Program-made: the position numbers and the translations under genes
Shown here: piece after piece, positions 1-64,000 of the stretch
How the letters are laid out: each line of letters starts with the position of its first letter
Numbering within the stretch: position 1 is the first letter of the stretch
The notes under the pieces: model-generated
Databases searched by the model: none
What the model was told of the DNA's origin: nothing
Seen by the model: the letters and a program-made list of their open reading frames with translations, nothing else
Assembly: GCA_030141605.1 (NCBI GenBank)
Contig: JAQGDQ010000672.1
Span: 1-64,000 of the forward strand
Source of the DNA: Tubiluchus corallicola
Lineage: Eukaryota; Animalia; Priapulida
DNA: 64,000 nucleotides
Direction: 5' to 3'

Positions 1-571
1 AGTATCTTCTTCATTATGCAGTTTTAAGATTAGACTTACACAGGCTAACTATATTAACAGTGTGGCCGCTTGCTGAAGCTGATGATTTTATACGGAGAAG
101 AAAATTAAACTCACATTTCTTATCTATCAAAAACTGCCGCAAGAAGCCTTCGCACAGTTCCAGCAATTGACGATGATCATGAAAAGGTCAAAGGTTAAGC
201 GTTGCATTTTTGTAACAGTTAAGAGTACCAGACAATGCATTTGTGTACACTTAAGAATGCTTCGCAGGCCAGGTTGATGTAATAGTAACAGTTTTAACAG
301 CTAGTTAGAACCTTAACTAGTTCATTTTTTCTTGTTCCCATGCAAGAACCTGCTAGTAAACCACTCTACGGTTAATACAGAATTAAGTAAAGTCCATGTA
401 AAACAAGTAAAGTGACTGCATTGATGCAGCAGACGGCTTTGGTTTGCCCGCTTGTCACATGATGGTTGTAGTAAAGAAGCGTTGCTGTTGTACACTTAAC
501 CTTTGACCTACAGCAACTGTGCATGCGCACAACGAAACTGTGAAAATGGTTATTTGACAACAAAAACTTAC

Positions 572-874
572 ACGCGGAAGAGAAACCTAGAACGGAATCG
601 GCTCCGTGGCACTCTTCCTCCTTGTCGCAGCTAATCTGGCAGCTCATGGAACGGTTTGCGTACGGCAGAGCATTGGAGCATAAACACTTTTGCGGGTAAG
701 GCCAGTGCATTTGGCCAGTATACTCTCCATACAATCCATAGTAAAGGTAGCCCCTATCTGTGCACGTGGTGTCACACAGATGTAAAAACGGTCCGGGAAT
801 CAGGAACCAAGAGAAAGGATAGTATACATCGGGATCGTAATAAGCGAAACAACCACGGTACGATGGATGGTAAC
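572..874 (-). CDS. WSC-domain secreted protein, coding exon 4 (third WSC-like domain); gene continues past the left edge
   Basis: ttttctag acceptor, gtaagt donor, 303 nt, phase 1-1; translates GYHPSYRGCFAY...LCDTTCTDRGYLYYGL...CLCSN...CQISC...C, the WSC cysteine pattern. Confidence 0.8.
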
Positions 875-1111
875 CTAGAAAATTGGCAAGTTGCCAAGGT
901 GTGAAATTTTTTTCGAATAATATTTTCTGAACTATAAAAGTTACCGTTTATATGTATCATATTACAAATAGTGAGTGAAACGGGATACTCTATAGAATAC
1001 CTAGCCGTTTATGGAGTGTCAAAACAAACCAGATAAGGTATCTAAAATAGTTCCTTCTACATTCTTCCTAGGCGTTTCATGGAGTGTCAAAACAGTCTAA
1101 AAAATTAACTA

Positions 1112-1563
1112 CAGTCAACCTCGGGTATAAGGGAGACTTATAACGGATTTTTCGTAACGTTTTTTCTATGTGAAAATCTTCATACATAACGTACTCGTAT
1201 ATAAGTAACTTTCGGTTATAAGGGACGATATCTTCAGTCCAGCGTAATAGAAACCCAGGTAAATTATCTCTCATATAAGGGACCCTATGATCAAAATGAA
1301 ATTGATCGATTTTTAACCTCAATTTTTCGCAAACTCAGCCGTCGAACAGCTCGGTTTCCACGGTCACATACATCTCGTATCACTGAAGGAGCTTCCTACA
1401 TACCGTTTGTACTGAATGTGTAGCAATATTCCATAAAAATATGAGTAACAGTACGGGTCTAGATACATCCTCGTTCTGACTCAACTTCGACTATAAGGGA
1501 CATCGGATATAAAGGACGTTTTTTTCCGGTCCCGAGGTTGTCCCTTATATCCGCTGTTGACCG
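1112..1563. mobile_element. Non-autonomous Tc1/mariner (pogo/Tigger-like) MITE
   Basis: Imperfect TIRs CAGTCAACCTCGGGTATAAGGGA / TCCCTTATATCCGCTGTTGACCG, with TA on both flanks. Confidence 0.7.
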
Positions 1564-1888
1564 TACGTCCAAAGTTTTCCCATTACTGACCCGTTTGAGC
1601 ATCCGGGTGATTTCATGTGTTTTAGCAATTTTGCAGCATTTGTAGTAAATGCGGAGCAAAATTATTAGCGTGAATGAATATTCCGGTTGCCTAATGCAGA
1701 GCGACACTAACCTGTTTCACACCTGAATGGGACAAGCCCGTTCAGAAGTTGATTTGTCATGATCGTTGTTAATTAGGTGTTACATATTTTTGCCCAGTAC
1801 CGAACAAAGGGGCGTGCATACAGGGTTTTATGTAAAATGGTTTTGATTTAACTGCGCTCAATTCAGCCTTAATTTATACTACATTTAC

Positions 1889-2215
1889 CTCCAGTATCAT
1901 ACAGCGCAAATGTATCATTGTCATTGGTATCACCACATAGCCCCGTGTTGCCGTCCGAACATTTTAAACATGCTGTTGAATCACCAAAAGCATGCACCCC
2001 ACCACCAAATGATTCGTCACAGTGACAGGTACTAGATTCGCTATCCGTCTGATTCACAAATGCAAAATATCCCGTGGAATCGTCTTCAGCACTGCGCCTT
2101 CTGCACTCATAAAGACAGTCATAAGCAGAAGTGATCTTTGTGATGGTGTGCTTGATGTCCGGTGCTACGTCAAATGACCAGCATCCTACAAACTCGGGAG
2201 GCTCATCGTTCCAAA
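1889..2215 (-). CDS. WSC-domain secreted protein, coding exon 3 (second WSC domain)
   Basis: tttgcag acceptor, gtaaat donor, 327 nt, phase 1-1; EFVGCW...CLYECRR...YFA...CHCDESFG...CLKCSDGNTGLCG...ALYDTG. Confidence 0.85.
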
Positions 2216-2309
2216 CTGCAAATAGAAAAGACATAATTCGTCTCATCGTAATAGTAAAACCTGAGCAAAAAACAACGACTACAACCTTAAGATTTAAAAC
2301 CACAGCATT

Positions 2310-4330
2310 TTAAGCTGCAGAGACATTATTAGTACTCTACTGAGAACAACAATATTCTAAGTTGCAGGTTTTGTTTTTGGTTTGTGTTTTGTCTCTATTG
2401 AGAACAACAACATTCTAAGCTCAAGGACATTATTAGTACTCTATTGAGAACAACAACATTCTAAGCTGCAGAGACATTATTAGTACTGTATTGAGAACAA
2501 AAACATTCTAAGTTGCAGGGACATTATTAGTACTCTACTGAGAACAACAATATTCTAAGTTGCAGGGACATTATTAGTACTCTATTGAGAACAACAACAT
2601 TCTAAGCTGCAGAGACATTATTAGTACTCCATTGAGAACAACAACATTCTAAGCTTCAAGGACATTATTAGTACTCTATTGAGAACAACAACATTCTAAG
2701 CTGCAGAGACATGATTAGTACTCTATTGAGAACAACAACATTCTAAGTTGCAGAGACATTATTAGTACTCTACTGAGAACAACAACATTCTAAGCTGCAG
2801 AAACATTATTAGTATTCTATTGAGAACAACAACATCTAAGTTGCAGGGACATTATTAGTACTCTATGAGAACAAAACATTCTAAGTGCAGACATTATTAG
2901 TACTCTATTGAGACAACAACATTCTAAGTTGCAGGGACATTATTAGTACTCTATTGAGAACAAAACATTCTAAGTGCAGGGACATTATTATTACTTATTG
3001 AGAACAACAACATTCTAAGTTGCAGAGACATTATTAGTATCTATTGAGACAAACATTCTAAGTGCAGGACATTATTAGTACTCTATGAGAACAACAACAT
3101 TCTAAGTGCAGAGACATTATTAGTACTTATGAGACAACAACATTCTAAGTGCAGAGACATTATTAGTTGGTTTGTGGGTTTTGTACTCTATTGAGAACAA
3201 CAACATTCTAAGCTGCAGAGACATTATTAGTACTCTATTGAGAACAACAACATTCTAAGCTGCAGAGACATTATTAGTACTCTATTGAGAACAACAACAT
3301 TCTAAGCTGCAGAGACATTATTAGTACTCTACTGAGAACAAAAACATTCTAAGCTGCAGAGACATTATTAGTACTCTATTGAGAACAACAACATTCTAAG
3401 CTTCAAGGCATATTATACTTATGAGAACAACAACATTCTAAGTGCAGAGACATATTATATCTATGAGAACAAAACATTCTAAGTGCAGGACATTATTAGT
3501 ACTCTATTGAGAACAACAACATTCTAAGCTGCAGAGACATTATTAGTACTCTATGGTTTGTTGGGACATTATTAGTACTCTATTGAGAACAAAAACATTC
3601 TAAGCTTCAAGGACATTATTAGTACTCTATTGATTTGTACAGGGACATTATTAGTACTCTATTGAGAACAACAACATTCTAAGCTGCAGAGACATGATTA
3701 TTACTTTATTGAGAACAACAACATTCTAAGTTGCAGAGACATTATTAGTACTCTACTGAGAACAAAAACATTCTAAGCTACAGGGACATTATTAGTACTC
3801 TATTGAGAACAACAACATTCTAAGCTGCAGAGACATGATTATTACTTTATTGAGAACAACAACATTCTAAGTTGCAGAGACATTATTAAGACATTATTAT
3901 CTCTATTGAGAACAACAACATTCTATAGAGACATGATTATACTTGGTGTTGGGTTTTTGTTTGTGGTTTTTTACTCTATTGAGAACAACAACATTCTAAG
4001 TTGCAGAGACATGATTAGTACTCTATCGAGAACAACAACATTCTAAGTTGCAGGGACATTATTATTACTCTACTGAGAACAACAACATTCTAAGTTGCAG
4101 AGACATTATTAGTACTCTATTGAGTACAACAACATTCTAAGTTGCAGGGACATTATTAGTACTCTACTGAGAACAACAACATTCTAAGTTGCAGAGACAT
4201 TATTAGTACTCTATTGAGAACAACAACATTCTAAGTTGCAGGGACATTATTAGTACTCTATTGAGAACAAAAACATTCTAAGCTGCAGAGACATTATTAG
4301 TACTCTAGTGAGAACAACAATATTCTAAGT
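2310..4330. repeat. 47-bp minisatellite, ~40 copies, inside a WSC-gene intron
   Basis: Unit GAGACATTATTAGTACTCTATTGAGAACAACAACATTCTAAGCTGCA. Confidence 0.95.
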
Positions 4331-4406
4331 TGATTCATAAAAATACGATGCAGAACACAGCTACGAATTCTGCACCTTCGAAAGCACAAAATGTCGGAAC
4401 ACTTAC

Positions 4407-4715
4407 CACCGGTATCGTATATAGAACTTGTCGGAACAGAAGCATTTCCACAAAACATGCCATCAGCAGAATCCGTATTGCAAGCAGGGCAGGTGCTGTT
4501 GTAGCTTCCGTATCTTCCGTATGAATTGCCACAAGCACAGAGAAATCCCGTGCTGGGATCGTGAGTTATGCTAGTAAACGGGAATTCTTCACTCTCACAC
4601 TTGGTGATGCATTCGCGGGGATCTTCGGCTTGCTCTGTGTCAAGATTCGAACTTGTTATACTGACGTTGCCCTTAAAGCAACCAACATACTCAAAACGCT
4701 CAGAAATGTTTTCAC
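4407..4715 (-). CDS. WSC-domain secreted protein, coding exon 2 (first WSC domain)
   Basis: ttttcag acceptor, gtaagt donor, 309 nt, phase 1-1; FEYVGCFKG...ECITKCESEEFPF...CACGNSYGRYG...CPAC...FCGN...SIYDTG. This frame is not in the supplied ORF track. Confidence 0.85.
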
Positions 4716-5089
4716 CTGAAAACCAATAAGGATAACAAGAACTATAATAAAAACAAAGATAGTAAAACTGACAATCGTGAACTAATCAGACGGTTTTTAA
4801 TAAATCTAATAATAATCATAATCATAATCTTTTTTATTTATCTTGCAATACACATACACTTATACTACAAATAATTTGAAAAAAGAATTGTGAAGAAAAG
4901 ACAGCAAAAGATAAATTGGTCATCTAATCTAGAGCCGCTACTTTTTTGGAACTCCTTTTCCTATTCGTTTCCTTTTTATTGTGCATCTAAATCTTCCATA
5001 CGGTCAAAATTGGTCATTGGTACAATCTGGTCAACCATGGTCGGTCATTGGTCAAAATTACTAGAATGACAGCTTATGGGAACAGCTAC

Positions 5090-5310
5090 GCAATTGCCAG
5101 ACTGGCAAACGAAGCTGTTCCACTTTCTTGACACATTTAATTTCTTAAACGTTGCAGGTAAATTTAACGAGATTCTGTGCATCATAGCACAGGAAGTTAA
5201 CCCACTTTGTCGGTGTGGCGACGAAGAACAAAACACTGGGCATCTGCTCTACAAGTGCCAGCTAGTGTATAACTTAAGAAGACAGGTTTGGGGAAAAAAG
5301 ATCTAAATTG
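5090..5310 (+). mobile_element. Decayed LINE ORF2 C-terminal fragment (CCHC knuckle)
   Basis: CRCGDEEQNTGHLLYKC resembles the C-terminal zinc knuckle of non-LTR retrotransposon ORF2. Confidence 0.5.
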
Positions 5311-5692
5311 AATTTATATAGTTACAAATCAGGAAACTACTCAAGCCTTTGTAAATTTATTGCACGGTAACTTTTTGTTAGTAATTTTCGCATTTATAAC
5401 TAACTTATATAAAATAATATTTTAAAATGTATTTTTCTAATTTTTAACTGCACAAAAGAATTTAGGTATTACTTCATTTCAAAAATTCCTGAAAAACCTT
5501 TGCAATGCATAGTAAACTCATACTTCTACACCAGTAACACTATACCTATAAGTTAATAGGTTCAGTCAGTTAATGGGGTCAAAACATGTATTTCTATTAT
5601 TCCGCTCTGGCAATTATGTCTCGTCAAACATAAGCAGATATGCGCCTATTACCTAATATTCAGGAGTTACAAATAGAAAAACGTTGCTTTAC

Positions 5693-5756
5693 CTTTCGTA
5701 CTAATAAAAAACGACAAACCACCCAGAAACACTACAATGTATGCATTGCAAACCAT
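5693..5756 (-). CDS. WSC-domain secreted protein, coding exon 1 (signal peptide)
   Basis: ATG at 5756; MVCNAYIVVFLGGLSFFISTK-G followed by gtaaag donor; phase 1 matches the next exon. Confidence 0.7.
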
Positions 5757-5943
5757 TACTGACGTATTAATAAGTAGTTATTATTCGTTCTGAACAGTAA
5801 GCGAAAAGTTTTTCAGAACAAAAAGTTATGGAATCCATTGTTAGGAAAAACCAAGTAGTTCAGCAGCAAGTGTTCTAGAATCTATTGACCTGGATGCTAT
5901 TATACCGATCTTTTGATTTTCTTCCCAGAATTACGCTTCTTAA

Positions 5944-6492
5944 AGAAAAATCGGACGACTGATCAGACTCAATCTTATTTTAATTTATTCTCCAAAGTGT
6001 AAATTTTCTTTCCTATAAAAGTTAGTAATTGTTTCTTATATTTGAATAATTAGCTTAGAAAATTAATTAATGGCAACCGAACTCAGCTATTGTTTACGTC
6101 AGAAAGTAACCACAGTTTGTGCAATGGCAGAAGTCTTCCCTTGCGCGTCAAGTATCTTTGCGTAAGTGTTACATTGCTGCTTAAACGCATGATGTCACGA
6201 AAATGAGCTCTACGTCATATGACATTACAAACTAACACTGCAGTTCATGATCAGGGTTATCACGGTACCCCCTTCTATTTGTCAGCCACATGCATGTGAC
6301 AAAAAGACGCCGTTACCAATCTTAGTAGATTCACTGAGCAGCGCGTAACTTTGAAAGTTTAACGAAATTTGAGTATCCCAGGTAATTATTATTTAACCAA
6401 AGGTTTGATTTAGAAAAAAGCTATTGTAGTTTTCAATATTTTAGAGCATTCTTTATTCTGAACTAATGTTTACACAATCGTACGGTTTTCCT
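5944..6492. mobile_element. TTAA-flanked TIR element family A (Kolobok-like), copy 1
   Basis: ttaa|AGAAAAATCGGACGA ... TCGTACGGTTTTCCT|ttaa; body aligns by eye with 8728-9259 and, inverted, with 52024-52567. Confidence 0.7.
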
Positions 6493-7378
6493 TTAATAAT
6501 AACTGAGATTACCGTTTCATTCGATATTCCAGAAAATATTCAAAAAGCCAGAGATCCGTAAAACGAACAGATATGCAGCTTTAGTATCAGATGTTGAAAA
6601 ACTTTTTGAAAATTTTGAGCTGCCGTTTTTGTTCAATTTGAGATGAACAGTCGCGGTTTTACTTCTGCTGACAATGTGATATGCTTAAAATACAAACGGT
6701 GTCATTTCAAAGGAAAATTACATGTGAAACGCGAATTATATAATAATAATAATAAATCTTTATTAAAGAAATGAATATATATACACAAAGGTGCCTCTTT
6801 TTGCAGGCTCAAATCAACAAATTACATTTTCACATAACAAATCTTTTAAATCCAGTTTCACAGTATGTACAACGAATAACATTTTATACTTAAATTAGAT
6901 ATAATTTCAAACGAATCACAAGTATTATACAAACAAATTAACTTTATACAACTACATAATTTATTTTTGTATACTGGAGCGGGCCTAAATTAACAATTAC
7001 TTAGTATAAAGTTGTCTCTGATCAGGTTAGTGAAAGCCATTATTAAATTTTTATCAGATTGAAGCATAATATTACGTGTATAATTTGCATCAGCTTATTA
7101 CATCTGAATAAAATGTGCTGAGGAGTTTGCTCTTCTTCAAATGCGAAGAGACTTAACAAAACTTGCCGTCATCTCATCATATGCAGTTTTATGTTCGAAA
7201 TTTTCGCCAGCTGAAAAACCTGTAAATTGTAATCTATGATGAAAAAATGGACTTTTCGAAGGGACGTATATAAAAACCAAATAAGATCGAAGTTTTCTGA
7301 CGCTGATGAGATACATGGGCAGTTTACCCACATCCTACGGTGTACACTATTAGCTCCACACAATAATTACTTACTTTT

Positions 7379-7881
7379 CAGGGATGAGAATGACAAATTG
7401 TAAAAAACTCTGAAACAGGTCGGGGGTTTTGGGGCCACCTAGGCCCCCAATGGAGTTCAAGGGGAGCCAGAAACAAGTTGCAATTTTGTGACCATAGAGA
7501 ACCTATAAGTGGGCTTAAAATATCAGTTAAATTGTTTCATGCATAATTTAAAATACCCAACTATCAAGGATACATGACACCTAATTGACTCAAATATGTA
7601 CTGGCCGCTGCTATGCAAAAGTATATAAAAACTGTCTGCAATTGACTTAAATAACTCTGCACAATTGATTCTATATTTTTATACATAGAGATATACACGT
7701 GGTTACACTGATGTACGTGATGTAAGCAAAGTGACGGCCTGCCAACTAGCGGTCAGCTTGTGAAATAATGTACTGGGTCCGTAAAAATTTCCTCAACGAA
7801 TTTACGCGATTTACAAAAATGGCACTACTGGTTTTCCAAAAACTCGGAATTCCGCATATCTGCGGAAAATTCTCATCCCTG
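7379..7881. mobile_element. hAT-like MITE family B, copy 1
   Basis: TIR CAGGGATGAGAAT / ATTCTCATCCCTG; highly similar copy at 41278-41765. Confidence 0.75.
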
Positions 7882-7961
7882 ACCTTTAAGACATGGAAGC
7901 TAACTCTAACATGCTAAAAACGAAAACCGGACACTGGTGAGTAAAAATACATGGTGTACGC

Positions 7962-8443
7962 CAGGGGTGTGCAAATTGCGGCCCGCCGAGAGAATTTGTG
8001 CGGCCCGCGAAGAGATTTGTCAACCTAATGAAAGTGCGGTCTGGGCGATAATTGAGTGTATCCAGCTGAAGTTCATGCCACGCTCCCAAAGATAGTGCGG
8101 GTAGTTTTTTCTACTAGATCGGATGCCATTAACCCTTTACAAGACGGTTGTAGCTTAATGTCACTGTACTACACAGACTGTGTGATACACATTACTAATA
8201 TGCATTGTAATGAAATTACCACTATCTGTCCTGAAAGTAGAAATATATGGTTTGTAACATAAATTTTAATAACTTCCAAAATGGTTTCTTGAGTGTAGTA
8301 GTAATGATGTACGCAGGTCGGATGCAAAAAAATCGTTATTAGGTCCTACTGTACTTGGCTCCTTGATCAAACTGCCTGTGGCCCGCAGGAATTGCGGGAA
8401 AGTTTAATGTGGCCCGGCTAGTCAGATAATTTACACACCCCTG
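7962..8443. mobile_element. hAT (Charlie-like) MITE
   Basis: TIR CAGGGGTGTGCAAATT / AATTTACACACCCCTG; subterminal GGCCCG motifs; 8-bp TSD GTGTACGC/GCGTACGC (7 of 8 match). Confidence 0.8.
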
Positions 8444-8727
8444 GCGTACGCATTGTTTTAGAAAATATCAGGTCAAGAACTAGAAAGAATTAAGCTCTAA
8501 AAGTCCCCATGCATGTGTTCATCACAAGTACTGAGGTATCTTTGGAAATTTTTTCACTTAAATTTGAGATGGTCACCTGGAAACTTATTAAAGATGTAGT
8601 TGAATTGACACAGAGAGACCTAGGAGTACATGGTCCATTTGAACTGATTCTGGTCATTAGAGGAGCTTTACATCAACATTCCAACGTCTGTGCATCTGTA
8701 GTGTAAATAATAATCAAAACCCATTAA

Positions 8728-9259
8728 AAGAAAACTGGACGATTGATTATATGCAATATCATTTTAATTTACTGAACAAAATATTTGTTTTCGCTACAAG
8801 AATTAGTAATTGTTTCTACGTTTTGAATATTTACCTTGGAAAGTTAATTAGCGGCCACCGAACACAGCTATTGCTCACATCACAAACTAACCACTGTTTG
8901 TGCAATGGTACACATCTTCCCTGCGTGTCAAGCAGACTTGAGTAAGCGAAGATTGTTAAAAGACGCTGACGTGACATCACGAAATGAGCTCTACGTCACA
9001 GATGAACGCTGCAATTCATGATCATGCCTATTATGGTAGCAAGCCTATTTGCCGGCCACGCGAATGTGATAAAAAGGCACCATTGCCCGTCTTAGTGGAT
9101 TCGCTGAGCTGCATGTAGCTTTGAAAGTTTAACAAAATTTAATTATCCGAGGTAATTATTATTTAATCTAAGCTTTGATTTAAAAAAAAGCTGTTGTAGT
9201 TTTCAATATTTCAGCATTCTTTATTTAAAACTAATGTCTACACAATCGTCCAGTTTTCT
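8728..9259. mobile_element. Kolobok-like family A, copy 2
   Basis: TIR AAGAAAACTGGACGATTG / CAATCGTCCAGTTTTCT flanked by TTAA. Confidence 0.7.
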
Positions 9260-12049
9260 TTAAAGCTGTTGTGCACATGCGGCTATGAGCACGTGTCTGA
9301 GATAACACACTGTATGCTATCATCTGCTGCTAGGTAGAAAAGTACTGTCTCTGAACACAGTAACAATTGCCACGTGATTAACGTATACTGTCATATTCTT
9401 GGATGTGATAAAGTGTAAACTTAGCATGTGTGTTTAAAACATAATAATGGAAGCCTAAGCTTTGTGAAGTGTAAGTGAACTACAACAGCTTAATTTTTCA
9501 CAATTGTCTCTCCATGAGAAAGTTGCAGTCAAGAAAAGAGGCCGTTCAACACCCGATCTTCAAATATAACTACAACATTGAAATTACATATGTTTGTTAC
9601 ATTTTACACAGTATTAAAACAGTGGCTAAAAATTTTCTGAAACAGCACCCCCACTAATTTTAACTACGAACCGCCACTTATGTCAAGGAGAGCTCAGGTG
9701 TTTATGATAAGTTCGTTCAATAGATAACAGGTTCCTTCAAAGTGTTAGACCAGTTTTTTAGTGTTTCCATCGGGTACCCGGCTACAAGAGTAATTACCCG
9801 CATTGTTTATTGCCCGAGCTTAATATTTCTACCTTGTTACAACAATAACAATGCAGGCATTATTTGTAATACGGTATCATCGTTAGAAAATTTAAAATTT
9901 AAGTATCACCAGTTGTCTGCTGTGCACTTCTATAGAAAATACCTCCTAGCAAACTACTAATTGCTGTGTTGGCAGTACACCAAGTTAACAGCCTGTAGGG
10001 AGATGGCAGGCAACACCATTCTTGCTGTAGGGGTGACTTACAAAAAACGAATCGTGATTTCTTTGCCAAGAGGTTCGTTATCCAAATTAAGTTGTTTATT
10101 AACCTTTAAAAACCTGTTTCAGGATACAAACAAAGTTACAAATAAATGGACTGTTAAGTTTGACAGCACATAAAAATTATAATATTGATAATTTTATTCA
10201 CCTAATCCCTAGTGTTGTAGTGTTTAGTAGTGTTTAGATTGGTACATAGTCTGACGCAGCTAACTCATAGACGATACGTGCAATTAACTAATTAAGAAGT
10301 AATATAGCAAACTCTGTCAAATGCACTGTGTGGGGAAACACTAATTTTTGTGACTTACACATCGCACCTCATGTTATCAGGCTTTCAGGGTGAAATAACA
10401 ATGCAGTTAGTTAAAATGCACCAATGGTTGTTTTTACTTGTGAACATAAATAATTATAATTTCTTCCCTGCTGCTGAATCTTGACAATCGGGTACTCGGG
10501 TATCTGGTATAAGGAAACTCCGGTACCTTGGATCTTCTCTGCAAAAATATATTGGAGCAAATAGATGTTTTATGTTCTATATGTACACGAGTCTGATTTT
10601 TGCTACCCGTGTAAACGTAAGCAAATTTGCATAACAGCTTAAACAGTTTTCGGGAGAACTGCACAGTATCACATCCTTTTTAATGCCGTTCGAGTGGAAA
10701 CTACGGGAAACTTGGATCTTTCCTACTTTTTTCCTTGGAATAGTGAGCCTCTTGCCATCAAGCATAGATAGTACAACTACCAGTTGACTCATCAACAGCA
10801 ACCAGTATATTTCGTAATTATTGTTCAGCAGGATGATACTAATAGCAATAATGATAAAATAACCATAAAAATAATTTTATGTAAAGTAAAGTGTTGACCC
10901 AAACGACAATACTATATATGGTTATTAGTATTAACAGTATAAAGTTGTTACAGTACACGAATTGCACAAGATATACAAGTACTACTAGTCACGTAAAAAT
11001 ATTAAAAAGGTAACTTTTGGGGGCGAGGACCTCTCTTGATTAATAGTACTAGCCCCAGCTAAACAGTAAAATGCTCGAAATCTGAGTGACGACATTCCTA
11101 ATTGATAGCAAAACAGGTACAGAGGCTCCCGTTCGCTAACAGTGCGATGACATACTATAACCTACATATTACAAAGAAATCAAATTTAAGGTGTAATTAA
11201 TCAAATTTATTATAATTGGAAATAAAATTAAACGCAAGTTAAGCGCAGATAACACAATATTAACTTTTTCGGCCACAATATATGCGACCACGTGCACATT
11301 TTGATTTTTTTTTCTGCATATTGCTGCACCTCACCAGCCACAACCAATCAAAAATACGTTTAAGAAGTGCATCGCGCACGACCAACGTACTTCAGGTATT
11401 AACAGTAAAAAATAATTACTTTATTAATTACTTTTCCACGAGCGCTGACGCCATGAAACAATCAGCCTCGTTCCGCTGCTGCCGCATAATAAACGCCGTT
11501 CATTGTTGAAGCTTTCATAAAAACAAAAAAAAATTATCAATGGTCAGTTGAAATGATTTTTTTTGTGTAAAGTTTCTATAAAGTTTTTCATTTTCGGGCG
11601 CAAACTGCAAATAAAATAATGTATTTACTGCATAACATACTGTCAGCCTTTGACAAAGCATACCTGCAAGCCATATTTTCGATCTTCCCAAGCATTCAAA
11701 GACTAAAATAGATATGCATTAATGTGTTAGGCAATTAACCTCTCCTTACCATTTTTCCGAATTACTTGCAAACATTTTTTTGTTTCAATTTTTTGGTTTT
11801 GCATGGTAAATGTTTCAAACAGATACAGAAATCCTTTGTAGTGTGTCAAGTTTGCATCTGTGCATTAAGTCAGATTTGTATATAAAATTGACACAAACTG
11901 TACAGTGTACACTGCATATCATTGGTTCTAATCCAGGCTAAAGCAAGTTTTTTTGTATCTTTCTTACTTAGAAAATTTGCTTCTTAAAGTTTAATAGTTG
12001 GAGGTCAATAGTCTGCCATTTCATTTTTTCTGATAGTTGGATATTAATA

Positions 12050-13407
12050 TTAAAGTAAAATCGGACACAGTGTTAAACTGTAGGTCAAAACAACCTATTC
12101 TTTAAAAAATTGAAAAACACACCATTGCTTTAAAGAATGAGCTTGCATGAAAAAATTATTACCACACAAATGCAGCTTTGCATTTGTGCCCGTAGTTCTT
12201 TGCTGTTACATGCATTTTGCCATTCGCTAGTTAGGTGAGCACTAGCACCTACATTTCAGAGTGTTGCACAAAAAACAGGTGGTGTAACTCTTAGTTCAGA
12301 TGTGTTGGTTTGTGACGTACTACACACATTCGACAGTTCTTCCATGAGTACAGTGGTAAATTTGAAATTTTATCTTAAAACTTGCCTAGTTTTATTACAA
12401 CACTAAATCTCTTACAATTACAGTAGTATTGTACTTTCAATTTTCGCTTTTGCAAACATGTGTAACATGCTCATGTAATATTTTTGCTATTGAAAATTAT
12501 GTTAGTTTGTGATGTCATCAATAGTTGGGCTTGCCCGCCATTAATTAAGATTTTAATCTATTATTTAATTATCGCAAAAGCTTATGCAGTATTATTGGTG
12601 TTAAAATGTACTTTTTGTTGGACTTGAAAACTGGGTAGCATATGTGTGCTTGCATAGCAAAATCATCCACAAGTTATTTACATGTGTTGAATGTCGATTC
12701 ATGAGGATCATTTTGATACCAAGTTCATCACTCTGTGTTCTTTCTAAGCAGAGATAATCCACGTTGAAGTTGAGGTGCAGGCTTATGCAATGAAAAACAT
12801 AATTTTGAGAAAATCGCTGTTAAAGTTAGTCATTGTTTTTTGTCGCCATTCTACAAAACACTTAGCAACTGTACAAAATGTGGTTGATGTGGATTTTGCA
12901 AGAACGTATTAAAATTATGTTTAAATCCAGTAGTTGGCTCTTCCTGGCGAAGATTTGAGCTTGTGAACAGAAAAACCCAAAACAAAATGACTGCTTCCAC
13001 GAGCTATTATCGGAGTTTCGTTGATCTGTAGCATGATATCATAAACATTGATATTCTCTTCTTTTTTTAAACTTGAAAAGAATTACTAATATTTAAGCCG
13101 AAATTATAGTAACAATTTTGCTATTTTCTGGTAATTTTATTTTCGTTCTCTAGTTAAAAATTAGAAAATTTTATGTATAGAAAAACAAGCAAATGAAGTA
13201 CCTGACATTTTCCTGATAATTTGATGTTAGAATATAAAAGTCCAAAATATTTAGCATTTGTTTTTATAAAAAACAAAAAAACTGACAATTGACCAAAATT
13301 TTGGTGCATTCTACTTTGAAGTGTCATAACGTAGTTTTAACTATGTCGACTTATGGATGGTTTTGGTTTGCAAGCACGCTTATGAAAAATCATCCTGTCT
13401 TCCCTTA
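12050..13407. mobile_element. TTAA-flanked family C element carrying a nested family D insertion
   Basis: Flanking parts align with the uninterrupted copy at 60125-60734 and an inverted partial copy at ~42690-43230. Confidence 0.65.
12643..13380. mobile_element. TIR element family D, copy 1 (nested)
   Basis: TIR TGTGTGCTTGCATAGCAAAATCATCC / GGATGGTTTTGGTTTGCAAGCACGC; second copy at 14297-14825. Confidence 0.7.
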
Positions 13408-13479
13408 AATATTTCAAAACAAACTTCACAATAAAAGATTATCTCTGCCTATGTGTATAATCCAATTGCATCTGATATT

Positions 13480-13922
13480 AATTACACAGACTCAACTTTC
13501 ATCTGCCCCCGCCACTGACTCCATACAACGATTAAAAATGAAAATTTTTTAAAAGAATTATGTAATGTAATACGTGTTATGTTAGTTTTGTAATGTCAAA
13601 TGTATAAATAGTGTAAATGTAATGAGTGAAATTTATGTAATGTAAAGCATGTTTCTGTTAATTTTGTCATGTCAAATGTATATATAGTGTAAAATATGTC
13701 ATGTAAAATTTAATGTACTTTTGTAATATTGTTTTGTAAAAATATTTTAATATGGTGTTTGTAAACATGTTCATTTATTGTATATAGTTTTGCACTTTAG
13801 TTTTTTTTTAGTATGCACTGGACGCATTTGTCTTGAACAGTGTTGTTATTTTAACATTAGCGCTGAGGCTTACTCAATTTTATTATAATGAGTGAACCAT
13901 TTTAATGACAAATAAAGAATGA

Positions 13923-13950
<28 letters not shown>
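13480..13950 (+). mobile_element. LINE 3' UTR ending in AATAAA and a (TA)n tail
   Basis: Homologous, inverted, to 45850-46280, where it is joined to a LINE ORF2 C-terminus. Confidence 0.65.
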
Positions 13951-13956
<6 letters not shown>

Positions 13957-14296
13957 TCAGAAAAACGAGGAAATTTAAATTGTGAAATACAAATGCCTTA
14001 ATAAAACAATGAGCAAGAATCTGCCAGCAAAATACACAAAAGTTACAGTCATTTAAGTAAAAAGCTTTCTTATTACACATTTAATAGAAAATAGTATTTT
14101 ATCGATTTACACATTTCTAGACAAGAATTCAACATATTCACTAAGGACTTTCACCAATATATAGCCTAATATGAAGCTGTTGCTTAGCATTGAACTCATT
14201 GTAAACTAGGCTCCACGTTTTCTTAAATCTTTTCACCAGTTGGGGTCCAGCAATGATTTTTCATAAATGATCTAGGAAAATAAAATTAACAACAAT

Positions 14297-14825
14297 TGTG
14301 TGCTTACACAGCAAAATCGTCCAAAAGTTGGCAGTTCGGCTTTTCTAGTTATTCAAAAAATCCTGAATCTCCATTTCATGAGGATCATTTTGATACCAAG
14401 TTCATCACTCTGTGTTAATTCTAAGCTGAGATAATCCACGTTGAAGTTGAGGTGCAGGCTGCACACTGAAAAACACAATCTTGAGAAAATTGATGTCAAA
14501 GTCAGCCATTGTTTTTTGTTCCACTTCTATAAAATGCTTAGCAAGCGCACAAATGTTGGTTGCTATGGACTTTGCAAGAACACATTGAAGTTACATTTAA
14601 ATCCAATAGATGGTTCTTCCAGACGAAGATTTGGACTTAGCAACACAAAAAACCCCAACCAAAGTGACCGTATATTTATTTATAAAGCCACCAATATTTT
14701 TAGCATTTTTTAATAAAAACCAAAAAATTAACATTCAACCAAATTTTGGTGCATTTTACTTTGAAGCGTCATAACATAGTTTCAACTATGCCAACTTATG
14801 GCAGGTTTTGGCTTACAAGCACACA
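14297..14825. mobile_element. TIR element family D, copy 2
   Basis: TGTGTGCTTACACAGCAAAATCGTCC ... GGTTTTGGCTTACAAGCACACA; interior aligns with 12643-13380. Confidence 0.7.
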
Positions 14826-14902
14826 TTTAAAATGCACCTCACTTGTGCAAATAATTTTCTCTTGACTTAGACAATAAGCAAGCGAAAAAGGAATTTAAAG
14901 CC

Positions 14903-16060
14903 TCATTCGCTACATTTAAATGGATTTTTGCCAGTATGGTAACGAGTTTTTTGAGCGGACGTATCACAGCAAGTGACGTCAGATTCCCTACATTTTGAAA
15001 GCCTCTGACAGATGTGAATAGTTTTGTGACGACTTAGGTGAAAGGGACGCGAAAAAGCAGCTCCACATTCATTACACTTAAAAGGTTTTTCACCGGTGTG
15101 CGTCCTGGAATGTGTGTTTAGAGATGACCGCCTCGAAAAACTGCCTCCGCATAGATTACAAATAAACGGCTTTTCTCCAGTATGGATTCTCTTATGAGAG
15201 TTTAATGTAGACACCTGGGCAAAAGCAGCTCTGCATTCATCACATTTAAAAGGTTTTTCACCAGTATGAATTCTCTTATGCCTCTTCAATTTGCCTGCTT
15301 CGGAAAAAGTGGCTTCACAGCTGTTACACTCGTAAGGTTTCTCACCAGTGTGCATTCTTTTGTGTACACAAAGGTCACCAATCCGAGCAAATGCAGCGCC
15401 ACATTCACTACATATAAAAGATTTTTCACCAGTGTGAATTATCTTATGCCTATTTAACTTAGAACTCGCAGCAAACGCAGCCTCACATTGATTGCACTTA
15501 AATGGTTTTTCACCAGTGTGTGTTCTGATATGAACCCTTAGAGTCGACATCCTTGAAAAAGTATCTCCACATTCATTACAAAGAAATGGCTTCTCGCCTG
15601 TGTGTATTCTCTTATGCATGTTTAGCGTGTAGGACCGGGCAAAAGAGGCTTTACAGTCATTGCAATTAAAAGGTTTCTCACCAGTGTGAGTTTTTACGTG
15701 TCCAAGCAAATGACTCTTGGAACTGAACATCGACTCACAGTGCCCACATTTATAATCCCTTGCAGGTGTTGCCGCAGGAGGGAGGTAAGCGTTTCGACAA
15801 CCTTGCTCCGCAGACTCCTCAGAATCTTCGGTTTTAATGCCATTATCTGCTGCAGACGAAGAATTTTCATCGTGCGGATTTGTTTGTGTTTGTTGACTTT
15901 TCCCGGCATTAACTTCACAGTCGAATAACCCTGGCTCAGTTTTCATAGCAGGTTTAGCATGATTGTTATCAGTCACTTCGTCACCACAAATTTCAGAATC
16001 CACGGAAGAGAAAAATTCACACTTCATTTGATTATAACCCATTAAAACTTGATGATCCAT
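14903..16060 (-). CDS. C2H2 (Krueppel-type) zinc-finger protein, 385 aa, 9 intact fingers, single coding exon
   Basis: Nine CxxC..F..L..HxxxH units joined by TGEKP-type linkers; acidic N-terminus with xKTE motifs; gtttcag acceptor near 16132 suggests an upstream 5' UTR exon. Confidence 0.92.
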   Translation of the reverse strand: MDHQVLMGYNQMKCEFFSSVDSEICGDEVTDNNHAKPAMKTEPGLFDCEVNAGKSQQTQTNPHDENSSSAADNGIKTEDSEESAEQGCRNAYLPPAATPARDYKCGHCESMFSSKSHLLGHVKTHTGEKPFNCNDCKASFARSYTLNMHKRIHTGEKPFLCNECGDTFSRMSTLRVHIRTHTGEKPFKCNQCEAAFAASSKLNRHKIIHTGEKSFICSECGAAFARIGDLCVHKRMHTGEKPYECNSCEATFSEAGKLKRHKRIHTGEKPFKCDECRAAFAQVSTLNSHKRIHTGEKPFICNLCGGSFSRRSSLNTHSRTHTGEKPFKCNECGAAFSRPFHLSRHKTIHICQRLSKCRESDVTCCDTSAQKTRYHTGKNPFKCSE

Positions 16061-18995
16061 AAGTACATAACGATTTTGTACTTATCCTGTAGCTTTAGGT
16101 CTTTCACAAGAGAGAATGTGGCTTAGACAATCTGAAACTACAAAAGTATTATTTCACACACTATTATAAAATTAACATGTCAACAAAAGTCTAGCAGTGT
16201 GCCGTATCGTTGCTCATATTACTCATATCGTTGCCACGGTCATCATTCTCCAATAATCAATATAATTATCATCTCCATCATCATCATTACCATTGTCATT
16301 ACGACTGATGTCGTCATCACCTCATTTGCCGTTGCCATAATAAAGACCACATAAGCAATTAACTCGTTCAGGAGTGCCCGGGTTCATGAAAATCTGAAAA
16401 ACTCTCAATAAGCAGCGATTTCATTACATTTGAAAATTTTCGTAAATTTCTACTCCTCACACAATGGACTTTCATTCAAAATGATACATGAAATGCATTA
16501 GCTTCCTTTAGACAAATTAAAAATCGATTTTTGGCAAAAAGCTTTCAGTAACTACGCTGTTTGCACTGTAACAAAGTAGGGTATCACTTGTGCGAAATCG
16601 GCTAATGCAAAAAATTTCAACTATCCAGACACAACACTCTGATATACATTGGCCTTGAGTCTACTCTATTTTTAAAGAGAAATTCCTATTAAAATATGAA
16701 ATGATAGTAGAAAATGCTCCTTGGCTGATGGGTTGGTTTTTCCTGGAATAGAACACAACAGAACACTGCACAGCTTGGGCTGTAGAAAGCAGGTGATCAA
16801 TAAAATAGTGTGTATATCTGACTAAGCTACTCAATAGGCTACGTTACAGTGCCTAAAAAGGGCATGTTTTCCTTAATTTTATCCAATTAAATCACTGAAA
16901 TGCGGCATAAACTAAAGCCTATGAAGACAGAACTGATGTGTAGTATTTAACCCTTTCACTAAGGAAGGCGGCACACTGTCGCTTACGTTTTCGTGTAAGA
17001 GACAGAAGGCAGAAGACTACCACCCAATTTCAGCACTAAACACAGTCACTCGAGTTTGTTTCTTTTGCTGCTACAGCCGTTCAACATTGTAAAAAAGTTT
17101 AACAGCCGTGTGATTGGGGTTGCCCGGCAACAAGTAACGCTAATCAGCATCTGAAGCCAGGTGCATTCCATAATATTGTATTACATGGTACGTCCTCACG
17201 CAAAATCGCTTGTTGCTGAAACGTATGTTTAGAGGCTTGTTGTGCATTTTTCTTATAAAATGATTCTATAAAACGGAATAGTACTATGACTTCTGTGAAA
17301 AGTCATAGAATCAAGACTGAACGACTAAAACGGGCATAGCATTGTCCAGTTTTTTCCTGGATTACTGCTGTGTTTACCTGCCTTGAGGGCAGACTTCGGC
17401 ACTATTACACTTTCGCACCTCCTAGTTTTTTCTGGCCTATTGTTTGTTTTCACGCCTGTAGGCCAGAAAGCAGACCAACAGGCATAATATACACCATATT
17501 CCATAATATTATTGGTTTATAGGCCTTACAATTCCAGATTAAAGTCATACATTACTTACCATCACCAACATGCAAATAGTATAGACGTACTAATGCAGTA
17601 ATGGGCGCAATTATGATGATAATATTAAGACTTAATTTCCTGCTAGTTAGCATATTCTTGCAAACGATGGTGACAAGCCATTGGCATATAGCTGTCCTTT
17701 ATTTTTATCTATACGTTTACCTGTCTTTACCATTTTGGTGTCAATGCCTGTTTATGAAAATTCTTCATATAAATCACTTTGGCAACACGGGAAATCTGGA
17801 GTAGTAATTTCGCTGAGAACGTACGCCCAGCTTGTTGTGCGCGAGAGCCTTCTGTTTTTTCAAGCACAATGTTGATGTATAAGTTGTAGAGCTAATTCTG
17901 TTTTGGAGGACAATTTTTGTTTTAAAGTTTTTGAAAAAATGTTTTGTTTTGTAACAAATTTTAGCGTTAAATTAAATCAATTTGCATGGTATCATTTGCC
18001 ACATAATCACCTCAAATTTGATTGATTTTCAGAGGATATGAAAAAATACAATAAACAATCAAGAACATGAAACCATCCAGCTTTATATATGTTGGAGTTT
18101 GAGTTTGCCAAATAAATTATGCTCCTTCACAAGATTTGTTACAGCTTCTTTTATGACAGGACTGGACCCTAGTTCGTTTTCAATATAAACCTTTGAGATG
18201 AAATATTGAACAGGCAAAGGTGTCACAGTGACAGTCAAATGCATGTACTGTCACTTTGATCCAAAATGTTTTACCTTGGTTATCGACGTTTTTCAGACTG
18301 CGTTTTTTCCAGTGTTGTTTGGAAATGCGCATTAATTTTGTCAAATTGTGTTACTTAAAACAACAAAATTAATTCATCCTTCAAACAAACTGTTTTATTC
18401 TCAAATACGGAAATTCAACAGAATTGATCGTAATTATAATTCTCCCCTTTAACTTTAATTTAAATTGTGTTTGTACAAAAATAAAATTTATAGCATTTCC
18501 TGGATCAGCAATAGATAGAATAAAGATAGATAGATAAAGGGTATTTTACATTTTTGTATTTTTTTATATTTGCTGTGTTGTTTTGTAATTTATACACTTA
18601 AGTGTGCAAATAACAAGAATTATATTGGTGGTAATGAACCACAGACAGTTGATTGATACAGTTTCTGCTAATACATCACAGACACTTGTAACCAAACTGT
18701 GTTTATTAATGACTTGACATATACTACCTTTTATTACAAACAATTAACGTTGATACAGTTTCTGCTAATACACCACATACTACCTTTTATACACTAAAAA
18801 CAATAAACTCGGGAATTTTATGAATTTTGCACGCATTCTTTCGTTGATACAGTTTTTGTTATACACCACAGACACAGTTTCTGCTAATACACCACAGACA
18901 CTTGTAACCATACTGTGTTTATTAATGACTTGACATCGCTTGAAGAGATGTGTGGTCAGTCTACCCTTTATTGCTCTTCCATTTATTATACATTC

Positions 18996-19518
18996 ATGCA
19001 TGCGAACAGGAAACCTGTCCAAGCTGAAAGATATACAACCATGCATGCAAATAGGAAACTGTCCAAGCTGAAAGATATACAACCATGCATGCAAACAGGA
19101 AACTGTCCAAGCTGAAAGATATACAACCATGCATGCAAACAGGAAACTGTCCAAGCTGAAAGATATACAACCATGCATGCAAACAGGAAACTGTCCAAGC
19201 TGAAAGATATACAATCATGCATGCAAACAGGAAACTGTCCAAGCTGAAAGATATACAACCATGCATACAAACAGGAAACTGTCCAAGCTGAAAGATATAC
19301 AACCATGCATGCAAACAGGAAAACTGTCCAAGCTGAAAGATATACATCCATGCATGCAAACAGGAAAACTGTCCAAGCTGAAAGATATACATCCATGCAT
19401 GCAAACAGGAAAACTGTCCAGGCTGAAAGATATACAACCATGTATGCAAACAGGAAAACTGTCCAAGCTGAAAGATATACAACCATGCATGCAAACAGAA
19501 AACTGTCCAAGCTGAAAA
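18996..19518. repeat. 44/45-bp minisatellite, ~12 copies
   Basis: Unit ATGCATGCAAACAGGAAACTGTCCAAGCTGAAAGATATACAACC. Confidence 0.95.
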
Positions 19519-19848
19519 CATAATTGTAACAAGGCACTGATTTTTTAAATGCAAAATAATTTATTTACAAAATCGAAATTATGCTATTTATAAGTGCGAA
19601 TAAACGAAAGGCATTTTAAATCTAAACAAACGTGAAATAAACAGTCAAATAAATCTAGATAACAACAACAGAATATTTACTAACAAAAATGAAAACCTAC
19701 TAGTGAATAAAAACCTTAATGAGTAAATTAGTAGTATTTTATTTTTTTATGAAATTATTTTCTTTTTCTTGAACGCTGCACAGGGGAGGCAACGTCAACC
19801 CTAAATACCGGGACTCATCGGAATACAAACGCATGTCCATACTGCTAT

Positions 19849-19852
<4 letters not shown>

Positions 19853-19919
<67 letters not shown>

Positions 19920-19953
19920 GAGAGAGAGAGGAGAGAGAGGAGAGAGAAGAGAG
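19853..19953. repeat. (AG)n microsatellite
   Basis: Direct reading. Confidence 0.97.
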
Positions 19954-20987
19954 ACGTAAAACCTGAAGATGTCAGACCCAATTTTTACACGCACAGTGAG
20001 TATATATTCATGTGGACAAACACTCCGATTGCTAAACTATTTACTCAAAGACTCGTTAACTTAGTGTTAACGAGCCTTTTATTAAATAATTTAACAACCA
20101 ATAAACGAGTTTACTCAGCATGAATAAAGCAAAGACAAAAATAGAATAGGAGATTGACAATAACATAATCATAGTATTTCAAGAAAACGAGAATGAAGTC
20201 ATATATTAACAAAAGTTTATATTATATGCATTGTTATGACTTGAAAGCATGGCTCGGTATACTGGACGACAGTGAGATGGAGGAACTAAGGGCAGCCCGG
20301 CGCATCCATCAAGAACAAACGGTTCGCCAGCGCCGGGCTGAGGCCATCGATTAGGTCTCCTACGAGTATGTGCCAACTAAGTCTGATGACGAAAATGAGA
20401 ATTAGACCTTGAATGGAGAACTGATCGTGGAAGAAACTCAATGAAGAGACTAATCCTGTGAAATGAGGCTGCTGACATTAAAATTAAATAATAACTAATG
20501 TGGCATTCATTGAATGTAGCTTTGTGTATGTGTGGTGAGACTAGTAGACGGGGGGAAGGAGGGCCTGGGTGGCTGTATGGGGCGTGGCCACCAGGAAGAC
20601 GTCGGCGTTATGCAAAGCGCAACTGTCCGCGGGAGCAAGAGGAACCACGAGTTCTAACATGAATTACGATGAGATATTCTGATGATATTCTGATGATGTT
20701 TTGATGATGTTTTTCCACCTCCGGAGCATGCAATCTACCGGGATTTGGATCAGCTAACCAAACCGTAACTACAGTCGTTTATGTACAAGTTTTTTTTTTA
20801 ATACTCACGTGCACTAAAAAGGTTATAGCCCTGCTTACAAAAAGAAAACATAGACAATAACCATTATTTATTTTGAATTGTAGAAAAATTTGAAAAATTA
20901 ATACTGTCTTATTTCCGCAGTGAAAACAGAAACTGCTTACAGAATGTTCAAGATTTACTTAGGGTTGTTACTGTTACTGTTACTATA

Positions 20988-20998
20988 ATTATTATTAA

Positions 20999-21073
<75 letters not shown>

Positions 21074-21138
21074 TATTATTATTATCAGTAGTAGTAGTAC
21101 TAGTAGTAGTAGTATTTATATTATTATTATTATTATTA

Positions 21139-21233
<95 letters not shown>
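20988..21233. repeat. (ATT)n microsatellite with an internal (AGT)n run
   Basis: Direct reading. Confidence 0.97.
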
Positions 21234-22093
21234 TGTGTCTTCTTGTTTTTTTAATAACTTGTTATAATTTGAACTGCTTGCATTCATGCGCTATTGATAT
21301 ATATTGAGACATATTGACTAGAAATAAGTATAAACATAGATATAAACGTATAGGCCTATAAGCATAAACATTTGAATTCTTAGACACACTTGTCAGTCTC
21401 TATCTTATATAATTAGGAAACAACTTGTTTTACTTAGCTAGAAATCACTCCTTCTTCTCTCCTTTTTGAAAAACATCCTTCCGCACGTCTGCGAACTACT
21501 CCAAAGTTTAAAATTCATCGTGACTGTGTTGTTTGTAGTTACATATTTATGATGCAACTATAACTATTTTGTAAAAAACTATCATAACATTTTGTTAGTA
21601 AGTTTGTTTGTCTGTCACATTTGTGAAATAAAAACCGAAATGCTAGAAAGTGGATTGCCAACCATCTACAGTTTGGTTTTTCAGTTCACTTCTGAATACT
21701 TCACTGCCAGCACGTCTACAATTCTATATTTCGAAAACAGACGGAGCCAAAAAGAACTTGTTCAGCAATCCGTGCATCTAGTCAACCTTGTTAAATGATT
21801 ATCATCCTTTGTCTAACAGCAATTCTTTGTCTAACTATTCTTTATCTAGCAGCAAGAACTAATTCATAACTACACGTAAAATGCAGGTGAAAGATGCCAG
21901 ATAGCTTACTTGGAGAACAGAACAGCAGCTAAAGAGTTGCAAAATGAGCACAAGAAAGCTAGTTTTTCAATTCAGTTTAAATTTTATTGATTTATAAGTC
22001 AAAGTCGTGACTGTTTTCAATGCTGACGTCATTGCATGAACGCAACAATGGTGGACGACGTGGTATAGATGGGTAACCAACTCATTGATTAAT

Positions 22094-25000
22094 TCACCGT
22101 GATAATTCATGCAAATTTCTGGCAGTGGGCGTCTTCACTTCTACCACATCTACATCTAAAACCTTGGGCTTCTGTCTAGGTTGCCGATTGTTCACAGCAC
22201 AGGAAATGTTGTACAGAAGCCTCAGTGTATCAAGAGGAACTGTCAAGCCGCTAAGCTTCCCTGGCAACGAGTGAAAGTCAGCACGTTCCAATTGATCCTG
22301 ATGATACTTTCTAGGATTAATTCTGTGGAAGGTATCGTCCCGGCGCCAATACAGTCTCTCCATCAATATACAGAGACTCGCAAACGTCTTAAAGTCGATC
22401 GTGCTGTTTGGCAGAATCCCGATTAGATGAGCAGCCTTCTCCCAGGGCATGCTCCGCAGGACGTCCAGATACACTTCCTCAAGAGCCAACTTCACCAGCT
22501 TCTCTGACAAAGTTCCTAATTTTGCATCTTTAAATTTTGCAAAGCATTTGTACAGTTGAGCCTCTTTATGAGGGACAATTTTGCAATACTTCTTGACATA
22601 TTCCATTGGATTCAGAGATTCAAGTTCCCGAAGATCCATTGGCAACGTAAATCGGCTGGCATTTTGTTTCCAAGGTATTTCTTCCATGAGATACCGATTT
22701 AGTTCAATTCTTGAAGTTTTCTTACGTGCCCCCCGAAGAAGAGGGTCTCTGACCGACATCACTCTCTGCACGTGACTTCTGAAAGTTTTTTTAGAAAACT
22801 CTTCCAGTTTCTTTTGAATCAGCAATCGCGCTTTCTCTCTAGCTGCATCAGTGATGACCACTGGTCCCAGGTCAGCCAATTCTTCTTCAAAGAAATTCAT
22901 GACGCTGGTCTCGGCCATTTCAGACAAGATCAAGTCACGCAAGAATTCGTTTAGAACCTCTTCCATTAGCTGTTCTTTCATGCTCTCCGACCGTGCATGA
23001 AGAGCAGCAGAATCTATGCGTGGCACAAATACGAACGATTTAGATATTTCACTTGGTTTTTTCGACAACTCGCTTGATAATTTTGATAATTCGCTGCATG
23101 GTTTGCTTGAAACATAACTAGCGTATGGTGATGGTATCCAGGAAGGAGTTGGAAGTGATACAGTATCACGAGTAAGTGTCTTTTGCAACATCGGTTCATC
23201 AGCTGGCATACTCAATCTTCCATGCATTCTTTCTCTTGGCACAATACTTCGTTTCCACTCACCAGCTGCGACGTCTGTGACTTTTTCCTTGCGTACAGCT
23301 TCTTCAGATTTGGAAAGACTTACAGCAGCTGTCGGGTCAGAATATCCTCTAGGTAATAGAAAACTTTCGCTATCTCGTGCAGTTTTGAGTCTAATTGATT
23401 TGTCAGAGAAAGTCTTCAGAATTTTCGTACTTTTGCGGTCCATAAGAGTTTTGAAATCGATCGACTTTTCAGGAAAAATTCTACCTTTAGAAAACTCTGC
23501 ACCTATTTGGTCCAAAGCAGGTTTAGAAGTGATTTCTTCTTCAGTCAGTAATTGTGCAGGTGACAGTTTCTCCCTGACTCCTAAGTCCGGCAAATGTTCA
23601 TGCACATCAATGTCTCTATCCAATACTGCCTTTTCTCTTGATTCGATGCCAGGTCCTAATTCAACACCAGGAAGAGGTTTTTCTACCTTGTCCTTTTCTC
23701 TTAATTCAACACCAGTAAGAGGTTTTTCTACCTGGTCCTTTTCTCTTAATTCAACACCAGGAAGAGGTTTTTCTACCTGGTTCTTTTCTCTTAATTCAAC
23801 ATCAGGAAGAGGTTTTTCTACTTTGTCATTTTCTCTTGATTCAAGACCAGGAAGAGGTTTTTCTTCTTTGTCCTTTTCTCTTGATTCAACACCAGGAAGA
23901 GGTTTTTCTACTTTGTCTTTTTCTCTTGATTCAACACCAGGAAGAGGTTTTTCTACTTTGTCTTTTTCCATTGATTCAACACCAGGAAGAGGTTGTTCTA
24001 CTTTGCCTTTTTCTCTTGATTCAACACCAGGAAGAGGTTTTTCTACTTTGTCTTTTTCTCTTGATTCAACACCAGGAAGAGGTTTTTCTACTTTGTCTTT
24101 TTTTGCTACCTGGTAAAAGTCACGGTGCGATGCTAAATCTCTGTCAAGTTTACTTGGCTCTGAAATTGATACTGGTATCGTCTGTTCTTTTAACCACACT
24201 GAATCTTTCGGCAGGATTAGAGAGGCTTGTTCACCTGCTAATGCATCTTCAGCAACAGCTTTAGCAGGTCTTGATTCTTGTTCTTCCAAAGCTTTTATCA
24301 ATTTGTCCATTTGTTCAGGAGAGAGAGAAACTCCCGATACCACAGTAACACGTCCATACAGTTTTTTGAGCGTGTCAGTGTCTTCAGTAGCACCAGCACA
24401 AGTTTCAATGAAATCTTCAACTGGCATATGCAAAACGTGACCTGAAGGTGTGAGAATACCACCAGATGCAGTTTTTTGCAATTTTAAGGCAGCAGCCATA
24501 CATTCTCTATCAGATCCAGAATAAGTTTTAAGAAGATCATCAGCATACATTTCTTTTAACTCAGCAGCTGTTGGTATGAAATCTCTTATGGTGGGTGTAT
24601 AAATTTTCTCAAGATCTACACTTGAGGGAAGTAAGTGAGATGGACGAGGTGATGGAGTCTTTAGTGGATGATAACGCAAGTGCTTTCTGTCTTTCGTTGT
24701 TACGTAGGGTTTTAGGATGGTCCCAGATTGAGATATGAGATCCTGTTTAGGAATGGGCCCTTGACCTTTTTCTGGGAGAGGTTCTTCACCAGCTGGAGCA
24801 CTTATTTGCTCTTTCGTAATTTTTGTTGTCGGTTTTTCTTTAGTAACATCCGAGAAGAATTCTTCTTTCTTCCTACCTGGAAGACCCAAAAGGTCTTCTG
24901 TAGATCCTTCTAGTTTTGGCATAGCCTTCCACTTACTACTTAGGCGGTGCAAATGAGCTTCATGGACTTTTAGCGTAGGTCCTTTTGGCTTTTTATGAAT

Positions 25001-28000
25001 TTGCAAATGCTTATCGCGTTTTTTAGTTTTTGAAGTTGGTTTCACAACTTTCCGAGAAGGTCTGTGTGGAGAAGTTTCCAGTTTAGAAACTGCTTGAGAA
25101 GGAAGATGTGGAGAAACTTCAGGTTTTGTAACTGTTCGAGAAGGAAGGTGTGGAGAGGCTTTTCCAATGGCTAGAGAAGAAAGGTGAGGGGGAGGCTTTG
25201 GAGAAACATCGGTTCGATATTTTCCAATTTCTGGTAAAACTTCTTTTTCCTTCTCCTTCCTCCCTGGAAGCCCCAAATCAGTTTCCACAGACCTTTCTGG
25301 TTTTCGAATAGGCTTCCATTTACTGCTTGCACGATGCATGTGGACTTCTTTAGTTTTTAGGGAAGCTTTTCTTGCCTTTTCAAGATTTGGCAATTGTGGT
25401 TGATCTTTCTCAGCTTCTTCAAGAGCCTCTTGCTTCTCACCATCTGGTGGCAAAATGTCTTTTTCCTTCTGTGTTCTTTGACGAATTGGGGAGTACTTGT
25501 GATCTTTCTTAATTCTTGGAAGATGTTCTGATTTTTTGATAACTGGCGAAACCACTTCTTCAGTTTCAAAAACCTTTTCTGCGACCAATTCTTCAGTCTC
25601 TAAAGCTTTTTGTGGAACAATTTCTTCCGTCTTTAAAACCCTTTGTGGGCCTTCAACAGCTGGCAAATGTATGAGATCTTTTTGTATTTCTGGGAGAGAA
25701 GTCTGTTTCCTGATTAGTGGTGCAATTAGCTTTTTAGTCTTTGGGATGGGTCCCGAACATGACTTCCGAAGAAAGGGCAATCTAGTTCCAATTTTCTCAC
25801 TTTCTTGATTGGGTTCTTGTTTATAATCTGACGGAGAAACTGAGGCTGGAAAAGTTATGAGCTTTTGCAGACTTTCTGTGACACTAGGAGGCCCAACTGA
25901 AAAAGGCGCATAGTCTTCCTCACTTCCTGGAAACACTTGCTGCTGCTCAGAATCTTGAGTACTTATGAGAGGTTCAACATCTTTCGAGTAATCTTCTTGA
26001 ACTGAAAGTCCTGCAAAACTTTCTTCACTAGCTGGAGGACCTAGCCACTCTTTTTCGGTTTCCTGGTAATACTCCAGCTTATCACCTGGATAACTTTCCT
26101 CATCAGATTCAACAGGAGTAGTTTTTCTTTGATCCACCTTTGTTATAGAATGTCTCCTGATGAACTCGTCGAATGACATTTCCTTCATATGTACATCCTC
26201 AGCTATTTTTCTTACAAATGTCGTAGTGAGCGCTTGGCAGAATTTATCTCGTGGTACTCGTAAAATTTGTCCTTCAACGCAGATAAGAGTCAATTTTCTT
26301 TTAACTGGAATAACCCTTTTTGGACGAGGTGCCTGACGTTTGGGGAAAGGGTAATGTTTATGCACAAGTAGTGGTTTACACAAGAGAATATGTTTATGTG
26401 GTAGTTCTCTTCGTCGAGGAGGAACTTGCTGTTTACTTTGAAGAACTTTCTGCTGTCTTGCTTGCCATGCAGTTGACTTTTCAAAACGTGGTCGAAGTCC
26501 AAGTTTCTCTGCAGTCTTTAACTCTAGGCGAGGTATAAACCCAGTTTGCTGGGTGATTTCTAGTATAAGGTTTGCTATAATGTCAGCTTGCTGTGTGGAG
26601 GGCAGATTCAGATGTGGTAAAAGACTCACCCATTGAGCCAAATCTAGATCAATTTGTGGCACAAGGCCAGCAAGTTGTGCAACAGCCAGGTCAATTTTTG
26701 GTGCAAGTCCAGCTTGTTGTACAACTGCTAGATCGAGTTGTGGTGCAAGTCCAGTGTTTTGGGCAGCAGCCAAGTCAATTTCTGGCACGAGACCAGCTTG
26801 CTGTGCAGCAACAAATTCGACTGGAGGAACAAGTCCCGCTTGCTGTGCGGAAATCAGGGTAACCTGAGGCACAAGTCCAACTCGTTGTGCCACAGCCAGA
26901 TCAATTTTTGGTACAAAATCAGCGTCCAATGCTGCGGCTAGACTGACTCTTGGCACCAGTCCAGCTTGCTGTGCAGAAGCAAGACTAATTTGTGACACAA
27001 GTTCAGCTTGAGTCTTGCTTGGCAAAAGTTTAGCTTGTTCTGCAGCATGCAGATCCAGATGAGGCAAAAGACCGGCTTGCTGTGCGTCAACCAAGTCAAT
27101 TTCTGGCACCAAGTTGGCTTCTTGTGCTGCAGCCAAGTCAGTTCGTGGCACCAGTCCGAGTTGCTCTGCAGCAGACAGGTCAATTTCTGGCACCAAGTTG
27201 GCTTCTTGTGCTGCAGCCAAGTCAGTTCGTGGCACCAGTCCGAGTTGCTCTGCAGCAGACAGGTCAATTTCTGGCACCAAGTTGGCTTCTTGTGCTGCAG
27301 CCAAGTCAGTTCGTGGCACCAGTCCGAGTTGCTCTGCAGCAGACAGGTCAATTTCTGGCACCAAGTTGGCTTCTTGTGCTGCAGCCAAGTCAGTTCGTGG
27401 CACCAGTCCGAGTTGCTCTGCAGCAGACAGGTCAATTTGCGGCACAAGTTCAGCTTGCAATACGGCAGCTAGATCAATCTGTGGGACAAGTCCAGCTAGT
27501 TGTGCTTCAACTAGATCGATTTCCGGTATAAGGCCACATTGCTGTGCAGCAGCTAAATCTATTTGAGGTATAAGTCCAGCCTGCAATGCTGCAGTCACAT
27601 CAATTCGCGGCACAAGTCCGGCTTGCTGTGCAACACCCAGATCAATTTTAGGGACAAGTCCAGCTCGCTGTGCAGTCGCCAGGTCAATTATAGGCACAAG
27701 TCCAGTTTGCTGTGCAGTTGCCACATCAATTCTTTGTTCGGACTGGTAAATACTTGGGAGACCTGTAATAGAACTGTAGACCTGTTTCCATGAATATAAC
27801 CATTCGCCACGAAGGTAATAGTGCAGATTATAATCAAAGCACCTGGCATGCCCATCGAGCAAGCAGATATTTTTCAGCCAACGTTGATATGGTGATTTTT
27901 GTAATAAATTGCGTAATGGTGGTGCAGTTCTTGGTTGTATTGTGCGCCTTTGTATAACATGTTCAGGTTGCTTAGAATCAGATAATGTTTTTGGCCTTAG

Positions 28001-28273
28001 GCAGCCCTTCCTGATAAGACTGTAATATTTTCCTCGTCTACGCACAAAACTGCGACGTATAGAGTAATGAGCTGGTTTTTTGAAGTTTGTCTGTATAACT
28101 AAGTTTGGCAGCTCTCTTCCTTTGGCAGCTTCAGGAAGCTGTGACAATGGTTTTACAGGAGCCAATCTCTCTTCTGGAGACCTGCCTCTTGTACACTTCA
28201 CCGTCTTGTTCGCCTTTTGCTGCTGCTTCTCATCCTGTTGATCAATAGCCTTCCTTTTGCGCCATTTTGCCAT
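22094..28273 (-). CDS. Intronless 2059-aa uncharacterised protein: basic N-terminus, ~29 x 14-aa repeats, low-complexity middle, 10 x 15-aa repeats, globular C-terminal domain possibly with degenerate EF-hands
   Basis: 6.18-kb uninterrupted ORF in AT-rich DNA; repeat units are multiples of 3 nt; AATAAA (minus strand) ~110 nt after the stop. Confidence 0.85.
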   Translation of the reverse strand: MAKWRKRKAIDQQDEKQQQKANKTVKCTRGRSPEERLAPVKPLSQLPEAAKGRELPNLVIQTNFKKPAHYSIRRSFVRRRGKYYSLIRKGCLRPKTLSDSKQPEHVIQRRTIQPRTAPPLRNLLQKSPYQRWLKNICLLDGHARCFDYNLHYYLRGEWLYSWKQVYSSITGLPSIYQSEQRIDVATAQQTGLVPIIDLATAQRAGLVPKIDLGVAQQAGLVPRIDVTAALQAGLIPQIDLAAAQQCGLIPEIDLVEAQLAGLVPQIDLAAVLQAELVPQIDLSAAEQLGLVPRTDLAAAQEANLVPEIDLSAAEQLGLVPRTDLAAAQEANLVPEIDLSAAEQLGLVPRTDLAAAQEANLVPEIDLSAAEQLGLVPRTDLAAAQEANLVPEIDLVDAQQAGLLPHLDLHAAEQAKLLPSKTQAELVSQISLASAQQAGLVPRVSLAAALDADFVPKIDLAVAQRVGLVPQVTLISAQQAGLVPPVEFVAAQQAGLVPEIDLAAAQNTGLAPQLDLAVVQQAGLAPKIDLAVAQLAGLVPQIDLDLAQWVSLLPHLNLPSTQQADIIANLILEITQQTGFIPRLELKTAEKLGLRPRFEKSTAWQARQQKVLQSKQQVPPRRRELPHKHILLCKPLLVHKHYPFPKRQAPRPKRVIPVKRKLTLICVEGQILRVPRDKFCQALTTTFVRKIAEDVHMKEMSFDEFIRRHSITKVDQRKTTPVESDEESYPGDKLEYYQETEKEWLGPPASEESFAGLSVQEDYSKDVEPLISTQDSEQQQVFPGSEEDYAPFSVGPPSVTESLQKLITFPASVSPSDYKQEPNQESEKIGTRLPFLRKSCSGPIPKTKKLIAPLIRKQTSLPEIQKDLIHLPAVEGPQRVLKTEEIVPQKALETEELVAEKVFETEEVVSPVIKKSEHLPRIKKDHKYSPIRQRTQKEKDILPPDGEKQEALEEAEKDQPQLPNLEKARKASLKTKEVHMHRASSKWKPIRKPERSVETDLGLPGRKEKEKEVLPEIGKYRTDVSPKPPPHLSSLAIGKASPHLPSRTVTKPEVSPHLPSQAVSKLETSPHRPSRKVVKPTSKTKKRDKHLQIHKKPKGPTLKVHEAHLHRLSSKWKAMPKLEGSTEDLLGLPGRKKEEFFSDVTKEKPTTKITKEQISAPAGEEPLPEKGQGPIPKQDLISQSGTILKPYVTTKDRKHLRYHPLKTPSPRPSHLLPSSVDLEKIYTPTIRDFIPTAAELKEMYADDLLKTYSGSDRECMAAALKLQKTASGGILTPSGHVLHMPVEDFIETCAGATEDTDTLKKLYGRVTVVSGVSLSPEQMDKLIKALEEQESRPAKAVAEDALAGEQASLILPKDSVWLKEQTIPVSISEPSKLDRDLASHRDFYQVAKKDKVEKPLPGVESREKDKVEKPLPGVESREKGKVEQPLPGVESMEKDKVEKPLPGVESREKDKVEKPLPGVESREKDKEEKPLPGLESRENDKVEKPLPDVELREKNQVEKPLPGVELREKDQVEKPLTGVELREKDKVEKPLPGVELGPGIESREKAVLDRDIDVHEHLPDLGVREKLSPAQLLTEEEITSKPALDQIGAEFSKGRIFPEKSIDFKTLMDRKSTKILKTFSDKSIRLKTARDSESFLLPRGYSDPTAAVSLSKSEEAVRKEKVTDVAAGEWKRSIVPRERMHGRLSMPADEPMLQKTLTRDTVSLPTPSWIPSPYASYVSSKPCSELSKLSSELSKKPSEISKSFVFVPRIDSAALHARSESMKEQLMEEVLNEFLRDLILSEMAETSVMNFFEEELADLGPVVITDAAREKARLLIQKKLEEFSKKTFRSHVQRVMSVRDPLLRGARKKTSRIELNRYLMEEIPWKQNASRFTLPMDLRELESLNPMEYVKKYCKIVPHKEAQLYKCFAKFKDAKLGTLSEKLVKLALEEVYLDVLRSMPWEKAAHLIGILPNSTIDFKTFASLCILMERLYWRRDDTFHRINPRKYHQDQLERADFHSLPGKLSGLTVPLDTLRLLYNISCAVNNRQPRQKPKVLDVDVVEVKTPTARNLHELSR

Positions 28274-28734
28274 TTCTGATCTCTGCTGCGTACCAGAAAA
28301 TCAAATTTATTTGAAACTTCTGATATCGTCATGACAACACTTTAACATAGAAACAGTAAAACAAAATTTCTGAATGACACAAAATATTGTATGTCTGATG
28401 AGAAACCATCCACAGCGATGAATGAAAGAATAAATGAATGAATGAATGAATGAATGCGTACAATTTTTGAGTAAGGATGTGTGGTAAGTTAAAACTCATT
28501 AAAAAAAGAAAATCAAAATACTAATCCTTTCTTAAACGAATGAACCTTTCTACAGACTTTATACCGGTATCATTTTAACAGTTTATATTGAAATTATTTT
28601 GGATACTTTCAAATTTCAAATTTTAAGTGAGTGGTCTGTGTATGTGTATAATATGATGGAGCTGTATGTTTTACAGTCTCCCGTCTTCAACATTTGCAGC
28701 AGTTTTTTACTAAAATCACGAAAGCTAGAAACAG

Positions 28735-29778
28735 TGCTGAAAACGAAAATACAAAATTATGAAAGGTAGGGACAATGCTGGAAACGAAAATACAAAATTA
28801 TGAAAGGTAGGGACAATGCTGGAAACGAAAATACAAAATTATGAAAGGTAGGGACAATGCTGGAAACGAAAATACAAATCATGAAAGGTAGGGACAATGC
28901 TGAAAACGAAAATACAAAATTATGAAAGGTAGGGACAATGCTGGAAAGGAAAATACAAATCATGAAAGGTAGGGACAATGCTGGAAAGGAAAATACAAAT
29001 CATGAAAGGTAGGGACAATGCTGGAAAGGAAAATACAAATCATGAAAGGTAGGGACATGCTGGAAAGGAAAATACAAATCATGAAAGGTAGGGACAATGC
29101 TGGAAACGAAAATACAAATCATGAAATGCAGAAATAGTGCTGGAAACGAAAATACAAATCATGAAAGGTAGGGACAATGCTGGAAATGAAAATACAAATC
29201 ATGAAATGCAGAAATAGTGCTGGAAACGAAAATACAAATCATGAAAGGTAGGGACAATGCTGGAAAGGAAAATACAAATCATGAAAGGCAGGGACAATGC
29301 TAGAAACGAAAATACAAATCATGAAAGGTAGGGACAATGCTGGAAAGGAAAATACAAATCATGAAAGGTAGGGACAATGCTGGAAAGGAAAATACAAATC
29401 ATGAAAGGTAGGGACAATGCTGGAAAGGAAAATACAAATCATGAAAGGTAGGGACAATGCTGGAAACGAAAATACAAATCATGAAATGCAGAAATAGTGC
29501 TGGAAACGAAAATACAAATCATGAAAGGTAGGGACAATGCTGGAAACGAAAATACAAATCATGAAATGCAGAAATAGTGCTGGAAACAAAAATACAAATC
29601 ATGAAAGGTAGGGACAATGCTGGAAAGGAAAATACAAATCATGAAAGGTAGGGACAATGCTAGAAACGAAAATACAAATCATGAAAGGTAGGGACAATGC
29701 TGGAAACGAAAATACAAATCATGAAAGGTAGGGGACAATGCTGGAAACGAAAATATAAATCATGAAAGGTAGGGACAA
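28735..29778. repeat. 40/41-bp minisatellite, ~26 copies
   Basis: Unit GGAAACGAAAATACAAATCATGAAAGGTAGGGACAATGCT with an interspersed ATGAAATGCAGAAATAGTGC variant. Confidence 0.95.
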
Positions 29779-32207
29779 TTTTATTTTTTAATTCTGCTTT
29801 CTTCTGTTTTAAGTACAATAAGCAACATTATTATAGCAAACAGAAAAAGTATCTTTATATGCAGCTTATCTTTTACTCATTTTGCTTAAACACTCACTTT
29901 CACGTAAAGCTGAACATGCTGCTGTCAGTCAACCATTTGATTGTCATATTGCATTGTAGCGCCGCCTACTGGGAAAAAATTGTAGTACTTTAATAACATA
30001 ACTTGTACTAAAATTGAAATGATTTACAATTGCTTATGCTCACTGTGCCACCTGTTGCCAAATGTACCAGGGGCCGAGACCATAGACTCTAAATATCTGA
30101 GGCGGTAATAAGTTAAATTGGTTGAAATGATTATAATAACTACGGCAAAATAATTAATAATAATTCATGGTTTTTGTTTAATAACAAGCAACTTTAATCC
30201 AAAAAACTTTTGAAACATGTTGAAACTGATAAATCTTCCAATTATGATGTCATTATTGTTGCTTACAGTTCATTCCAGAGTGTTAGTTTTAGTGACAAAT
30301 ATCCTATAATTGTAAAAAAACATCATTTGTTAATAGCTGTCACTATCATTGTTACAACGAACCTGTAATTTACTTAGAAAGCGACACAATTTTTAGTTGA
30401 ACAAGCTTACGCGCCTTGAAACAAATTAGCAATCTATCATGCCACATTAAACATGTAGTGAAGCACCATATGAAGAATTAGCAAGAAGTCCAGCTTTGTG
30501 CATTTGTTGTTGCTGCCATCATTTTCTGTTGAATTGCAATAAACATTGATCTCTCCATCTGCTATTCAGATTTTGACAGCTCATTGAGACAAAATAGTCA
30601 CACATGTTTTTTGTATAAAAATTATCTTATTCGATCATTAATCTAGTGGTATATAAAAATTTATGTTCAGACAAAAGTAAGCAGAAACCCACGGTCGTGT
30701 TTACGTCTGACTATACCTGGTCAGGTGTGGTAAACTCATGTCAATACTTGTAGACTATTACGCTCAAGCATGACTAACCAATGTGCACGACACTAGCAAC
30801 TAATTTGAAATTTCGTGACTCTGGTTTTTGAGTTACTTAATGCTACAACTTGAGCGGTAAAGCCATTTGCATTAATTTTCACATTTCGGCTCCTGTTTCG
30901 GTTGATGTTTTTTATTTTTTTATGCTTTTACATCTACACCTTTGTCTCGGCCCATACATTGCAGGTGTCTATCCTACAGATTTCATCATTCTAGACTTCT
31001 CCATTTCGCAGAATTAAAATAAAAAGTTGTTGCCTAGTAACTGATAAAAGATACGTGTCAAAGATTCTCCTAGATTTTTCAGATCTAGCACTTTTAGGTT
31101 ATTGTTCCAATTTTTTTATCATCTTTATTACAGCTTTATCCTAAAAATAAGTTTACCATTAGAAATAGTAAATTAGTTAGGCCTTTTTTTATTATTTATT
31201 ATTGCCAATTTCACGATTGTTTTGATTACAATTATTACCAAAAAAATCATTAGACAGCCAATATTTTTTTATTTAATTAAACTGTTTTATTGACGGATTA
31301 ACAAGTGACCAAACAGAAATAATCAGCTTCCTGCAACTTTTAAAGGCATTACAAATGTTAACGCAACACACAGTAACTCAAAGCAAAATTAAAAAGAACG
31401 CAAAGCAATAATTTCTTTAAACGATAAGGTGGACAACCAATTTAAAAACGGTTTGAAAAAAGATTACTGCTGGTTGCAGTTAACAAAAAGTTACAGTTAA
31501 GAAATTCGCATTCAACGTTTTCTAATTACACGATTTAGCCTAGATAATTATAATCTATATAGCATCAACAATGTCTACATATGTACAATAATTATAAAAA
31601 TATTATAATAAGTTATGTTACATTTGCTAAAAGTGTTTCAAATACAAAACGGCAGACGTATTTCCGACATGCTAAAATTGCTACACAACCGATAACAGCA
31701 GAACAAAAAATAAAGTCTTACCCACCATTACATGAAGATGCAGTAACTAAAACAGTTACTCTACCATTACACGAAGCAGCAGTAACTAAAACAGTTACTC
31801 TACAGAGCAATACTTACACATAGCAAAATTTATTAAATTTTGAAGCTAAATAATAGCTACGAAACATTTAAAACCTTCTAGGACATGCTTGGCACTACAA
31901 ACGAAAACGAGAGATGCGGGAAATCTTTGAAAGTAAAAGACCGAAAAGCATTTGTGAAGAGAGTCGTGCAAGTTTGCAATAACCATACTTGACGAATATT
32001 TTTACGAAAAACTTGTCGTGTTTATCTAACAGGCAACAAAAAGGTTTACAATAACACACAGATAACAAAGAATTTGCACATTGCACACTCTAAACATAAA
32101 TGACGCGTGATCTCTCATATTTGCAGGAAGATTCATGAATGAGTGGTAGACAAAACCTCTTAAATTACAATCGATGTACAGGAAAGTGACAGTACAGTAG
32201 GCGCCGC

Positions 32208-32592
32208 TTAATAGACTCACTTTGGCAAGGAAGTGTTTTGGTCCAATTAACCGACTGAGTCAATTACCGACAGTTTTTGAGTCAATTATGAGGAGTTATT
32301 TCAGTCAATTATCTGCAGGTTTGAGTCAATTATGAGGAGTTATTTGAGCCAATTATCAGTAGTTTTTGAGTCAATTATCAGTAGTTTTTGAGTCAATTGT
32401 GAGGAGTTATTCGAGTCAATTATTGGCAGTTTTTGAGTCATTTGTAAGCAGTTATTCGAGTCAGTTACTGGCAGTTTTTGAGTCAATTATGAGGAGTTAT
32501 TTCAGTCAATTACCGACAATTTTTATACACATCTGAAAAGAGTCGACCAGCACCAGGTGTTTTTGAGTCAATAAAGTGACCGAGTCTATTAA
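32208..32592. repeat. ~22-bp degenerate tandem array (TGAGTCAATTA core) between short inverted repeats
   Basis: TTAATAGACTC...ACTTT at the left end and AAAGTGACCGAGTCTATTAA at the right end. Confidence 0.75.
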
Positions 32593-33299
32593 CCGTGAGT
32601 CTAATAAACCTACTGTACTAAAACAAACAGCAGATGCTTGCACAATTCACAGAACAACTTTGAATGCACTGAATATAAAATCAGTCTAAAATTTTTCCCA
32701 AGATAAAAAATTAAAAATGCAAGACTTTCAGCACGGGGGCATAAAAGTGAAAAAGGAAAAAAAACTGCAACGAAAAGAAATGAATGGTTTCCAAACATGG
32801 TAAAACTGAACTTATTCTCTTGTATTGTTAAAAATGGGCAAGCTCCAAAAAATAGTGAAGGCATTCAGTTAATGAAATTTTAAAAATTAGACGAGCTTGT
32901 TATCACATGTACAAAACGGGAATTATTTTAATGAAAATTCAAATATCAAGATTAAAGGATGAAAAAGGGATTATTCCAACAAATTCAATAACAAAAATGT
33001 AGCTGAAAAGAAGATGCAGATTCTTCGTCTTACAGTGAAAGAGTGCAGCAAAACGGGGTGCTCGAAAATGATGCAAAAACACGTGTTTACAAAGTAAGAA
33101 ATTCTAGATACATAGCATAAACTACGGAAAACTGTTTGGAAAATGAAATGCAACCCCGAAGGTAACCGATTCTTGCGTCATTCTGGTATTCCAGCATCTA
33201 CTAGGGAGGTCCTATCGCTATAAGGCAAACCGCGGGTCACCACCGCTCTCGATCACGCACGCACCGACTACGACGACGACGACGACGACGAATACGACA

Positions 33300-33420
33300 T
33301 CAGAATGACGTTAGGCTCATGCTCCGATTCACCTTCCTGCCGACTACGCGAGACTGTCGCTCTATGGGCTGCGTTACCGCCACGCCTCTCACGTACAACG
33401 CCTCGGCTTGCTTCAGCTGC
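33300..33420 (-). CDS. WEE1: Wee1 kinase exon 10 (terminal)
   Basis: ttttgcag acceptor; QLKQAE...SRVVGRKVNRSMSLTSF* matches the Wee1 C-terminal RSxS 14-3-3 motif. Confidence 0.92.
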
Positions 33421-34279
33421 CTGCAAAAAAATGCTCGTATAAAAGCTTCATCGATGCAGGTTAAGATTTCACAAAAAGGTGGCACATAACAAACAGTCAT
33501 TAAAAAATCAATAATAACTAGCAAAGGCCACGCAAAAATTTTGCATATAAATGCACCTATAATCAATAATACGCAAACATCCTACACAGTCCTCACACAT
33601 AACGCAAAACCAGCAGCAGCAGCTTTTACTGAATTAAAGTTATAGGCAGAGTATAATTGATGACGTCAGAACAATGCCTTTGCGTCAGCAGTTTTCTAAG
33701 CGAAAATTTCCAAAAATAGAACATCTAATTAACTCGTCGGCACTCCTCTTGGTGGACATGTACTAAAATATAGCCCACATTATCGTGTAGCCCCGTTCTT
33801 CCTCTTTCTAAAGAGCCATATATCTCCTTCCAAGAGTCCCACCAGGCGCTGCTATAAAGTTTTTTCCGCATGCTGTTTGATCAAAATTTTGAAAAAATCG
33901 CGAGTTGGGTCCGGGAAAACGCCCGTCACTGGACGCTGTGGCCCTCTCGCAATACACCTATGGTGCCGTCGTCGAAGCTGTAGCCTCGAAAGGTTTCATA
34001 AAAAACGGTGCAGTACAAATGTGCTGATACGCATACGCTACAAAGTACAAAATCAAATCAAAATATGGTAGAAAAACCGGATAATCGCAAATATAATGTG
34101 ATCTTTAAAAAATCATGATTTTCGTTTTGGACAAATAACAGATCTAATTAAACCAGCCAACCGTTTTATGTCCAGACGAGAGTTAAAGCACAAGAAAACC
34201 CTCCACTTACATAAAGCTCAAAAATTCGTCTCCTAATTTTATACCACTCACATACCATCTTTTTGCATACAGGGCTTGC

Positions 34280-34600
34280 GTCGGCAGTAACGCTGCATAA
34301 AACGTTTAAACTAAAACCCACGATGACCGTTAGGCGCAGCCGTTTTGACGACAGGTCGTTTGAAACAAGTTTAGATAACACTGAATAAAGTTTGAAAAAT
34401 AATTCGTAGCATATCGTTGCTAACTAACTGAAATTTTAAATTACTGTATCTTGTCAATAAGATTAAAAATACGTTTTTTGGCTTGTGAGTGGTGCACCCT
34501 GGAGGGTGAGTCAGCGACATCTTACCAATTGGCATAAATATTTTAAACAATTATATCTAGTTACATGTCTTTCCAGCAGGTAAGCGAAATAATACTATGT
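34280..34600. mobile_element. Diverged interspersed repeat, second copy at ~36428-36740
   Basis: Shared blocks GCAGTAACGCTG, TGAAACAAGTTT, CTTGTCAATAA, GTGGTGCAC, AGTTACAT..CAGGTAA in the same order. Confidence 0.55.
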
Positions 34601-35091
34601 AATATAGATTTACACAGAAACTATTTTGGGACATAATTTAACATTGCTTTTCCTCCTCCCCTGATTTATGTTTGCGTAGGCGACGTCATGTGATGGCGAC
34701 GTCGAAACAGTATTGCAGGAGATTTTAAATAAAAACAAACAAAAATTCATTTCCACACGAATATGATATACGCATGAAATTGCAGTAAAGTAGTACAATT
34801 TTTCAAGGCGATACTTCAGGTGCCCCTTTTCTTGTCCTTTAACAGCACCCCCTTCCAGTCGTAGAATCTCTTATTAAACGACTTAACACTCAACTGCATT
34901 TCATTGTGATTTGATCAACATGTTAAAGCACATCAGCGTTAATTTTCACTGCCTCTTTAGGAACACCCTGTACAATGTACTTCAAGTTAAAGTACTAGAT
35001 TTGTGAAAAATTAATGTGAACAACAGATTTTCAGCCACTGAAGGTACTCCACACATCAGAAGCCATGGAATTCGCCACTGCAGCCGAAGCC

Positions 35092-35985
35092 AGATAAAAA
35101 AGTCACAAGAAAAGTCACAGATAAAAAAGTCACAAGAAAAGTCACAGATAAAAAGGTCACAGAAAAAAGACACAAGAAAAGTCATAGATGAAAAAGTCAC
35201 AAGAAAAAACATACAAGAAAAGTCACAGGTAAAAAGTCACAGGAAAAAAGTCAGCAGAAAGGTCACAGGTAAAAAAGTCACAGGAAAAAAGTCAGCAGAA
35301 AGGTCACAGGTAAAAAAGTCACAGGAAAAGCCACAGGTAAAAAAGTCACAGGAAAAAAGTCAGCAGAAAGGTCACAGGTAAAAAAGTCAGCAGAAAGGTC
35401 ACAGGTAAAAAAGTCACAGGAAAAGTCACAGGTAAAAAAGTCAGCAGAAAGGTCACAGGTAAAAAAGTCACAGGAAAAGTCACAGGTAAAAAAGTCAGCA
35501 GAAAGGTCACAGGTAAAAAAGTCACAGGAAAAGTCACAGGTAAAAAAGTCAGCAGAAAAGTCACAGGTAAAAAAGTCAGCAGAAAAGTCATAGATGAAAA
35601 AGTCACAAGAAAAAACATACAAGAAAGGTCACAGGTAAAAAAGTCACAGGAAAAAAGTCAGCAGAAAGGTCACAGGTAAAAAAGTCACAGGAAAAGTCAC
35701 AGGTAAAAAAGTCACAGGAAAAAAGTCAGCAGAAAGGTCACAGGTAAAAAAGTCACAGGAAAAAAGTCAGCAGAAAGGTCACAGGTAAAAAAGTCACAGG
35801 TAAAAAAGTCAGCAGAAAGGTCACAGGTAAAAAAGTCACAGGAAAAGTCACAGGTAAAAAAGTCAGCAGAAAAGTCACAGGTAAAAAAGTCACAGGAAAC
35901 AAGATACAAGAAGCCACAGGTAAAAAGTCACAAGAAAAGTCACAGGAAACAACATACAAGAAAAGTCACAGGAAACAGGAAAACG
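35092..35985. repeat. AAAAGTCAC(AGG/AGC) low-complexity satellite in Wee1 intron 9
   Basis: 12-16-bp subunits; one inverted unit TTCCTGTGACTTT at ~35995. Confidence 0.9.
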
Positions 35986-36141
35986 AAGAGTTTTTTCCTG
36001 TGACTTTATTACGGGTCACCTTGTAACCCCCCCCAAAGCTTCCCGTTTCTGAAAAGACCGTATATCGTGGATTTCCTTAACCCTAACACACTAACACCAT
36101 TTACGGTAAAAAGCAATTAGCTCTGACACCACTACACCTAC

Positions 36142-36287
36142 CTGGCCAATAACTGGTTCTTAAATCGTTCTGCGTTCAGTTCCTTCCTCAATTGCGCTTT
36201 CGACTTCTCCGCGTTTGGGCAGAGTACGGGATGGTAACACAGGACGGCGGCAGACGGTCGACAAGACGCGTCAGGCTGTATCATAGA
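36142..36287 (-). CDS. WEE1: Wee1 kinase exon 9
   Basis: ttttag / gtaggt; SMIQPDASCRPSAAVLCYHPVLCPNAEKSKAQLRKELNAERFKNQLLAR (subdomain XI plus coiled coil); not in the ORF track. Confidence 0.92.
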
Positions 36288-37314
36288 CTAAAAACAAAAT
36301 AAAGTGCATCATGATTCTGTGAATTGTTGAAGCACAAGAAAACATCCTTCATAAATAAAATTTAAAATATTTCTCTTTATATTTTACATTACTTATATGC
36401 TGTCTTATTGCATGGAGAGCTTGCATTAGCAGTAACGCTGTATAAAAATTGAAAATTTAAACTCCGTCCGGTGCAGCCATTTTAACGGCAGTCGTGTGAA
36501 ACAAGTTTGGATTCCAATGCTTAAAATTTGGGAAAATAATCATAGCATTTGTATCGCACTCTTCCCTAGGTAAGCAAAATTGTAAATTACTTGTCAATAA
36601 AATAAATAATGTGTTTTTTTGGTGAATCAGTGGTGCACACTGGGAAGGCGACGTAGTGCCGTGATACCAGGTGGCACAAACAATTTCAAGTTTCTTTTCC
36701 AGTTACATAAGTGCTTTAAACAGGTAATGCTAAGTAACAAAGTCTCGGCATTCACGTATAAACCAAAAAAGTCGTAAATTTAAACTTTTGAAATATTACT
36801 GTTCAAGAATTAGTCGGAATTTCAGCCTGGCAGACTTTATTAACCTTTTTCGTTATGTTTAAAATAGGTTAATTTTGATAACTCCCTCATATTCACCTGA
36901 CGTCAGGTATGATGTCACAATTAATCATACTCAGGTCAGGGGTGAAGTCTTTTCACACTTGTTAAAACTTTGATGTCAAATATGGAGAAAAATCGCGCAA
37001 AAATTTGCCTCGTTTTATGTTTCACCGATTATCGTGAATTCTTTGGCGTATAATTTAAAATTCGGTTTCCTCGTATTCTGCGCGAGTTTTTGACGTTTCA
37101 TTGTCAAAAGTGCTGAAGACATTTTAAACATTTAGCTCAAGAGATTGTCTTGAATATGTGAACCTCCATGCACAATATTAACAACACAAAAAAATTACTA
37201 GGCAGCTACAGTGACATCTCTACAAAGTACCGAAGGACAACAGATCATCTCTATAATCAATTTTAGCAGTTTCTGGATAAAATTTATATATATATATAAA
37301 TTTTATACAGAAAC

Positions 37315-37357
<43 letters not shown>

Positions 37358-37666
37358 ATTTGTGGCTACAGTACCGACAATGGCACCATATACATATATA
37401 TATATATATATTTATGTATATATACTTTGCAAAAAAAAGAAAAAAATGGCCATTTTTGGAGGTTTTTCGCCCCCGTTCCTCCCGGTGGGCCCGATTCGAA
37501 AAATAAACCCCCAATGGCATGACACTAGATCGAGACCTTTCGTCTGATGTATACATCGCCGCAAATGGTGGCGCCGTAGAGCCGCTGTAGCCTCGAATCT
37601 TATATATATATATATTAAGCCCATACCACCAAAATTAATATATACGATTTAAGATTGGGCACTTAC

Positions 37667-37774
37667 CTTTAACAAGTTTTGAAACTTTTCCGAATAGACT
37701 GGCAAGTATGGCAACTCCCCACTCCTTATACGATGCCACTCAGGTCCATTTTTTGGCAACGAACACCCGCTAGC
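37667..37774 (-). CDS. WEE1: Wee1 kinase exon 8
   Basis: tttcag / gtaagt; ASGCSLPKNGPEWHRIRSGELPYLPVYSEKFQNLLK. Confidence 0.93.
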
Positions 37775-38365
37775 CTGAAAAAAGAATTCGGCGGAACTTA
37801 GAAAGACAAAACGAACTTCGTTTATAAATGCAATCAGCGCAAAATTTCTAACAAAACCCTTGAGCGCTTCTAAGAAATGCGCCACTTCTATAAACGTTTC
37901 ATTTCTTACATTTTTTTAGTTTGGACATAAATTAAACTAAATTGTCTGAAATTAAATTAGCAATTTCATCATACAGTTCACATATTTGTATAAAAATTAA
38001 CATTAGAAAAAACTAAATTCTTTCAACTATGAAGAAGTTTTAAAGCTAATTGCTAAGACACTGATAAATCAAGTAGAATTACAGGTAAGTTTCCTAAACT
38101 TTATTTTATAAATTTTATACTGATACTATACATTGCTCTCATCTCTCACTCTTCTCTCGTCTCTCTCTCTCTCTCTTCTCTCTCCTCTCACCTCTCTCTC
38201 TCTCTCGAGGTGGGGACACCTCACGAGAAAGGATGCAAATTTTCTACAGATAAATATCAAATTGGTAGCTTTATGACAATCTTGTGATTTAGGTGAACAT
38301 TGTATACGTTTTACAGTAAAGTGATTGCAAATTTCTACATATGAACAACCATCATCGATACTAAC

Positions 38366-38625
38366 CGCTTCAAATATGGTTAAACCTAGAGCAAATATGT
38401 CCGCCTTTGGCAAGTGGACGAAATCCTCCTGTAAGATTTCATTCGGCATGTAGCGACAATCCCCCTCCTCGACCCGGGGATTCGTCGACGACGTCACGTG
38501 ACCGAGATCACCAATTTTGTACACTACTCCTCCAAGGTCATCGTCGTCGTCGTCGACATCATCCATCACGCTGTCGTCGTGGTCGTTCTGGCTCGGTTTC
38601 TTGTTATGGACAATAAAGACGTTTC
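38366..38625 (-). CDS. WEE1: Wee1 kinase exon 7
   Basis: gacag / gttagt; NVFI, acidic insert, [28 protein letters not shown] (Wee1-diagnostic EGD). Confidence 0.95.
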
Positions 38626-39047
38626 CTGTCAAGAAAAAGTGCCGAATCTAGAGACCGAAACGTAGCTTACAGACACTAAATCTACAAATTACAAGATCAG
38701 ACGCGTAAAAATGAAGCGTGAGGGCGCTACGTTCAAAAAATACAACAAACAATGCATGATTGTTAAAGGACAAGGCAACTCTTTACGTGCGTGAAGCTGA
38801 AAAAATTGTCTTGAAATTTTTATGTCACTTACGTGCTGCCCTATTGCATACGGAGTTTCCTAGTTGTAATTGAACATTTTAATTAGGTGCTGCCATCTAT
38901 GAACTAATCCTGTTACTCTACCAGCTACTTACCCCCAGTATAATTGTACGGTGCATTCACTGGATCTCTCCCTACTATTAAGTAATAGTGAAGCCTGTCT
39001 GCATAAGTCACCTATACCTACATATACTGACTGGTTTTGCTCTCCAG

Positions 39048-39295
39048 TCACTCTCTAACTCTCAGTGTTCAATGCAGGACACTCTCACTCTCAGTGTTCA
39101 GTGCAGGACACTCTCACTCTCAGTGTTCAGTGCAGGACACTCTCACTCTCAGTGTTCAGTGCAGGACACTCTCACTCTCAGTGTTCAGTGCAGGACACTC
39201 TCACTCTCTAACTCTCAGTGTTCAGTGCAGGACACTCTCACTCTCTAACTCTCAGTGTTCAGTGCAGGACACTCTCACTCTCAGTGTTCAATGCA
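39048..39295. repeat. 29-bp minisatellite, ~7-8 copies, in Wee1 intron 6
   Basis: Unit CTCTCACTCTCAGTGTTCAGTGCAGGACA. Confidence 0.9.
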
Positions 39296-39520
39296 GCAGC
39301 CATGCTACTCATGTGTCTTTAGTTAATAAACACTTTTCTGTTTGTGCAGTGCAAATATGTATTATACATTTTTTATTCTTGTTCTACAAGTGAGTGATCT
39401 ACAACGTTCAACATGACTTTAACAATTTTAATATTGTAGTATGCTTGTAGAAAAACTGACCAAAGCACTTTGTCGTAAATTTTGTTTTTTAGTTTGTGAT
39501 CTATGGATCGTCACGATCCG

Positions 39521-41040
39521 TACTTCAAGTCCTACCTGGTTTTACATCAAGATGGACTAGATTCATTGAATGAATGTACTTCAAGTCCTACCTGGTTTTA
39601 TATCAAGATGGACTAGATTCATTGAGTGAATGTACTTCAAGTCCTACCTGGTTTTACATCAAGATGGACTAGATTCATTGAATGAATGTACTTCAAGTCC
39701 TACCTGGTTTTATATCAAGATGGACTAGATTCATTCAGTGAATGTACTTCAAGCCCTACCTGGTTTTACATCAAGATGGACTAGATTCATTGCATGAATG
39801 TATTTCAAGTCCTACCTGGTTTTACATCAAGATGGACTAGATTCATTGAGTGAATGTACTTCAAATCCTACCTGGTTTTACATCAAGATGGACTAGATTC
39901 ATTGAATGAATGTACTTCAAGCCCTACCTGGTTTTATATCAAGATGGACTAGATTCATTGAATGAATGTACTTCAAGTCCTACCTGGTTTTACATCAAGA
40001 TGGAATAGATTCATTGAATGAATGTACTTCAAGTCCTACCTGGTTTTATATCAAGATGGACTAGATTCATTGAATGAATGTACTTCAAGTCCTACCTGGT
40101 TTTACATCAAGATGGACTAGATTCATTGAGTGAATGTACTTCAAATCCTACCTGGTTTTACATCAAGATGGACTAGATTCATTGCATGAATGTACTTCAA
40201 GTCCTACCTGGTTTTACATCAAGATGGACTAGATTCATTGAGTGAATGTACTTCAAATCCTACCTGGTTTTACATCAAGATGGAATAGATTCATTGAGTG
40301 AATGTACTTCAAATCCTACCTGGTTTTACATCAAGATGGACTAGATTCATTGAGTGAATGTACTTCAAGTCCTATCTGGTTTTACATCAAGATGGAATAG
40401 ATTCATTGAATGAATGTATTTCAAGTCCTACCTGGTTTTACATCAAGATGGAATAGATTCATTGAATGAATGTACTTCAAGTCCTACCTGGTTTTATATC
40501 AAGATGGAATAGATTCATTGAGTGAATGTACTTCAAGTCCTACCTGGTTTTACATCAAGATGGACTAGATTCATTGAGTGAATGTACTTCAAATCCTACC
40601 TGGTTTTACATCAAGATGGAATAGATTCATTGAATGAATGTACTTCAAGTCCACCTGGTTTTATATCAAGATGGACTAGATTCATTGAATGAACATACTT
40701 CAAGTCCTACCTGGTTTTATATCAAGATGGACTAGATTCATTGAATGAACATACTTCAAGTCCTACCTGGTTTTATATCAAGATGGACTAGATTCATTGC
40801 ATGAATGTACTTCAAGTCCTACCTGGTTTTATATCAAGATGGACTAGATTCATTGAATGAATGTACTTCAAGCCCTACCTGGTTTTACATCAAGATGGAC
40901 TAGATTCATTGCATGAATGTACTTCAAGCCCTACCTGGTTTTATATCAAGATGGACTAGATTCATTGCATGAATGTACTTCAAGTCCTACCTGGTTTTAT
41001 GTCAAGATGGACTAGATTCATTGAATGAATGTACTTCAAG
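39521..41040 (-). repeat. 56-bp tandem array, ~27 copies, of the Wee1 exon 6 3' end plus donor site
   Basis: Sense unit TTGAAGTACATTCATTCAATGAATCTAGTCCATCTTGATATAAAACCAG|GTAGGAC, i.e. LKYIHSMNLVHLDIKP plus the donor. Confidence 0.95.
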
Positions 41041-41137
41041 CCCTGAGCAAGCTGCATTGTGATCACCTTTAGCTGATGTTCTGGGAAGGTTTTCTTCGTC
41101 CTGACATTGTCGGCTATCACATCTTGGAGGCTGCCAC
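40991..41137 (-). CDS. WEE1: Wee1 kinase exon 6 (catalytic loop)
   Basis: ttctcag / gtagga; GGSLQDVIADN...QLAQGLKYIHSMNLVHLDIKP-G; phase 1-1. Confidence 0.93.
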
Positions 41138-41277
41138 CTGAGAAAAACATGTCAGGTGTATAAGCAAAAACTGAAGATCAAGACGAATTATGAATTTATT
41201 CCACAGCAACACAAAAACATACATACAAATTGATATTACATTGAAAAAAAATAAACTAAGCGAGTTACTGTAAGGAG

Positions 41278-41765
41278 CAGGGATGAGATTGCAAAAAACT
41301 CTGAAAAAACCGGGGGTTTGGGGGCCGCGAAGCCCCCTTGGAGCCAGCAACAAATTGCAATTTTGTGACCACAGAGAGCCTCTAAGTGGACTTAAAATAT
41401 CAATTACCTTGTTTCATGCATAATTTAAAATACCCAACTATCAAGGATGCATGATACCTAATTGTCTCAAAAACGCCTAAAAGTACTGGCCGCTCCTATG
41501 CAAAAGTATATAAAAACTGTCTGCAATTGACTAAAATAACTATGCACAATTGATTCTATATTTTTATACGTAGAGATATACACGTGGTTACACTGATGTA
41601 CGTGATGTAAACAAAGTGACGGCCTGCCAACTAGCAGTCAGCTTGTGAAATAATGTACTGGGTCCGTAAAAATTTTCTCAATGAATTTACGCGATTTACA
41701 AAAATGGCACTACTGGTCTTCCAGAAACACGGAATTCCGCGTATCTGCAGAAAATTCTCATCCCC
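41278..41765. mobile_element. hAT-like MITE family B, copy 2
   Basis: CAGGGATGAGATT ... ATTCTCATCCC; aligns with 7379-7881. Confidence 0.75.
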
Positions 41766-42519
41766 AAAGGAGGAGGAAGGAGCATTGAGCTTTCGAGTCC
41801 TCCTCCAGATAAGTAAAACAATTGACAATTAACATTACATTTTCATCAGTTATAACGTACATTAGAACAAAATAACTTTTGTTAGTAACTTAAGGTCAGG
41901 ATGAGTAAAATTGTCAGTTAATTATCCCATTGTAGTAGGTAATTCTTTGATGTTTTTTAAATTGATAAAGATTAAGAGTTTTCATTTCACGCGGAATTGA
42001 TGACCATATTTTAATAGCATTATATTTTGATGACTGTTTCAATGCCATTAAAATATGGTCAGACAACATTCATGGTCAGACAACAGGTCACGATTCATTT
42101 GTTATGTGTTTGATTCATCATTCAATGATAAACAATCTGAAAATTAAGATTACAAAAATTACTATTAACCATGCAAATCACCCCTAAATTATTTTAGACA
42201 CTAAATTAACAACAAAAAAGCTGATCTAATTAGTTTGTAATTACAATTGTAATATAGAATATGTCGCAAAACTGGTGTTGTCACGGCAGTGAATTTCTAA
42301 ACCAAAAGTTCTGAGTTCAAGTCTAACCGTAGGACAAGCTTTCTTAAAATTTCTTTCTTTTTATTAATTTTAGTACAGAAATAAAAATTAATTTGGCATG
42401 TCGTATAATTAACGCTAATTGCTATGATTTTCAGGTGCGATTTAACCCAAACCAATACGCTTCTCTGTTATACCAATCAAATACGGGCTGTTGTTTTTCA
42501 GTAAATATAAACGACTTAC

Positions 42520-42641
42520 CATTACAGTATTCATTCTGAATGAGCATGTGGTCGTCTTCCGCCCAGGCTGAGTAGTAACGCACTACGTGCCGGTGCTTCC
42601 CCAAGACAGCGTGAGCGTACACTTCATTTAGCGCATTCTGC
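42520..42641 (-). CDS. WEE1: Wee1 kinase exon 5
   Basis: ttgcag / gtaagt; [40 protein letters not shown]. Confidence 0.96.
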
Positions 42642-42689
42642 CTGCAATGTGGAAACAAAAAACGTTAAACACGTGGGATTTTATTACGG

Positions 42690-43230
42690 AGCAAATATGA
42701 TGATTTTTCATATACTACTCCACTTTCAAATCCGATAAAAAGCCATCCATTTTAACACAACTGATACTGCAAGTGTTTCTGATAATTAAATAATATATTA
42801 CAAACTTAATTAACGGCCTTGCGAGCCCAACTATTGATGACGTCACAAATTAACACAATTTTCAACAGAAAAAATATTCCACAAGCGTGTTGCACGTGTT
42901 TGCAAAAGCAAAACTGAAGTACAGTGCCACTGTAAGATATTCAGTGTGTTGTACTAAAACTAGACAAGTTTTAAGATAAAAATTCAAACTTCAAATTTTT
43001 CCGCTGTGCTCACGCATGAGCTGACGAACGTGTGTAGTTCGTCACAAACTATCACATCTGAACTGTGAGGTACAACACCTGTTTTTTAAGCAACGTGTTT
43101 CTGAAATGCAGGCACTAGTGCCCGTCTAACTAGCGAACGACGAAATGCATGTGAATGCAAAGAACTAGTGATGCGAAAATGAAATTGTGTTTGTGTCATA
43201 ATAAATCAGTCATTCTGGAAAAAATAGTCT
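42690..43230. mobile_element. Family C element, inverted partial copy
   Basis: Reverse-complement similarity to 60230-60720 (e.g. GAGCCCAACTATTGATGACGTCACAAA, AAAACTAGACAAG). Confidence 0.6.
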
Positions 43231-43628
43231 ACTTCCTTTCAATATTTTAAAGAGTAGATTGTTTTGACGTACAGTTTAAGATTGGGTCTGGCTTTACTGT
43301 AAGCAATTTCAAAACTAGTTGACAATATTTCTGACGTGGTCAGAAACTGAAGATTTTGCCAACAATAGTTGTAAAATTCAGCCCTAAAAATGAAAAGACG
43401 ACAGCTTTTTTTGAAAGTGCTCATTTTCTTTTATTGAATTGCTTGAATACGAGGAAAGTGCATTTCTTTTCTTCAATCAATCAATTTATTTCACTCCAGC
43501 AATACATATGCAATACATCAACATACAATATTATTATAAAGTAATGTTTAGGATTTCGCAATGAAACCTCAGCATTTAACTGTTCAGCCCATCACCCACG
43601 GGTCAAAGGTCAACAATCTCCCACTTAC

Positions 43629-43798
43629 TCATAGATGCTGCCAGCAACAGGCTTGACGGAACGTTTGATGGCATACGTGCACCCATCCAGCCGGTTGATG
43701 CATTTAAACACGCTACCGAATTCTCCCTTCCCGATTCGACACACTTCCAGAAATTCTTCATTGTAACGGGAAATGTTATTCTCTCGTAAGGCTATCTT
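43629..43798 (-). CDS. WEE1: Wee1 kinase exon 4 (P-loop)
   Basis: tttgcag / gtaagt; ENNISRYNEEFLEVCRIGKGEFGSVFKCINRLDGCTYAIKRS. Confidence 0.96.
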
Positions 43799-45019
43799 CT
43801 GCAAAAACAAAATTAGATGAATTACGAACTTGAAACAAATACAGGTGGTCATCAACTTACGGCCATAGTCAATTCTGGTTGATTGGCCGTAACAGGAACT
43901 GGACGCAAGTTGGACACGAATACTCAAGGACTGCGCCCCGACGTGTCGTGACGCTAAAGTTGTCACTGGGGTGTTTTGGTGAGAGTCAACAACCGACATT
44001 GGCAGGTTTATTAGACTATTTTTGTAGTTGCGATGTTCATGTTAAACAGATGAAATCACTGGATGAAAGCATGGTTTAACTTTGCGATCTGTATTTTACT
44101 CAAAATCATAGTCTCATAGTCAATCCACATATACCCGAAAATGGTAAACATAATCAACAGTAGCAAACAAAAGTCAAAGTAAATCCACCAGCCAATATAT
44201 CATGGCACCTGAGTCAAAACGTTATTATAACCACACAACTGTTTAAGCCTATTGCTTGTCCTCTAATCTTGCTACCAAGTGTGAAAAACTACTACCTTCT
44301 CAGAGAAGCCCAGTAACCCAGTTCCAACCAAACATATAGCAGTAGCAAGTACATACATATATTGGAAACTTTCAAGTGTACAAACAGATGTCAGCACTGT
44401 CTTAGTGGTAATGAAAAACTAAAGTTTAACACTACAAATCAAAATTAATAATAAACTGTAAATTAAATGCTCGAATCTGCGACAACATGTCAGATGTTCC
44501 GTGCACATGACACGAAGTATGTAAGTGCCGTGAAAGCGGATAGCAATTTTAAATTAATTTGTTAAAAGAAATAATAGCAAGAAGATGTAAGTCATAATTA
44601 GTTTCATGCAATGAATTAATTAAGTTGAATCGGTCAAACAGCCCTAAAGTGCATAATCGGTCAAACAGTCCTAAAGTGCACAATCGGTCAAACAGTCCTA
44701 AAGTGCATAAGTTAAATCATTATAGGCAGAATGACTAGACACCGAAGACACGCATTACGCACAATGGAAAATGCTGATGGCTCTCTCTCCCTCTCAGAGC
44801 GCACGTTTTTCTTACTGCTTCACTTTTTTCGTAGATGGCAAGACAGTTGCCTAAACAGTTTTCCCCCGGGCTTCTTATCTACGGAATTCTCTAACCGGAA
44901 AATGCTACCGGTAATCGTTTTAGACTTTTGCATTATTGCACGCAATTATTTTTCAGGCTGTTTGTTGAATTATTCCACTTTCTAAGCCTAGTTCTAAACT
45001 ATATGAGGTAACAGGACAA

Positions 45020-45105
<86 letters not shown>

Positions 45106-45849
45106 TGTCACTTATATACACATGCTATGGTTGTGCAAAAATTTCCTTACGAATTGTAAACATACTATCAACATTTTCATGTACAGACTACGAACGTTGC
45201 CTTGAAAATCAGTAAATATCTAAAGAATATTTCCGAATTGTAGCGAAGCGTGTCATAGTTGGACATGTGCCGAGCAAGCATAGCAACAGGGATGAAAATT
45301 GAACATTTTAAACAACAATTGAATGGACCACAATACCTGACCAGCAGGGTAAGCAATTACGCAGGCTTAAGCCGTCAAAATTCCATTAAAGTTTATCCAT
45401 CTGTAACAGACCGTTGGTCGAACCAGGAAAGTGGTGACCAGTAGAGAAACAGAAACCACGATCAACAATTTCTGCTGACAAACATGTTTACGCATGTTTG
45501 GAATGCCAGCTTGTAGTAAACAACAGCAAACAACATTACTCAACAAGTGTTAAGGGTCAAACAAACAAACAATGACCCGCTGCCACGCCGGGGATATGAA
45601 TCAACACCAGCTGTACGCACGGCAGCCGTTGCCTGAACTGTGCAAATATTGACAGCAGGTCCAAAGTTTAGAAATCTCGACAAAACGCTGAAATTCGTCT
45701 AGTCAGTGAGTAGGGCTGTCTCTATGCGGCAGCTGAGTCATGCCACAATGCAAATTCCACGCGTTGAGAAGGAAGGGGGTCAAGACACCCCCATATCGTC
45801 AACACTATTTGCACGAGTTTAATGTAGTACAGCTCAGAAGCGTTAGCAT

Positions 45850-46440
45850 ACATATATATATATATATATATATACATACATACATATTAATTCTTTATTT
45901 GTCATTAAAATGGTCCACTCATTATAAAAAAATTGAGTAATCCTCAGCATAATGTTAAGATAACAACACTGTTCTAGACAAATGCGTCCAGTGCATACTA
46001 AAAAAACTAAAGTGCAAAGCTAAGGCCTAATTATATACAATAAATGAACATATTTACAAATACCATATTAAAATATTTTTACAAAACAATATTACAAAAG
46101 TGTATTAAATTTTACATGACATATTTTACACTATATATACATCTGACATTACAAAACTAACATAACATGTATTACATTACATAATTTTTTTTAAAAAATT
46201 TTACATTTTTAATCATTTTATGGAGTCAGGGGCGGGGGTGGATGAAAGTTGAGTCTGTGTAATTAGTAGCAGATGCACAATGTGGAAGTTGAAACCTGTT
46301 ATATTGATATTGTTTTAATTTCTTTTTAAAGTGGTGGAGAGATTCTATTTGTTTTATTTCACTGGGTAGTAAGTTCCATAAATGTATGGCCTGTTTTGAT
46401 ATAGAGTTATTTCCAAATTTATTGTTTACTGTATGTAGAG
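45850..46440 (-). mobile_element. 5'-truncated CR1/L2-like LINE end (ORF2 C-terminus, 3' UTR, AATAAA, (TA)n)
   Basis: SISKQAIHLWNLLPSEIKQIESLHHFKKKLK fits the WNxLP...S...FKxxLK ORF2 terminus; UTR shared with 13480-13950. Confidence 0.75.
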
Positions 46441-46453
46441 TGAGTGTACATAC

Positions 46454-46514
46454 CTTGCAGGGGTGAAAAACTAACTCTTCTTCTTCATCGCTCATTAGTA
46501 CGTCATCATAGCTT
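46454..46514 (-). CDS. WEE1: Wee1 kinase exon 3
   Basis: tttcag / gtatgt; 61 nt; SYDDVLMSDEEEELVFHPCK; supplies the required phase 2 to phase 0 bridge. Confidence 0.8.
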
Positions 46515-47029
46515 CTGAAATAGTAATCAAAAATTAAGTTAATTACCTGCCAAGCAGTGATGGGCAATTAATAGATTAATTGAATTAATCGAGATTACAA
46601 CCACGTAGAAATCGATATAATTGGCGTTTGAACAGTAATTTATTTAATCCAGAGTAAAATATACGTGTTACACACTGACCAAAAGGCAGAGTTTTAGCAC
46701 AAATAAACGGAATCTTTGCATTTTTCTTCGTTTTTCTCACCTTACACAATCAATCAATCAATCAATTTATTTCACGCCAGCAATAGATATAAAATACATC
46801 AACATACAATATTATGTATATAATTTGACACTGTACAGTATATAATTTGATTGATCAGTTTACTTCAGCTGAAAGTCATATACAAATACATTAAAATTTA
46901 AACTATAACACACAATGTTAAAAATCACATTAAATTAGATACAAGAATAAAAAATACATACAAAGCAAAAGTTATCGTATAAAGAATAAGATTGAATGTT
47001 GTATAAAGAGTGAATGTGCAGAGAAAAAT

Positions 47030-47400
47030 GCAGGAGCAGCACTAAATTAAGATTTTTAAGGCATACCGAGTGGAAATGACAAAATTACATAGACACATGC
47101 AAGCCAGAAGAGGTTAAAGATATATTGAAAATAAGACTGAATATGATTAAAGTTAAAGGGAACTACAAGAATGAGTTTAAGGATCAGTTATTATGCCCAG
47201 TGTGTGAGGAAGATGATGACACTACTGAACATATGCTTAGATGTTACAGATATTGAGAATGGAAATTTTTTTTGAACTCAGATGTATTAATGAACAGTGA
47301 AAAGGAAGGATTGCTAGAAATTAGAAATCTAGCGAACGAATGCATGGAATACAGGATAAAGATAAATAAAGACATTAAACTTGGAAAAGACAACTAAAAG
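47030..47400 (+). mobile_element. Decayed LINE ORF2 C-terminal fragment
   Basis: KGNYKNEFKDQLLCPVCEEDDDTTEHMLRC (CxxC...H...C knuckle) surrounded by stops. Confidence 0.55.
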
Positions 47401-48839
47401 ATCAGCGTTATAGAAGAATAGACTTTGCACCCTATAAAGGTGCCCGCCTCTGATAGGTGGAGAGAGTCGAGTATCGCAATCGTTATGTAATTGAACCTTA
47501 CTGTTGTAACATAATATCTAAGAAAAATTACCGAGCGAAAATAATCTCAATTAACCTAAACAACCCATCCATTAAACTCCATTGGTTTACTGAGTCCAAA
47601 ATTACTGATGACCGCAAAAAAGAACCGAAGCATCAAGACTGCAAACTTACTTATCGCAAAAACTGCAATCTTATCCGTCGAAGCAATAAAATCGACATAA
47701 TGGAGAATTAAACATGGCCGAACAGCACGAATCTTCAAAATTTAATCGGGTAAATTCCGAAAACAAATTTGAGTGATTTCTCAACCGTGTGGAAAAGTGC
47801 CACGACTTTCTGATTTTCGTGAAGCAGTTGTTTACGAATTGCACTGACTGAAATGCTAACAACAACAACAACAACAACTAAACAGGTGAGAATTGAAATT
47901 TCCAAGAACATGAATCACCTCCAACACCTGGTGACAAGCAGGGCACTTGAATGCAATTCCATTCATTCCCAACACTCAGACCCATTACCACCCACCTGTG
48001 GAGTTCGTGGTCTAACCTCCACCCCCATTGTCTCACACCTCCTACGACTGCTCGCTCGGACAATAGTGACATCATGCTCAAAACAACACCACAGCTTACT
48101 GGACAGATAATGGACAGAAGTAATCAAGAGATACCACCATCCGTGACCTACTAAACGGTAATCAGACAGGTTCACATGTCACTTATAATGGGGCAGTAGC
48201 CATGACAGTCATTAATAAACATTCTTACCTCAGTGAAAACAAATAGGAACATGTGTGTTCGATTAACCAGGTATTTGGGAAAAACAAACCCTCAATCAGA
48301 CAGATTGACATCTCACTTATAATGGGGCAGTAGCTATGACAGTCATTAATAAACATTCTTACCTTAGTGAAAACCACGGGGGAACACGTGTGTACGATTA
48401 ACCAGGTATTTGGGGAAAACAAAACCCTGGATGTCTAATTAAAAAAAAGTCATTAATGACATTCGACGGGGGGTTTAGGCGTGACAAAGTCACACAATGT
48501 TGTGTCAATTGTAGAGAAAATTCTAACAAAAACAGCTGACTGTCTGCAGCAGGAAGACATTAATTGGTAAAGATGTGTAAGATTTCACACGTCTTTTAAT
48601 CTACCAAATTCACATGGTGTTATTTCACGTAACGCATTGGGGAAAAACGACTCGCATTGTGGTAAGACATTAATGGTTAAAGCACAAAAGATCTGTTAAA
48701 GAAACAGACGCCAAGAAAGCGGCACCCGAACGTGGGAAAATGGAAAATTCCCAACGCGGAAAAACGGTTATCCAAGAGTTACACAAACCGCTACAAAACG
48801 TCGCCTACAGCGTGACGCGGGAACAGTTATTAAAAAAAA

Positions 48840-49489
48840 GCAGCGGTGCCTTAATTAAATCAACAAAAATCGCTACATCTTAACACACAACGTTAAAGAG
48901 AAACAGTTGCTAACACGACACAAACGATTGTTGACTTTCAAGGTAATTAAGGCGTCATTAGAAACAGCAGTGGTACCTTCTTAATTAAATCAATAAAAAT
49001 CGTTACATCTTAGCCCCATAAGGTTAAAGAGAAACAGTTGCTAACACGACACAAACGATTGTTGACTTTCAAGGTAATTACGGCGTCATTAGAAACAGCA
49101 GCGGTACCTTAATTAAATCAACAAAAATCGCTACATCTCAACACACAAAGTTAAAGAGAAACAGTTGCTAACACGACACAAACGATTGTTGACTTTCAAG
49201 GTAATTAAAGCGGTATTAGAAACAGCAGCGGTACCTTCTTAATTAAATCAATAAAAATCGTTACATCTTAGCCCCATAAGGTTAAAGAGAAACAGTTGCT
49301 AACACGACACAAACGATTGTAGACCTTCAAGATAATTAAGGCGTAACGTTATATTAGAAACAGCAGCGGTACCTTCTCATTTAAATCAACAAAATTGCTA
49401 CATTTTAGCCCCACAAGGTTAAAGAGAAACAGTTGCTAACACGACACAAACGATTGTTGACTTTCAAGGTAATTAAGGCGTAACGTTAC
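48840..49489. repeat. ~130-bp tandem repeat, 5 copies
   Basis: AAACAGTTGCTAACACGACAC recurs at about 48901, 49032, 49159, 49290 and 49427. Confidence 0.9.
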
Positions 49490-50399
49490 AAGAACGAACA
49501 ACATTTTTAACAACTTTGCAAGGTCGCGCCCATTCGAGAGGAAATGTTTTTTTTGAGTTTTTGACGGCAGTAAAAATATTGGTGACGCTAAGCGAAAGAA
49601 TACAGCACGAGTCAAGCGAAGCGTTCCCGGGGTGTTTAAAGCGATTTAAGTTTCGCGCCATTTTAAAATCTTGTTTTCCTAATGGGTGTAAACTGACACA
49701 AGGGGGTCACTGTGTTAGAAACCGGTAATCTTGCGTGGTATTTGTGTCAAATCACCGACGGAAAACAAGGACGGAGAGTTATCTACAAGAGTAACAATGA
49801 TCAGGAAGTTTGCAAACTCGCCTGCGTAAGCCATTCTCTCATAGAGCACCGCCTTCACAGAACGGGCCACTCATTGCAGAATGTAGCAACTCAAAAGCCT
49901 TTACAAGTGAACAGTTTTACAAGCGAGGTATAAAATCGAATTTGCAAGACCGGATTTCCGCGTACGCGTGGTAAATTAAAGTTGAACGTAATTCTGGATA
50001 AAGCTGGAACAGGAAAAGTTATGCTTGGTATAGCTCTTCAATCAATCAATTTATTTCACTCCAGCAATACACATACAATACATCAACATACAATATTATT
50101 GAAACAAAAAGAAACAGTATAGGTAAAGAAAACGTTGATCAAGTCAAATTAACCAAATAAAAGAGTTGCTGTATGACACCTTGAAAGCTTGGCTTGTTAA
50201 GGTGGCACAAATGAGTGAATGAAAGATGGTTAGGATTAGTAGACATGATGGAATGGAAAAAAATAGTAAGATTAGGGATAGGAAGAAGGAAAAGAGGAGA
50301 AGAAACGACCATAGCGTATGTTTAATTTACATAGAGGTATATTAAAATAGCATTATAATTGATTGGAGGCCATATATTGCGACTGCATGAGACATGGAA

Positions 50400-51030
50400 C
50401 CATTAAAATTGTATTATAAGTATGAATCAAAAATGGTCCTTTTCAAGTACTTTTTGAAACTATAAACAGTTTTGTGTATTTTTACTTGGGCACTTATTTT
50501 ATTCCAGTTATTGGGGGCTGTGAATTTAATAAAGTGCCTAGCACTATTAGTGAAATGAAACACTCTTAAATGAAATCACATTAATAAAAGCGCTTAATGT
50601 ACCCCCAAGTCACATTAATTAAAACACTGATTTCACATGGAAATCTAAAATATTATTAAGATAATTTGTAATATATACATTATTTTGTAAAAGACGTAAG
50701 ATCATTTGTAGCAAGTTTCGGTTAGCTTACTATTAAAAACAGACAGACTGGATGAACTGACAATGTCACAACTGAGGTTATTCCATATACTACAAATTTT
50801 GTTTGAAAAATCGTATTTATACAAGTACAATCTAGAATAATTGACAAAAAGTTGATAATTTTGTTCTCGTAAAAGTGTGGTGGGAGTAAAAGTGAAGAAA
50901 TGGTCAAAATTTAAATCTGCCAGCTTATGCATGATCTTATATATTATATACCATTTTTAAATCAAAAATAATGCGCCTCATTTCGAGTGGCTGCAAACTA
51001 GTTTTAACTAATCTGCTCATATGCAGAATG
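50400..51030 (-). mobile_element. Two decayed LINE ORF2 C-terminal fragments
   Basis: FIKFTAPNNWNKIS...YSFKKYLK (~50440-50535) and KICSIWNNLSCDIVSSSSLSVFNSKL (~50720-50800). Confidence 0.55.
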
Positions 51031-52023
51031 TGTCCCTAATGGCACCAATCAAAGGCCTATAAAAGGCCTGCAGGTAAAATAACACCAAACCCTTTCAATG
51101 CACTGTGTCGTGGACTAGTTACGGGGACCAAACTGGTGCTCAGTGCTCTGGGAGATGCCTCACAACAGACCGGTGTCTTGGACCAAACTGGTGCTCAGTA
51201 CTCTAGGAGATGCCTCACAACAGACTTGTAAATATTTACAAGACAAATCACACAGTCAGTGCAATCAAAAATCACGTTTTTTATTTCAAGCAGATTTCTG
51301 GTGTTTAGAACAATTTCAAGCTAGTAACCGAATGGCGGCCATTTTACCTTGCAAAACATACCATGTAAATGAACTTATCGTTGATAACAATGCGCACAGA
51401 GGCACTGAATTTGAAAAAAACTTGAAAAATCACGCACGAACTACATCACAAATAAGACTATTGATAATTTAACCCCCCCCCCACCTCCCAAAAAAACCTG
51501 TTGTTCACTCATCGATGTCTTAAATCGGTAATCAGAAAAAGTGAAATAAGGATTTGCGGAAGTGAATTAAAAGCACAAAGAAAGAGAATGAACAACAACC
51601 GATTTTAAAAGTTTTAAATAATTAAAACTCAAGTCGTTACCCCAAACGGCAAGTGTAAAAGTTAAGAAACAAAAATGTCAGATTTCAAATGAAGACCAAA
51701 CCTGTATTTGTGCTCAAAACAAGTTTTTGCAGCAAACAAACAAATTGGCAGCCTTTCATTCACAAAGCAAACATAAAAATGTCCTTAATTTACACAGGCC
51801 TACTCATAAAATACTGATATTAATTATTGTTATTAATTAACGCTATACACGCTACTTTAGGCTAATTTAATAATCAGCTAGAAGAATTTTTATTACCCTG
51901 TTGAAAAGTTGGTAATCTTCAGGTGAGAAACTAAAAATTTTTAACCTTTCTGAGCACTGTGTATTATTCATATTCATACTCATATTCAAGCCGCTAGTCA
52001 GCATTCTAGTTTTGCATTTTTAA

Positions 52024-52567
52024 AAGAAAACCGGATGATTGTGCAAACACGAGTTCGGAATAAAGAATGCTCTAAAATATTGAAAACTACAATGGCTTTT
52101 TTAAAATCAAAGCTTAGATTAAATAATAATTACCTCGGATAATCGAGTTTTGTTAAACTTTCAAAGCTACACCTGGCTCAGCGAATCTACTAAGATTGGC
52201 AACAACACCTTTTTGTCACATCCGCGTGGAAGAAAAATAGAAGGCACTACATTGATAACCATGATCATGAACTGCTGTGTTAGTTTCTGACGTCATATGA
52301 TGTAGAACCCATTTTTCGTGACATCACGCGTTTAAGCAGATGTGTCAAACTTATGCAAACTTGTTTGACGCACAAGAGAAGATGCCTGCCATTGCACAAA
52401 CTGTGGTTAGTTTCTGATGTAAGCATTAACTGTGTTCAGTCACTGTTAACTTTTAAGCTAATTATTCAAATATAAGAAACAATTCGTAACTTTTAGAGGC
52501 AAGAAAATGTACATGTTGGACAGTAAATTAAAACGAGATTGTGTCCAAAAAATCGTCCGGTTTTCCT
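52024..52567. mobile_element. Kolobok-like family A, copy 3 (inverted)
   Basis: ttaa|AAGAAAACCGGATGATTG ... AATCGTCCGGTTTTCC; reverse-complement of copies 1 and 2. Confidence 0.7.
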
Positions 52568-52748
52568 TGAAAAATACAGAGAGTTCAAAGAATTCCAAGA
52601 ATGCTAAGCATCTTAAGTACCTGCCCACATTTTAACCGGTCGTAAATTTTACATTCAAGGCAGTAATGCCAACTGAACAATTTCCGCCAGGTTTATCATG
52701 TAATAAAATATCTATAAAAATTAAAATATTTATATATATACAACTTAC

Positions 52749-53096
52749 CTGTTAATATCTAAAGGACGACTTCGCTTGCTACCTGCATGCGGCGAAGGGC
52801 CATTAATTTCCGGAGTGAAAGGGTTAACATTTGCTAGCAGACGATCCTCCGACCTCCTCTCCGGTTTCTCTCGTTTTGTGGACGCCCTCCGTAGTAGAGA
52901 TTTGGGAGTGTGGGGGGTGTCGAAAAGTCGTAGAGCGCGTAGCTTGCGGTGTGGCGGGGTTCCACCCACCGATTTGCCGTTCGGGCTGTTGCCGAGGTTG
53001 CCTTCGTCGCTATTTCGTCCGCTGTCCTCCCCATCAGCATCAATACAAGCATCTGTGGTGAGCAACGAGGTATTCCTTTGCCGAAATTTGCTGCAT
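52749..53096 (-). CDS. WEE1: Wee1 kinase exon 2 (regulatory region)
   Basis: tttttag / gtaagt; TPPHRKLRALRLFDTPHTPKSLL (Wee-box region) and ANVNPFTP, both conserved in metazoan Wee1. Confidence 0.95.
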
Positions 53097-54357
53097 CTAA
53101 AAATATAAAGGCACCGATATTAATTATGATATCATACACGGAGCAAAAATTCACTAACTTAAAATCAGTGATAAACATTTTAATGTAATATACACTTCAT
53201 CTTAGTAAATTGTACTAGATTTTAGTTGCATAAATAAAGACATAAATTCAATTTCACGTAATTATAGACTTGATTATTAGTATATAATAAGTATTACAAG
53301 TATAATTGATTTATATGTACTTATTAGTTTTCTTTTTGATCAGTTTAAATTTTCCATTTTGCTTGCTAATTTAAATTTTCTCTTCTCATAGCCAAATTTA
53401 TTTACTGTTTCTAAATTCAAACTCATTTGAACTTGCTGCCTCATTTATTTTTTTTTATTTTGTTAATTTGCTGATTATTCTCATTTGTACATGCCTGACT
53501 TGACAGGTCACTTAATTCTCTTCAGTTTGGATAGGGGTGGTTGACTCGGTGACCCTTGATCTTTTCGCCACCCCGTCTCTTTTCCGTCTTTATTTTAGTT
53601 TTGAGCTTTTGTTTATGTTTATTTTTATTTTGTAACATTCAGAGACAAATTTTTTATACTAACTAACTTACTAACTAAAGTAATTTGAAAGCACTAAAGT
53701 TTTTTAATTCACTAAATTACAAAAAAGTCTGCATAATTTATGAATTTAATCATATTAAAATTTACAAAATTCGATAATTTAAGTTTAATTATAATACTGC
53801 AATACCCACAAACACGTAACATCCACCATTAATAAATTTTATAATCTTCAAAATTAAAAATATTCATATTTCATTGTATTCTTGATTAGGGCTGATTCAT
53901 TGGATGGTTACTTTTGGTTCCCAATTACTTTTACTAATAGTCACTAATAAAATTATTAAACAGCTGCTCGGAACACGTTCAGCAATTTATTTTACGTACA
54001 ACTGAGCTAGTATTTATATGGGCAATTCTACAAAAAACGTTATAATTTTGTAAAAAACCTGGCCTAAAAATAATAAAATTAATTATACTGAAAAGTACGG
54101 ATATTACTTTAATTAGTATTATTAGCCGCAGTAATTTACGATAGCCAGAATTTATTGTCTAAAACTTCAAAAGTAATTAAGTTAATTATAATGAAACGTA
54201 CAGTTATCACTTTAATTATTTTTAAGTTAATGAGCAATCAGTATGCGTAGTTCATCCTAGCAACCAGAGCATACGTCAGTAATACTAACTATAGTAACGG
54301 TGTAGCCTACTGTACTTACAAAGTAATTTAAATGCTAAGATTTCACAATTTCCCTAC

Positions 54358-54623
54358 CGTGCAGAAAGCCTTGATTTTCTTGGACTTTTAATAAACGAGA
54401 AGTTTCTAGATACGTTGTTATGTCTGTCATTTTCTAAGTATTCCATAGATGTATCCAAATCTGTCCCGGAACTGATTGAAAACGCTGTATCATTGGGTCC
54501 ATCTTGGAAACCAGGGTCTGCGTCTTCTTCCTCATCGGAAAAGCTCAACCTTTGGACGATCTCATCTTCTTCGTAACCATCAGAACCCAAGTGAAATTCA
54601 TCTTGTCGTCTGAATAAAGACAT
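54358..54623 (-). CDS. WEE1: Wee1 kinase exon 1
   Basis: ATG at 54623; MSLFRRQDEF...IVQRLSFSDEEED...; gtaggg donor, phase 2 matches exon 2. Confidence 0.85.
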
Positions 54624-54739
54624 GATGCACTTGTTGAAAGTACTTCGTGCAACTAGTAGCACACCGTGTAGGTATAAATCGACTAAACGTAATCAAACAC
54701 ACAGCGATAAACATTGCTAAACCACGCCGCAATCTTTTT

Positions 54740-55070
54740 AACGTGGCGCGACCGTTGGTCACATGATAGTAGGCAACCAATCGCGGCGTAGTTGCTGACG
54801 TCAGTATTTACTTTACGAGGCGCTTCGTAAAACTGGTTTTGTCGGATATTTCTAGCCGGCTTAGCATGTTTACGTTGTTATTGTTTCAGATTTACAAAAG
54901 CAGTAATCGAGATTTCTACTTAGATCATTACTGTAGCTAAAGGTGGCTGCGCTAATAAAAGAACTTTAGCGAATAAGTCAAAACTTTAGAAAATAAATGA
55001 TGACAACTTATAAAATTACTATGTACCTAGTTTTACGACAACACGCGGGAAAATTTGGCGGGAACGTGGC
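54740..55070. promoter_or_regulatory. Putative Wee1 promoter (CCAAT, CRE, tandem E2F-like sites)
   Basis: CCAAT 54777-54781; TGACGTCA 54796-54803; GCGGGAAA 55045-55052 and TTTGGCGG 55054-55061; locally CpG-rich. Confidence 0.55.
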
Positions 55071-55299
55071 TCTTCGCGTGGCTTGTGACGCTATAGTGTT
55101 TGCGTGGGAGCACGTATGAAATCCAGGGCCGAATTACAGCGTCTCACTTTCGCCCGTCCCAGTTATATATTTTAATTATATACGTATTGCACTAAGAGTG
55201 CCACTGTGCAACCCAGAAATACACCGTTTTATAGTAATGCAACTAACTACAGTATGTCTTAAGAAATCGACATAATGTTGATTATGTTGTGTTCATTCT

Positions 55300-55705
55300 A
55301 GACTTCCAAAAAATATTTTGCCTTTCAAGTCTGGAATTCTCTACCATTACAGGTTAAACAAATCAGCATTATCCCTATCAGCATTTAAAACAAAATTAAA
55401 ATCACTAATATCAACCAGATATGAAATACCATCACACCAGTACGACAACATACACACTAATTCAGAATTTATATATCCACGGCCATGTTAATTACATCAT
55501 ACTTTTTCATTTTTTTGTGCATAGTTGTAAATATGTTTGATTTTATTCGTCGTTACTTTCCATTACTGCATAGTAGTTTAGATTGCACTGACGCATTTGC
55601 CTTTAGCAGTGTAAGTTTTTATTAACTAACACTGATCGATCATCTTTGTAAAGTTTTTATCAGTGATTAGCAATGTATTTTAATGGCGAATAAAGATTAT
55701 TATAT
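55300..55705 (+). mobile_element. Decayed LINE 3' end
   Basis: VWNSLPLQVKQI motif, then a UTR distantly similar to 13480-13950, ending in AATAAA plus microsatellite. Confidence 0.55.
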
Positions 55706-55734
55706 ATCTCTCTCTATCTCTCTCTCTCTCTCTG

Positions 55735-55789
<55 letters not shown>

Positions 55790-55910
55790 AACTCCCTCCC
55801 TCTTTCTCTCTCCCCCCCTCTCTCTCTCTGTCTCTCTTACTCTTTCTATCTCCCATTTTGCGCGCTCTCTCTCTCTTTCTTTCTCTTTCTCCCTCTTCCT
55901 CCCACCTTCC
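55706..55910. repeat. (CT)n pyrimidine-rich microsatellite
   Basis: Direct reading. Confidence 0.95.
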
Positions 55911-56970
55911 CTATTGTACAATACCAATTTAAAGCTGCTGATTTTTTAGAAACTGTCCTTTGCATATTTTCTTGCATACAACTGTGGTACGCTAACGCAT
56001 CGCAAACAGTTAAAAACAGTTATAGACTCATTTAAAAGAAAAGTCGTCCATGTTACGTACGAATAAAACTCTCGAAATCAAATGTGCATCTAATGATGGA
56101 CCTTTAGAGGTTTTTTCTCAATGTATTTTTGGGCTAATCGCTTGCAAATAACTCTATAAACCAGCTCATTTCGCCGTGGTACCGGTCTTGCTGTTTATGT
56201 AATACAAAACTCTATTCACTTTCTCATTGCATGGTAAAACCAATGCTTACTAACTTTTTACAAAAATCTGGATCCTGTGATATCCACAAACACACTTCTG
56301 TTAATAACTACTTTATTACAATCATTTCGGAAGCACTAAGTGCGTTCGCGCATTATTAATCATCTGTAGATGGATTTATTTGCATTTTACATTGTTTCAG
56401 CTTTGGGCAAAATATTTTTCTTGTTGCTGTTGTTTTGTGGTATGCTGTTGGTAGTGTGGGGTTGGGGGGGGGGTGTTAATATTGTGACGTCACAGATTGA
56501 ACACCAGTGCAAACTAATCGTTGACTGACTTGAAAGAACCGACGGAACCATCCGAATCATAGTATGTTACAAGGCCTGCGCATTTTCCTAATGGGTGTTC
56601 TTAATATTTTTCTCAAAATTTCTTAATAATTTTCTCAACGGACTTGTTCGGTTTTGCTCGGAACACAGAGTGTCGAATTCCATACATGTTGTGACGGAAA
56701 CGCGAAAAGAATTTCCTTCATAGCATATGGTGTTCTCAGAAATCTTTATTTCTGTATATAAAAAATGAAAATAATAAATTTGACTGCTTTTGCTGCTTGC
56801 AAACGTATGAAATTATTATAATTTAAGACAATAAAAATAAATATTACTCTATAACAACTTAATACATCCTTGGAACGTCATTCTAGTTTACAGCAAATCT
56901 GGTAAAGACGCTACAAATAATTACTTGAAAATTTATCTAAACATTATTTAACGTTTAGTGATACTTCTGT

Positions 56971-58155
56971 AAGCGTGTTTATTGAGGTTCAACCTATTTT
57001 ACAACTTCACAGGTAAAATTACAGGTAAGTTCACATAGGTGCTGCCACCTACATGTTAAGACCAAAAACGTGTTTATTGAGGTTCAACCTAATTTACAAC
57101 TTCACAGGTAAAATTACAGGTAAGTTCACATAGGTGCTGCCACCTACATGTTAAGACCAGAAACGTGTTTATTGAGGTTCAACCTAATTTACAACTTCAC
57201 AGGTAAAATTACAGGTAAGTTCACATAGGTGCTGCCACCTACATGTTAAGACCAGAAACGTGTTTATTGAGGTTCAACCTAATTTACAACTTCACAAGTA
57301 AAATTGCAGGTAAGTTCACATAGGTGCTGCCACCTACATGTTAAGACCAGAAACGTGTTTATTGAGGTTCAACCTAATTTACAACTTTACAGGTAAAATT
57401 ACAGGTAAGTTCACATAGGTGCTGCCACCTACATGTTAAGACCAGAAACGTGTTTATTGAGGTTCAACCTAATTTACAACTTCACAAGTAAAATTGCAGG
57501 TAAGTTCACATAGGTACTGCCACCTACATGTTAAGACCAGAAACGTGTTTATTGAGGTTCAACCTAATTTACAACTTCACAGGTAAAATTACAGGTAAGT
57601 TCACATAGGTGCTGCCACCTACATGTTAAGACCAGAAACGTGTTTATTGAGGTTCAACCTAATTTACAACTTCACAAGTAAAATTGCAGGTAAGTTCACA
57701 TAGGTGCTGCCACCTACATGTTAAGACCAGAAACGTGTTTATTGAGGTTCAACCTAATTTACAACTTCACAGGTAAAATTACAGGTAAGTTCACATAGGT
57801 GCTGCCACCTACATGTTAAGACCAGAAACGTGTTTATTGAGGTTCAACCTAATTTACAACTTCACAAGTAAAATTGCAGGTAAGTTGTAGTTCACATAGG
57901 TGCTGCCACCTACATGTTAAGACCAGAAACGTGTTTATTGAGGTTCAACCTAATTTACAACTTCACAAGTAAAATTGCAGGTAAGTTCACATAGGTGCTG
58001 CCACCTACATGTTAAGACCAGAAACGTGTTTATTGAGGTTCAACCTAATTTACAACTTCACAGGTAAAATTACAGGTAAGTTCACATAGGTGCTGCCATC
58101 TAAATGTTAAGACCAGAAACGTGTTTGTTGAGGTTCAACCTAATTTACAACTTCA
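56971..58155. repeat. 95-bp minisatellite, 12 full copies plus a partial, with A/B alternation
   Basis: CGTGTTTATTGAGG at 56974, 57069, 57164 and onward; each unit contains CAGGTAAGT. Confidence 0.95.
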
Positions 58156-58163
58156 ACTACAAC

Positions 58164-59405
58164 TTACAACTGGTGCCATAGAGTATGCTGCCAGTTGCTA
58201 AGACTCCAGTTGTTCTCAGATGCATGCATCCCAAGCCTGTAGATACACTTGGAACTGGAGGCATAGAGTATGCTGCCAGTTGCCAAGACTCCAGTTGTTC
58301 TCAGTTGCTTTGCATCGAAAGCCTGCAGATACACTTGGAACTGGTGGCATAGAGTATGCTGCCAGTTGCCAAGACTCCAGTTGTTGTCAGTTGCTTTGCA
58401 TCGAAAGCCTGCAGATACACTTGGAACTGGTGGCATAGAGTATGCTGCCAGTTGCCAAGACTCCAGTTGTTCTCAGTTGCTTTGCATCGCAAACCTTGAG
58501 ATACACTTGGAACGTGTGCCATAGAGTATGCTGCCAGTTGCCAAGACTCCAGTTGTTCTCAGTTTGCTTTGCATCGCAAGCCTGGAGATACACTTGGAAC
58601 TGGTGGCATAGAGTATGCTGCCAGTTGCCAAGACTCCAGTTGTTCTCAGTTGCATTGCATCGAAAGCCTGCAGATACACTTGGAACTGGTGGCATAGAGT
58701 ATGCTGCCAGTTGCCAAGACTCCAGTTGTTCTCAGTTGCTTTGCATCCCAAGCCTGCAGATACACTTGGAACTGGTGGCATAGAGTACGCTGCCAGTTGC
58801 CAAGACTCCAGTTGTTCTCAGTTGCTTTGCATCGCAAGCCTGCAGATACACTTGGAACTGGTGGCATAGAGTATGCTGCCAGTTGCCAAGACTCCAGTTG
58901 TTCTCAGTTGCTTTGCATCGCAAGCCTGCAGATACACTTGGAACTGGTGCCATAGAGTATGCTGCCAGTTGCCAAGACTCCAGTTGTTCTCAGTTGCTTT
59001 GCATCGCAAGCCTGTAGATACACTTGGAACTGGTGCCATAACGTATGCTGCCAGTTGCTAAGACTCCAGTTGCTCTCAGTTGCTTTGCATTGCAAGCCTG
59101 CAGATACACTTGGAACTGGTGCCATAGAGTATGCTGCCAGTTGCCAAGACTCCAGTTGTTCTCAGTTGCTTTGCATCCCAAGCCTGCAGATACACTTGGA
59201 ACTGGTGCCATAGAGTATGCTGCCAGTTGCCAAGACTCCAGTTGTTCTCAGTTGCTTTGCATCGCAAGTCTGAAGATACACTTGGAACTGGTGCCATAGA
59301 GTATGCTGCCAGTTGTTCTCAGTTGCTTTGCATTGCAAGCCTGCAGATACAGTTGAAACTGGTGTCATAGAGTATGCTGCCAGTTGTTCTCAGTTGCTTT
59401 GCATC
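58164..59405. repeat. 86-bp minisatellite, ~14 copies
   Basis: Unit GGCATAGAGTATGCTGCCAGTTGCCAAGACTCCAGTTGTTCTCAGTTGCTTTGCATCGAAAGCCTGCAGATACACTTGGAACTGGT. Confidence 0.95.
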
Positions 59406-60124
59406 ACAAGGTCGATCTAAGCCTGCTTTAAGCTAGTCTTTATTCTGTAAGATGCAATCAGGTTAATTAATCAGTCAAAGCAGACAGGCAGTTATTGGTT
59501 TCTACTGAGTCGAGTTAGTATACATGCTATTTATCTTTCACACCGTCTAGATCCATTACGAGACTGTGTAGGTTGTGTTCGTGCTCATTAATTTCATAAA
59601 TGCTAACATTAATCTACAAGCAGCAAGTCTTAACATGATTTTTATGTAGCTCACACATGTATCCTGTTTTTCAGAATACGATGGTAGAGTTTGGACTGAC
59701 GTACCAGGTCCTGGTAGAACTATGGCTGCGCTCTGGAACCCGCTGTCTTAAATTTGTTATTTGAAATGTCTATTTTATTCTAAGTTTTTATTATTTAAAA
59801 TGCCTATGTTATTCTAAGTTTTTGTTATTTAAAATGTTTAGTTTATTCTAAGTTTTTGTTATTTAAAATGTCTTTTGCTTAGTTATTGAAGAGTGTGCTA
59901 CGATTGCTCTGTTAGTTTTTCCAATTTTACCAATGTTATCCAAACTTGTTTTAAACGAGTTACCGTCAAAATGGTTGCGCTTAACGGTTTTTGCGAGAGT
60001 TTTAATTTACAAGTTTCATGCAGCGTTACTGCTGGTGCAAGCCCAGTGTGCAATAACATAATATATAAGTGATATAAAATTTCGAGACGATTTTTTAAGC
60101 TTTCTGTAAAGGGTTTTCTTGTGC

Positions 60125-60734
60125 TTAAAGGAAAACTAGACCAAATCTTAAACTATAAGTCAAAACAATCTACTCTTTAAAATATTGAAAGAAAACATCT
60201 ATATTCAAGAATGACTTACGTGAAAGAATTATTACCACACAAACAAAATTTCACGTTCGCGCCACTAGTTCTTCGCTGTTACGTGCATTTCGTCATTTGC
60301 TAGTTAGACGGGCACTAGCGCGTGCATTCCGGAAACACATTACACAAAAACAGGTGCTGTACCACTCAGCTAAGATGTATTAGTTTGTGACGTAGTGCGC
60401 ACGTTCGCCAGCTCATGTGTGAGCACAGCGGTATATTTGAAATTTTATCTTAAAGCTTGCCTAGTTTTAGTACAAAACGCTGATTCTCTTGCAGTAGCAC
60501 TGTTCTTCAATCTTCACTTGCGAAACACTGACAACACGCTCGTGGAATAGTTTTGTTGCTGAAAATTGTGTTCGTTTGTGATGTCATCAATAGTTGGGCT
60601 CGCCCGCCGTCAACTAAGATGTTAATTTATTATTTAACTATCGCATTTTGCAGTATTATTGGTGTCAAAAAGGTGTACTTTTTACCGTACTTAGAAATGG
60701 AGTAGTATACGAAAAATCATCCTGTCTTCGTTTA
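60125..60734. mobile_element. Family C TTAA-flanked element (Kolobok-like), uninterrupted copy
   Basis: Starts ttaa|AGGAAAACTAGAC and ends AAAAATCATCCTGTCTTC; aligns with 12050-12642 joined to 13381-13407. Confidence 0.65.
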
Positions 60735-60835
60735 TAGTATGCAGCAGTCCCTCAACACGTCACAGACAGGTAAACAGTCAAGAAACTAAAGGGCACTAGA
60801 CATTTTTCACCTGAAAATCTTGTGTTTTTAACATT

Positions 60836-60946
60836 GGTAGGATTGGAGACTGGAAAAACTGCTATTCAGAGGAGCTAAGCAAAATAGCCGACATGCTGTA
60901 TGAGCAGAACTTTGGTGGAACAGGACTGCAGCATGAATTTGAGTAA
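60836..60946 (+). pseudogene. Orphan terminal exon of a cytosolic sulfotransferase
   Basis: GRIGDWKNCYSEELSKIADMLYEQNFGGTGLQHEFE* matches the SULT C-terminal (RK)GxxGDWKN...GLxFxxE motif; no other SULT exons recognised. Confidence 0.65.
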
Positions 60947-61619
60947 GAGTATCGAACAATGGAAGCTGCGAAATGGCAATATTTATTTGACACTGTGATG
61001 TAAAAACTATAGAGATACTTTTATAAGTTACTTGTAAACTTATAGTCTATTTGCACGTTAAATAAATTTAGTTTAAAAAAAACTAGACTTGAACAAGAAA
61101 ATTATCAAAGTGAGAGTAGAGAGTATCGTGTCTAGTAGTAAGGCATAGCCATAGGTAACTAAAAAAAATCGTTATTAGTACAGATATGAACGCTAGCACA
61201 CCACAAGCAGATATCGATGCCAGTGCTATATAATGTGTTTTGCTCAATATGTTTTATTTATTTGATTCTATGGAAATGTGTTTCATTATACGGCAAAAAG
61301 ACAATAAATTTCATGGACATTATTGCCTACCGGTTTCGAAAACTGTTCATTATCAACGCATCTAAAACAATGCACAGTTTTGTTCGAAAATGGTCGGTAA
61401 TAAATTGCATTGTGACGTAGTTACGTTCATCTGCCAAATATGGATAATTCAATAAACTTTATACTGAACTTTCATCTCTTGTCAATTTACATATGATTTT
61501 TGTGTTAGGATTATCCTGAATGAATATTTTAGAACATTGAATAACGCAAAACATCAGTTCAGTACCTTCAGTTTTTTTTACGTGGACTTCACTTGATTAT
61601 GCAGTAGTCTGTGTGCAGA

Positions 61620-61830
61620 CTGATCCACTAGCAGGATCTTGCCTGGGAACAAGAAAAATGAACTAGGTAAGGTTCTAGCTAGCTGTTCAAACTGTTACTA
61701 TTACAACAGCATGGGCTGCGTATTGCAACAGGCATTGTCAAGTGTACACAAATGCGTTGTCTGCAACACTTAAACTTTGACCTTTTCACGATCATCATCA
61801 ATTGCAGGGCACAGTGAAAAGGCTTATTGG
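61620..61830. mobile_element. Interspersed repeat with an inverted copy at ~130-365
   Basis: CTAGCAGG..CTTGC.TGGGAACAAGAAAAA..GAACTAG..AAGGTTCTA is the reverse complement of ~305-357. Confidence 0.6.
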
Positions 61831-62453
61831 TGATAGGTAGCAACTGAGGTGCTGAGTTGCTTATTGATTTGTCAACAGTATTAATATTATCATTAATTAA
61901 TAAAACTTATTAATAAAAGAAGGTTTATTTATGTGCCCTATTAAGTTTTCTCTTAATGTACAAAGCAGTTCAATTCCTTTAACTTTATTTGCCAACAGTC
62001 TATCACTTTCTTCAGTTTCATCAGGTCTGCTTATTTATTACCTATTTGGCTTTTGTAAATACATAATTAGTGCTTAAGTTATTTTCTTTACTGCTCTGCT
62101 TATTCACCGCTTATGTGGCTTCTGTTAACTACTTAACTATCTGCCTATAGGCTAACATACTACAGGCTAACATAAATAGAGCTTAGAGGCTCTGCCTATA
62201 TGAATTGGTTATATGTTTGTAAATTTACCACTGATGATGACAGCAGCAGCCTGTCGAAATGTTTAGCATGGTTTTAACTTTTTATTGCAAAAGCTTTAAT
62301 AAAGTTGTGTTGTTTTTAACTGTAAATGTTTTTAAGTGCCTGTAATAAAAATTGACTCAAATAGTTTTTTTGTTATAATTTTTTTTAGATATATTCCCGA
62401 ATTCTTTCGACATAAAACAAGATTAAAACATTATTAACCAAATTTAACCGCAT

Positions 62454-62968
62454 TTAAAAACCATATACTATACCAATAGCAATACCAATACCAATGCCAA
62501 TACCAATAACAATACCAATAGCAGTACTAATAGTAGTTGTGCTCACTGTAGGTGGCTCACTAGTTGTGCTCACTGTAGATCGTTCACTGGTTGTACTCAC
62601 TGTAGGTGGTTCACTAGTTGTGCTCACTGTAGATGGCTCACTAGTTGTGCTGACTGTAGATGGCTCACTAGTTGTGATCACTGTAGATGGTTCACTGGTT
62701 GTGCTGACTGTAGATGGCTCACTAGTTGTGCTCACTGTAGATGGTTCACTAGTTGTGCTCACTGTAGATGGCTCATTAGTTGTGCTCAGTGTAGATGGCT
62801 CAGTGGTTTGGTTTGTTACGCCGTAGCAATACTCAAAATCCTCCCTGGTAGGCCTGACTATTCGACCTGTCTCTGGTTGTTCGCATTCTATGTAGTAGTA
62901 TTTGTGGTCTCTCCTCCATGGCTTGTTGAAAGCCCAACTTATGTCACAGTTGCATTTTATCTTACTCT
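62454..62968 (-). CDS. LRR protein terminal exon: LRRCT cap, 9-aa Ser/Thr repeats, hydrophobic C-terminus
   Basis: tttttgtag acceptor; ESKIKCNCDISWAF...IECEQP...DFEYCY, then ~10 x STTSEPSTV, then ISTAIGIVIGIGIGIAIGIVYGF*; frame continuous with the stop at 62454. Confidence 0.85.
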
Positions 62969-63738
62969 CTACAAAAATAACAAAAAAGAAACACGATTAT
63001 ATTAGTTGAAAACTAACACTTTGAATAACTGCACTTCAGGCTGTGAACATTGGATTATTTATTTATTAAAACATGATCATAAAATGAAATATTTACTATA
63101 TATCTAACAAAAATGAAAATGTAATACATCCCTTTCAACTTTCTCAATTTTGTCTTCTCAGTTTTTATTGAACTAGGAAACATTAACACAATACCACTGT
63201 GGACGTATTGTTTGTAAATTATTATGTTCTTTACTAAACGTGATAAATTTTTGATAGTACTTATGGTTTGTTTATTAAAATTTGATACTACAAAGTGTCG
63301 TTACTACTCATTGCATATTATATTTGCTGCTTACATTTTAGTTTATGATGCAGAATCTACATTTGATAATAATCCGGTAGTGTTATGATCAAACGTTATG
63401 ATGAAAATGCTTTTAATTATTATACATTACTACATATATATACTACACATATTACTATATATATATATATATATATATGCAATGGAATTAATACAATGGA
63501 ACTTATTTATAGTTATATATTGTATATTACAATATTACTTATTAATATATTATATATTACAATAAATAAGTCAATGTAAATCGTGATATTAAATAATTAA
63601 TTCTCTTCCCAGTATTAGGATGTAATTTTTAATTTTCTGGATAGGTAAACTGTTGATGATAAACTTGTACAACTGACCACATTCACTTCCAACTTGCAAC
63701 TTGTTTATTAGTAATCAAAATTTATAATTTTTACTCAC

Positions 63739-64000
63739 CTAGCAAGCGAATTTTCACCTGATTATTACTGATTGTTTTGCTGTTCAGTCTGGGTTCTTTG
63801 AGTGTTTCTATCGACGTCCCAGAGATGTCAATCATGTACAGATTTGGACTTTGTGTAAAAGACAAATGTCCTGTAACTGATGTCAGCTTCTGACAGTCCC
63901 AAATGTAGAAGTTCTCCAGGCTTTTCATTGTTTCAAACGCTTTTGAGTCAATTGTCTCTAGAGCTCTGAGCTGAGATAGAGTTAGGCCTTTGACGTCAGC
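63739..64000 (-). CDS. LRR protein penultimate exon, truncated by the window edge
   Basis: LTLSQLRALETIDSKAFETMKSLENFYIWDCQKLTSV...NLYMIDISGTSIETL; CTAG|gtgagt donor, phase 1 matches the next exon. Confidence 0.85.

What the first reader, a model, noticed from the sequence alone, without database searches (positions are those of the whole stretch)
39521..41040. Wee1 catalytic loop and its splice donor amplified ~27 times as a satellite
Seen: the last ~49 nt of exon 6 (LKYIHSMNLVHLDIKP, including the catalytic Asp) plus GTAGGAC repeat in 56-bp units, so nearly every unit carries CCAG|GTAGG in near-identical exonic context. Only the first copy has GAC ATA; the others have GAT ATA or GAT GTA (HLDVKP). 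Microhomology between exon CAGGGCTTGAAGTAC and intron GTAGGACTTGAAGTAC explains the seeding. Reading past donor 1 gives CCA GGT AGG ACT TGA, so use of any later donor truncates the kinase in its catalytic loop. Each unit also runs GT...AG, so removing whole units regenerates a donor. This is the tandem-duplication (AG|GT) model of intron gain and a possible recursive-splicing ladder. Inference: a key cell-cycle gene must pick 1 of ~27 donors, which could act as a copy-number-dependent rheostat and as a gene-conversion reservoir for the active site.
Basis: partly seen in the sequence, partly recalled or inferred. Interest (0 to 1): 0.85.

Follow-up and report, generated by a model that had tools for sequence, protein, structure and literature searches.

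The report
Splice-donor minisatellite in wee1 intron
In the intact cell-cycle kinase gene wee1 of what is likely a priapulid worm, the end of one exon and its splice signal are repeated 27 times into an old intron; this is an ordinary example of a repeat type known from human and lancelet genes, and the cell likely splices at the first copy and ignores the rest.

Summary
The array is there: 27.2 copies of 56 bp (39520-41044, 95% match). Each unit is the last 50 nt of wee1 exon 6 plus 6 nt of intron; 26 of 27 keep CAG|GT. The gene is intact (10 coding exons, 582 aa), and any later donor gives a stop at codon 375. A contig from a second study shows the head-to-tail junction, but no contig spans the array, so the copy number rests on the assembly. 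This is a known class: lancelet 'mirages' and the human F7, CBS, 6-16, lamin B2 and PDGF minisatellites. In F7 only the first donor is used, whatever the copy number. The bolder readings fail here. The intron position is shared with 19 of 45 other Wee1 loci, so no intron was gained. The array's AGs score no better than random intronic AGs, so it is not a recursive ladder. The copies show no significant constraint, and unit 1 stays distinct from all 26 others. No RNA was available, so donor choice is inferred. The scan has noted this arrangement before on other DNA (78 findings hold the search words, in at least 24 genomes).

The parts
39520..41044 (-). 56-bp minisatellite, 27.2 copies; unit = last 50 nt of exon 6 plus first 6 nt of intron 6
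40985..41040 (-). Unit 1: the real exon end (LKYIHSMNLVHLDIKP, catalytic-loop Asp368) and authentic donor CAG|GTAGGA at 40991/40990; the only unit with GAC
39530..40984 (-). Units 2-27: intronic copies; 25 keep a GT pseudo-donor, unit 12 (40425-40370) has lost GT
39520..39529 (-). Terminal partial unit (10 nt); with the 4 nt before it, a 13-of-14 match to the exon at 41044-41031; inferred seed repeat
40991..41137 (-). wee1 coding exon 6 (147 nt, phase 1-1)
38626..40990 (-). wee1 intron 6 (2365 nt; about 910 nt without the 26 extra units); position shared with other Wee1 genes
38366..38625 (-). wee1 coding exon 7 (supplies the N of the catalytic loop and KIGDLGH); pyrimidine-rich acceptor
33300..54623 (-). 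Whole predicted wee1 coding span: exons 54623-54358, 53096-52749, 46514-46454, 43798-43629, 42641-42520, 41137-40991, 38625-38366, 37774-37667, 36287-36142, 33420-33300; all nine introns GT-AG; 582 aa, no internal stop
39053..39296 (.). Second, unrelated 29-bp minisatellite (7.9 copies) in the same intron, not at a splice site

Best explanation
This is a 56-bp minisatellite whose first unit spans the exon 6/intron 6 border of an intact wee1 gene (a 'mirage'); it likely arose by slippage between two short repeats 56 nt apart, likely grew and drifted without selection, and is likely tolerated because splicing would use the first donor. Shown: the array, the intact frame through donor 1, the premature stop through any later donor, the shared intron position, and the lack of acceptor signals inside the units. 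Inferred: a 14-nt near-repeat (one copy in the exon, one just behind the donor) seeded the first duplication; slippage or unequal exchange built 27 copies; duplication in this geometry leaves the exon and first donor untouched, so the array is nearly invisible to selection. Inferred by analogy with F7: the most upstream donor dominates. Any leak to later donors would give a stop four junctions before the last and would likely be cleared by nonsense-mediated decay.
For: Anatomy and intact frame. The array ends in a partial unit and is bounded by a direct repeat, as two published birth models expect (PMC3389668, passages). That repeat is 10 nt exact against 4-8 nt at the other 8 wee1 donors (with the array collapsed in the script), and 4 of 27 units carry the exon's G at the one mismatched seed position. 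No significant constraint: 13 variable columns; 5 synonymous and 5 non-synonymous (one nonsense) in the exon-derived part, P=0.08 against 25% expected, P=0.17 without the unit-1 site; 3 of 13 in the 9 donor columns, 2.1 expected. The genome is repeat-prone here: 10 apparently non-coding arrays of period 20 or more and 5 or more copies fill 13.6% of the window. No such array at the same donor in 19 of 19 other Wee1 loci examined (6 had under 300 intron bases). Precedent: F7, lamin B2 and PDGF use only the authentic donor; copy number has no effect in F7 constructs (PMC1557585); lancelet mirages do not disturb splicing (PMC3087553; PMC3902484).
Against: No RNA from this animal shows which donor is used. 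The donor (CAG|GTAGGA) matches the consensus at 7 of 9 positions and the copies are as good as the original. In 2 of the 5 human genes listed by PMC1557585 (6-16, CBS) two pseudo-sites are also used. First-donor preference was shown in mammalian cells, not in this animal. The synonymous share (5 of 10) leans above the neutral figure, though not significantly. The seed is reconstructed from one allele; no array-free allele was seen.
Confidence: 0.8

Rival explanations
1. Leaky mirage: same neutral origin, but donors 2-3 take a measurable minority of transcripts into a premature stop, lowering wee1 output slightly with no adaptive role.
For: Copies of the donor are identical at -3..+5 in 25 of 27 units. 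6-16 and CBS use two proximal pseudo-sites (PMC1557585 introduction). Here each pseudo-donor has 50 nt of exon-like sequence in front of it, against 4 nt in F7.
Against: F7, lamin B2 and PDGF show no leak; lancelet mirages give no aberrant mRNA. Every leak product is truncated before the catalytic-loop Asn, so strong leak should be selected against.
Confidence: 0.12
2. Functional rheostat or conversion reservoir: array length tunes the share of productive wee1 mRNA, or the copies feed sequence back into the active-site exon, and selection keeps the array.
For: 26 of 27 units keep GT; the frame is mostly conserved and several changes are conservative (I>V, S>A). Tandem-repeat length does associate with splicing at many human loci (PMC10078293, search listing and passages).
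Against: GT retention is what a young array gives: donor columns vary as much as the rest. Unit 1 differs from 26 of 26 copies at one site. Array alleles are rare or absent among 81 homologues (V for I in the loop 0, F for V 0, A for S 1). F7 donor choice is independent of copy number. No array in 19 of 19 other loci with this intron.
Confidence: 0.04
3. Recursive-splicing ladder, intron gain, or intra-array mini-exons: the AG before each GT (or another AG in the unit) acts as an acceptor, so units are removed stepwise or become new introns; one internal AG would give an in-frame 21-nt mini-exon that doubles the VHLDxKP loop.
For: Each unit has AG|GT. A 21-nt mini-exon keeps the frame and would give a 589-aa protein. 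Mirages have been proposed as a route to new introns (PMC3087553).
Against: Ratchet points have the form (Y)nNCAG/GUAAGU in large introns (PMC3245913, passage). These AGs lack the pyrimidine tract and score -5.7 to -15.3, against 0.9 to 13.2 for the nine real acceptors left out in turn (small model of 19 sites). The intron is 2.4 kb and its position is shared with other animals' Wee1.
Confidence: 0.02
4. Assembly artefact: the array, or most of its length, is misassembled or misplaced.
For: No contig listed spans the array or its joins to exon 6 and to the unique intron.
Against: 19 distinct unit sequences with shared variants; a head-to-tail junction contig in an independent run; depth over one unit tens of times that of a single-copy contig.
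Confidence: 0.02

Closest known systems
Lancelet 'mirage' minisatellites (Adh3, troponin C, globins BflGb6/BflGb9, PGBD5); PMC3087553 and PMC3902484, passages read
   Same: Tandem repeat spanning an exon-intron boundary in an invertebrate; unit in the reported range (Adh3 10-72 bp); splice signals repeated; boundary unit left out of homogenisation, as unit 1 is here.
   Different: Other phylum (likely priapulid); 27 copies against 3-6 in BflGb6; the unit covers a kinase catalytic loop; splicing was tested by RT-PCR there and not here.
Human F7 intron 7 37-bp VNTR; PMC1557585, abstract, introduction and passages read
   Same: First monomer spans the donor; identical pseudo-donors follow in the intron.
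   Different: F7 unit has 4 exon and 33 intron bases, here 50 and 6; 5-9 copies against 27; first-donor use and copy-number independence were shown for F7 and are only inferred here.
Human 6-16 (IFI6), CBS intron 13, lamin B2 and PDGF intron 4 minisatellites (as summarised in the introduction of PMC1557585; originals not read)
   Same: Same layout; 6-16 has 25 pseudo-sites, close to the 25 here.
   Different: 6-16 and CBS also use two pseudo-sites; lamin B2 and PDGF use only the authentic one. Here all later donors lead to one premature stop.
Recursive-splicing ratchet points (Drosophila Ubx RP3); PMC3245913, passage
   Same: AG directly followed by GT.
   Different: No pyrimidine tract, short intron, 56-nt spacing.
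Intron gain by duplication of an AG/GT proto-splice site (Rogers model, as cited in PMC3087553)
   Same: Tandem duplication of a segment holding AG|GT.
   Different: The duplicated site is an existing donor of an intron shared with other Wee1 genes; no new exon-intron pair results.

Membership tests
Mirage / junction-spanning minisatellite | Tandem array whose terminal unit spans a real exon-intron boundary | tested here: met
   boundary confirmed by the open frame and by the same intron in other Wee1 loci
Mirage / junction-spanning minisatellite | Splice signal reiterated in most units | tested here: met
   26 of 27 units with CAG|GT
Mirage / junction-spanning minisatellite | Host gene stays intact through the authentic site | tested here: met
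   582-aa frame, 9 GT-AG introns
Mirage / junction-spanning minisatellite | Authentic (first) donor predominates in mRNA | not testable with these tools
   no RNA holder listed
Mirage / junction-spanning minisatellite | Length polymorphism or instability | tested here: inconclusive
   junction seen in a second study's run, but contigs give no copy number
Recursive-splicing ratchet point | Pyrimidine tract before CAG|GT | tested here: not met
   3 of 10 pyrimidines against 7-9; scores at the 33rd-49th percentile of 821 intronic AGs
Recursive-splicing ratchet point | Large intron | tested here: not met
   2365 nt
Recursive-splicing ratchet point | Intermediates in nascent RNA | not testable with these tools
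   no RNA holder listed
Intron gain by tandem duplication | Intron position is new to the lineage | tested here: not met
   same phase-1 position in 19 of 45 distinct loci, 12 sequence clusters; convincing downstream acceptor in 10 of 19
Wee1 kinase | Best matches are Wee1; HxDIKPxN and KIGDLGH motifs | tested here: met

The most novel reading that the evidence does not exclude
Because each copy carries 50 nt of true exon context, unlike F7, later donors compete for real: a share of wee1 transcripts is sent into a stop in the catalytic loop, that share scales with array length, and a hypermutable repeat sets the dose of a mitotic-entry kinase between individuals or cells.
Probability: 0.05. 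Interest if true: 0.65.

Novelty: new member of a known kind. Interest (0 to 1): 0.15.

Why it matters
Little in itself: it adds a likely priapulid case to a known, apparently common class. Its one asset is as a test system. The unit is almost all exon, every wrong choice has the same scorable outcome, and unit 1 carries a private base, so RNA reads could show whether first-donor preference, demonstrated for F7 in mammalian cells, holds in an invertebrate when the decoys carry full exon context. It is also a warning for annotation: such arrays give many false kinase-motif hits and false exons.

Tried and rejected
No whole genome is held, so the genome-wide frequency of such arrays was not measured. 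No RNA holder listed; the one RNA-like run X6 laid 2 contigs, both on an interspersed repeat; X5 laid none: no evidence either way. No near-identical protein from this species among the 120 listed of 1276 hits (best named hit Priapulus). The careful tree did not finish; the quick tree of 36 rows puts the protein with Priapulus (SH-aLRT 100, 71% identity), with no deuterostome or other scalidophoran named among the rows. Eight other array stretches of the window were inspected by eye for exon-border origin: none clear, one possible (95-bp array). Position of variants along the array is not clustered (adjacent-unit permutation P=0.14). Paper searches: 'minisatellite' + 'multiple splice donor sites' 5 papers; five-term VNTR/exon-intron boundary search 0; 'wee1, minisatellite, intron, splice' 1 unrelated paper; 'mirage, minisatellite, amphioxus' 2. 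I found no report of this wee1 array in those searches; the library lacks most subscription papers. The original CBS, 6-16, lamin B2, PDGF and Adh3 papers were not read. PMC4829307 (passages) added nothing.

Full report
Observation. Tandem Repeats Finder gives an array at 39520-41044, period 56, 27.2 copies, 95% matches. Read on the minus strand it is 27 full units (41040 to 39530, one of 55 nt) and a 10-nt partial unit. Each unit is the last 50 nt of an exon, coding LKYIHSMNLVHLDIKP plus one base, and the first 6 nt of the intron. 26 of 27 units keep CAG|GT; unit 12 has lost GT and unit 7 has a 1-nt deletion behind it. Unit 1 alone has GAC; 26 of 26 others have GAT, 16 of them followed by GTA.

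The gene. tblastn of homologues (8 queried, 4 displayed) and inspection of the borders give ten coding exons from 54623 to 33300, nine GT-AG introns and a 582-aa frame with no internal stop. The repeated exon is exon 6 (147 nt). It matches solved Wee1 kinases best (E 1e-10). The best full-length hit among the 120 proteins held is Priapulus caudatus Wee1 (69.6% over 388 aa), and a quick tree of 36 rows pairs the two (SH-aLRT 100; the careful search did not finish). The animal is likely a priapulid or near kin. Earlier scan notes on this genome say the same, which is not independent support. Using any of the 25 later GT donors reads through donor 1 into a stop at codon 375, removing the Asn of the catalytic loop and everything after it.

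Is it real? I laid contigs on two stretches that each hold one unit and a flank. Summed depth over unit 1 was 5685 in X1 and 388 in X2, against 164 and 9 on a single-copy contig nearby; overlapping contigs inflate this, it is no copy number, and that sample may be the assembly's source. Run X3, from another sample and study, has an 86-nt contig that runs off the end of the unit and back to its start, 56 earlier. X5 laid nothing and X6 nothing on the gene's exons. So a tandem array of this unit exists outside the assembly, but its length and its joins to unique sequence were not seen in contigs.

Origin. The array is bounded by a 14-nt near-repeat with one mismatch, one copy in the exon and one just behind the donor. 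With the array collapsed, the exact part is 10 nt, against 4-8 nt for the best exon-end/intron-start match at the other 8 donors. 4 of 27 units carry the exon's base at the mismatched position, which fits a first junction made inside the repeat, though a later transition would look the same. A partial last unit and short flanking repeats are the marks of two published models of minisatellite birth (PMC3389668, passages). The window is rich in such repeats: 10 apparently non-coding arrays of period 20 or more with 5 or more copies, 8694 bp, 13.6% of the window (merged by eye).

Intron gain. Of 80 loci fetched with a Wee1 alignment, 60 held the H-x-D-x-K-P motif; 15 exact duplicates were dropped; of 45 left, 19 have GT at the same phase-1 position and 26 read straight on, many of them uninterrupted frames that look like transcripts. 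The 19 fall in 12 clusters at 85% identity and are 44-64% identical to the window over the last 100 exon bases; a convincing acceptor leading into x-N-[IV]-F was found in 10, a doubtful one in 1, none in 8 mostly short contigs. The intron is therefore old, and the array only lengthened it. None of the 19 has an array at this donor (6 had under 300 intron bases).

Recursive ladder. Ratchet points are (Y)nNCAG/GUAAGU in large introns (PMC3245913, passage). The unit's CCAG has 3 pyrimidines in -13..-4; the nine real acceptors have 7-9. In a small weight matrix (9 wee1 and 10 homologous acceptors) real sites left out in turn score 0.9 to 13.2; the four AG classes of the array score -5.7 to -15.3, at best the 33rd-49th percentile of 821 intronic AGs. 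One internal AG would define an in-frame 21-nt mini-exon that doubles the loop, but it is the lowest-scoring class.

Selection and conversion. There are 13 variable columns and 19 distinct units, with a mean of 2.9 differences per pair. Ten columns are exon-derived: 5 synonymous, 5 non-synonymous including one nonsense. Against 25% expected this is P=0.08, or 0.17 without the unit-1 site: a lean, not a result. The 9 donor columns hold 3 of the 13, with 2.1 expected, so the donors are not specially kept. Among 81 of 120 homologues with the full loop motif, none has V at the I of HxDIKP, none has F at the preceding V, one has A at the S and three have V at the first I. Unit 1's private base shows no recent exchange at that site; lancelet mirages also leave boundary units out of homogenisation (PMC3087553).

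What is known. PMC1557585 (abstract, introduction, passages) describes this layout in human F7 and lists 6-16, CBS, lamin B2 and PDGF. In F7 the pseudo-sites are functional but only the most upstream donor is used, and deleting or adding units does not change the choice; 6-16 and CBS also use two pseudo-sites. Lancelet 'mirages' span exon-intron borders, vary in length and do not appear to disturb splicing (PMC3087553; PMC3902484). I was led to the mirage papers by earlier scan notes, which list 78 findings with these words in at least 24 genomes, and one search shows one in another kinase, NEK9. These are unchecked notes, used only as leads. My searches found no paper on this wee1 array.

Verdict. 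A real, neutral-looking mirage minisatellite in an intact wee1 gene; first-donor use is likely but untested. New member of a known kind; interest 0.15. The boldest reading left open is a length-dependent leak that sets Wee1 dose (probability 0.05), because the decoys carry far more exon context than in F7.

Noticed in passing
window 56974-58155 (+): 95-bp array, 12.4 copies, 96% matches; each unit holds CAG|GTAAGT preceded 12 nt earlier by a second CAG|GT-like site. The first unit differs from the following ones at two positions and the array ends just before the donor motif, as in the wee1 array. Possibly a second mirage; no host exon was identified.
   Followed up: partly
window 60842-60946 (+): Short frame IGDWKNCYSEEL...LQHEFE-stop behind an AG; recalls the C-terminus of cytosolic sulfotransferases (resemblance from memory, not tested).
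   Followed up: no
window 22094-28300 (-): A 2068-codon stop-to-stop frame with coding tandem repeats (42/84-bp and 45-bp units); no Pfam family at E 0.01.
   Followed up: partly
window 41165-42064: High-copy interspersed repeat in wee1 intron 5; summed contig depth up to 2 million in X1 against 164 for single copy.
   Followed up: no
window 42313-42664: Run X3 has depth 1000-2000 with no differences over exon 5 and its intronic flank while nearby single-copy DNA has none; unexplained, perhaps an enriched library.
   Followed up: no
window 1869-4785 (-): Two cysteine-rich exons with similar ends (...LYDTG / ...IYDTG) separated by 47-bp arrays of about 40 copies in all; looks like a gene built of repeated extracellular modules; no Pfam hit for the one exon tested.
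   Followed up: no
window 14903-16081 (-): C2H2 zinc-finger array frame, 392 codons.
   Followed up: no
window 35095-35977, 39053-39296, 44628-44710, 48181-49481: Further tandem arrays inside wee1 introns 9, 6, 3 and 2, none overlapping an exon border.
   Followed up: partly
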